Of a stretch of 64,000 nucleotides of DNA, positions 1 to 64,000 are shown piece by piece. The position numbers and the translations under genes were made by a program. Source of the stretch: Haliotis rufescens (taxonomy: Eukaryota). Location: the NCBI RefSeq assembly GCF_023055435.1, contig NW_025964383.1, positions 34,100,001 to 34,164,000 of the forward strand, written 5' to 3'. Below the pieces are notes generated by a model. That model was not told the origin of the DNA, did no database searches, and saw nothing but the letters and a program-made list of their open reading frames with translations. Within the stretch, counting starts at the first letter, position 1. Every line of letters starts with the position of its first letter.

Positions 1-490
1 ACAATTTTGGAAAAATCTCTAACATTGGCTTTATAATTATCTTTCACAAAAGAATTTGACAAAATATCTTATTTCTCTTATACTTCATTCAGTCACACAA
101 TTTTATTGGGAAAGAGGCATATTCATGTATGTGGAATCAAAGGAATCAAGCCGAAAATAAATATTAAAACTACTTAAAAACATGTATTCAATCGAAAAAT
201 GTAGTGCTATGTTAAAGGATGACAGAAATAACTTTAACAAATGTGTATTGTGCCATTCTATGAAATCCGAAATATGTATTTGACGGAATACTGTATTACT
301 CTACAACTTGAACAATAAAAAATTAAAAAAGCAAATTTTATTATGCCTACCATGGCTATGCTTGAAATTAAATACCTCGTCATGAAGTAACATGAACGAA
401 GATTGGTGACACATTTTCATTTATTATGTGCGCACAAAATACACATTTAGCAATATGGCATGATCAATATTTGGATATAAATACATCTGA

Positions 491-3400
491 TTAGCACCAC
501 CCGGGGCTCCAAACGCCTCCATACTTTCTTGGGTCAGATGCAGGATCTGGATTGGGATAATTGGCTGGCACCATCGTCTTCTTGTACTCCTCAAACCGAG
601 CACGCAACTTCGCCACCATGTCCGGCGTCTTCTGTGCAAGGTCGTTGTGCTCAGTTGGATCCTCTGGATATGTATCAGAATATTTGTTCGGGGAATAGAA
701 ATTTACAAACAATATACATTCATATATATTCTGCACATCTCTTGGAAACAGAAAGTGCCCTGTGGTATGGATCAAGTTGGTATATATAGGATGATGAAAA
801 CCTAACACAAACCAGGTCTTGAAAACCATCGGTATGTGTGGGTTCGTCTATCTATTGATTGTATTTTATTATGGGTCGATCAAATCACGAGCCGAATCCA
901 AACACACAGTATGTTAAGCTTTGCTGCAGGACATATAGATGTTTTTAGGTACTGTGTGATCACCACTTAGAAGATCTAGGAAAGACATGACCTATGACTC
1001 TTATGTAGAATAATTGTGTACCTCGAATGTTGAAGAGTTGGACTGGCTCATCTCCCTTGATGTAAACTGGCTCTTCATATATGTCATCCTGGGTTCCGTT
1101 CATGGGTCTGTACCAGCCATCAAGTTCTCCAGGGTACCCTAGGATCAGCTTGTAGTCTCCTACTCTAATACAAGAATGCAGACACCACCACATCAAACAA
1201 GTATCTGTTTGCTTTTAAGAATGTATTTAGTTCAATGGCATGTGATATTGCATGTGAAATAGGAAGGTCATCAATGTAAATGTAAAAAACGCCGTACTAA
1301 ATCATACAGGTTATTCTTACAGCCTGTTGCATGTTATCTAGTTTGATGATAAAACATCCTAAAATACCTTATTCCAGCATGACCTTCCATTGGAATTTCA
1401 AAGTAGTCAATGTTGTAGATGAACTCCGTCCTTGGTGAGGGGAGGCCGTTTCGAATCGAATTCCAAAGACTCATTCCATCAATGGTAGGTTCTTTGCCCC
1501 ATATACAATGAAAGGTGTAAAAACAATTCGTAATACCTTGCCGATTTGGGTTGTTTTACGAAACAACTGATCAACTTATCAACAAACGACACATTAAAAG
1601 TTACAAAATAGGTGTTCCTTATTGCAATTGTGAAATATCAATGAGAATCTCCCTACCTGGCGTTCCCCCAGCAGCAGATACTAAAGTAGGCTTCCAATCG
1701 ACAGCGTGGATCATCCTGTTTCGTGATAGGAGAGATACACATATATAATAAAACCCATGCTTAAAGCCACCAAATACTGACTGTTGCAACTCAATAATTT
1801 TAGCTTATGTACTAAATAATAAATAAGAGGTATTAATACAATTTTCTATAAGGTGCATTTTGAAGAAACTAACATATTATAAGATTCTGTGCGATTACAG
1901 TTGTGTAACAATGTGTAAATGATTATGCAAGCATTCGAAATAGGAAATTTTATACAGCCCTTTGCATTTTACTGACCAACCGTATGTTTGTTGAAGTTCG
2001 AATAAGGATCATTTACTTTACTTTGGATCAGGACTTTTTATAACAGGATTATTGGGTTTGGTCTAATTGTATGTTGTGGTGTTACCCATCGTATCTCGTC
2101 CTTGTCTTCTGGAGCCCAGCACCGTACATGAAGGATGCCCCCTTAGTGCCCCCCTCCCAGATCGTGAACTTCCCTCCCCTCAGAGGCCAGTTGTTGGAAT
2201 ACGCTTGAATATGACCTCCATTCTGAATTATCAATGGTTTCATACAAGGCACAATGACCTGATTAGCAGTGTGTTGAAACATAACTATCCAGAAAAACAA
2301 ATACCGTTTAATGTAACTGTCAAGAAAATGTATTTAACCCTTCGTTAAATGAAACAAATATGCACATATAGCAGTTCAACGTATTCTTGTCTCACACAGC
2401 TATCATTGGAAAAGTATGATTATAACATAGAACTTCTTGAGGGCATGTTTCTTTCATTCATAATTATAAAACTATCAACAGGAAAAAAATACTAGTTCTG
2501 CTGCCCTGGATTCCAGATTGACAAAAAGCATACTTTTGTTGGTTTTTGGCAAGCCATATTTAATGTTAAAAACGGGAAGTCTTCCCTTATGTGTCATAAT
2601 TCACAAAGCCGCCTCCGATTTCAAAAATAGGGTATCATTTATGCACAAAATTTATTTAAAATCTCGCCATTGATGACACTGAAAGTACTTACGTCTGCGG
2701 TGAATAAAATCAGAGTATTTTCAAACAAGCCCCGATCTTTCAGGGCCTGGGTAACATTTCCCACTGCCTCATCCAGGGCAGATACCATTCCTGTTGGGAA
2801 TGAAAATAGTTTGCCAGAGCTTTGAACAATATTTCAAATATGTCATGATGTGTGAACTTTATCCGGGTCAAATCAACTCATCAAGAGGAATACAAACTTT
2901 ACTGAAACACTAATCATGATGCTTTCTGAGAAACAAAATATGAGGACTTCAGGGACAAGTTTTTTTAAAGAAACAGCTGGCAAATACATAAAATTCCATA
3001 CCACTGTACTTTCTTCGCCCTTCGTTCATCACGTTCGGATACATATCCTCATACTTCTTCGGAACCTGTGATGTCAAATATTAAGGTACACACATTGACA
3101 AACGGAACATACCCATATACATTGTGTTTTGTTTTGTTTGTTGTTTAACGCCGCACTAAGCAATATTCCAGCTATATGACGGCGGTCTGAAAAATAATCG
3201 ACTCTGGACCAGACAATCCAGCGATTGATATCATGAGCATCGATCAACGCAATTGGGATCGATGACATGTATCAACCAAGTCAGCGAGTCTGACCACCCG
3301 ATCCCGTTAGTCGCCTTTTACGACAAGCATAGTCGCCTATTACGGCAAGTATGGGATGCTGACGACCTATTCTACCCCGGCATCTTCACGGGTCCATTTA

Positions 3401-6400
3401 CATTGTGCACAAATGACAAATCACCCTCAGGATCATCATCCTTAATCATCAAATTAGCATCAATCAGAAATTGCTCATTGAAATTGTAATGAATTGATTC
3501 AATCGTAAATATACATATGATCTCTTGACAACAATGTCTTTAGAAATAATCCAACTGCCGAGCATGTTGAAAAACAGACAACTTGCTCAACCCTCAAGAA
3601 AGGCTGGTAAAAGAAAACAGGTACACGTTCTCAATACTTTGTTTTTCATGTACCTCAATAGGAGCATGTACACTTTGATAAGGGAGGTACATGAACAGCG
3701 GCTGTGATACATCATGACGATGGATTATGTCAACGGCTCTCTGGGCGAATGTGAACTGAAATAAGGTAAAGGTAAGAAGGAATTTATTCAATGGTCGAAT
3801 CAGTACACGACTCCCAGAGGTGTCAGATGTATCACAGGAAATATGCATTTTAAAATTAGTCGTGATTGGTATAACAGTTGTAACTGAAGTTAGTAGCAAA
3901 ACAATGTCAAGTGGCATACTTACAGCAGAATATTCACCAGAATAGTTTCTTGCAGGAAGCTTGTTGTCCCTGAAGTCTAAGTAACCCCCTGTTGACATAT
4001 GAAATATTTACACTATTATAAATCTGCTTTCATGTACAGGGTTGATACTGAAACATAAATACCTGAAACCAAATCTAAAACAAGCTTCAAGACAACCATA
4101 CAAGCGGAATGATTCGCACCAGCAGTGTGAGTGAAGTAGTCTTCAGCCGCATTGTAATAACCAAAGAAAGTATCGAAGCCTCGGTACGTTGGTGTGCATT
4201 CCCACTTGCAGAAACCAAGATGCCATCTGAAAAGATATTTCATATGATGAGTATAAAGCGTCAAACAGCCATTTGAAAATAATCACATTTGTAATTTGGT
4301 GTATGAATGCTCGTACATTGGTGTATCTAAGAATGACAATTGTTCATCTAAAGTAACAAATACAGGTTTAAATATTACAGTATATCTTTCATTTATTCCA
4401 TGTATATCTTATCAGTATTTGTTTTGTTTTTTCCTCTTACTGTAGCATGATACCTACTTTCCGATTATGTGCGTGGCATAACCGAGTTTCTTTAGTTCCT
4501 GGGGGAGGAATGTATAGTTGAGGGGCACACACACGTTTTGGCCATGGTTTAGTGCCATATGCTGAATATGAATTTGCCTATGTAAGAAATTTCCATATGC
4601 AGACAGGTGACGTAAAATGAAAATCATATATTAAGATTAACAACAGAGAGATGTAGAACTACCAATACTTCTGGCTATTTCAAAATTCAACAAACAATAA
4701 AGTTAGACGTCTGACTACACGGCTCAAAGACAGGTCCAACCGAACAATGAATACAGGGGCAAATCTTATGGGAGCAGAAGAATATCACTAAAAACAACTA
4801 GTAATTGTTCAGGGACTTCCCACTTACATCACGATCTGAAGTGTAAATACCCAGCTCAATGCGTTGATTTACGTGAAGATCAGATGTAGAATAGGTCTCC
4901 AACAACCCATGCTTGCCTTAAAAGGTGACAATGCTTGTCGTAAAAGCCGACTAACGGGATCGGGTGGTCAGGCTCGCTGACTTGGTTGATGCATGTCATC
5001 GCATCCCATTTGCGTGGATCGATGCTCATAACGTGAATAATTGGATTGTCTGGTCCACACTCGATTATTTACAGACCGCCGTCATATAGCTGGAATATTG
5101 ATGAGTGCGGCGTTAAACAACAACCAATCTTTCAATCAATTTACGTGCTAATATTTATAAACTTAACAACATAGTTACCTGCATGCTTGCGTGGAAGTGA
5201 TCAGTCTGACAATACGGCACTTAGATATGTCCAATCAAACAATGAGTGAAGAGGTTAACCTCCTTTAAAGAGTGAGTGAGTGAGTGAGTATGGTTTTACG
5301 CCGCAGCAATATTCCAGCACTATTACGGCGGCGGCCACCAGAAATGGGCTTCACACATTGTACCCATGTCGGAAATCGAACCCGGGTCTTAGGCGTGACG
5401 AGCGAACGCTTTAACCACTAGGCTACCCGACCGCCCCTCCTTCAAAGAGCACAATAATATCACTAAATATAACTAGCAATTTTTCAGGGACTGATCTACA
5501 GTGTAAAGACATAATCACCTGCATGCCTGCATGGAATGGATACATTCCACTCATAAAAGCTGTACGGGATCTGAAACAATGAGTGACTGATATCTGTGTA
5601 TTACAATAACATTCGCACTTTAGCAAAGCAAGCTCCACCTACATCAAGTTTATTCTTCAATCCCCTGCTACTTTTGTTTGTTTTAAATTGTTAATAGAAA
5701 TGTATTTATATACAGTTTAAGGTAATGGCTGTTGCAACTTATTGATGTGTGTGTCATATTTTACATAATTAGAATTGGCGTTACAATCGATGTCTTTTAT
5801 TATGTTTCTTGTGTTTTCATAACATTGAGAGTGAAATAATATAACAAATTACGGGCTGCACAGAGGCTGGACATATGCATTTTCAAAGATGATTCCCTCT
5901 GTGGCCAGTTTGTCGATGTTTGGGGTCTTCATGTCCGGATTACGGAAACCGACATCATTCCAGCCTGTATAAACAAACATTTGAATGAACAGCCATGAGA
6001 GAGTAGAAACTTACATTTATAGTCCACTAGTCCTTATAATGATTCTATATAGCAAAACCCCTCAAAAATAGCAAATTTCTACTAGTCCTTAACTGTTAGG
6101 CAGTTCGGCAAGGATTATAGGACTAATGCCAATTTCCAACGCTGGAGTGTACACACCACTGTGTTAATATGTGTACTTTGAAATGACATATTGCTTCAAT
6201 GGCTACTTCACATTAAATCATAAGCAATTGCCTTCAATATCTACACTCACACAAACACAGGGTTTTCCATGAAAACTCGACTGTGAGTTGGTATACACAA
6301 CCACTGTGTTATTATATTTATTTTGACAAAAGACACATTTGGAATGTCATACTGTTACAGTGGGTATTTCTCATTAAATCACTTTGTAATTGCCTTCAAT

Positions 6401-6509
6401 ATCTACACTCACCTAAATCATCTGCCACAATAAACACGATATTCGGACGCTGTGCCGATGACAATGATAAGAAAAACAGGAACAGAGCAAGGATCTGTTG
6501 AAGCCCCAT
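491..6509 (-). CDS. Arylsulfatase B-like (ARSB/ARSI/ARSJ group) secreted/lysosomal sulfatase, 14 coding exons, 478 aa
   Basis: Exons joined by hand, all GT-AG and phase-consistent: 6509-6413, 5964-5853, 5570-5519, 4561-4458, 4226-4120, 3988-3924, 3755-3654, 3065-3002, 2790-2693, 2222-2086, 1715-1657, 1491-1368, 1164-1022, 663-491 (1437 nt). Signal peptide [19 protein letters not shown]; motifs [13 protein letters not shown], formylglycine motif CSPSR (split by an intron), [29 protein letters not shown] and C-terminal WSPGWC. An acceptor at 6528-6529 implies a 5' UTR intron. Candidate AATAAA (minus strand) at 420-425. Confidence 0.95.
3127..3394 (-). mobile_element. SINE family A (no tRNA head), full-length copy in an arylsulfatase intron
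   Basis: Begins GACCCGTGAAGAT, contains GTCGTAAAAGGCGACTAACGGGATCGGGTGGTC, ends GCTGGAATATTGC..GCGGCGTTAAAC(AAC)n. Flanked by a 13-14 bp TSD CAT(A/T)TACATTGTG. Confidence 0.85.
4873..5128 (+). mobile_element. SINE family A copy
   Basis: Colinear with 3127-3394; ATTTACGTG is repeated on both sides. Confidence 0.85.
5273..5436 (-). mobile_element. tRNA-derived SINE family C
   Basis: Head GGGGCGGTCGGGTAGCCTAGTGGTTAAAGCG (A box), GGTTCGATTTCC (B box), shared 3' tail plus (ACTC)n; 14-bp TSD CCTCCTT(T/C)AAAGAG. Confidence 0.85.
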
Positions 6510-7499
6510 CACATTTGTTCCTTCAACCTAAATGAGACTGTATTCTACTGTCTGCCTACATGTTTGTGTAGCCTGGACTGATAAAGCATAATCTCAACCT
6601 TGACCTACATGTCCTGGTATTTGAGAAATCAAGTAGGAATCCTTAAACAACTTATATGAAAACAGCGAGCAAGAATCTACACGAAACAGTTTGGACATCA
6701 GTTCTCTCACCATCAACCGCAGACTGGTAACAACGACTGTAATACGAGTATACATTGCTGCCAGACAAAAATGCAACAACAAATGTGACATGCAGTCCAG
6801 TCAGATATAGAAAATAAGATGACATTTTTATTGTAGATTTTATCTGCATTCGTTCGTAAGAGTAGATCTTAGGTACGTACAATATGTTTGAAAAATACAA
6901 TACATAATTCAATATGCGATGCTGGCCAGTTAATCCTATGAACAGATGAATTAAAGGCATATTTGGCATGACTCATATTTACTCATATATTGTCAAAACA
7001 AAGTAGGGGACCATGAAATATAAATATTATGGTAGGTCGTCAGTTGAAAGACCAGCTTTGGAAAATGATTGCCACGCTTTGGTTTTGAAACCGTTCTTAC
7101 GCCCCAAAACGCCAAAAAAACATTGCACGTGGAAAACGGAATTCCTCCATACATATGTTTGGAGCGTCATTCGTAATTTAGAAACTTGTGTGAAGAGTCG
7201 TGAAAATTCTCGGAGCAATTAATAATGTCAATTGTCATTATCCAAAGTAACTCCTGAGCTTCCTTCTCTGCTTTAATGCAGTATTTGTGATCAGATTGGA
7301 AATGTGTCGTCTACAACGTGATGAACTCCTACTGACATGCTTCAAACTAGAAGCGATGTGGCAAATGTGTTCAACAACATATAGGTCCAGAACAAGTTAA
7401 GAATTGACAAATCAGAAACCAAGCTTAAAGAAATTGAGCCCAAACACCATATCAAATTATTGGTTACGTTTCTGACTTGCTCGGCGACCACGTATTGTA

Positions 7500-8090
7500 C
7501 ACCGTTAACAAATCAGCATATTCTAGCCGGAAGCCAATTGTATTTGAAGCGTTGAATACGGAGTAATCGCCCATGGTGTCATATGTATCAGAGGATAGGA
7601 AAGGCGTGGACGTTTTTTTAGGCGTCCCAACGAACGCCATGCGAAAGTCCACATAAAGCAACATAACATATTTCGGGATGGGTCTATATTCATATCACTA
7701 TGACTGCCAGAACTCAACTGTATATTGTCCATGGAAGGATAGGTGGACGGCACAACCGAAACAACATACTGGCGCCAATAGTTGTGCCGTTTGTGCATCA
7801 TTCTGGTCCACGTTTTGTCTTTCAAGACGATGCTGCTCGTGCCCACCGTACACGTATCTTAACTTAATACATCCCGCAGCAAAACATCACCAGAATGCAA
7901 TGGCCAGCCACGAGTCCTGACTGTTTTCCCAAACAGAGCACTTCAAGGACGGATACGTGTACACCATACGTCAAAAGCCACACCCGCTATGTTAGCAAAA
8001 CTGGGACAGTCTTTCAAACGAACGTCTGACCAATCATGGGGGCATGACCTATTACTGATCAAGTCACCTCAAGCGTTTACTTTCTTACCA
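7500..8090 (+). mobile_element. Degenerate Tc1-type transposase fragment
   Basis: Translatable remnants FQDDAARAHRTR and WPATSPD..EH of the DDE domain; frameshifted; boundaries approximate. Confidence 0.6.
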
Positions 8091-9749
8091 TACACCCTTG
8101 CCGTCTTTTTTGGTTCTTTGCACCCTCACAATACACCGCAAACATGTTCTTTTGATTGTCATGTAACACCAAGACCTTCCTTTTTTCCCATTCATTCATT
8201 GCCATCGCTGGCTACCTCATCGTTGTTTTCGAATATCTCCCACGCGTTTTGGAAAGTATATATACTTTGCCTGAAGGAGACTACTTGAAGTAGTGAGTAT
8301 TTGGTAATCAAGTGAGTGAATAAGTATGCAATTTTTTTTTTATAGTATTCGAAATCAGGTACCCCGACGTACTTTCACCAATTTTCTTTAATTCTTGCAT
8401 AGGTTGCTGGGTCTCTTTCCTGACCTGGAATCCTCACGGCCCCCTCAAGATATGACACATGGTAGTAACGTCTGAAATAATTTGTAAGCTGTAGTGTACA
8501 GGGTAGGGTTTTGTTCAAGGGCTAATGCTTTTGAATAGGGCTCCAAGTGATAATTTTGCATCAAATGTACTGTGAGTGTTTCACGTCGGTTCACACATTT
8601 TAACAACATGACAAATAAAGTCAGCAAAGAATGATATGAATAATATTATTATTTATCATAACGATTTTTTTCTGAACATTGCTGTGTGGTCAGTAGGTAC
8701 CTAGCTTCCTTGGTCTAATGGTCTAATGCGCCGTGATTTACAATGCAGAATTATATCTCTTGGCCACACCACCCAGGATTTGCAGCATTTATCTGTCAGA
8801 ACCATACCTTTGCTGTTGGGTTTCAGCAAACTGTTTAAACATTGAATATCTACTTCTTGAATCACGATGGACTTTCCTCCTATATTTAGTTGACACGCCG
8901 TGATGTAACTACCGTTAACAGTCCAAAGTGGTGTTGGACCGAAATCACCAACTGTATCAGTGAATCAAAAATAAAGACACATGCAGTCGACGCACATATT
9001 TTTTTCATGTGACACAAACACGAAATGAAATTCACCCATCACACTTCATATCATTTAAGCCAAATGAACACTAATCAACATACATTTTACAGATTGCACT
9101 ATTCAAATGTGTTCATAGGCTCGAGCCAGGCATCATGTTCTTTTTGGTCGCCTGTTATCCGGTTGTAGTCTCTAACCCTGTGAACAAGCAATATCCGCCG
9201 CTCATCTTGTTGTTCCTACTATGTATTGTTCAGTATGAAGTTATGTTTGAACACAGGAATTCTCACGGTTAAAGTCAAGCTCTTGAAGTATTAAAACGCA
9301 ATTTATTGGTGTTCGTTCCTTGGGTTGATGTATTACTGCTCGGCTATAACCTAATACATTATTTCCGCATATCCTTCTATTGCAGGGTGAAAGTCGTCAA
9401 GACTTTATACGAACTCGGTCGTTGACGACGGGAGACACTCCTGATAGATTCTAGGTGTCTTATACAATTTCCCTTTTTCAGGAAAAAAATAGATATTCAT
9501 TTCCAAAGCGGTGGTACGAGTAATGTTATTATAGATCAGTGCACACCTGCGAGCATATAACATGGCAAAAGATGATCACTCTGGAATAATCGTTGTAGGA
9601 AAATGACAGGGTAGGGTCATACTTATATGTAGATATATGCTGGGATTAATACAGCTGCACGGCAAGTAGGTTATTGTGGACGCCTGTGTGACAAATGACA
9701 TGTGTTCATGCGGTTGACACATGTATTGCTGTGGGGGCTCTATCTAGGC

Positions 9750-10038
9750 CGCCGTGAAGATCCTGATTAGACTACATCTGGGTCAACCAATGCTTGTCGT
9801 AAGAGGTGACTAACGGGATCGGGGGGTGGGGGGGGGGGGGGGGGGTGGGGGGGGTGGGGGGGCGCGTTCTCAGGCTCGCTGATTTGATAGATGCATGCCA
9901 AAGTATCACCAAAGTATCACACTTGAGTTGATCGATGATGTGATTGACTGGATGGTTTAGACTCGATTATTCACAGACCGCCATTGTATAGCTGGAATAT
10001 TGGTGGAAGCAGCGTTAAACAAGCAACGAACGAACAAA
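9750..10038 (+). mobile_element. SINE family A copy with internal G-run expansion
   Basis: CCGTGAAGATCC start, GTCGTAAGAGGTGACTAACGGGATC, about 40 nt of G-rich sequence replacing GGGTGG, and the shared 3' tail. Confidence 0.8.
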
Positions 10039-11515
10039 TGTGAGCAGGATGACCTTATTACCAGACGTCCCACTAGCTACTGCCACCAACGTGTAACTCC
10101 AGACCAAGGCATGCATCATTCTGTAGTAACATGGGGCTGCAATTACTTAAGCGTTAGTTTTTTCTGTACAATCCACTCTCTTTTACCCAACGTCTTTAGC
10201 TCAGAGGAGCAATAATCACCCCGTCATCTCCTTTAAAATAAAACTTAAGCATTCTTCTCGTAGATGGCCGACATAACCTTTATGACCTCTTCAAACCCAT
10301 TACAAATTGTCTTGGCTTTTTTCCATCCAGAATGTCCTCCTTGTGATCTCCTTCCAGATTCTGTGCTTGCCTCCTGTCAGAGGCCAATTGCAGGCATAAC
10401 CTTCTGTTGGACCGCCATTCTAGTGCGACATGAAATTGCTCACACTGAATGATTCAGTATGCCGATTATACTGTGGAACAGTATGATGAAGTGTATATGA
10501 TCTCTAAAATGAGATCCACATCCAATAACACAAAGCCACTTCCTTTCGTGTATTTGTATGATTGCCGATGATTAAATGTCCACTCAGCGAGAGGTAGCCT
10601 ATATGTACACGTAACGACATAACGCATTGTAACAACAAGTATCGTCTTTTAGCGTCTTTCAGTATAAGACCGGGGATCAAACCACCAACCGTCCGCTCTC
10701 CGGGCAGACGCTCTATCACACCAGTGAATAATTGATAAGTGTCCACATAAAGCGATGAAATTGAAGTTTTATGAACATGCAGCTGTTCACGTCTGTGATT
10801 AATTTAGTTGTATTGCCGAGATTTTACTCTACCCTCTCTGATATTGTTAATGTCAAATTTTGTCTCGTCACGATATGGCTGAAATATTGCCGATGTCACG
10901 TTAAACTTTAACTCACTCACTCACTTCCCTCACTGTTGTCGTCGGTAGCACTAGAAATGACACAATATACACGGTCGCCTGGCCAATTTCATCTCGGAAG
11001 TCTATAATGCTGTTACTATAACTATTACTTGATGTCGCAGAGATGGAACATAAATACCCCTGATGTTTAGACATTTGGATTCTGGTATAACAAGTATTAT
11101 CCATTTCAGTTGACATCAGTCTCAAGTGAGGGGAGGTAAACTTACAATTGTTTACTGACAAAAACGCATTTCATTACAAATCCAAAATGCACACTATCCA
11201 GGCTTGTCCTGATACATTATTGACATGGTGATCGACCATAGTGTAACAAACACTATGTCATATTGTTTTCTATGCCTGGGAATTGTCAATGACGATCATT
11301 ATTAGAGTCGCAAACCCGTATTGATCCTCCATGTTCACCTCCATTTTGATGTCCAATCACTTGATCGATCCTAGCAATACCAACACGTTAATTGACATCT
11401 GATATCAGCCACAACATCTGGGAATAATTGTCTCTGTCATTTCCCGTGGCAGTTATATACTCACCTCTCGTTGGCTCGTTTGTTTACCTCTTTCATGTTC
11501 TCTTTTAGATGATCC

Positions 11516-11870
11516 GACCGCCTCCTTGGTCTAGTGGTTGAACCTCCGCCAGGACAGCGAAATGCCGTGGGTTCGATCCCCGGCCGCGTCATACAAAAAG
11601 ACGTTAGAAGATGGTACTCGTTACCCTGTCTGGCGCTCGTCATTAAGGGGCTTAAACTAGGACTGGTCGGCTCGGAGTCAGTATGCAGTGTCTGAGTGGG
11701 GTATCAATGATACATTGCTGCGTGGTATCTCAGTGGTATAAGACTATAAAATTGGCATTAGTCCGGACTACGCACGCACTCACGCACTCACGCACACACT
11801 TAAATGCACGTATCTGTATAAGTGCAATAATCTTGAACGCGACGTTAAACCCCATTTTACCTCACCAATC
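11516..11870 (+). mobile_element. tRNA-derived SINE family D (central domain resembles MetaSINE type)
   Basis: A box TGGTCTAGTGG, B box GGTTCGATCCC, body GTCATACAAAAGACGTTAGAAGATGGTACT..GCGCTCGTCATTAAGGG, tail GCGACGTTAAACCCC; 9-bp TSD AGATGATCC. The Meta-domain assignment is from recollection and has not been aligned. Confidence 0.8.
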
Positions 11871-12585
11871 AGATGATCCCTGTAACTATATCATTGCAGA
11901 TACATTTCATTGGTGATTTTATGCGTAACGTTTCAAACAACATGTAAGTCAAAACTGGACTGTAGGAGGAACGTATGAAGACCTTTACCAAGAAGTTCTG
12001 ATATCTTGACGCCACATAACTTTCTTTTATAATTTACAACCCTCCCATCTAGCATTTTTCGTGAAAGGTGAGATAATATGAATTGTATATTCAGTGTATC
12101 TATACATAAGATAACTGTGATAGCCCAGATTTCGAACTTACCAGATGTCAATTTTAGCAAACAAATAACAACTACATGTTGGCTTTGTTTGTTTGTTATT
12201 AAACGCCATACTCAGCAATATTCGAGCGATATGACGGCGATGTGTATCTATTCGCGCCTTGATCAGACAATCAACAATTTCATCTGGTTTGAAAGACCAT
12301 TTATACATTTGTTTTGTTGTGAAAACAGTGGACAATGTCTCCTATCTCATTGTTCCGGTTTGAACCTACATAACGTTGAGTAGCAAAACCGAAAAGAAAT
12401 ATATATTGTCCACGATGTCACCACAAGGCCCAATCGTTGTGCAACGTTGCGTCCCTTAGGCACGCCAGAAGCCTGTGATTGTGCGTTCAAATCTCGATTA
12501 TGTTTCTAGGTTTGTCCGCACCATTCACGTGCTCGTGTTTTTAACAAAAGTTGTGCTTAGCCAAGGAGGATGAACTCAAGTGTCA

Positions 12586-12730
12586 TCTCTATTCCGGCCC
12601 GTTTGGTGATGATGTGTATGTTCCGGGTCATTTGGTCAAGATGTGTCTATTTCGGCACATTTGGAAAAAATGTGTATATTTCGGCACATTTGGTCATGAT
12701 GTGTATATTCTGGCACATAGGGTCATGGCT
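12586..12730 (+). repeat. Degenerate ~29-bp minisatellite, about 5 copies
   Basis: Repeating GTATATTTCGGCACATTTGGTCATGATGT-like unit. Confidence 0.7.
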
Positions 12731-13148
12731 TATATATATGTACCTTTCAGTGCTAATTACCACCGGTCTCCCGTTTACTAATTGTCGATTGCCTATTATC
12801 AGTGATAATTATCAGTGATAAGTCCTGGCTTCCAGTTGTCCATTGCTAATTACCAATCAGCGCCAATTAATTGTTTGTTTAAATGTAAGTTTCCACCTTT
12901 GTTATCTTATTACTTTTGTTGTTCGTACAGGTGCATATATATGTTCTCTGTTTCAGAGTATTTATTCACCTGATGAAGGAATAAGAATATACTCAGCAGT
13001 GTTGTCTTCGTCATGATATAAAAGTTGATGTCAATAAATTCTCCCTCCAATGTGTATCACTTCTAAACACCAATCAAAGACGTATATATAAAATATTTAA
13101 TAACACGTTCATCTTTTAACCATAACCACTTGTTTCTCCACTTCAAGA

Positions 13149-13420
13149 GCGGATGGCCCAGTCGTCTAAGGCGCCACGTTCCGCTGTGCAGTGTTGCGTC
13201 CATTGGGCACGCCAGAAACCTATGATTGTGGGTTCGAATCCAGGTTCGCCCCGATTATGTTTCCAGATTTGTCGGCACCATACCCGATCTCGTGGGTTTC
13301 ACCGAAGTGGTAAACGTCTGAGACCTGCATCACTTCGGGCTTTCCTCCTACACTAAGCTGACACGCCGTGATGTAACTGTAACACTGTTAAAAGCGGCGT
13401 TAAACCCAACTCACTCACTC
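13149..13420 (+). mobile_element. tRNA(Leu-like)-derived SINE family B
   Basis: TGGCCCAGTCGTCTAAGGCG A box, GGTTCGAATCC B box, tail GCGGCGTTAAACCCA(ACTC)n. Confidence 0.85.
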
Positions 13421-15183
13421 AAGAATGATGAGATTTGTAAATGGTTCCGAGAAGTCATGATTAAAGGATCTGGTCGACCTTCCTCTGCGAGTCGTGTAGT
13501 CTAAAGTTCTTATGGACCTGGAATTTAAACCAGAAACAACTGTGTACTCGGTAATCGTTAAAACAGACTGAATATTTTGTACCGACAATAGCCGTATAAC
13601 TGACGTGAAAGTAATTATGCAATATCTACTTTAAAGTAATAACGTCGGCTGCCCATTATGTTATCAATACGATAATTTATTATGACAAACGAGATATGTT
13701 CTTATGTACGTTTAATTACTTTGATGAATGATTAACAATAAAAACAAACATTGCCATGTAGGATAATGCTGATCTTGAATTATAATTGTTAACCAATGTT
13801 GTGTCTTAATTCCAATGAACAGACTACACACTATTGTATATTTCACAGGTCTGTATGTCAAATGGAATTACTAATTCTGCATCTGGCAATCGTTCTGAAG
13901 CATACATAATCTTGTTCTTATTCAATGCATCAACATAATTTATTTTGGTAATTACGTCAATGAAGTGCATTCGCAAGAGGATGCTTGAAAGTGTTTAATA
14001 ACTACTGTACCTACATATGTTTTGATAATTGGTTGACAAACAATCTGGTCAAGTGGGATGGTGCGTCCATCGCAGCTGACATATCGTGAACATGGTATCA
14101 AAGTAATGGTGGCACCATACATCCACACATGAAAGCGGCAACCATATTGAAAATGTCACGACTTTATCGGCAAGGCATTCCTTATCGGAAGAGCTGTCCA
14201 TGCTAACCCTTTTCGCGAGCATCTGATGTCATCATTAAGGTCAGTGACCCATTCATTCATATTATTGTCACTGCCATTTTGCCTTTCACGCCCAACGGAA
14301 TATGTTCCGTCGGATAATCGAGACTGGTTGTTCTCTGACGTTGACGTTTTATATTTCATATTATACAAAATTGTAGTATACATGTGTTAATGTGTAATTT
14401 CCAATCTCGATGAATATGGGTGTGAAGCTGAATTGTGTTATCCCCTGCTGGGATATCAATGCAATGTTGCTAGAAGTGGCGTAGAACCATCCTCGATCAC
14501 TTATGGTCCTAATTTCTATAAACTTCAATTTAGGCAAAATACAAATTGGAAACACAAATAAATGCCTTATATTTCTTTGTTTTAAAAACATGTTCTCACA
14601 AATCCTTGAAAACGTTTTGATTATGCAAGGTTTCCGCGAAAAGGGCCCCTAGCAGGTGAACCCGTCGTTAGCGTTGTAGATAGGCTTTAGCTTGTACAAC
14701 ATCTTTTTCTCAGTGTGGAAAGCGCCGATGTTAAGCTTACTCTTTGGCTTTTATTTACTACTATGCCCTTGGACCGTTAGGGCTTTAATAAGAATTAAAG
14801 CACAAATCTCCTGAACAATATTATCCTGTTTGTGACAAAAAAAGGACGTCACCTCTTATTCGCCAAAAGTAGGTCATTTCCGGTTAATGCAAAGGCTGAA
14901 ATATCTCTCCAATGAAATCGTTTTATCGACTTTAAGCCACTTGTCGCATTCCTACGGAGACGTCCGACTGTCAGCTCCCGCTTATCTTCCATGTCGGTGT
15001 ACAAGAAGCTTGTTCCTGAAAACAAGCATAAGTCTTTTCGTCACATAACTCGTCGAAATAAACACAAACTCAAAATGCAAAAAAATAAAAATAATAACAG
15101 TTCGAATAAGCAATACTGATTATCCTTCTGTTATTTTCAGACGTTGGGCTATAATCGCCGTCGTCTCTACTCGCATATGCACA

Positions 15184-15522
15184 GACCGCCTCCGTGGTCT
15201 AGTGGTAGAGTGTCCGCCCGGAGAGCGGAAAGTCCGGGATTCGATATCCGGCCGCGTCATACCCAAAGACGTTAAAATATGGTACTTGTTGTTACCCTGT
15301 CTGGCGCTTGGCATTAAGGGGCTAAAACAAGTACTGGTCGGCTCAGATTCAGTAAACTGTGTTGAGTGGGGTATTTTTGTTAAACTGCGGCATGGTATAT
15401 CAGTGAGCTAGCACTATAAGTTGGCATCAGTCCGGACTAGTACAAGCATCCACACACACAAATACATGCACGTCGCCATATAAGTGCAATAATCTTGGAC
15501 GCGACGTTAAACCCCATTCCAC
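15184..15522 (+). mobile_element. SINE family D copy
   Basis: Colinear with 11516-11870. Confidence 0.85.
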
Positions 15523-15880
15523 CACTGTTTCCTCTTGATAGAATTATATTCTGTGTATGTCCTCTGTACTCAAAACAGTAAAATATATACTTTACGTGTG
15601 TCAGAAAACAATGTTATGGGTATTTCACCGTAAATAATAATGCCCTATTCTCTACCACTTGTGTTTTTTTATTAACCCCGTTATAACGTATAAATGATGA
15701 TGAGGTGCGATACGTTTTCTTAATCACATTCCACAGTCCTCTACACTGGAAATAGAATCACGAAACCCCGCGATGGTTATTTAATGAAGACAGCTGATGT
15801 GTGCTAATACTTATAAAGAGAATGTAAGCCATTCTGGCGACACGGAATAGTACTTACAGTAATGACTATCATTGCAAAGT

Positions 15881-16156
15881 GGGGGGCACGGGTGGCCCAG
15901 TCGTCTAAGGCGCCGCGATTCGCTGTGCAGAGTTGCGTCCCTTGGGCACGCCAGAAACCTATGATCGTGGGTTCGAATCCAGGTTCGCCCGGATTATGTT
16001 TCTAGGTTTGTCAGCACCATACCCGTGCTCGTGGGTTCCACTGAAGTGGTAAACGTCAGAGACCTGCATCACTTCGGCCTACCACATTAAGATGACACGC
16101 CGTGATATAACTGGAATACTGTTAAAAGCGGCGTTAATCCCAACTCGCCCGCTCGC
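15881..16156 (+). mobile_element. SINE family B, full-length copy
   Basis: Colinear with 13149-13420; 12-bp TSD TCATTGCAAAGT. Confidence 0.9.
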
Positions 16157-16654
16157 TCATTGCAAAGTAGGCTTTTCAAGCGATTTGATTTTTTGCTCAT
16201 CCTCCTTGAATTTGATTACGTGCTTACAATTCGGGAAAGAATCGACACTCAGCAGTGAACGTGGTCATTAGCACTTAAATACTGCATTTGCATGTTTGTT
16301 TCTTTCAGTTTGTGCTAGTTATGTACGTACGCTTAACAACGTTGCTACATAAAGACTGTTTTCAGGCCCTCTACTTCAACCTTGTTTTTCATCAATGGCC
16401 CTATTCCCCATTTTGACTAGTACCATATATGTTCCTGTGATTCTTTCGCCTGACTGTTTTCCGTCAACTGATATAAACTGATGATATTGCATTGCGGTGC
16501 CCGAAAACTGTAAACTTAAAAGAAAAGGGACGATTACTGTGACATAATCTTTAGTTATTTTTCAAAGCATGTACAGGTGGACTAAAGCTAAATCAACGTC
16601 GGAGGTAAACAACATTCAGTCCCACTGCACTGTATTGCACTGCATGGCATGTAC

Positions 16655-16852
16655 AAGGCGACTATGCTTGTCGTAAGAGCCGACTAACGGGATCGGGTGG
16701 TCAGGCTCGCTGACTTGGTTGAAGCATGTCATCGATCCTAATTGCGATCGATCAATCACTGGATTGTCTGGTCCATACTCGATTATTTACAGACCGCCGT
16801 CATATGGCTGGAATATTGCTGAGTGCGGCGTAAAACAACAAAACAACAAAAC
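16655..16852 (+). mobile_element. SINE family A, 5'-truncated and internally deleted copy
   Basis: GGCGACTATGCTTGTCGTAAGAGCCGACTAACGGGATCGGGTGG through to the shared tail. Confidence 0.8.
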
Positions 16853-18567
16853 CAAGCATTTATATGTCCTATACAAAGCCCTACAAATAACGTACCTGCT
16901 GGACTATGAAGTATGACCAGATCTCTGATCTTATCACTAATCGTGAAGAGGAGCAGCTGAGTTCCAAGCATGTTGATCTTCCGGATGATGCTCTTAACCC
17001 GAGAATACAAGTAAAACACTCTGGAAGAGACGTCAGAGTGATGAGTAACTTGTTCTTCTTGAACGCTCGACCAATATGTCACACATTCCATGATCACAGT
17101 AAATTTTAAAACCAACGTCGTATCTTGTTGACATTCGTTAACTGAACCTAAGCAATTCACGATAGAAATGCCCGTGAACACATCAGCATTAATAACGTTA
17201 CTTATAATTCGTTTGGAAATAATGGATGCCTTTTATGAACATATTTGAACATGCAAATATTATAATTTAATAGTTTTGGGCAGGGGCGGTGTTTAGTTGA
17301 GTCAAATAGGCGTAGGATTCAATCGTTGACCACTTTGGTGACAAACCAAGGATCATGCACAGGGCATATTGGATTTAAACCCACGAATAGCGGATCCTGG
17401 AATACCCGAGGGAGACAACCATGTCTTAGATCACTGAACCATCTATGCCTTCATGCACGATTTATGTAAAACGTTGTAAATGTTACAAACAATTCTCTCC
17501 TGTCAGCTGCGATCCTGTCTCCAGACTGTCCATTAGTAATACGCAGAACAAACTTGAGCTTTCCCACCGCATTAAAACCCCACAGGGCAATTTTCCTGAT
17601 GAACATCATCTGCCGGGGGATTACTGCCACGTCGTAACATGGCCCTTGTAAGGGAAATAATAGAATTGATGTGACACACACATAAAAACACACAAAAACA
17701 CGGTGAGGCCATGCAGACACCTGCCTTCTTATTTAGCATGGTTTTTTTTATACTACTTAATCGATGGCAGAGACGAATCAAGGTCATGTATATATGCCAA
17801 ATGTATATCGAGGAAAAGTAGTTTCATAGCATACGACACAACATAAGAAATTAATACTTTTTTTCATCATAAGGAATCGATACTGAGAGAAGTACTACAG
17901 GCATAAACCATGCTCAGAAGTCTCTTACAACGAGATTTGCGTGCCTCAGATGCAATGTCGAACTTCCCAGCTTTCATCTGGGTCTTGTACAGCCCGGGGG
18001 GATCACTCTGGCAGCGGTAGAGGACGTAACCACAAAAGTCCAAGCTGACCACCTTTCCTTTAAACTGACCAATAATCTCCCATTTGTAAGAACTAAGGTC
18101 CAGGACGTACATAGCGCTGGCTGGTCGGTTTTCCGTCGAGGCTTTGGTGAGGCCAACAGTGAGAACCCTCCGTGAGAACTGTTTACCCTTTTTTCCAGAC
18201 GAACCTGAATATGTTTCGACTACGATGTTAAATTCAAAAGGATTACGAGATGATACATATATGGCATTATTCATAATAATCCCCAAGGTTTTTCACAACT
18301 TCTTGTGAATCGAGTGGCCTGGAAGACTGACTGTGTTGATCAACTGAAATTCATACTACGGGTGTTGTTGCTGAAATGAGTTTACGTTCATTGAATAGTA
18401 TTCACGGCGTATCAGCTAAATCGGAAAGGAAAGCCTTCACGGACGTAGGTCCTCGACGTTAACCCCTTTAATGAAACCCACAAGCTAAGTATTTAAGGCA
18501 AATATGTCATGCGAACCCACGATCGGCTATACTTCACTACCGAAACTAGAAAGTATTATCTCATACG

Positions 18568-18846
18568 GTGAGTGAGTGAGTGAGTTGGGTTAAACGCGGT
18601 TTAACAGTATTACAGTTATATCGCGGGGTGTCAGCCTAATGTGGGACGAAAGCCTGACGTTATGCAGGTCTTAGACGTTTACAACTTCGGTGAAACCCAC
18701 GAGCACGGGTATGGTGCTGACAGACCTAGAAACATAATCCGGGCGAACCGGGATTCGAACCCACAATCCTAGGTTTCTGGCGTGCCCAATGGATGCAACT
18801 CTGCAAAGCGAACCGCAACGCCTTAGACGACTGGGCCATCCGTGCG
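18568..18846 (-). mobile_element. SINE family B copy
   Basis: Reverse complement of family B, with (GAGT)n at the left end. Confidence 0.85.
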
Positions 18847-19230
18847 CTTAAAATCTCTTACAATTTTGGAAGTTTTAATATTTTCCCGAGTATACTCTAC
18901 ACTTTGTTACCACTAGTGTGTCTATTGGGCCACATGGCATCTGTTTCGGCGGAAAGTCGAGACTGATTATTCGCTGGCGTTGACGTTTTACATTTATCTC
19001 ATATAAGCGTATCATTACGTCACATGACCTTGACAGGATCCGCTCGTCGTCAATTACCGATTCTGAATTGGAGTTTCTCTGCGATACATCGATTGTCAAT
19101 GGCTTCACCCACGTTCTAAATGTCCATTATCTATGTTATGTTTGGCATCACTCCTATTTTATACTGATATGCCTGATTATAACTGAACTATTGTTTAAAT
19201 TAATGTTCATCTGCACATTGAAGAATCAGG

Positions 19231-22200
19231 TACAATACGCAACCGCTACAGTACTCACCAACTTCAATACGCACCCGCTACAATACTCACCAATTACAAT
19301 ACGCACCCGCTACAATACACACCAGGTACAATACGCACCCGCTACAATAATCACCAACTACAATACGCATCTGCTACAATACATACAAGGTACACTACTC
19401 ACCCGCTACAATACTCGCCAACTACAATACGCACCCCCTACAATACGCACCAAATACAATACGCACCCTCTACAATACACACCAGGTACAATACGCTCCC
19501 GCTACAATACTCGCCAACTTCAATACGCACCCGCTCGAATACTCACCAAATACAATACGCACCCGCTACAATACACACCAGGTATAATACGCACCCGCTA
19601 CAATACACACCAAGTACAACACGCACCCGCTACAATAATCACCAACTACAATACGCACCCGCTACAATACTCACCAACTACAATAGGCACCCGCTACAAT
19701 ACACACCAGGTACAATACGCACCCGCTACAATAATCACCAACTACAATACGCACCCGCTACAATAATCACCAACTATAATACGCACCCGCTACAATACAC
19801 ACCAGGTACAATACGCACCCGCTACAATAATCACCAACTACAATACACACTCGCTACAATACACACCAGGTACAATACGCACCTGCTACAATAATCACCA
19901 ACTACAATACGCATCTGCTACAATACATACAAGGTACACTACTCACCCGCTACAATACTCGCCAACTACAATACGCACCCCCTACAATACGCACCAAATA
20001 CAATACGCACCCGCTACAATACACACCAGGTACAATACGCACCCGCTACAATACTCGCCAACTTCAATACGCACCCGCTCCAATACTCACCAACTACAAT
20101 ACGCACCCGCTACAATACACACCAGGTATAATACGCACCCGCTACAATACTCACCAACTACAATACGCACCCGCTACAAGACACACCAACTACAATACGC
20201 ACCCGCTACAATACACACCAGGTACAATACGCACCCGCTACAATAATCAACAACTACAATACGCACCCGCTACAATAATCACCAACTATAATACGCACCC
20301 GCTACAATACACACCAGGTTCACTACTCACCCGCTACAATACACACCAGATTCACTACTCACCAGCTACAATACCCACCAGATTCACTACTCACCAGCTA
20401 CAATACCCACCAGGTACACTACTCACCCGCTACAATACACACCAGGTACACTACGCACCCGCTACAATACACACCAGGTTCACTACTCACCCGCTACAAT
20501 ACACAGCAGGTTCACTACTCACCCGCTACAATACACACCAGGTACACTACGCACCCGCTACAATACACACCAGGTACACTACGCACCCGCTACAATACAC
20601 ACCAGGTTCACTACTCACCCGCTACAATACACACCGGTTCACTACTCACCCGCTACAATACACACCAGGTACACTACGCACCCGCTACAATACACACCAG
20701 GTACAATACACACCAGTTGCACTACTCACCCGCTACAATACATACCAGGTTCACTACTCAACCGCTACAATACATACCAGGTTCATTACTCACCCGCTAC
20801 AATACACACCAGGTACAATACACACCAGGTACACTACTCACCCGCTACAATACACACCAGATTCACTACTCACCCGCTACAATACATACCAGGTTCACTA
20901 CTCACCCGCTACAATACACAGCAGCTACAGTACACACCAGGTACACTACATACCCGCTACAATACACACTAGGTTCACTACTCACCCGCTACAATACACA
21001 CCAGGTACACTACTCACCGCTACAATACACACCAGGTACACTACTCACCCGCTACAATACACACCAGGTTCACTACACACCAGGGAACGCTACTCACCCG
21101 CTACACTACTCACCCGCTACAATACACACCAGGTTCACTACTCACCCACTACAATACACACCAGGTACACTACTCACCCGCAACACTACTCACCCACTAC
21201 AATACACACCAGGTACACTACTCACCCGCTACAATACACACCAGGTACACTACTCACCCGCTACAATACACACCAGGTTCACTACTCACCCGCTACAATA
21301 CACACCAGGTTCACTACTCACCAGGTACACTACCCACCCGCTACAATACACACCAGGTTCACTACTCACCCGCTACAATACACACCAGGTTCACTACTCA
21401 TCCGCTACAATACACACCAGATTAAACACACACCAGGTACACTACTAAACCGCTACACTACTCACCCACTACAATACACACCAGGTACACTACTCACCCG
21501 CAACACTACTCACCCACTACAATACACACCAGGTACACTACTCACCCGCTACAATACATACCATGTTCACTACTCACCCGCTCCAATACACACCAGGTAC
21601 AATACACACCAGGTACACTACTCACCCGCTACAATACACACCAGATTCACTACTCACCCGCTACAATACACACCAGGTTCACTACACACCAGGAACACTA
21701 CTCATCCGCTACAATACACACCATGTTCACTACCCACCCGCTACAGTACACACCAGGTACATTATTTACCCGCTACAATACACACCAGGTACACTACTCA
21801 CCCACTACAATACACACCAGGTGAACTCCTCACCCGCTACAGTAGACACCAGGTACAATACACAGCAGGTACGCTACTCACCCGCTACAATAATCACCAA
21901 CTGTAATACGCACCCGCTACAATACACACCAGGTACACTACTCACCCGCTACAATACATACCAGGTTCACTACTCACCCGCTCCAATGCACACCAGGTAC
22001 AATACACACCAGGTACACTACTCACCCGCTACAATACACACCAGATTCACTACTCACCCGCTACAATACACACCAGGTTCACTACACACCAGGTACACTA
22101 CTCACCCGCTACAATACACACCAGGTAAACTCCTCACCCGCTACAGTAGACACAAGGTACAATACACACCAGGTACGCTACTCACCCGCTACAATAATCA

Positions 22201-24866
22201 CCAACTCTAATACGCACCCGCTGCAATACACACCAGGTACACTACTCACCCGCTACAATAATCACCAACTACAATACACACCAGCTACAATACACACCAG
22301 GTACACTACTCACCCGCTACAATACATACCAGGTTCACTACTCACCCGCTACAATACACACCAGGTTCACTACTCACCCGCTACAATACACACCAGGCAA
22401 CTACTCACCCGCTACAATACACAACAGGTACAATACACACCAGGTACAATACACACCAGGTACACCACTCAACCGCTACAATACACACCAGGTACACTAC
22501 TCAACCGCTACAATACACACCAAGTACATTATTTACCCGCCACAATACACACCAGGTAAATTACTCACCCGCTACAATACACACCAGGTTCACTACGCAC
22601 CCGCTACAATACACACCAGGTACACTACTCACCCGCTACAATACACACCAGGTACAATACACACCAGTTACACTACTCACCCGCTACAATACATACCAGG
22701 TTCACTACTCACCCGCTACAATACACACCAGGTTCACTACTCACCCGCTACAATACACACCAGGCAACTACTCACCCGCTACAATACACAACAGGTACAA
22801 TACACACCAGGTACAATACACACCAGGTACACTACTCAACCGCTACAATACACACCAGGTACACTACTCAACCGCTACAATACACACCAGGTACATTATT
22901 TACCCGCCACAATACACACCAGGTAAATTACTCACCCGCTACAATACACACCAGGTTCACTACGCACCCGCTACAATACACACCAGGTACACTACTCACC
23001 CGCTACAATACACACCAGGTACAATACACACCAGTTACACTACTCACCCGCTACAATACATACCAGGTTCACTACTCAACCGCTACAATACATACCAGGT
23101 TCACTACTCACCCGCTACAATACACACCAGGTACAATACACACCAGGTACACTACTCACCCGCTACAATACAAACCAGATTCACTACTCACCCGCTACAA
23201 TACATACCAGGTTCACTACTCACCCGCTACAATACACAGCAGGTACAGTACACACCAGGTACACTACATACCCGCTACAATACACACTAGGTTCACTACT
23301 CACACGCTACAATACACACCAGGTACACTACTGACCGCTACAATACACACCAGGTACACTACTCACCCGCTACAATACACACCAGGTTCACTACTCACCC
23401 GCTACAATACACACCAGGTTCACTACACACCAGGGAACGCTACTCACCTGCTACAATACACACCAGGTACACTACTCACCCGCTACAATACACACCAGGT
23501 TCACTACACACCAGGGAATGCAACTCACCCGCTACAATACACACCAGGTTCACTACTCACCCGCTACAATACACACCAGGTACACTACTCACCCGCTACA
23601 ATACACACCAGGTTCACTACACACCAGGTACACTATTCACCCGCTACACTACACACCAGGTACACTACTCACCCGCTACAATACACACCAGGTTCACTAC
23701 ACACCAGGTTCACTACTCACCCACTACAATACACACGAGGTACACTACTCACCCGCAACACTACTCACCCGCTACAATACACACCAGGCACACTACTCAC
23801 CCGCTACAATACACACCAGGTACACTACTCACCCGCTACAATACACACCAGGTACACTACTCACCCGCAACACTACTCACCCACTACAATACACACCAGG
23901 TACACTACTCACCCGCTACAATACACACCAGGTACAATACACACCAGGTACAATATACACCAGGTTCACTACTCACCAGGTACACTACCCACCCGCTAAA
24001 ATACACACCAGGTACAATACACACCAGGTACAATACATACCAGGTACAATACACACCAGGTTCACTACTCACCAGGTACACTACCCACCCGCTACAATAC
24101 ACACCAGGTTCACTACTCACCCGCTACAATACACACCAGGTTCACTACTCACCCGCTACAATACACAGCAGGTTGACCACTCACCCGCTACAATACACAC
24201 CAGGTTCACTACTCACCCGCTACAATACACACCAGGTTCACTACTCACCCGCTACAATACACACCAGGTTTACTACTCACCCGCTACAATACACACCAGG
24301 TTCACTACTCACCCGCTACAATACACACCAGGTTAACTACACACCAGGTACACTACTAAACCGCTACACTACTCACCCACTACAATACACACCAGGTACA
24401 CTACTCACCCGCAACACTACTCACCCACTACAATACACACCAGGTACACTACTCACCCGCTACAATACATTCCAGGTTCACTACTCACCCGCTCCAATAC
24501 ACACCAGGTACAATACACACCAGGTACACTACTCACCCGCTACAATACACACCAGATTCACTACTCACCCGCTACAATACACACCAGGTTCACTACACAC
24601 CAGGTACACTACTCATCCGCTACAATACACACCATGTTCACTACTCACCCGCTACAGTACACACCAGGTTCACTACTCACCAGGTACACTACTCACCCGC
24701 TACACTACTCACCCACTACAATACACACCAGGTACACCACTCACCCGCTACACTACTCACCAGCTACAGTACACACCAGGTACAATACACACCAGGTACA
24801 CTACTCACCAGCTACAGTACACACCAGGTACAATACACACCAGGTACACTACTCACCCGCTACAGT
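19231..24866. repeat. 16-bp-unit tandem array (about 5.6 kb, about 350 units)
   Basis: Units TACAATACACACCAGG, TACACTACTCACCCGC, TACAATACGCACCCGC, TACAATAATCACCAAC; strong A/C strand bias. Confidence 0.95.
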
Positions 24867-27800
24867 GAACGCCTGCGTCTTGCCACGGCCATGCCTGGTA
24901 AGCTTGAAGGATGTTATACCACGTGACGCGCATTTACATTCCCCTTTCCGTGTTGTGATCCTTCGGAAAGTCACTTGACAATTCCGAATGCAATCCTGTG
25001 TTATGAGCACAAAATTGATGGTGATTTATAATAACCCCCAAAATGCAGCATTAACCAGCCAACAAACATCACTTGCAATTTCCTGTGATTTTAAGTACTG
25101 ACCGCATATGTAGTGACTGCTTGTCGATGTCATATGTCGTCCATTTGATTGTGTTCCGTATTTTCTTATTACTATTTTTTGGATGAGAATGCTGAGCTGC
25201 ATTCTTCGGGAATAAACATTTCCGTAACAAATGCTGAGCTGTATAATTAAAATTATCGATGTCCAAGTGATTACCTAATGCTTTTAGTACATATATTGTT
25301 CATATTCATCCTATATCAATTCCCAATTCCAGTGTAATATGTATTTCTTTAATTGTTCTCTTCCACAGGAACATTTAGGACTATATCAAATATTTCCCAC
25401 GGGGAAATTATCTTCATCCAAGAAGAGCACCCCTGAGCTTAATGTAGATGACCTGTATTAATTTTATCGGGCTATTGTTGAAACATGATACAAAATTAAA
25501 TTTGAACAGCATTTCTTACAAGGCACACCTGTCATCTCGATGTGGGAATAAAGCGACAAAACCCTTTCTACATCCAATAGAAATTGGTAAAAGTCGATTG
25601 TACAATTCCGACTACATCATGAGCCTGTGTTTATGAATCACTATCAAATAGTCCTGATACCAGGTTTTCGCGAAAGAAGCCCATTTCTAGGGTGAAAGTG
25701 GGTATGTTGACGACAGGAGAGGTACCAACGTAATTTCTAACCCGTAATCGGCGGATCGGGACTGTCAAGGGACGCAACCCTGCACAACAATTTTCAGCTC
25801 TTGTCATCACTGGACCACACATGTTCATTTAGAAAAATAGGCGTGATTCCAGTGGCGTGATTGACAGAAGACGTTGAACATGAAAAATGAGTTTCTATAA
25901 AATAACATCGTCAATAAAACTTACTTTTTCCATTGCTGGGACGTTGAACTGTTTCACATCTGCCAACATAACATCCTGCCCTGGAGACACATCACATCGG
26001 AGTTGCTGCGACGAGAAGGCAACAGTATCGCAACCCCTGATGCTCTGACAGCTATGTATGCATAACTTGATACCCTTAGGGCCAGGTAAGGGTTTCCCTG
26101 CTGATATTTGTATGTTTGTAGCGATACAAAGGAAATACCGAATGACAAGAACGACTCGCGCCATCACTGGGTGTCAATACAATAACACTTTTAATAGCGT
26201 CCAAGACATTTAACTGTAACCTGGTAGGTTGAGCTTCGATAAATCAATCCACATATATCGATCATTTTGTGTGCGAGTCATACATATTCAGCACCAAGAC
26301 TCACCACATATTGACGTCAGGCACGACATCTTAAAACGTTCGGATTGTGTGAACAAACTGTGTCTGTTAACCTGTTTGAGAGGATTGGTTTTTTTTCTAA
26401 AAATTGGCAAATGTGTTGGAATAATTGGAGAAACCAATTAGAGACGCAGGCTAAAAAGTATTCTCCTTTGGTGAAACCCACAGGCATTCGAGACGACTAT
26501 CAGTAGATCCCTGTACGACCATAGGTCTCTAGTCCGCCACCGATGCCGCCTAAAATACACGTACACATGGGATTTAAGATGTTATCCAGGAGACCATCAG
26601 ATACAATTGGGATCACGAAAACGTACATACCTACATTAAAAAGACATATCATGATGTTGTTCTCAAATACTGGGTGTGTGAATTGTGTGATTTTACGCCG
26701 CTTTTAACAATCTTTCAGCAATATCATGGCGGGGCACACCAGAAATGTTTTACACATTCGAACCCGAGCCTTTGGCGTGACATGTGAATAAAGACACTAG
26801 GCCACCTCAGCGTACTTAATCATACATTACGTGTAGGCTGTTTTACGACGCAGTCAGCAATATGTCTGCAGTATCACAGAGGCCCATAAATCAGCGATCC
26901 AGGCAAACCAAAGGAGGATAGCATGATCAGCTATTAACTATCACCGCCAGTGTATGATGACAAGGACTCAGATCACAAATTGGATACAGAGGACCTTATT
27001 TGTCATGGAATCCCAAAGGGGGCTAAAACAATCACCCAGCTCAAACATTGGAAACAGATCGAAATCACACAAACATTTTTGAAAAGTAACTACAAAACAT
27101 GTATTCCGAATAGAGTCATTTGTTTAATATCTGCCGACAACAAATTGTGAATTACAACCACAAAAATACATCCCGGCTATGAAGTTGAAATACATGCAAG
27201 TCAGTATCTGAACACACTTCAACACTGACTATCAATTTCAGTATAATGAACAAAAAGCGTCAGTTAACAGGACCCCTCACGGAATAGAGTAATCAAATAA
27301 ATCTGCACCATGCATTTTTAAATATTCAAAACAGAACACGAAACCGCTTATTATTGATGAATGATGCTTGAAAAAGATCAAAATCGTATTCATACATGTT
27401 TGATGTTAATGTAATAACTTGAATTTTCATTTTTTTTTAATAGTGGAACGTGTTTCTATGTGCACTGTATACATCTGTACTATTCCCGAACAATCGTCCT
27501 GCTAATTGGAATTGTTGATAGATCGCGATAACAACAACTTATTTCCTACAACTCATCGATACTGGAAAGTGTGCGTACTTTAGGGGAAATTGTTACAATG
27601 ATAAAACGATAAATGTCCACGTTCGTGCGCTTAACTCTAAATAGGCTAGTGGTTATTTAACGTCAGCTCGTCATGACAAAGCACATGGCTTGACCCCCCA
27701 AAATGAGATCAGTGTTTATTTGTATGAAGTATTTCGTACAATGCCCATGATCGCCCGACTCCCCGAGGCAAGAGTGTAAATGAAGAGTGGAAACTGGACT

Positions 27801-28285
27801 TTTAAAGTCAGTTAACTCTCTTGCCTAGGGACGATGATGCTCGTTCTCAGTAAGTACATATTGTAACGACTTATGCATTGACATTAATGTGCATTTAAAA
27901 GTCAAATCACTCACGTAACTCTACAAGGAATCCACGGACCCCAGAAATAACCATTCTGCTGGTGATTTGCACTGAACAAATACATTGTACATGGTGATTT
28001 AGTGAACTTAATCTTTACCTTAATTTAACATTTAATACTAAATAGACGTTATATTATGCATCGACGCGATATACTACATCAAACCATGTTGCCGTAAGAG
28101 GCGACTATGCTTGTCGTAAGAGACGGCAAACGGGATCGGGTGGTCAGGCTCTTCACATTAATTTAACAGTACATCGACGTAATATATTACATCGACGTTA
28201 TATCGACGTTGTATAATGCATCGACCTTGTACACTACATCGACACTATATACTAAATCGACGTTATATTATACATCGACCTTATC

Positions 28286-28462
28286 AACCCATGCTTGCCG
28301 TAAAAGGCGATTATGCTTGTCGAAAGAGACAACTAACAGGATCGGGTGGGCAAGCTCGCTAGTTGATGCATGTCATCGTATCTCAAATGCGTGGATAGAT
28401 GCTCATGATGTCAGTCACAAGATTGTCTGGACCAGACAGACCGCCGTACAGACCGCCGTCAT
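28286..28462 (+). mobile_element. SINE family A fragment (a second fragment lies at about 28085-28150)
   Basis: CCCATGCTTGCCGTAAAAGGCGA..GGATCGGGTGG..ACAGACCGCCGTCAT, cut off where the LINE begins. Confidence 0.7.
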
Positions 28463-28469
28463 CACCGTG

Positions 28470-31400
28470 AAATGTTATCTGGTGGAATTGCAGTTTGCAT
28501 AAAACATTGTTTGGCGGGATACTTCGAGAGAGTTTATTCCCATTGTGATAATGTTATCATTTTCAGGTTTGTGAATGCTGAAAGTCCAATACACGTTTTC
28601 ATTGCTTTTGTCTATATTCATCCTGAATCATCTCCGTTCTACAATAAGTGTGCAGAAAATGGTACAGATAGATTGGAAAATCAGTTAGTACATATCAAAC
28701 ATGATTATGATGAGTCCTGTAAATTCATCTTATGTGGTGATTTTAATGGAAGAACGAGGTGTGACCGGGATTTTATCCTTGATGATGATGGGAAATATTT
28801 ACCAATCGATCCACACTATGTTAGAAATAATTTTTCAGTTACAAGAAGTGTTCATGACTATAAAACAAATAAGTATGGTGGAGCTTAACTGGACTTGTGT
28901 AAATTAATGGGTATACATATTGAAAATGGGAGAGCCTCATTGGATATCCCGAGTAACTTCACTTTTGTGTCACATACAGGATGCAGTACTGTATATTATT
29001 ACATAGTTTCCAGTGATCTTTTCCCAAATGTCATTGATATGTCAGTTATCCAGCGTACAGATTCGTATCACATGCCCGTCAAATGTACAATAAAAATGTT
29101 ATATACAATCAAGTAATGGAATCACCAGAAACCACAGATGGTTTAGTGGAGACTGTTCCAAGATACATTCTACCAGTTGAAAACTTTGGGTCATATTTAC
29201 AATGTATTCAGAATACTACAAGTCAGATTATCTATGAACAATTATCAGTGATATTAGATGCTAACATTAACAAAGCTGTTGACAAACTATCTGAAATTAT
29301 GTTTAACAGTGATCTAAATGGAGGAGCTCATGATACAGCATCTAAGCAAACTAGAAGATCACAACCTCCTTGGTTTGATGAAGACAGTGTTCAATTCAAA
29401 TCAGAGAAATATAGACTACTAAACAAGAAAATATAACTGTGCGCTAAATTGGCAAAAATACATTGAAGTAAAGGCAGATTTTAATAAAATGAGTGATGAG
29501 ATAAATGCAGCAGCAAAGGATAATGACTGCAGGAAATTCTGGGATACAATGAAACGTGTTCTACAAAACAAGAACTCCAGTAATACAATATCACCTGACG
29601 TTTGGGCAACCCGTTTTAAAAAAATATTGAAACCTGCAACTACAGAAGATCATTCTGAATTTAATCATTCAGGTTTCACAATTCCTTGATAACCATTCTT
29701 GTGAAAATTGTAGTATATTTTTAGTAATGATTTATCAGACGAAATCACTGCATACGAGATAGAAGAAGCCATTTCCAATCTAAAACTCGACAAAGCACCT
29801 GGAGAGGACGGATTACCTTCAGCGTTTTTTAAGTGTGCGGGACTGATTCTCCTTTTTGAAATCACTATTGACAAAGTATAAGTTACAGGTATTTTCCCTT
29901 CTTCGCGGAACTTAGGTATGATTATCCCGTTATACAAATCTGGAAAAAAGGCGGACCCAAATAATTACAGAGGTATTTATGTTACTGTCAAGTTATTCAC
30001 TTTTGTGTCAGAAAGAAGGTTGAGAACATGGATGGAAATTAATGATTATATATCGGAATCTCAAGCTGGTTTTCTACCATAGATGATATGCACATTTTAC
30101 AGTCATTGTGCTCGAAATATATATGCAAACCGAAGGGACGTTTTTACTGTGCTTTCGTTGATTTTAAGAAAGCCTTCGATTTTGTTGATAGGCAAAATTT
30201 ACTGTATCTACTTATAATCAAGGGTTCTCATGAGAAAATGTTTAATGTTCGGCAAAGTATGTATTCATCAGTAAAAGCATGTATAATGACTCACAAGAGA
30301 AAAACAGATTTTTTTCAACATCCCGAGGTGTGAGACGGTTGTATTTTGAGTCCTGTTTTGTTCATTTTCTTTATCAATGAACTTGTTATTTAAATTCATG
30401 AACAATGTAATTATGGTATAATTGTACATGAAGATATTGTTGAAATTATGATGCTATTGTTTGCTGATGATATTGTAATGTTGTCATTTGCAGTAAGCGG
30501 TTTACAAAAACAATTAAATGTATTACAATCATTTTGTTTGAAATGTGGACTGGAGCTTAATTTAAATAAAACAAACATAATGGTCTATAGAAATGATGGC
30601 ATTGTTGCTAAAAGGGAATAGCGGACTCATGAAATGCTTCGGTCAAGGTTGTATCTCACTACAAATATTTGGGTATCATGTTTTCTTCTAAATTAATGTG
30701 GTCAGTAGCATGTAAACAACTTGCTATTCAAGTTTGAAAAGCATGTATGCCTGTGTATAATTTGCTTAAACAAAAGAAGTATCATTTTCAACAGCATGCA
30801 ATATTTTTTATTGTAAAATTGCACCAATATTACTATATGGTTCGGAAATATGGGGAACAAAATATTATGCTGCCATCGAAAATGTACATACCTCATACTT
30901 CAAACGTTTTGTTGGTACTGGTAAATATGCCTCAAATAAAGCAATTCTTGGTGAAACTGGACGCTGCAATATGTTTGTGCATTGGGATATTTAAGCAGCG
31001 AGTGAAAGATATATTTGCACAAAACTGGAACGAAACTGTTTCATCTTCGCATTATCTTAGCAATTACATGTAAAGTAATTTATCTGTCTTACCAGACAAG
31101 TCATTAATAAGATCGTTTTGTAAATTTAGAATCCCATTACATAATTTTGATGTAAATATGTGTCGTAATCTAAAGATATTAATGCTGTTAACAGTGTTTG
31201 TACCAATTTTGACAGAGGTGAAATTGAAGATGAATTCCATGTCTTATTTAAGTGTAACACGTATAAAGTTAAGATCTACATATCTACCCTTCTTGAATAA
31301 TGACTACAAATCTGAAATGCTAATGATCAATATTATCAACACACATAATAAACATGTTATCTTTTCAGTGGCTACTTATATAAAGCATGCTTTTTCTATC

Positions 31401-31519
31401 AGATTCAAGAAGATGTAATTTCTGTATATGCACGTGACATCATATTATGAGATAGTATCAATTGTACTTTAGGCCATAAGGCCATAATACTGAATAAACC
31501 TGTCTGTCTGTCTGTCTGT
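28470..31519 (+). mobile_element. Decayed non-LTR retrotransposon (LINE) ORF2: APE endonuclease + reverse transcriptase
   Basis: APE motifs (FVYIHPESS, LCGDFNGRT, GCSTVYY, RTDSYHMPV) and RT motifs (KAPGEDG, DPNNYRGI, CAFVDFKKAFDFVDR, GCILSPVLF, LLFADD, YKYLGI); many frameshifts; ends AATAAA (31493-31498) + (CTGT)n. Confidence 0.9.
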
Positions 31520-31849
31520 TTTCAAACGATCGGTCGCTGATACAACAATTAACTCTATATAAGATCGATTACGTATTTATAATAGGTCCGAAACTGAGCA
31601 GTGGATGCATACATATATGATTTTCGATGAAGAATTTTCGTTACTTGTTTTGTTTTGAGATTTGGTGGTCGGGGTTTGTGATTTGTTGGATTGCTTATTA
31701 TCTTGCCCCTATAGCATACATTGGAGATCAGGGTTTCGATAACTGTTTTGCTTTGTCATGACATGATACAGCTAGGAACTTTGCTGACTGTCGCGTTACA
31801 CAACTTTTTCTCACACACTCCTAATCATGGCTCCACTTCAATCCATAAT

Positions 31850-32123
31850 GGGGAGCACGGTTGGCCCAGTCGTCAACGGCGCTGTGCAGAGTTGCGTCCC
31901 TTGGGCACGCCAGAAACCTATTAATGTAGGTTCGAATCCCAGTTCGCCCCGATTATGTTTCCAGGTTAGTCAGCACCATACCCGTGCTCGTTAGTTTCTC
32001 CGAAGTGGTAAACGTCTGAAACCTGCATCACTTCGGCCTTTCCTCCCACATTAAGCTGACACGCCGTGATATAACTGGAATACTATTAAAAGCGGCGTTA
32101 AACCCAACTCACTCACTCACTCA
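31850..32123 (+). mobile_element. SINE family B copy
   Basis: Colinear with the other B copies, with a small deletion in the head. Confidence 0.85.
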
Positions 32124-32129
32124 TTCTAA

Positions 32130-32450
32130 TCGAGAAAACCTGATTATCAATAACATACAAGAGACAGAAACCCAAATTGAATCAAATTTCGAAAAATGTC
32201 AGGAGAGCTTCTCAGAAACTTTATATCGTCAGACTTACAAATGGATTGCACAATTAAATTCAAACCCGTTCATCGCATTGGCCGACCACGAACACCAGCT
32301 AACCCAGGAGACCGTACCCGACCACGCGCCAAAAACATCTGAGACAGATGCAGCGAAAAACGGAAGGGAGGACTTTGAGAGTATTCAGGAGCAGTTCCCG
32401 GAGGAGGTAAACTCCTATATACGGGAGGTACTCGTGCCACTGCTCACACA
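32130..32450 (+). mobile_element. LINE ORF1-like fragment
   Basis: Translates as RENLIINNIQETE..FKPVHRIGRPR..IQEQFPEEV, resembling the L1/CR1 ORF1 RRM region; frameshifted. Confidence 0.5.
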
Positions 32451-32614
32451 ATAATCTTCAAAATGTAGCTCCTCCCCTATGTAGGGCCCAACAGACACGT
32501 GTGAATCAGTCACAGTAACCCCTTCAGAGATGCGAGGATGGTCAAAAGTCTACACTACATGTAGGTAGGACAGAAACACCAACACTGTTTACTTGGGAAG
32601 ATGTATGTGTTAAA

Positions 32615-32798
32615 GTGAGTGAGTGAGTGAGTGAGTGAGTGAGTGAGTTTGATTTTACCCCGTTTTTAGCAATATTCAAGCAAAATCACAACGGGGAACA
32701 CCGGAAATGGACTTCACACATTGTACCCATGTCGGGAATCGAACCCGGGTCTTCGGCGTGACGTGCGATCGCTTTAACCACAAGGTTACCCGACCGCC
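32615..32798 (-). mobile_element. SINE family C copy
   Basis: Colinear with 5273-5436; long (GAGT)n tail. Confidence 0.85.
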
Positions 32799-33025
32799 TT
32801 TATTTGTTTAAGTAAGTGAGTCTAAATATGGCAGTTGTAAAATATCCTGTAACAGTAAACATCCTCTTTTAATCCCCAATAAACACTGACGTTCTTCAAA
32901 TTGTTTCTGATATCACCATTGCAAATGCTTCAATCACTGATAAGCCTAAAGATGCTGAAGTAAATATGTCATGGAATCCCAATATAAACACACAATATAT
33001 AAATATATATGTTATAAATATACAA

Positions 33026-33274
33026 CCGCGATTCGCTGTGCAGAGTTGCGTCCCTTGGGCACGCCAGAAACTTGTGATTGTGGGTTCGAATCCCGGTTCG
33101 CCCCGATTATGTTTCTAGGTTTGTCAGCACCATACCCGTGCTCGTGGGTTTCACCGAAGTGGTTAACGTCTGAGACCTGCATCACTTCGGGCTTTCCTCC
33201 CTCATTTAGCTGACACGCCGCGATATAACTGGAATACTGTTAAAAGCGGCGTTAAACCAAACTCACTCACTCAC
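33026..33274 (+). mobile_element. SINE family B, 5'-truncated copy
   Basis: Perfect 14-bp TSD TATAAATATACAAC on both sides. Confidence 0.9.
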
Positions 33275-33662
33275 TATAAATATACAACATTCCTTTCTCA
33301 GATAGGCCTGACAATGATGACATTTAAATGGCTTATGTACACTTAATGTAAATACAGATACTTGGTTTTGAAGATACTCCTAAAAGTGTTGACAACGTAT
33401 TTGATTACTTGATTGCTCCAGTGTTTTTTGGATAACAACAACTGTATCACTGCTGCTGCTGCTGCTATCCATAAAAAATTTGTGTCTAACTGTATCACAG
33501 ATGGTAAAAACAACATATGTCGAAGTAAATGGTCAGATTGCACCAGATATCAAACAAAGAAGTTCATGCGGGGCATTAACAATGATGTTCATACCACATG
33601 TAAGCTAAACAAAAAGTCTGAAAGAAATATTCAATTTGACCCTGATGTATATATATATATTA

Positions 33663-33846
33663 CAGTAAACTACGGTTATGACGAACTCGAGAAGAACACT
33701 AATTTTAGTACGTAACAACCGTAGTTCGTTATAAGCATACGTAGTTCGTCATACAGCATGTACACAACAAATGGTCGGGACTAAAACAAAGTTCGTTATA
33801 TCGGTCAGTTCGTTATAAGCGTGTTCGTAATAAGCGTAGTTTACTG
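33663..33846. mobile_element. Tc1/mariner-superfamily (pogo/Tigger-like) MITE
   Basis: 24-bp TIRs CAGTAAACTACG(G/C)TTAT(G/T)ACGAAC with TA on both flanks. Confidence 0.85.
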
Positions 33847-34234
33847 TAGTTAATTCAAAATGAAACACAAATCATGCTCACAATGTATCTGATAGTCTGA
33901 ATACCATAGATCACACTTTGTCTAAAATAACCCACAGAAAGAAAGGTAAATGTACTGAGCATGGCAAAGGAAAACACAGATGGTGCTCACAATGTTTATG
34001 ATACAATGGACTTGGTAAAAATCTAAAATAACCATGTTTCCTCAGATAAGGAAAACAATTCGCTGATGTAAATATATTCACTCAAACATATACAAACACA
34101 GAAGCACCATATAGCATTGATGTCAGATATGTCTTATTTATTTTTTCAGGAAGCAAAGATTTAATATAAAACAAAGGAAAATATATTTCTACATCATGAT
34201 GTAAATGCCGTAAATCATGATTCTGAGTTAACTA

Positions 34235-34362
34235 ATAATTGTGATATTGATGTTAATGTCGTTGATGTTGATGATGGTGATGATGATTATGATGTTATTT
34301 ATGCTGCTGCTGCTGCTGTTGCTGTTGCTGCTGATGCTGATGATGGTGATGATAGTGATGAT
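34235..34362. repeat. Compound (GAT)n/(GCT)n trinucleotide microsatellite
   Basis: Direct reading of the sequence. Confidence 0.85.
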
Positions 34363-34459
34363 CCCATGTACATTGGAGCAGTGCCAATTTACACTTGTCA
34401 GAGGGTTACACACAGTACGTGATACAGACAACCAGCTGTAGGACTTTTATTGTTGTGGA

Positions 34460-34560
34460 AGCCTCGGTGGCTGAGTGGGTTAGATCGCTGACTTTATGTG
34501 CTTGCGATTAGGTGCCTCACACTGGGAGTGTGGGTTCGAATCCATGATGGGTCTCAACCT
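34460..34560 (+). mobile_element. tRNA-derived SINE head of a fifth type
   Basis: GGTGGCTGAGTGGGTTAGA A box and GGGTTCGAATCC B box; no cloverleaf acceptor stem. Confidence 0.5.
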
Positions 34561-35122
34561 AAATAAGTACTAGAGTCTGTACTTTACTAAGAAAGTGTTA
34601 CATCCAGTATAACATTTGTTACAATGTAAATGCTGTAAAACATGGTTCTGAATTGGCTAGTAATTGTGATAATGATATAGTTGCCAATGTTGCAACTAGG
34701 ATGTTGTTGTTGATGATGGCGATGATGATGATGGTAATAACTCTACAATTACCTTAATAATAGTCTTAATATCTTAAGTTTAAATGTATGCGGCCTCAGA
34801 AAGCGATTAGAATATAAGGCAGACATTGATCTAATAACTAAAAGAGAAATAATTGGATTTCAGGAAACAAAAAACAAACAGTTGGATGAGTTAAATATAC
34901 CCGGATATGCCAACCATGCAGCAATATAAATGCTGTTAGCATCATTATTACATTAAAGTGTCTTAATGACCTATCAAGGCATGTTACCATCTTGATCTTC
35001 ATTTAATACATGTTATAATTGAATACATACATATATATATACGTATGATCAAACACATGGTTATTGCCAGTTCATGTCAAAGGTGAAGGGAGTATTGTAC
35101 CTGCAAAATACCCAAATTGGTT

Positions 35123-38100
35123 TCATATATTTTTATCATTCAACAGTTCCTTTTGTTCCGAAGGTGAAACGAGATTCTCTCTAACCTCTGCAACGCCAGT
35201 GAACGCGTTATCACTATACACTTTCAGTTCCGTTAGAGTATCATCCAGAGGACTCAGGGTATTTTTCTTTGGAGTTGAGAGAAAGCCAAACGCAGAGGCC
35301 GAGAACATCATTGCACCTGAAAACCAACAAATACATCAGTATCATGTCCTGCTTCATTTCAGATGGAAACCAGTTTAAGTGAAGATGTACATTCAAATCG
35401 TCTTTATCTGGATGGTACCGTTTCCAGTACAATCGTCCGGAAACTCAAATCAGGACTAACAATTCATGGTAATAGTAATATATGTTTAATTATGAATATG
35501 TTCCGTCCAGAACTAGGAAATTCCGACATAAAGGGTCCAGACAAAAGTGGTTTCAATGTTAAAAGTTTCTGAAATGTATCTTCTTTGAACTAACAGGTTC
35601 TTTTCAAATCTTTAATTGTCACATATTTATAACGATTATATATTCCTAATCTTCAAACCTTCAAATGAATTATACAGATAGATGTTTGTCAAAAGAATAA
35701 TTGGGAGTGCTAATCGCGTTAATTGGCAAGTTAAAATGAACATGTTCTCTGTGTGAAATTGTCCAAGGTGCCACTGAAACATGTACACAGTCAGATCTAG
35801 AGTAAACATAAGTTAATGAGTGAGGGAGAAAAGGCGTTTGGTTTACCGCTTGTTTGAACATTAGGACAGATATATCAGCTTGATGTGGGGGAAAAGATGC
35901 AGGTCTTAGACGTCTACCACTTTGGTGAAACTCACTAGCACGGGTAAAACTGACAAATCTAGAAACATAATCAAGGCGAAGCTTGGACTTTGAAAGCAGG
36001 ATCATAGGTTTCTGGCAGAAGTAATGAACACAACTCATGCCTTTTGACGACTGGTTCACCTGTGCCCAAACACAAATCACGAGGCGTTGGTGTTTCAACC
36101 AATTGATGCAGCATACTAGTTTATTTCTATTCCTTAAAAGTTACACTGTCATGTACACACAACTCATCATATTAGAACAGAGCCTGATATAAGTCAGCCT
36201 GTCGCTAAGGTGCAGCCTGTGATAATGTACAGGCTAAAGGAAATAATTAATGTAATGTTTAACGTCATGTATATTCTCTCGCGGGAACATTTCATGACAT
36301 GTGGCTGAATGACTTCTTTTGTACATAATGGGCTGTTTAACACATTCAAAGTACATCGCACACTTATCAACCATCAAAGATTAGTGTTTGTTATTAAGTA
36401 TCCGGAATATTCCAGCAACGGAACAGGCGATTCGAAACTGGCAAATCAGGGATTGATATTATTGTATTAATGTTGTGCTATTTAATGTAGTCAGTGGAAT
36501 CAAGAATTAATGCAAAGTTGTTGTTTTTTACCAAATCTGAAACAATTTCGATTTCCAACAGATAAAAGACTCCCCGTAAGCGTTCAAATGGTTTAATTTG
36601 CCATACTGACTTCAGAAAATGCGTGATTTCGTAAAAAACCTGAACATGCTAAAATGTCAATTTACAAATCAATAGCGTGTGTGTCCACCTCTGGTTGCGA
36701 TGCAAACAACACATCTTCGTCTCATGGTATGGGCCAGGCGTCGCACAAAGTCTTGTGGGATATCTGTCCATATCTGCTAGAGCATGTTTCGAAGTTCCTG
36801 GAGTGTCTTTGGAACACGTGGTTGACGTCGAAGGCGCCGATCCATCTCATCCCACTTGTGCTCGATTGGTGAGAGATCAGGGGAGCGAGCCGGCCAGGAG
36901 ATGACATTCACGTTGGTTTGTTGAAGAGAATCCTGAACAAGTCGGGCAATATGAGGCCGGACGTTGTCATGTTGAAAGGCAATGCCTTGGCCATGACGAC
37001 GCAAAAACGGTCGAACAACAGGGCCGATGATCTCGTCGCGGTAGTGCTGTCCATTGAGATTTCCCTCTACCACTATCAAACGGGTCCTCTGTCTTGCTGT
37101 AATCCCACCCCATACCATAACGGTGCCGCCCCCGAACCGATCTTCTTCCATGACACAATGATTGACGTAACGTTCACCTCGACGTCGGTACACTCGAATC
37201 CGTCCATCGCTGTGGCTGGGGTGAAAACGACACTCGTCAGTGAATAGAACTTGTCCCCACTGCATGGCCGTCCAGCATAGCCGCTGTCTGCACTACTGTA
37301 GACGTGCTTGACGGTGGTTTCCTGTCAAAATGGGACGTCTGGCGGGTCTTCTGGCGACAATCCCTGCACATCTGAGGCGACGACGTACGGTTTGTGAAGA
37401 TATTCGTCGAAGGCCAGGGATACTGTTGCTGGCTGGAATCGATTTTGTAGGTGTGTTGTTCGAATCCAGTTGTCTTATCGATTATTGGTTACGCGTGGCC
37501 TGCCACTCCGAGGATGGTCTCTGACTGCATTACGTTGCAAACGATGCAATAAACACCACATGGTGTTTCTGTGGACGTTAAATGGTCTTGGAACATCACG
37601 TTGACTCGATCCTGTTTCAAGCATACCAATGGCTCACAGACGCTCATTTTCGGACAGGCGTGGCATTTCGTAAATTTGAATAATTGCGTAATTTTGTTGT
37701 TTTCCTAAATGGTTGTTGTCAGCACGATGCTAAACAATGCATATGGAATCCCGTTAACGCACATGTTTTTATACCCATTCTTGGATAGTGAAATGCATGG
37801 GGCTTTCATAAACGTCAACTTTTGCATGGAATGCATGCTTTTTCCGTAGCAGCTGCGTTTAAGTGAATTGATTCCATACATGTACTACAATATTGAAAAA
37901 CAAGCTTTACTTGTTTGAAAAATACACTGAAATATTGGTGTCACAGGAACTTTTGTAGTTGAGTATATAATTAGATGCTCGTGTAATGTGTATAATTCCG
38001 GGGACTGAGATAGAGCGTTAAGTGGAATATTCTATGATGTGATAGCTCTGTATGGAAATTTCGAGAAGCTAGCTAGACTTTGTATAATGGGACAAGAGCG

Positions 38101-41100
38101 TGGCTCTCGCATCTCTTACACGTTTTATTACACATTTCGTCTCACATTTTATCTGACATTATCAAGACCAGCTTTCGTATGAAGATCACCCATCACCCCG
38201 GATTCCATGCCTAGGCCCATCGCGGAAGCTTGAAAACTGTCGTGGCTGGGTGCATTTATTATTATAACTGACTTTTGCTATAACCACTGACCACTGTCAT
38301 CATACTGCCATTAAATTGTGTACTACCACTCTATTGTGTACTGCCATTGTAATTGCTGTGCAGTACTTGTATTTGTGGTTGGTTTCACCCTAAATACTTT
38401 TACATACACATTTCTGGGTGGATATATATTCACCATTTTGATAAGGGATAACAACATACTTGGCACCCCCATCAGTATGAGTTCTGTCTTGTACCCTGAT
38501 ATTGAGTCTGGAAGCCAATCGTTGAATCTAGACATTTTGCTTGGAGTTTGTACAGGAGGGAACTGGTGTAGTTAAGGACTGCTTAATGGTTTGTCTTAGT
38601 GAATATTACATGTCATTGATCAAACTGAATTCACCAGGGTAGATGGGGAATACTGTACTTTTCAATACTATTGCCAAATATACTAGTAATTCAGGAAACA
38701 AATGATTTCCACAAATAATGCTTACAGATAACAATTTGTTTGGATTTCATTGTTGTCGTTGGTAAAGAAAAGCTACCATCCAAATGACACAGAATGAAAT
38801 GGTTTTTTTAAAATGAGTCATTAATTTTGCACACGATGCACGTAAAGCACAATGCACGTTAACGTTGCAGGGACACGGGCTGCATGTTTATTACAAAGCG
38901 CTATCAAGGCACGTCGTAAATTGTCTGCATAGGTAGAAGGCTAGACATCACAGATCACGTGCTGGTCTGGAACTGTTTCGTGAGAATGCCATGGAGACAC
39001 TTCCATGGCCAGAAAGTAGTCCAGAGCTTAATCCAATAGAACATCTTTTGGGGCCATCTATTTCTGCCGATATCCACCAGTGCAAAATGTGCGAGAACCT
39101 GCTGCTGCATTGCATGGGTATTGAGCTAGAATACATCAACATCAAGAGCCATGTCTGCTTCATGGAATGAGTAGGCATCTAGCGGCAGTCGTTCGCGTGC
39201 AGATAGGTTAGACAAAGTACTAGTATTGATGAGAACTGTGTTTCTTGCATGTTCTGACATTGGTTTAGGATTCCGATCATACAGAGTAGTTTGAAGCAGT
39301 TCAATATTTATTTTCACTAATTGTTTTTGGTGAATATAACGTTTTTCTTCAAATAGCCATCAATTAGGAAAGAAACCTACTGTGTTTTAAAATGTGCTAT
39401 TCAGTCCCACTAAGTTGACAAATCTGTTACCCCCAGTAAATGATACAAATTAAAAAAAAATGCCTATCCCTCTCCACCCAAACTGGGATGTGCCAGAACT
39501 TGACCCACATCGCGGTCATCCAACTGCCAATGACTGCCATCATCGAAGCAATCAGGTTACGGATCAGGACATCAAAATCGTCGCCAAAACCATCCGATAT
39601 CAAACGTACCGTATTTCCTCTATTAGACACGCGGCCGTCTATTAATATCACGAGAGCCATTGACCCAGCGTGTATTAGAGACCCAGCGTCTGATGGAGGA
39701 AATATCGATATACAGTTCTTGTGGGTGATAGAACGGTCACCATTTTCTATGGATCGGTGTAGGCTATCGATATATATTCATACGCGCGGTTATGGTGTAA
39801 AAAGGCTTAAAATATGTAAATCAGGTTTCTAGAAAGTTCCAAAACGGAAACCTCTTTCCTATTCAAACCCTTGTTTTCTTCATGACTGACAACTCTGGTA
39901 AGCAGTAAACATCATTGGATACTGTTAACTCTAACATATTTATCACTAGGCCACAAGTAAATTGGCTCATGCAAATATGGGCGTTGCTTAATTAATTTCC
40001 AGGAGTATATATATATATGTATATCACATCTCTAAATTATTCATAATCGTTTTAATGACATACCGCAGTGTGATATGCTCCGTTTTAACATGGTATAATA
40101 CGAACGGAATGATGCATATGTACCACAGAAGACATTAACATGCGTGAACAAATCTTCTTGATCGATACCTACCGGAGAACAAGAAGACATTGTAGTAATC
40201 ACCACTCGCTTCCAAAATGGCCCCTACAACAAAATCAAATACAATTTACTATTTTTGTCGAAATGATGCTCCATTGTAAGTGGTCACTGGCAATTTAACC
40301 TTTATTCCTATCAGTTAATGGAGTGTATAAGATATTATTTTGCTTAACAGAAATCAGTTATTTATGCATGTTTAATATTACAATAATATTAATGAGTAGA
40401 CGTCAAACTAGTTAAAACTAGAAAGTTGTTTGTATTGCATGCAATGACAGTAGCAGCCCTTCACGCCATTTCATGAACTTATTATCCCCCGCCACGAAGT
40501 GGAGGAGGGATATTTTAACGGGTGCTCTCCGTCCGTCCGTCCTTCCGTCCATCCGAGTTCCGAGTAGAACTAAAGACACCATGAGAGATATCTTAACCAA
40601 CCTTGGCACATAGATATGCCTTGTGGTCAGTTGGTGCCTTTTGAAAGTTTTGGATTTTTCAAAAACATATTTTTCGAGTTTCCATTGCAATGACTTTGAC
40701 TTGGACTGAAAATGACGGTAGTGCTCATTTCCCTAGCAGATCTTGAAAACCGTACAATATGTCTTCACCAAACGTGGCACATAGATAGGTCTAGGGATGA
40801 ACCGGTGCCTTTTTTATAGTTGTTTTTCTCAAAACAATGTTTTTCGAGTTTCCATAGCAACAAGTTTGATTTGACTAAAATTGGCGGTAGTGCTCGTTTC
40901 CAGAGCAAATCTTGAAAACGGGTACACTATTTCTTCACCAAACTTGCCACATAGATAGGACTTGTGGTCAGATGGTGCCTTTTGAGACTTCTTTTTCAGA
41001 ACATTATTTGTCGAATTTCCATAGCAACAAGTTTGATTTGACTGAAAATGGCGGTAGTGCTCGTTTCCGGAGCAGATCTTGAAAACCGTACAATATTTCT

Positions 41101-44100
41101 TCACCAGACTAGCTCATAGTTAGGGCTAGTGATGAACTGGTGACTTTTGACAGTTAGGTATTTTTTTCAGAATGTTTCCTTGGTAAGAAACTGAACTTAG
41201 GCTCTATTACGTGTAGCATTCGTTTCCGGAGCATAACTCAGAAACCATTTACACATTCTACAAACAAAAACCATCTACACAGGGTTGTCTGAGAACCGTT
41301 AAGATAATTACCTAATTGAAATATACCACTTGACTTGAAATTTAAAGCACAGCCTGGTCAAGTATATACAATGCTCAGTGGGATCAAATCAAGGAAAGTC
41401 CTAAAACAAACTTGTAGTAAACAAAACAGCATTGGATGAGATGACTAGAAGGCGGAATGAAAGACTGTTCACCTGGACACACCCTGTAGAGATCAGTCAT
41501 GGCGTGATGCCCTCAAGGTGGCTCACTTGAATGTTCGATCACTCAATACTCATTTTGAAGATGTGAAGAATGAAGGGTTTGTCGGTATGGTTCATGTTTT
41601 GTGTTTCACAGAAACTCACATCAATGATTACAGTGAAAGAGACTTCCAAGGATATCAAGTCTATGCAGTCGACACTATACATGGTACTGATGTCTATGCG
41701 ATGTAACGTCATCTCGCAGTATTGAAAACATTTCCATTCTTGTTGGCAAGTTCTGCATTGCCTGTGTGTATGTTCCTCCAAAAGTGTCATGGGCACGGTT
41801 GTAACATTCGCTTACTGATTTCATGCAGAAAATTTAAGGTCTCTCCGAGCAGCATGAATGTTAACATGTCCTAATTACATGGACTTTCAACTGTGATCTG
41901 AGTGGCAAACTGAAATTTGAAGATTTCGTTAATGTTCAGAAAATGACTCAACTCATTCCCTCTCCAACTCACTGTCTTGGAGCTTCGCTGTAGTAGTTGT
42001 TTCTGATCATAAAAGTGATGTGGTTTTCTAGACACCAGTCTACTACTCAGATCATCAGATGATTGGTGCTCGGTTAACCTCTTGATAACCCCTGTTTTCA
42101 ATGATCTCTAAGTAAAGTAAGAACTCCTTATTTTTCTGAGTATTGTTTAAGTAACATCACAACTCATCACAAATAAAGTTGCGCATTCTATGAAAAGACC
42201 GAGAAACACCGGTAATAACTTTTTAAGTCCTTGCAATTAGGCAATTTATAAAATGGTCCAGTGAACATATTTCACAGGGGCTAATGGCGGGGATATGAGT
42301 ATTTCATGCCTGTTTATTATCAGTCTGATATAACAGTCAACCTGTCAACAGCTGCAAGACAACGGGTGTCAATCGCTGTGCATATTGCTTTGTAATAACA
42401 CAAAAGCCAGTTCCGCATGGAGAATGAATATCAGGCTTCATAGTCTGCATAGTCCACCACCTGGTACAACATACCAGAAAAATCAATCAGTTACCAACTG
42501 TTAAACTATGCGAGTGCAAATGCGTCACCTACAATGAGGTCACAGGTATGTTTTTTTATTAGCATGCCGGGATTTGTTTTAAGGATTTCTTGTGAAACAA
42601 TTTGTCGCAAGCAAGATACTGTAACAAATATGAAACATGTTACACACAGAAATGGTACTTCTGTTTGTTAAACATACAGCAGTGGTGGTGGTGGGGTGGG
42701 TGGGGGTGGGGACTGATGTATGAATGTCACCCGTTTAAATTTCATTCAACATTAATTAAAAGGCAATTTGCAAGTACATATCAGGACTAAGGGGATATAT
42801 TGAAACAAATATGGCTGCTGTGTTGAGTACACATACTAATTAATAACTTTGTATAGTTGTGTGAGATGCAGTATGATAGCAAGCATAAGCATGCAGACTA
42901 AAACAGACCAGGGTCTGCAAAAAATTGTAGGTAAAGGCCATATATATATACTCTGCAAAAAGCGAAAACGCAAAAGTGATTTTAGATGTATATTTTATAA
43001 ACCATATAAATAATCAACAGAGGGTAATCGATTGATCAAAATTGTCATTGTCATTGACGTGTGTTCTATATGATACACATGGAACAGTCATCTGTTCTCA
43101 ATATCTTCTATGGCCACCATTAGAGTCCAAAACTGACTGGCATCGTCGTCCAATGGAAGTGGTAAAAAGGGATGTTGTCAGTCTTGCCGTGTGAGGTCGG
43201 GCGTTGTCTCGTTGGAAAATAACGCTCGCTCGTTACATAATGGGAAGAACGTGTGGCATCATCCCTGTAACGTTGTGCCGTTACATTCCCAAGAACTTGC
43301 ACCAAGTTTGTTCTTCTGGTGTCGGAGATGGCTGCCCACATCATCACACTACAACCACTAAATCTGTCCCCTTCACGTATGCAATTTTGTGCATAACATC
43401 CCCCACGATGCCTGTAAACACGACGTCCGCCCTCCGCACGTCGAAGCATGAAAGGTGTCCAAACTTGTCTCCTTCGCAGTTGTGGCAATTCGATGTGACC
43501 TTGACGCCATTAACGTCGCAGCCGATGATGCAGGTCCGTCAAAATGACACTTCGATCTGGTCGTTTAACGCGAATATCAGCGCGTAAACGGTTCCTCACT
43601 TTCTGGGCTGATATCCCACACAATGCTGGTATTGCCGTAGTTGTAGATGTGGCCATGGTGGATCTTCACGTAAGTGACGTAGCCGTATTATCTGTCCTAT
43701 GCTCTAGTAGTGGTACGTGGTCGACCGAATCTGGAAAGGTCCCGTGTTGTCCCGTGTGTCTGATAACAGTTCCACAATCAGGTAATGGTGCTTGGTGCTA
43801 TGTGGAAAAACCTGGCTACACCTAATGATGATTCCCCTCTTTGCCGTCGGACGATGGCGTTATTGCGTTGTGCTTCCGTCAGTCGTGGCATGTTTTCGCT
43901 GTTCACTTGTTGTAAGATTGCGATGGCATGCAAATGAAAACTCAACAAACTTTTAAAGACCAAGAAGTGATGTAGCATGTCATGTTGGTTTGTTTCAGCG
44001 CCAGGCTCTCACGTGATTAGTTCCTTTGCGATTTTCTGCAGTACCTCATTTTTTCCACACAAATCAATCCGAATCCATGCAGAAATGACCAATTCAATTT

Positions 44101-46126
44101 TGGTGTTAATTTTGTATGGGTGTTGGCCATACAGTCAGATATTTACGACTTTACCACTTTTGCGTTTCTTGTTTTGCAGAGTATATTTTTGAAATGAAAA
44201 CTGGCTATCTTACATTTCCGATGTGTAACGTTGTTTTGTTTGATGGACATTTGGAGGACATGTCCATTTTGTATGCATCAGCGACAAAAATGATATAGGG
44301 TATCATCATTATTTGAGAGCAATTCATAAACACATGCTCATGATCATGATATTGTCGTAATCGTAGAATGGACTCTGCTTTTATTAAAGATGTCTAATGA
44401 ATATGGAAAGAGCTTTGGGGCTTTAATTTTCATGTATTTGAGGTGGGGGTACTTACCTGCAATTGGGGGTCCAATCAAGTAGCCTGTTCCACAGAAAAAC
44501 ATAACCACACCAACACCAGTGGCAAAGTTTTGAAGTCCCAAAATGTCAAGTGTTATTGTATTCATGAGTACCCAAACACCTCCTGTGTACAATCCGAGGA
44601 AAAACCCATAAAGATTTTTCAGCTGCGAAGATGATTGGAATAGAGGCACAAAAAGTGTGAAAATAGCCATGATGCCAGCGGTTGATGTATGCAAAATTGC
44701 ACTGCCAATGTCCTCGTCATTGGATGCAATTCCTGTGAGAATACGCGAGATAACGCTCCCTGTGCCGGACAATGATATCACGAAGGAAGCGTCCTTGAAT
44801 GTTGACCCCTCTTTCATGAAAAAGTCTGGTAGAAATAAATATTCTGTTGATGCACCAAGAGCAAAACAAAAAATACTGACTGCAAAAAGTAGGAACGATA
44901 TATTCTTGACGACATTCACAATCCCGGCACAGTCCCCACACATTAAGAGTATTATTTTGCTTCTGAGTGTTCCACCTCCCGAAAACTGTCTTTTTTTCTT
45001 CCGTTCAATCTCAGAAGGGCGCATCAGCATACCAGTAGCAGAGGCATGAAACACAATTCCTCCAGTTATAAGAAAGGCTCCATGGAATCCGTATGTATCT
45101 AGCAGGTACTGAACTAAGACTGGGTGCACAAACATGCCTAGTCCTGCCCCAGCGACACAAATCCCTTGAGCAACAGCTGCGTTTTCAGGAAAGTAGTATC
45201 CAAGGACAACAATTGCACCGGTCCCCGCCAGACCCGTGCCTAAACCTGAAATAGCATGCAACAATTAGAAGTGATTTGTTTCTATTGTGTCTTCACAGTT
45301 ACTTGACCACAAATGACAGTAAACCTAAGACCATTGCTTAAACTGGTTATCCAAGACGAGATCAGGGGAGACATACAGATATTGTTGAAATTTTACATCC
45401 GCAACGTTGTGAGTGTGTATTTCTTTCATAAAACATGAACTATACTTCTCTTTAAGAGTTACCTCCATAAACGCTGATAAATATATGCATTTTGTCTTAT
45501 TATCTTGTTGCGGAGTTGAACCATATCCAGCTCTAAACCATTTGGATATATTAATTACGATTAGGAGAGCAGCAGCCAAGTTCTCCGCGAACAGCACTTG
45601 GAAGTTGAAAAGTGCTCCTTAATTGTAAACATTCCTAACTCATATACATTTAGAATATTTTGCGATGGGTGCAACACTGCCAATATTTTGACAGCAGGTA
45701 GCGTTCTTGTGCAGATAAGCGTCTTTTTGTAGATCTTTGTAAACGCCTCATCCAGCACTATTCCGGCTATGTGACGGCGGTCTGTAAAAAATCGAGTCTG
45801 GACCAGACAATCCAATGAATGATATAGTGAGCAACGATCCACGCAATTGGGATACGATGACATACATCAACCAAGTGTGGCCGAGCCTGACCACTCTATC
45901 AATTTGGTTGCTTCTGACGACAAGCATTAGGTTGGGGGGGACCTATTCTAACCCAGAATCCATACATCCACACGCGGCTGAAGATCTTTCGTCAGTGGTG
46001 ACTGTGATATGTGAGTTGGGAATCTATTCATTTCTAATCCATTTTAGAATGTGACAGAAATACGAATATGACTTCCGAACATACCTACAGTTGAAATGTA
46101 TTTGTTCAACAATATCCTGGTTTTTT

Positions 46127-46193
<67 letters not shown>

Positions 46194-47296
46194 GTGTGTG
46201 TGTGTGTCTTTTTTTCATTCATGGGTCACACAGGGGCTGCAGGACAACACACTTGTTTTGGCACTTGTTACATACCTGCTACTACAGCATATGTCATGAA
46301 CAGCATTCGTATATCAGTCACAAGACTGCTGCTAGCAAACCCAATCATCATAAGAATCCCTGACACAACCACGCATGTTCTGCAGCCAAACACATTGATT
46401 ACAAGGCTGGCTACAGGCCCTGAAACAGATAACGATAACAAAGTATGTATAAACAACTTTTGATAGGTAACTATGTATGCATGTATATTAAGAAGAAAAT
46501 CCGAAATTCCGAAAAAACAAATGTGGTGTTCACGTATACATACATATTCAATTGAAATTAAATCATGTCATTGTTAACTGAAAACATAAAGGTGTTGTTT
46601 CATTTAACATTCAAGTAGGAATGCATCACTAGTTCATTGTTGTTCTGACTATTTTTGTCATAGTGTAATAGAATATTTAATTCACCCCTGAAGATTCTTT
46701 CCAGGGGAAGAAATACTCTCAGTGGAATCTTTTGCCAATGATACTATTTCCGCAGCCAGTATCTTACTAACACTGGAATATTTTCCCAAATGAAAATCCT
46801 TTCCTCTGGACACTATTAAACCTGAAAAAATTAATCGTTTACAATAGGACCTGGTAAATAACCTGGTATATACGAAATATCTTGTCGTTTTGCCATCTGT
46901 GTTCTTTACATATATGACTTTTCCTGAACAAAGACTTCCGCATATGATTTTCGCTGAAATAAGACTATTTCAAAAAATGCAAACGTTTCAAAACCAAATA
47001 TATTGTAAAACTTTACAGGAAATATTGCTCAGGGACAAGAAGTTTGAACAGTGCCTGCGTAATAAGACGAAAAATATCAGGACTAGTTGAAGTGTCGATT
47101 CTTTTCACGTACCAGCAAGGGCAAACATACAGCCGAAGATGGATCCTATCCAGGTGGTAAGAACCAAGTCCTCCTCAAACTCTTTCAACATGGCGACGTG
47201 GAACACGCCAATGGCGTAGTTGACGCTAGGGCCCAGCATCATCGTCGTGAAGGAAGCAGCTAACACCACCCATGAGTACATTCCCTCTAACTTCAT
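35123..47296 (-). CDS. SLC16 / monocarboxylate-transporter-family MFS protein, 5 coding exons, 453 aa
   Basis: Exons 47296-47113, 46419-46276, 45245-44457, 40223-40173, 35316-35123; all GT-AG phase-1 junctions; 1362 nt open frame. MCT signatures EGMYSWVVLAASF, AGPVASLVINVFGCR, GYYFPE..AVAQGI..AGAGLG, YGFHGAFLITGG, LMRP, LIGPPIAGAILEASGDY. An acceptor just upstream of the ATG (about 47304) allows a further 5' exon. Confidence 0.9.
35818..36064 (-). mobile_element. Diverged SINE family B copy in an MCT intron
   Basis: GATGCAGGTCTTAGACGTCTACCACTTTGGTGAAAC..CTAGAAACATAATC..CATAGGTTTCTGGC matches family B in reverse. Confidence 0.7.
36492..37963 (-). mobile_element. Tc1-type DD34E DNA transposon with near-complete but disrupted transposase (37666-36669)
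   Basis: MPRLSENER start; FTDECRF, QHDNVRPH and SPDLSPIEHKW with 34 residues between the second D and E; ends GGHTRY*. In-frame stop and frameshifts; left boundary uncertain. Confidence 0.9.
38760..39337 (+). mobile_element. Internally deleted Tc1-like remnant
   Basis: LPWPESSPELNPIEHL at about 39000-39050; boundaries approximate. Confidence 0.55.
40481..42314 (+). mobile_element. Helentron (Helitron2-type) deletion derivative with internal ~168-bp tandem repeats
   Basis: 5' sub-TIR TATCCCCCGCCA plus hairpin, (CGTC)n, 3-4 core repeats (40560-41250), PIF1-helicase motif-VI-like QPGQVYTMLS at about 41350, APE-like VAHLNVRSL..VLCFTETH at 41518-41620, 3' sub-TIR TGGCGGGGATA (42285-42295), T-rich ends. 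Confidence 0.75.
42951..44181 (-). mobile_element. Tc1-type DNA transposon with intact TIRs and defective transposase
   Basis: About 28-bp TIRs CTCTGCAAAA..AAACGCAAAAGTG with TA flanks; MPRLTEAQRNNAI start at 43891; DRFSGCSVMMWAAIS..GNVTAQRYRD; 3' part deleted. Confidence 0.9.
45740..45962 (-). mobile_element. Diverged SINE family A copy
   Basis: GGGTTAGAATAGGTC..ATGCTTGTCG..GGATTGTCTGGTCCAGACTCGAT..GACCGCCGTCAC on the minus strand. Confidence 0.75.
46130..46207. repeat. (TG)n microsatellite
   Basis: Direct reading. Confidence 0.95.
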
Positions 47297-48075
47297 TTTA
47301 CAACTGCAGGTAGGTTATATTCTAAATTATAAAAGGTGACAAGATACAGTTATTGTCTTGAGTTCATAAGATTTCGATGATATTATATTAATCATTGGGT
47401 TAAAATAAGTATTTTCCTACACTTTTCTGTGAATAGGAACGCAAGTCATCAGCATTAAAAACTTTGGTGTAACTTAATGCTCATCGTATCTGGCCGTCAG
47501 CTGGCTTTGTTCACCGCTCAGTACCGCACTGTGATGACGTCGCGGTTTCAAAAACGTGCACATTGTATCAAAACTCTTACACCGTTCTTTTTACTCACAC
47601 TGTAACCAAATTGTATAAAATTCAACTAGAGTTGATTGTCTCTCCAACAGTACCCCAACAAATCCCAAAGGTATAGGTACTTCCTCGCCCTCGACGAAAG
47701 TGCCGATATTCTAGGCTATATTTGATACCAACGAAACGATAACCATCGCAGGTGAAAGAAGAAAACATTATTGTAAAGTATTACAGTACAAATATCATAA
47801 ATATCTAGATTAAGTGAAAGAGAAAATTGCGAAACTAAGAAGTACCTGGATTAACTCATTGTTCACCAAAAAACATTTTCTTATATTTTAGGTTTTATAA
47901 ATGCGACTTTAGAACTATATTTCCACCTTGATATGTATATATGCATTTAAGGACACACGTACATCTCAAGTAAAGTTTGAAATAGATAATGATGGTAGAT
48001 CAATGAAACTAATAAAATTGTGTACTACAAAAGGGAAAACAGAATATGACACTGAATTACGAAAATAAAACTCGT

Positions 48076-48155
48076 TAATATAATATAATATAATATAATA
48101 TAATATAATATAATATAATATAATATAATATAATATAATATAATATAATATAATT
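48076..48155. repeat. (TAATA)n pentanucleotide microsatellite; (AC)n also at 48295-48340
   Basis: Direct reading. Confidence 0.95.
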
Positions 48156-48295
48156 ATATATGGTTTTCAACAATTGTACTGATGAAAATGAAAAAAGGGA
48201 ACACTTTGTTTTAGACAAAGTAATATGATATGCTATCATGGCTTCACAGCCTTGTCTGCCAAATACACGATGGAAACAATGCACACACATAAACT

Positions 48296-48341
<46 letters not shown>

Positions 48342-48557
48342 TTCTGACATGACTTAAAATCGTATGCGCGCTCTTTCAAATGTACTGATAGTAAAGCTTA
48401 TTTCATATATTTTTCATTCTTCCCTTATTCGTTTCCATCGGTTTATATATTTCCTTTTTTCCTATAAGATTTAAACTTGTGAAAAAAAATCTAAATAAAC
48501 ATAAAAATGCATTAATTTCATATTTCTCCTGGAAAAGATTTTTTTTAGGATACAAAA

Positions 48558-48958
48558 TAAACAAGAAAACCTGAAGCCTGAAGAAGAGATGGGCAATAGG
48601 GTCGCTTTATCAACAAAAAAATGATGACGTGTGACATTAATACACACCAGTTTTCGAACTCAGTCTTGACAGGTATCTCTTAGGTAAGCATGCAGACTTT
48701 CATTCATGTAACTTCAGTAGTTTCTGGGAAAACGTGTCCCCATTTCACGCAGTGGTAAATCATGGCGCAAGAGCCGTAAGTTTGTAAAAAAAAAAAATTA
48801 CGACACCATTTTTCGAACTCAGTTGAGATCGTAACCAGTAACATCAATATGAAAATAGTTTCATTTTTCACAGACGGACGGACCGACCGACCGACGGACG
48901 GACGAAAGAACGAACTCCGTTTCTACATCCCCCGCCCAAATTCGTGGCGGGAGATAAT
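48558..48958 (-). mobile_element. Non-autonomous Helentron-associated element (HINE-like)
   Basis: Minus strand starts TTATCTCCCGCCACGAATTTGGGCGGGGGAT (same sub-TIR and hairpin as 40481) followed by (CGTC/GGTC)n and two core repeats; ends CTTGTTT. Confidence 0.65.
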
Positions 48959-48959
48959 T

Positions 48960-51810
48960 AAATATTATAACATATTATCGTCTACCTGAATACCACATTT
49001 AAGTTTATTAATTTCCTCTGTGAGATCGTTAATATACACCGAAAACAATGTCGTAGATAACACGCATCCTTGTCTAACTCCAGAAGTTACTGGAAACGGA
49101 TCTGTTAAGCAATTATTTATCACATGACCAGGTATTATCATACATTACTTGTACAGCATGAAGAAGTCTACCGCTGACGCCAAGCCGACGACGTTTATAC
49201 CATAAACACGAACGATTCACTTTGTCAAACGCCTTCATCGCGTCAATGAAACAAACATATGTTAATTTTCTAGACAACTTTCTGTTATTGATAACGGAAA
49301 ATAAACTGAATATATGTTCCTGAGTACTTCGCTTAGAACGAAACCCGTTTTGGTCATCAGCAAGAACGTTAATAGTTTCTAACCTGCGACTTAAACGAGT
49401 GTTTAACATATCGGCGTAGAGCTTACATGGGACCGACATTAAAGAAATGTACAATTCATTTGTTACATCTAACCTTCATTGATGTATTTATTGCAATATG
49501 TCCTATGTGTAATGGAGCGGTATTAAAATAAGCGCTTCGCTTGTTTACCAATCCATTTTCACACTATTGTGAAAAAAATATATTTAAACCAAATTAAAGA
49601 AATACCTCAATAACTTAACGGATCAAGTGGATTGTTATCGGTTTTTTTAATCGGGTATGCTAGTGCGCCAAGTTTCTGGACATGCATTATTTTCAAATCA
49701 AAAAGTAAAAAGTCTGAAAAGAATGTTGGTACAAGTGCTGTCCGTAGAATGTCGGTATCACACGTGCAATGATGGTCATGTCCCATTAGTCATACGCCCA
49801 TTTGTCATACTCCCAATAGTTATACAGCGAATGAGGGATTAGTTAAAACAACAATATGCATATACCCTTTGGTCAAAATGGATCAGTCCACTAATTAGAA
49901 AGCTTGGGATTAGTTTAAATAAATACCTATGATATTTTAGGAACAAGTACAGGATTCATCTCAAGCTATTTACTGTTCTTTACTGAGTTAAAAAAAACAC
50001 AAACTAGTACATAAAAGTGTCTATGTTTTAGACTCTAGCATATCACTCTTGTTATCATGGCAGGATTGATTGAAGTGGAATATGTTGCTTCTAGGCGATG
50101 TACAGCATCATCCCTGGCTCTGTTACCGGAAGCTGACGTCCAAGATGCCTGGGTCGACGCCATGCACGATACGCCAGAACTAGACAACGCTCAGAGAGTT
50201 AATGATTATATTGTAACAACTTGAGTTGATGATGATGCTAGATTCCCCATCCCTCTATGGAATCACCACCGAAACAATGGACCTCGCACGAACAATAATC
50301 TTGAAGGCTTCCACTACCGACTAAATAAGTCTCTGCCACATCATCATCCAGACATTTACCGTTTTGTTGAACTTATCAAGCAGATTGAGAAGTCTGAATC
50401 TGCCAAGATGCGTCAAATTGACTTTGGTGCTGCTCCCCAAAGCAGAAAGCGAATGTATCGCGAGAAGGAAAACCGACTCATCAGATTGTGGGACCAACAC
50501 CAAGAAGGTCAGAAAAAACTGTGTTCAGTTTCTGGATGATGCTGATTATCTGTATCCAACTGACCACTAAATGTGAAACTGCAAACTCAAAATGTTAATA
50601 TGCGATCCTGCGTTAATGATCATTTAACTTACAGTGATTACTTAATGTGATTATTTATGTATATATGTCATATAAGATTATAGGTCACTGATGATGATAT
50701 GTGCTATATTAAATATATATGCTATGCCGAGGAGCATTAAAAGATTATTAAAAGTATTAAAAGTAGTAATTTTGTGTTTCTTGGGTCATTCCACTTTATT
50801 TGTGGGTATTACAAAGGTAATTGTTGGTGCAGTCAACCATACCATATGTTGTTTTAACCCGTATGACTAATGGGCCGTATGACTAATGGGAGGACACCGC
50901 AATGACAGCTCGCTCGGAAGTGTTTTCCACAAATAACGACAAAAAATCGCTTGGCCATTTATTCAAAATCGTGGTTTTATCAAAACATTCGCTACCGTCG
51001 GATTCAACCTTCCAGGGAACAAAATTACTTCTGTCTTTCGTAATACCAAACCAACATATAGTCTTCCAAAAACTGCGTGCGTCGCCTTGATTTTAATTGT
51101 CCAATAAATGCTGCAGTTCGGCTAGCTGATACGAACGTTTATGTTTACGTAGAAGTGTGTCAAAATATTTACGTTCCTGAACAAAATGGTGCTTCAAGGC
51201 TTTCTTTCGGACACGAGATTAACATTAAAGATACAATTTTTACAGCTTCGCACGCTTTGTCCCATTGCTGTTGGAGCTCTAAACAGCAGTAAGGTTAACG
51301 AACAGATTTAGATTTGTAATTAAAACATGTATTTTCAGTAGGTAAAGCAACCCTGTCTAATTTTGAATACATAAATGTGACAAAATCTTCGTAAGCTGTA
51401 TTGATATCGCTTTGAACAGACTGATTCAATCAGATTCAATTTTAATAATTGTGGCATTACCTTATCTAAACAATTATCGTCATTCAAAAACGTGAGTGGT
51501 ATTTTACTTTTAACATAAAATTTGGATTTTTCTTATGTAAGTTCTACCTGAATACTCTGACAAAAAGGAAGGGGAATATCACACGTCAACATCGAGTGGT
51601 CAGAGATACCATGGGGGACATTGCAACCATTGACAAGACTTCAGTGATAACATAGTAAGAACATGAAACGTTTTAAAGTGACTCAAATGCTCATGGGCTG
51701 TATTTGTGTAATCAACTACTGATGACCCATTTTTGATATATGTCTACTTCTGTGTTCCAAGCCGACCATTTCGCTTACACAAATTGGTTTGGGTCAAAAA
51801 TTCAATTAAC
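48960..51810 (-). mobile_element. Decayed LINE ORF2 (end of APE through RT), interrupted by a MULE
   Basis: GSSVVDY (about 51725), SDHSMLTCD (about 51605), NNPLDP..GISL (about 49640), QNGFRSKRST..FIDAMKAFDKV (49454-49113), GVRQGCVLSTTLFSVYINDL (about 49080-49020). Confidence 0.8.
49774..50898 (+). mobile_element. Mutator-like (MULE) DNA transposon deletion derivative
   Basis: About 37-bp TIRs GGTCATGTCCCATTAGTCATACGCCCATTTGTCATAC / GTATGACTAATGGGCCGTATGACTAATGGGAGGACACC; 8-bp TSD GCAATGA(T/C); internal LALLPEADVQDAW..LWNHH..PRTNNNLEGFHYRLN..HPDIYRFVELIK (MULE transposase C-terminal E region) with one stop. Confidence 0.85.
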
Positions 51811-52079
51811 AGACTACCATATGAATTGTCCCTACTGTCAATACTGTAATATATTTGCTACATATTGTAACTGTACACTATGTGCTGCTGTGAGCGGTCT
51901 TATTTGAATAAAAGATGATGATGATGAATAACGTCAATTAGGATATAAGTGTAGTCATGTTTTCACAACAGATTTGTACACTGGTCAGTACAGAGATCAA
52001 AGTAATTTGATGAGATTGGTTAAAACAACACCACGTGAACTCTACTGGAAGATATTACATTGTAGTAACAACAGCTAAG

Positions 52080-53652
52080 ATGTATACTCTGAACACATCC
52101 TGCTCACATTAGATAATTCATTTAGAATGTATAACAACATCTGACATGTATACTCTGAACACACCCTGCTCACATTAGATATTCATTTAGAATGTATAAC
52201 AACATCTGACATGTATACTCTGAACACACCCTGCTCACATTAGATATTCATTTAGAATGTATAACAACATCTGACATGTATACTCTGAACACATCATGCT
52301 CACATTAGATATTCATTTAGAATGTATAACAACATCTGACATGTATACTCTGAACACACCCTGCTCACATTAGATATTCATTTAGAATGTATAACAACAT
52401 CTGACATGTATACTCTGAACACACCCTGCTCACATTAGATATTCATTTAGAATGTATAACAACATCTAACATGTATACTCTGAACACACCCTGCTCACAT
52501 TAGATATTCATTTAGAATGTATAACAACATCTGACATGTATACTCTGAACACACCCTGCTCACATTAGATATTCATTTAGAATGTATAACAACATCTAAC
52601 ATGTATACTCTGAACACACCCTGCTCACATTAGATATTCATTTAGAATGTATAACAACATCTGACATGTATACTCTGAACACATCATGCTCACATTAGAT
52701 ATTCATTTAGAATGTATAACAACATCTGACATGTATACTCTGAACACACCCTGCTCACATTAGATATTCATTTAGAATGTATAACAACATCTGACATGTA
52801 TACTCTGAACACACCCTGCTCACATTAGATATTCATTTAGAATGTATAACAACATCTAACATGTATACTCTGAACACACCCTGCTCACATTAGATATTCA
52901 TTTAGAATGTATAACAACATCTGACATGTATACTCTGAACACACCCTGCTCACATTAGATATTCATTTAGAATGTATAACAACATCTAACATGTATACTC
53001 TGAACACATCATGCTGACATTAGATATTCATTTAGAATGTATAACAACATCTGACATGTATACTCTAAACACATCCTGCTCACATTAGATATTCATTTAG
53101 AATGTATAACAACATCTGACATGTATACTCTGAACACATCATGCTCACATTAGATATTCATTTAGAATGTATAACACCATCTGACATGTATACTCTGAAC
53201 ATACCCTGCTCACATTAGATATTCATTTAGAATGTATAACACCATCTGACATGTATACTCTGAACACATCCTGCTCACATTAGATATTCATTTAGAATGT
53301 ATAACACCATCTGACATGTATACTCTGAACATACCCTGCTCACATTAGATATTCATTTAGAATGTATAACAACATCTGACATGTATACTCTGAACACATC
53401 CTGCTCACATTAGATATTCATTTAGAATGTATAACAACATCTGACATGTATACTCTGAACACATCATGCTCACATTAGATATTCATTTAGAATGTATAAC
53501 ACCATCTGACATGTATACTCTGAACATACCCTGCTCACATTAGATATTCATTTAGAATGTATAACAACATCTGACATGTATACTCTGAACACATCCTGCT
53601 CACATTAGATATTCATTTAGAATGTATAACACCATCTGACATGTATACTCTG
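52080..53652. repeat. 65-bp tandem array, about 24 near-identical copies
   Basis: Unit ATGTATACTCTGAACACACCCTGCTCACATTAGATATTCATTTAGAATGTATAACAACATCTGAC. Confidence 0.95.
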
Positions 53653-53864
53653 TCGCGACACAGCATAAATATACATTATACCACCTTATTATTGACGACC
53701 ATCGCTATCTTTCCATATCTAAGAGTTGTTCCAGCACAAACCACACGGGCTATAAGTGACGGCCATTTTAAATTACTGTGCACGCTTGTGCTTTAATGAC
53801 TGAAATTTACGTTTAACTTTATGCAGGGATATGAATGACTGGGGAAAGCTCTGATCTAACTTAC

Positions 53865-55610
53865 CTTTCATATACAGCGGAAAGGCCATGCACCAAACAC
53901 CACTATCTACAGCGACCCAGATCCATTATCATTTCATACCGCATTGCTATTTTGTGAGGGATTGCCAATGCGCGCGGACATGTAGGTAGAATGACATCCA
54001 ATTAAATGTGTCATTTAATATCCTATACGTATAACTACCTGCTTGCCATTATTGCTGACGGTACGTGCCATTGTTACTGACGGTACGGGTTTTCATTTCA
54101 GCTTAATCATTGAATCATACACATGTATCGTGTTCAGCAACACATGCAATGTTTGTGGGAAATAAGAATAGCATGAATGTCAGTTTGGTTTGTAGTTGGC
54201 AAAGTAAGTTGACATGGAAACGTACGGAAACCTATTGTGACATTATCCCACAATTTAACATTTTGACAACGTCCAGTAGAGAACATAATCGGTAACTTTA
54301 TCTAAATTGTGTAATTTATTACAAGCCAGGAAACAGAATGAAATGTGTCAAGTGATATCTTTGTGTTTCATTTTTTTATGCACCGAAACTGTTGTAAGAG
54401 CATGCTAATATTTCAAATGGTAACTTTAATCCCAAAATAACTATTTAAAAATGACATCTTTGAAGTCTGATTGCAAGTAAGGACAATATATATGGACGAA
54501 CATCTACTTTGTTACAATTAGTAGTGACGTTTCGGTGTAGGTTCTAACACCGTTATCAAGCAAGTGATGTACAGAGTATGATTGACAAGCATATACAGGT
54601 ATGAGGCAGTGTTTATACAGTTGAGTCGATTGGGATGTAATTACATTTTTTATAACACTGGCTTCACCTGTTAAGATGTTTACCTTATCTCACCCGTCTT
54701 GAGTACATAACAGGCTTCTCCACTCCACTGTAACTACATCCCCATAAACTCAACTGTCTAAACGACGCCTCATACCTGTAATATATGCTTTGTCAAATGC
54801 CAAACGTGTGCTGCATTGTAGTTAGTCTCTTATCGATAGCGAGAACTTGTATCTGATTTTAATGAGATTGAGGTAATCTATGTGATAAATCCTGTATTCA
54901 AAGCAATAATTGTTTGTTTTTAAGCACGTTTATCTCTGCAGCCCTCGTAATATGCGGCTACCAGCCGACTCGTCTCGCATCCAAACACGGCCTGTGTACT
55001 CGCGGGCAGATGACCGCGGAGTACGCTGATCACCGTGTCGGATTAACGAGTCTTGGCTGTATTTAAATTTCCAAGATCGGCTGTGTGTGTTGTGAATTAC
55101 ATGAACCTGCAGATACGAGCACGCATGAACTACAAATAATAGGTAATGTTACCGACCTCTTCTTGGTATCTCTTCTCCAGCTCACTGAAAGCATGAACTA
55201 CAAATGAAAGACAATGCGACCTACTTCTGCCTCTCTCCTTCAGCCTTTACATCTCCCAAACCAAACACACCCGTGAGATATTTACTGACACTGATGATCA
55301 GTACTGCTTCCGGCCTCATCCCTGCCCTGGCTAATAATCTGGACACAGTAACCATTGGATACCTCGAGTATGCAAATACGACTAAGCGCCGCATCGGCAA
55401 TCACGAAGCTGCATGACAATAAACTGTAAAATGCATTTGCCGTGAAACATGCATTAGACTGACATATATACACTGGGGTCAATTGTAATTGGGTCCCCGC
55501 TTCGGCAGTTTCCGTAAACAAACGGCTGCCTTTGGTAGCTTCTGTATGAAAGACAAAAGGACCATATAAATGAGCTGGACGTCAGAAGTATGGCGTAAAT
55601 CTCCGCCCCT
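53865..55610 (-). pseudogene. Decayed cysteine-rich (WSC-like) exon remnants
   Basis: Splice-like boundaries (CTCCTATAG| at about 55610, |GTAAC at about 55152, CTGCAG| at about 55107, AAG|GTAAGT at about 53865) around C..C..FIVMQLRDCRCG-like text with multiple stops. Confidence 0.25.
54450..54795 (-). mobile_element. Penelope-like element end with hammerhead-like motif and long inverted repeat
   Basis: Minus strand TTGATAA-CGGTGT-TAGAACCT-ACACC-GAAAC-GTC; about 60-bp inverted repeat 54585-54645 / 54729-54794. Confidence 0.5.
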
Positions 55611-55629
55611 ATAGGAGAAAGTGAAGCCG

Positions 55630-58600
55630 GAGTGACTGCAGGGGACTGCAGTAGGAGTGAGGGATATGTGTGGAGGTGACTGCAGTAGGAGAGAGGGATA
55701 TGTGTGGCGGTGACTGCAGTAGGAATGAGGGATATGGGTGGCGACGATTGCAGGGGACAGCAGTAGAAGTGAGGGATATGTGTGGCGGTGACTGCAGGGG
55801 AGTACAGTTGGAGTGAGAGATATGTGTGGCGGTGACTGCAGGGGACTGCAGTAGGAGTGAGGATATGGGTGGCGGCGACTGCAGTAGGTGGGAGGGATAT
55901 TTGACTGCCGTAGGAGATAGGGATATGTGTGGCGGGGACTGCAGCGGACTGCAGTAGGAGTGAGAGATATGTGATGTGTGGCGGTGACTGCAGGGGAGTA
56001 CAGTAGGAGTGAGGGATATGGGTGAAAGCGACTGCAAGGAACTGCAGTAGGAGTGAGGCATATTGGTCGCGGTGACTGCAGGGGACTGCAGTAGGAGTGA
56101 CGGGGTTGGGTGGTAATGACTGCAGTAGGAGTGAGCGATATGTGTGGCGGTGACTGCAGGGGACTGCAGTAGGAGTGAGGGAGATAGATAGATAGATATT
56201 CTTTATTTCCTCCAGATATTGAAGATACATATCATATATGATATTATGTATAATTACAGAGCTGTATAGTAGTACAATTGAACAATATTATTAGAAATGA
56301 TAACTACAAAATGCATGACAATCAAGCATTCTTATAACTGTTTTGTAACAGATACAGCCATTTCCTACAATGTCTTGACACAATAACCATAAGGTCACCC
56401 CATAGACTTTGAGATAAAGAGCTAACACACTCAGGCATACCGCCAAGTAGTACAGACAGGATTATATCATCGTCCTCACTACATAGTCTTGCAAATGTAG
56501 AGACATCTATCACATCACAAATGATTTCAAAAAGTTCATTTCTGTCATTCATATTCAATGTACAATACAGAAAGACATGCTTCATAATATCATGAGCTAC
56601 AATTCCACATCGACATTCCCTAGATTCCATATTTATGCATCCCAGCCGTACAAGATGAGACAGGTTTGGGAACTGTTCAGGACGTTCAAGTGCAAGTAGC
56701 CAGAGTCTGTGTTCTTTATCATTACGTAGCGAAACATATCTATTTAAGTTAAGTCTAGATAGCAGCTTAGAGCATACAGCTTCCTGGTCTGCAGAAATAA
56801 TCCTTTCCTTAACAATATCAGACCATGCCTTTTTACTTGGGAAGCTACATTTAATTAGATAATCTTCTTTTTCTGCATTAAGATTGTATTTTTTGACAAG
56901 TCTGAGCATGTTATATACAGGTGACAAAGCACATCGTTTTTTGAAGTTATCCAACGCTATTTCGTATCTAAACTGCCCAAGGCGAGTAATGAATACCTTT
57001 TTAAAGACATAGCTGTAACTGGATCGGCATAGTTTTCCAAGTAGTAACAGTGACTGTTTGTCAATATAGGATTGGAGAGATATCAAGCCCATGTTGTCCA
57101 CAGCAACAGTACCTGATGTACATTTTGGAAGGCCCTGTATTTTTCTACTGAAATAACGTTGAATAACTTCCAGCATATCGTATTCTTTGAGGGTTAATAG
57201 CCCCCAGACATTACATCCATAGAGTCCGCATGGGAGTATCACTCGTTCCCAGATCCTTTTTGCTGGGATTGGATTCATGCCTCCAAACTTTAGTCCAGTA
57301 TCGTTATTACTATTTATTAACATTTTTAACTTTTCACAAGCTAATTGTGTTCGTTCTAAGGAAGACTTATCAGAGCTAATCCTGACACCTGCATATATTA
57401 TAGATTGCTGAAGTGGAACACAGATACTGCCCAAGTACAGTGATTGAGAGCAGATAAATTTACGCTGCACATCAAATATTAGAACAGCGCTTTTCGTGAC
57501 ATTGTACTTAAGCTGCCATTTATATGCATACTGATTTACAACATTGAGAAGATCTTGAAGGCCTGTTGGTGAGCTACTAAACAGTGTTGTATCATCTGCC
57601 AAGAGCTGGCCTGGAGTATGTGCCCACGGCAGATTTAGTCCTTGCTTAGAGCGTTCCAGCTCGCATAACAGATCATTTATATATAATGTAAAGAGCCAAG
57701 CAGATATAACTCTGCCTTGACCAACTCCTTGGCGTACATGAAACAAGTCTGATCTAAAGCCTGCAAAGCTGACATAGGAGTACATAGACATATAAGACCT
57801 ACGTAGTATTCGCCATGTTTTACCCGTGATACCAAGGTCATAAAGTTTTAGAAAAAGGCCATCTAGCCATACCCTTTTAGGAGTGACGGGGTTGGGTGGT
57901 AATGACTGCAGTAGGAGTGAGCGATATGTGTGGCGGTGACTGCAGGGGAGTGCAGTAGGAGTGAGGGAGTTGGGTGGCGGTGACTGCAGTAGGAGTGAGG
58001 GATATGTGTTGTCGGGGACTGCGGTATGAGTGAGGGATATGTGTGGCGGTGACCACAGTAGGAGTGAGGGATATGTTTGGCGATCACTGCAGGGGACTGC
58101 AATAGGAGTGAGGGATATGTGTGGCAGTGGCTGCAGGGGACTGCAGTAGGAGTGAGGGATATGTGTGGCGGTGATTACAGGGGACTGCAGTAGGAGTGAG
58201 GGATATGTGTGGCGGTGATTACAGGGGACTGCAGTAGGAGTGAGGGATATGTGTGGCGGTGACTGCAGGGGAGTACAGTAGGAGTGAGGATATGTTTGGC
58301 GGTGACTGCAGGGGACTGCAGTAGGAGTGAGGGATATGTGTGGCGGTGACTGCAGAAGGAGTGAGGGATATGTGTGGCGGTGACCACAATAGGAGAGGGG
58401 GATATGGGTGGCCGTGTCTGCAGTAGGAGTGAGGGATATGGGTGGCGACGATTGCAGGGGACTGCATTAGGAGTGCGGGATATGTGTGGCGGTGACTGCA
58501 GGGGAGTACAGTAGGAGTGAGGATATGTTTGGCGGTGACTGCAGGGGACTGCAGTAGGAGTGAGGGATATGTGTGGCGGTGACTGCAGAAGGAGTGAGGG

Positions 58601-61600
58601 ATATGTGTGGCGGTGACCACAATAGGAGAGGGGGATATGGGTGGCCGTGTCTGCAGTAGGAGTGAGGGATATGGGTGGCGACGATTGCAGGGGACTGCAT
58701 TAGGAGTGCGGGATATGGTAGGCGGCGACTGCAGGGGACTGGGGTAGGAGTGAGGGATATGTGTAGCGATGATTACAGGGGACTGCAGTAGGGTTGAGAG
58801 ATATGGGTGGCGACGATTGCAGGGGACTGCAGTAGGAGTGAGGGATATGTGTCGCGGTGACTGCCGGGGAGTACAGTTGGAGTGATGGATATGTGTGGCG
58901 GCGACTGCAGGGGACTGCAGTAGGAGTGAGGATATTGGTGGCGGCGACTGCAGTAGGTGGGAGGGATATGTGTGCCGGGGACTGCAGCGGAGTGCAGTAG
59001 GAGTGCAGTAGGAGTGAGGGATATTGGTGGCGGTGACTGCAGGGGACTGCAGTTGGAGTGAGGATATGTGTGGCGGTGACTGCAGGGGACTGGAGTAGGA
59101 GTGAGGGATATCAGTGGCGATGACTGCAGGGGACTGCAATAGGAGTGAGGGATATGTGTGGCGGTGACTGCAGGGGACTGCAGTAGGAGTGAGGGATATG
59201 GGTCGCGGTGAATGCAGGGGACTGCAGTAGGAGTGAGAATAGGGGTGGCGATGACTGCAGGGGACTGCATTAGGAGTGAGGGATATATGTGGCGGCGACT
59301 GCAGGGGAGTACAGTTGGAGTGAGGGATATGTGTGGCGGTTACTGCAGGGGACTGCAGTAGGAGTGAGGGATATGTGTGGCGATGATTACAGGGGACTGC
59401 AGTAGGAGTGAGGGATATGTGTGGCGGCGACTGCAGGGGACTGCAGTAGGGTTGAGAGATATGTGTGGCGGTTACTGCAGGGGACTGCAGTAGGAGTGAG
59501 GGATATGTGTGGCTGTGACTGCAGGGGACTGCAATAGGAGTGAGGGATATGTGTGGCGGTGACTGCAGGGGCCTGCAGTAGGAGTGAGGGATATGGGTCG
59601 CGGTGAATGCAGGGGACTACAGTAGGAGTGAGAATATGGGTGGCGATGACTGCAGGGGACTGCATTAGGAGTGAGAGATATATGTGGCGTTGAGTGCAGG
59701 GGAGTACAGTTGGAGTGAGGGATATGTGTGGCGGTTACTGCAGGGGACTGCAGTAGGAGTGAGGGATATGTGTGGCGGCGACTGTAGGGTAGTACTGTTG
59801 GAGTGAGGGATATGTGTAGCGGCGACTGCAGGGGCCTGCAGTAGAGTTGAGAGATATATGTGGCGGTGACTTCAGGGGACTGCAGTAGGAGTGAGGAATA
59901 TGTGTGGCGGGGACTGCAGTAGGAGATAGGGATATGTGTGGCCGTTACTGCAGGGGACTGCAGTAGGTGTGAGGGATATGTGTGGGGATGACTGCAGGGG
60001 ACAGCAGTAGGAGTTAGGGATATGTTTGGCAGTGACTGCAGTAGGAGTGAGGGATATGTGTGGCAGGGACTGCAGAGGACTGCAGTAGGAGTGAGGGATA
60101 TTTGTGGCGGGGACAGCAGTAGCAGTGAGGGATATGGGTGGCGGGGACAGCAGTAGGAGTGAGGGATATGGGTGAAGGCGACTGCAGGGAAATTGCAGTA
60201 GGAGTGAGGGACATGGGTCGCGGTGACTGAAGGGGACTGCAGTAGGAGTGCGGGATATGGGTGGCGGCGACTGCAGGGGACTGCAGTAGGAGTGAGGGAT
60301 ATGTGTGGCGATGATTACAGGGGACTGCAGTAGGAGTGAGGGATATGTGTGGCGGCGACTGCAGGGGACTGCAGTAGGGTTGAGAGATATGTGTGGCGGT
60401 GACTGCAGGGGACTGCAGTAGGAGTGAGGGATATGTGTGGCTGTGACCACACTAGGCGAGAGCGATATGGGTGGCGGTGAATGCAGTAGTAGTGAGGGAT
60501 ATGGGTGGCGACGATTGCAGGGGACTGCAGTAGAAGTGAGGGATATGTGTGGCGGTGACTGCAGGGGAGTACAGTTGGAGTGAGGGATATGTGTGGCGGT
60601 TACTGCAGGGGACTGCAGTAGGAGTGAGGGATATGTGTGGCGATGATTACAGGGGACTGCAGTAGGAGTGAGGGATATGTGTGGCGGCGACTGCAGGGGA
60701 CTGCAGTAGGGTTGAGAGATATGTGTGGCGGTTACTGCAGGGGACTGCAGTAGGAGTGAGGGATATGTGTGGCTGTGACTGCAGGGGACTGCAATAGGAG
60801 TGAGGGATATGTGTGGCGGTGACTGCAGGGGCCTGCAGTAGGAGTGAGGGATATGGGTCGCGGTGAATGCAGGGGACTACAGTAGGAGTGAGAATATGGG
60901 TGGCGATGACTGCAGGGGACTGCATTAGGAGTGAGAGATATATGTGGCGTTGAGTGCAGGGGAGTACAGTTGGAGTGAGGGATATGTGTGGCGGTTACTG
61001 CAGGGGACTGCAGTAGGAGTGAGGGATATGTGTGGCGGCGACTGTAGGGTAGTACTGTTGGAGTGAGGGATATGTGTAGCGGCGACTGCAGGGGCCTGCA
61101 GTAGAGTTGAGAGATATATGTGGCGGTGACTTCAGGGGACTGCAGTAGGAGTGAGGAATATGTGTGGCGGGGACTGCAGTAGGAGATAGGGATATGTGTG
61201 GCCGTTACTGCAGGGGACTGCAGTAGGTGTGAGGGATATGTGTGGGGATGACTGCAGGGGACAGCAGTAGGAGTTAGGGATATGTTTGGCAGTGACTGCA
61301 GTAGGAGTGAGGGATATGTGTGGCAGGGACTGCAGAGGACTGCAGTAGGAGTGAGGGATATTTGTGGCGGGGACAGCAGTAGCAGTGAGGGATATGGGTG
61401 GCGGGGACAGCAGTAGGAGTGAGGGATATGGGTGAAGGCGACTGCAGGGAAATTGCAGTAGGAGTGAGGGACATGGGTCGCGGTGACTGAAGGGGACTGC
61501 AGTAGGAGTGCGGGATATGGGTGGCGGCGACTGCAGGGGACTGCAGTAGGAGTGAGGGATATGTGTGGCGATGATTACAGGGGACTGCAGTAGGAGTGAG

Positions 61601-64000
61601 GGATATGTGTGGCGGCGACTGCAGGGGACTGCAGTAGGGTTGAGAGATATGTGTGGCGGTGACTGCAGGGGACTGCAGTAGGAGTGAGGGATATGTGTGG
61701 CTGTGACCACACTAGGCGAGAGCGATATGGGTGGCGGTGAATGCAGTAGTAGTGAGGGATATGGGTGGCGACGATTGCAGGGGACTGCAGTAGAAGTGAG
61801 GGATATGTGTGGCGGTGACTGCAGGGGAGTACTGTTGGAGTGAGGGATATGTGTAGCGGCGACTGCAGGGGACTGCAGTAGGGTTGAGAGATATGTGTGG
61901 CGGTTAATGCAGGGGACTGCAGTAGGAGTGAGGGATATGGGTCGCGGTGAATGCAGGGGACTGCAGTAGGAGTGAGAATATGGGTGGCGATGACTGCAGG
62001 GGACTGCATTAGGAGAGAGGGATATATGTGGCGTTGACTGCAGGGGAGTACAGTTGGAGTGAGGGATATGTGTGGCGGTTACTGCAGGGGACTGCAGTAG
62101 GAGTGAGGGATATGTGTGGCGGTGACTGCAGGGGAGTACAGTTGGAGTGAGGGATATGTGTAGCGGCGACTGCAGGGGACTGCAGTTAGAGTGAGGGATA
62201 TGTGTGGCGGGGACTGCATTAGGAGATAGGGATATGTGTGGCGGTGACTGCAGGGGACTGCAGTAGGAGTGAGGGATATGTGTGGCTGTGACCACACTAG
62301 GCGAGAGCGATATGGGTGGCGGTGAATGCAGTAGTAGTGAGGGATATGGGTGGCGACGATTGCAGGGGACTGCAGTAGAAGTGAGGGATATGTGTGGCGG
62401 TGACTGCAGGGGAGTACTGTTGGAGTGAGGGATATGTGTAGCGGCGACTGCAGGGGACTGCAGTAGGGTTGAGAGATATGTGTGGCGGTTAATGCAGGGG
62501 ACTGCAGTAGGAGTGAGGGATATGGGTCGCGGTGAATGCAGGGGACTGCAGTAGGAGTGAGAATATGGGTGGCGATGACTGCAGGGGACTGCATTAGGAG
62601 AGAGGGATATATGTGGCGTTGACTGCAGGGGAGTACAGTTGGAGTGAGGGATATGTGTGGCGGTTACTGCAGGGGACTGCAGTAGGAGTGAGGGATATGT
62701 GTGGCGGTGACTGCAGGGGAGTACAGTTGGAGTGAGGGATATGTGTAGCGGCGACTGCAGGGGCCTGCAGTAGAGTTGAGAGATATGTGTGGCGGTGACT
62801 GCAGGGGACTGCAGTTAGAGTGAGGGATATGTGTGGCGGGGACTGCATTAGGAGATAGGGATATGTGTGGCGGTGACTGCAGGAGACTGCAGTAGGAGTG
62901 CGGGATATGTGAAGCGGTGGACTGCAGTAGGAGATAGGGATATGTGTGGCCGTCACTGCAGGGGACTGCAGTAGGAGTGAGGGATATGTGTGGGGGTGAC
63001 TGCAGGGGACAGCAGTAGGAGTGAGGAATATGTTTGGCAGTGACTGCAGTAGGAGTGAGGGATATGTGTGGCAGGGACTGCAGAGGACTGCAGTAGGAGT
63101 GAGGGATATTTGTGGCGGGGACAGCAGTAGTAGTGAGGGATATGGGTGGCGGGGACAGCAGTAGGAGTGAGGGATATGGGTGAAGGCGACTGCAGGGCAA
63201 TTGCAGTAGGAGTGAGGGACATGGGTGGCGACGATTGCAGGGGACTGTAGTAGAAGTGAGGGATATGTGAGGCGGTGACTGCAGGGGAGTACTGTTGGAG
63301 TGAGGGATATGTCTAGCGGCGACTGCAGGGGACTGCAGTAGGGTTGAGAGATATGTGTGGCGGTGAATGCAGGGGACTGCAGTAGGAGTGAGGGATATAG
63401 GTCGCGGTGACTGCAGGGGACTGCAGTAGGAGAGAGAATAGGGGTGGCGATGACTGCAGGGGACTGCATTAGGAGTGAGGGATATATGTGGCGTTGACTG
63501 CAGGGGAGTACAGTTGGAGTGAGGGATATTTGTGGCGGTTACTGCAGGGGACTGCAGTAGGAGTGAGGGATATGTGTGGCGGTGACTGCAGGGGAGTACA
63601 GTTGGAGTGAGGGATATGTGTAGCGGCGACTGCAGGGGCCTGCAGTAGAGTTGAGAGATATGTGTGGCGGTGACTGCAGGGGACTGCAGTAAAAAGTGAG
63701 GGATATGTGTGGCGGGGACTGCAGCAGGAGATAGGGATATGTGTGGCGGTGACTGCAGGAGACTGCAGTAGGAGTGCGGGATATGTGTAGCGGTGGACTG
63801 CAGTAGGAGATAGGGATATGTGTGGCCGTTACTGCAGGGGACTGCAGTAGGTGTGAGGGATATGTGTGGGGATGACTGCAGGGGACAGCAGTAGGAGTGA
63901 GGGATATGTTTGGCAGTGACTGCAGTAGGAGTGAGGGATATGTGTGGCAGGGACTGCAGAGGACTGCAGTAGGAGTGAGGGATATTTGTGGCGGGGACAG
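55630..64000. repeat. ~44-bp G-rich satellite (34-bp variants) with higher-order duplications; runs off the window end; interrupted by a LINE
   Basis: Unit GACTGCAGGGGACTGCAGTAGGAGTGAGGGATATGTGTGGCGGT; 1260-bp exact tandem block. Confidence 0.95.
56184..57877 (-). mobile_element. Young 5'-truncated LINE (RT C-terminal half plus Cys/His tail) inserted in the satellite
   Basis: Stop-free frame from RVWLDGLFLKL (about 57875) through QGVGQGRVISAWLFTLYINDL, LLADD and ECRCG..HVFLYC to the stop at 56322; 3' end AATAAA + (ATCT)n; flanks duplicated over 92 bp. Confidence 0.92.

Follow-up and report, generated by a model that had tools for sequence, protein, structure and literature searches.

The window, a stretch of 64,000 nucleotides from the Haliotis rufescens genome (contig NW_025964383.1, positions 34,100,001 to 34,164,000), contains SINEs that begin with a portable module of about 75 nt. 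Covarying helices predict that this module folds into a 5'-terminal H-type pseudoknot (S1, S2 and an AGAAU loop), followed by a helix, P2, that would enclose a near-invariant hairpin. We consider it probable that this is a structured RNA swapped among three kinds of LINEs, SINEs and unrelated RNA viruses, and that its fold alone makes or guards an uncapped 5' end, be it as a new class of exoribonuclease-resistant RNA (xrRNA; the first in genome-resident retrotransposons, where it would replace a promoter) or as a new class of ribozyme. Our preferred reading, to which we assign a probability of roughly 45%, is that the module is an undescribed xrRNA-like element at which XRN enzymes trimming a read-through transcript would stop, leaving a precise 5' end.

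The module was noticed in a SINE copy whose 5' end lies at position 3394 (Table 1). According to the original prediction, this SINE is headless and 3394 is its natural 5' end. In agreement with this, a 13-nt target site duplication (TSD) with one mismatch adjoins G1. A search of the whole genome (1.33 Gb) returned 5,973 first-look SINE candidates, and 65 distinct full-length copies, weighted toward young ones, were analysed for TSDs. A TSD was callable in 39 of them and none was called in 26. The element ended exactly at G1 in 29 of the 39 copies, with one additional base in six and two additional bases in two, while the remaining two leave 5 or 7 bases on weak 7-mer calls. Since the TSDs sit at or near G1, no tRNA or 5S head precedes any of the 39 TSD-called copies. 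The natural headless 5' end of the SINE is real. A common start had also been claimed for the copies within the window. In the window itself, the exact 13-mer start occurs once, its two 2-mismatch matches are at chance level, and the 5' ends of the copies at 4873 and 9750 are decayed. With model R1, the 8440 fragment scored 10.6 bits (E 0.38) and 27020 was not reported.

Table 1. Coordinates of the SINE copies in the window and of the parts of the copy at 3394.
Feature	Position	Strand	Remarks
LP-type SINE copy	3127..3394	-	duplicated-hairpin subfamily, ~268 nt
TSD, 5' copy	3395..3407	-	13 nt, adjoining G1
TSD, 3' copy	3114..3126	-	one mismatch versus 5' copy
S1, 5' strand	3389..3394	-	nt 1-6, the element's 5' terminus; S1 covariation z 3.2
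S2, 5' strand	3380..3388	-	nt 7-15, one additional base in this copy; z 8.9
S1, 3' strand	3374..3379	-	G-run within the S2 loop; covariation of S1
AGAAUA loop (L3) of the pseudoknot	3368..3373	-	columns near invariant; present in viral copies too
S2, 3' strand	3360..3367	-	one pair broken in this copy
P2, 5' strand	3351..3355	-	C-run; z 7.8; double changes in 5/5 pairs
22-nt hairpin unit, first copy	3329..3350	-	degenerate; subfamily changes where the second copy is fixed
22-nt hairpin unit, second copy	3307..3328	-	conserved: GCUU, P3 with 7-nt loop, UAA; compensatory variant L093
P2, 3' strand	3303..3305	-	G-run past UAA
3' tail	3127..3200	-	resembles 3' ends of the genome's two-ORF LINEs; CAAA-type repeat at end
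Second copy	4868..5127	+	older, 5' end decayed
Older copy	9749..10030	+	single hairpin, interrupted
Older copy	45742..45970	-	single hairpin

The headless SINE carrying the module is very abundant. The tandem duplication of the hairpin module, noted from the window alone, is present, and the duplicated form is the common one: exact 32-33-mers specific to it were counted 16,704 times genome-wide, versus 1,565 for the single hairpin. In the duplicated form, the conserved letters are kept by the downstream unit only. The tail of the SINE aligns locally to the 3' ends of all four two-ORF LINEs tried (0 of 300 shuffles each). A search of this genome for an RTE-type partner gave distant endonuclease matches only, and each of the five places that matched R1 was a SINE copy.

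Mollusc SINEs of the 'LP' type (Hdi_LP, Hmi_LP, Lsa_2 and Sgl_LP, with a 255 bp consensus for Hmi_LP) have been reported in PMC4758252, the examined parts of which describe that the first ~70 bp match the 5' ends of Nimb-17_LMi, I-3_DR and RTE-9_CPB. There, the LP head is proposed as a promoter and the analogy to the promoter-ribozyme of ingi/L1Tc is raised. LP-SINEs and the element described here are both without a tRNA head, are flanked by TSDs, carry terminal short repeats, are similar in length and share a head of ~70 bp with LINE 5' ends (PMC4758252, parts examined). Variable TSDs, terminal short repeats and a LINE-type tail were all found here. Furthermore, the scallop 'Nimb-17 homology' block in the supplement of that paper contains, when compared by eye, the same C-run, AGAA loop and core. 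Given this shared motif and the LINE-derived head, we regard the element as an LP-type SINE, set beside Hdi_LP by description only. The headlessness of LP-type SINEs is already known. In contrast, the examined parts of PMC4758252 contain no RNA structure, HDV fusion or viral copies, all three of which apply to the module here. Our literature search covered mostly open-access papers. Within these bounds, PMC4758252 was the sole paper found on the LP head, the core was not found printed in any of four spellings, and no title dealt with xrRNAs in retrotransposons. As for whether the module is an already described domain, the head was thus known as a LINE-derived 70 bp block (PMC4758252, parts examined), but Rfam gave no match: none in the window at the gathering score, and none for the module in 14 + 6 loci with E up to 5. 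That is, the SINE type is known, while the RNA fold of its head is apparently undescribed.

The fold was derived by comparison across families. A core scan yielded 63 metagenome stretches, plus viral and genome contigs. The core also served as the search pattern for the cross-family sample, which comprised 38 families, 31 with the AGAAU loop in range, 30 past the S2 score and 23 parsed per pair. The resulting architecture consists of S1 (4-6 bp), S2 (7-8 bp), an A-rich loop, a conserved G, and then P2 around an internal loop and the hairpin P3. S1 joins the C-run at the 5' end to the G-run at the start of the S2 loop, and P2 pairs the bases before the core with the bases past UAA. With S2 closing it, a loop of ~13-14 nt made of the 3' strand of S1 and L3 would encircle the 5' strand, a candidate for the ring by which xrRNAs are defined. 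In a permutation test of own- versus cross-family pairing (30-31 families from unrelated contigs), z was 8.9 for S2, 7.8 for P2 and 3.2 for S1. An alignment of 24 hand-picked sequences, hereafter A2, had 85.8% of its cells paired under the corrected structure and 90 double changes (0 of 500 shuffles; slid controls 38-54%). Double changes affected six of the eight S2 pairs and all five P2 pairs, and the S1 junction pair was GC in 12, CG in 5, GU in 2 and unpaired in 5 of the 24 rows. G-U pairs in S2 (24) far exceeded A-C pairs (2), which points to the sense strand as the RNA strand. P3 is invariant in A2, largely because the core served as the search pattern; its GUCG/CGAC register is supported by a single compensatory variant (L093) and by pair-keeping changes at its base.

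These results uphold the idea of a pseudoknotted RNA, albeit by an alternative pairing. The inner stem and the terminal hairpin followed by UAA stood, but the outer stem (the 5' end with the bases past UAA) and the GGGU/ACCC crossing did not (z -0.7 and -0.8), the same G- and C-runs being paired otherwise. On A2, the earlier outer stem had 43% of its cells paired and the earlier pseudoknot was without a double change. Minimum-energy folding of the SINE family favours pairing of the 5' end with downstream G-runs, which accounts for the earlier outer-stem reading; such folding cannot model a pseudoknot, and this pairing fails in other families. Among the changes that had been said to keep pairing, the one at 27020 fits the inner stem, but that at 8440 belongs to the rejected pairing. 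A loose pseudoknot pattern search of G000 matched SINE derivatives only. Twenty-five matches were obtained in prokaryote genomes; the upstream structure was missing in most, and those that have it look like eukaryotic contamination.

The original prediction had suggested looking for the module at the 5' ends of autonomous LINEs. It was present at 29 of the 30 ORF1 loci in this genome, 502-655 nt upstream of the ORF1 match, and the two full LINEs scanned encode endonuclease, RT and RNase H. Directly before the module, 25 of the 29 loci (one truncated) have a leader of 57 nt that can be read as a minimal HDV-like ribozyme, with P1 including a G1-U wobble, P2, P3, L3, the GG of P1.1 and the C of J4/2. 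An HDV descriptor matched 22 of the 25 leader-bearing loci. Applied to 129 sites, it gave 23 matches upstream of the module, all in one LINE family. The Rfam model RF02682 aligned end to end in all four leader loci; the scores of 24.7-28.5 bits stay short of its gathering score, which is 44. We therefore assign an HDV-like fold to the leader, with predicted self-cleavage before its G1. LINE TSD calls covered 8 of 10 loci, and the TSD adjoined G1 of the leader in three of the four leader-bearing LINEs processed; the module does not set the 5' end in this family. Genome-wide, the HDV leader junction was kept in 794 of 827 exact module copies of the main LINE family, and the whole leader was present in all 40 sampled copies, two of them with 1-nt indels. 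A second LINE family, which is without the HDV-like leader, starts with U-CCCCG in 25 of 26 copies; the flank upstream is random, there is no extra G, and this start was confirmed by TSDs in four of four cases.

Between LINE lineages, identity is ~61% in ORF1 but 93% in the module, 95% in the leader and 93% in the next 100 nt, and this high identity of the 5' block may reflect recent swapping among lineages rather than selection. In 51 module blocks behind the HDV-like fold, none of the 42 core paired sites varied; all 10 variable sites lay elsewhere. The P2 strand of the HDV-like fold is paired as far as the module's first C, which is that of S1.

Other organisms gave analogous arrangements. 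In metagenome sequences, the module lies upstream of endonuclease ORFs in six loci (confirmed by Pfam in the three scanned), upstream of a gag-like ORF1 in two, and upstream of another ORF behind a TAA repeat in one. We tentatively assign these elements to RTE, Nimb and R4/Dong. Where families from other organisms are multi-copy, their copies agree as far as the base of S1, ~44-61 nt from the core, and not beyond it. The distance between core and S1 base varies with loop insertions; thus, the 5' end follows the fold and not a fixed spacing. There are three exceptions: a termite-gut pair shares 324 nt upstream of the module, a satellite carries the module, and the single LINE L043 has two diverged but intact modules in tandem before one ORF.

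The module also occurs in viral contigs. Three scans returned eight such contigs with loop and core, and a fourth scan returned seven of these and two chance matches. Seven of the eight contigs are small, six of them distinct, and the eighth is a DNA-virus contig of 212 kb. Five of the six distinct small contigs encode RdRp or capsid families of RNA viruses (RdRP_3 in three, RdRP_4 in one, a Peptidase_A21 capsid in one), and one had no Pfam match. In all six, the module lies on the coding (sense) strand downstream of the final long ORF, and 14-119 nt separate it from the end of the contig. The stop codon precedes its start by 6, 10 and 23 nt in three contigs and by 75-206 nt in the other three, and it is in tandem in two of the six. 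The viral copies form 6-8 of the 8 S2 pairs with family-specific sequences and contain the AGAAUA loop. No SINE body or tail was found in the stretch printed after the module in the small contigs, some of which could be endogenous copies. Among 80 of the 120 stretches listed by a loose viral scan, only one contig scored with R1, and it was already known; L339 and L343, in which the core matched but the AGAAU loop was missing, were treated as chance.

Position and shape partly recall known xrRNAs, which occur at the start of viral 3' UTRs and in tandem (parts examined of PMC8374639 and bioRxiv 10.1101/2024.12.17.628992); the module follows the last ORF in all six small viral contigs, within 23 nt of the stop codon in three of them, and is in tandem in two. 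Both class 3 (ST9a, dianthovirus, polerovirus) and class 1 (flavivirus) xrRNAs have a compact pseudoknot with the first helix at the protected 5' end, as predicted here, and in the ST9a xrRNA it is the base of the first helix that halts Xrn1 (bioRxiv 10.1101/2024.12.17.628992, parts examined). A stop-site comparison supported the pseudoknot and placed the insertion ends, which are DNA ends and not RNA ends, at the base of S1. The second helix has 8 bp in the module versus 9 in ST9a. Unlike class 3, the module has no P1/P2 stack and no L2B hairpin, and its S1 loop consists entirely of an S2 strand (same source, in part). Unlike class 1, it is without a junction around the 5' end. It differs from both classes in an extra conserved hairpin domain. 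It sits at retrotransposon 5' ends, whereas the parts consulted of a 2021 review (PMC8374639) list xrRNAs characterised in viruses only.

Likeness to known ribozymes was also evaluated, and the claim that the module fits none of HDV, hammerhead and twister was confirmed at the level of Rfam models. HDV-like ribozymes (R2, RTE, Ingi/L1Tc, R4, LOA) share with the module their position, their portability among LINE clades and a paired 5' base. However, the module lacks a P3/L3 hairpin nested in the pseudoknot as well as P1.1, its helix order differs, and no HDV model matched it with E up to 5. A frequent G or A at the third position led us to reject a rearranged HDV with GCY/GGC as P3. The hatchet ribozyme has in common with the module a hairpin, a short linker, P2, a conserved internal loop, AAA before the P2 3' strand and a paired 5'-terminal base; the module has no UGGG/GCAG blocks and no P4, and the element begins six bases upstream of the hairpin that would correspond to hatchet P1. 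The hatchet features given in the examined parts of PMC6561176 do not fit A2, and Rfam gave no match. Hammerhead, twister and pistol models did not match in the window or in the 14 + 6 loci (E up to 5), and a permuted twister was rejected on the same grounds (window at gathering score; 14 + 6 loci, E up to 5).

How might a roadblock yield precise ends? SINE copies would be transcribed by read-through from host promoters, and XRN1 or XRN2 would digest the uncapped RNA from its 5' side and stall at the base of S1. The RNA shielded in this way, which carries a LINE-type tail, would then be reverse-transcribed by a LINE protein and inserted with a precise 5' end. As for the hairpin domain, it might dock onto the AGAAU loop and so lock the knot, or it might bind a host factor. 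An HDV-like cut leaves a 5'-OH end, which XRN enzymes do not attack, and the HDV leader would be kept because its end escapes these enzymes. Such a passive roadblock would explain the flush 5' ends, the retained upstream HDV cut, the tandem copies and the viral position together. On the other hand, an XRN block leaves unexplained why the core hairpin is near invariant from SINEs to viruses and why the module is intact behind the HDV-like fold. Three viral contigs have the module 75-206 nt from the stop codon, and ends without an extra base are explained by an endonucleolytic cut no less well than by trimming.

The first alternative is that a host factor docks on the module, the likeliest being the ribosome or an initiation factor, while another step makes the 5' end. 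Such docking would serve cap-independent translation of uncapped LINE RNA, bring SINE RNA near nascent LINE protein and act as a viral 3' translation enhancer. It would account for a near-invariant core common to elements with unrelated proteins, for the module at 93% identity behind the HDV-like fold among lineages ~61% identical in ORF1, and for conservation of only the downstream hairpin unit in the duplicated SINE. Viral 3' UTRs are also where translation enhancers lie, and the 7-nt loop G-UANNAGG-C presumably resembles a tRNA T-loop. Yet docking leaves the position of 5' ends at the first base of S1 unexplained, and no Rfam enhancer or IRES model matched in the 14 + 6 loci. In addition, the 5'-block identity may stem from recent LINE swapping, as the leader (95%) and the next 100 nt (93%) are equally similar. 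Overall, we regard docking as unlikely.

A new class of self-cleaving ribozyme, which with the corrected fold would cut directly 5' of S1, ranks as the second or third reading and is disfavoured. The first nucleotide of HDV and hatchet products is paired at the foot of a helix (PMC6561176, parts examined), and the 5' base of the module is likewise paired there whatever its identity (G, U or C). Ends without an extra base and with a paired first nucleotide are of the HDV/hatchet type, which is why we keep a ribozyme as a rather improbable candidate and do not drop it. The module also has conserved unpaired bases and fills the slot of HDV-like ribozymes in other LINEs, and the HDV descriptor had no upstream match outside one LINE family (all 23 among 129 sites belong to it). 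Pairing of the HDV P2 strand up to S1 could mask a cut at the edge of the module: the fusion buries the would-be site in a helix, as its survival would need. However, the leader kept in 794 of 827 copies and common to LINE lineages suggests that it added an activity, and if a viral 3' UTR were cut 5' of the module, the genome would lose its 3' end. The two intact tandem modules before one ORF in L043, a single case, and the lack of a known catalytic motif in Rfam also count against cleavage.

An internal RNA polymerase II promoter acting as DNA with the RNA fold secondary, as suggested in the examined parts of PMC4758252, is the least likely reading and very improbable: the 5'-terminal position in SINEs and LINEs, a core that is a short inverted repeat readable by a DNA-binding protein, the excess of the duplicated form (16,704 versus 1,565 exact matches) and the precedent of L1Tc, where promoter and ribozyme can occupy one sequence (PMC3383444, in part), stand against an intact module in RNA viruses without a DNA stage, covarying helices, a variable distance from core to 5' end, a LINE family that starts with U and no extra G, and an HDV leader that a start site at the module's edge would have removed. 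The module being intact both behind the HDV-like fold and in RNA-virus 3' regions thus argues against a DNA promoter and against efficient self-cleavage, and the exoribonuclease roadblock remains our preferred reading.

For retrotransposon biology, the roadblock would offer a testable explanation of how exact 5' ends arise in SINEs that lack a Pol III head and in LINEs that lack an HDV ribozyme. It would also provide a short candidate xrRNA in a cellular genome, which the consulted parts of the 2021 review list as yet to be found (PMC8374639). The stability of the 5' fold appears to limit the efficiency of RNA-templated gene insertion (PMC11331408, parts examined), for which a compact 5'-stabilising module would be relevant. 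Finally, that the 5' ends of retrotransposons and the 3' UTRs of RNA viruses have a near-invariant core in common points either to a host partner that is conserved or to an activity contained in the module itself, as well as to an exchange of RNA modules between retrotransposons and RNA viruses.

Among the genomic SINE copies of the module, S1, the first pseudoknot helix, is broken in L121, L127, L141, L143, L147 and L149, which have 400-1200 nt of upstream sequence in common; these copies are probably passengers in a larger repeat. A stretch of 324 nt upstream of the module is shared at 85% by L032, L042, L047 and L054, contigs of inferred termite-gut habitat, and may represent an orthologous locus or a longer element.

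The module, or part of it, was also found in tandem arrangements. A satellite of about 590 nt (L085) contains it as exact tandem copies of 74 nt, between one and three in number, and additionally as one truncated copy. An array of 57-nt units in the abalone genome (L202-L210, G000:C27:288426-288975) derives from the pseudoknot half of the SINE only.

In a 212-kb DNA-virus contig (L345, also L094), the module is intergenic (about 3981-4057), with an intact pseudoknot and a weak P2, the stem around the core hairpin. A long ORF starting about 120 nt downstream looks kinase-like by eye; the scanned part gave no Pfam match. In a gill-symbiont scaffold, a bacterial ORF adjoins a eukaryotic LINE of the two-ORF type, of which the 5' half, module included, is present (L117:2949-6017). 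Host contamination or misassembly is the likely source of this LINE, a real insertion a less likely one.

Within the window, a tRNA-headed SINE shares its LINE-type tail with the headless SINE. The long GC-skewed stretches are probably tandem repeats on opposite strands.

Further features of the window
Feature	Position	Strand	GC skew
tRNA-headed SINE	5270-5445	-	
tRNA-headed SINE	32633-32798	-	
Long stretch of strong GC skew	about 19000-26000		about -0.6
Long stretch of strong GC skew	about 57000-64000		about +0.6

A young two-ORF LINE family of G000 (L173-L200, L214-L253, L266, L270, L272), which we take to be Nimb-like, opens with a predicted minimal HDV-like ribozyme fold of 57 nt that almost lacks P4 and is directly abutted, without a gap, by the module. 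Nimb is absent from the ribozyme-bearing clades listed in PMC5786205.

A few contigs carry clusters that hold many of the LINE copies L171-L200, and several copies seem to be insertions within other LINE sequence. Because a 230-nt 5' block is 93-95% identical between lineages of this set whose ORF1 is only about 61% identical, sequence comparison suggests that 5' ends have been swapped repeatedly among them.
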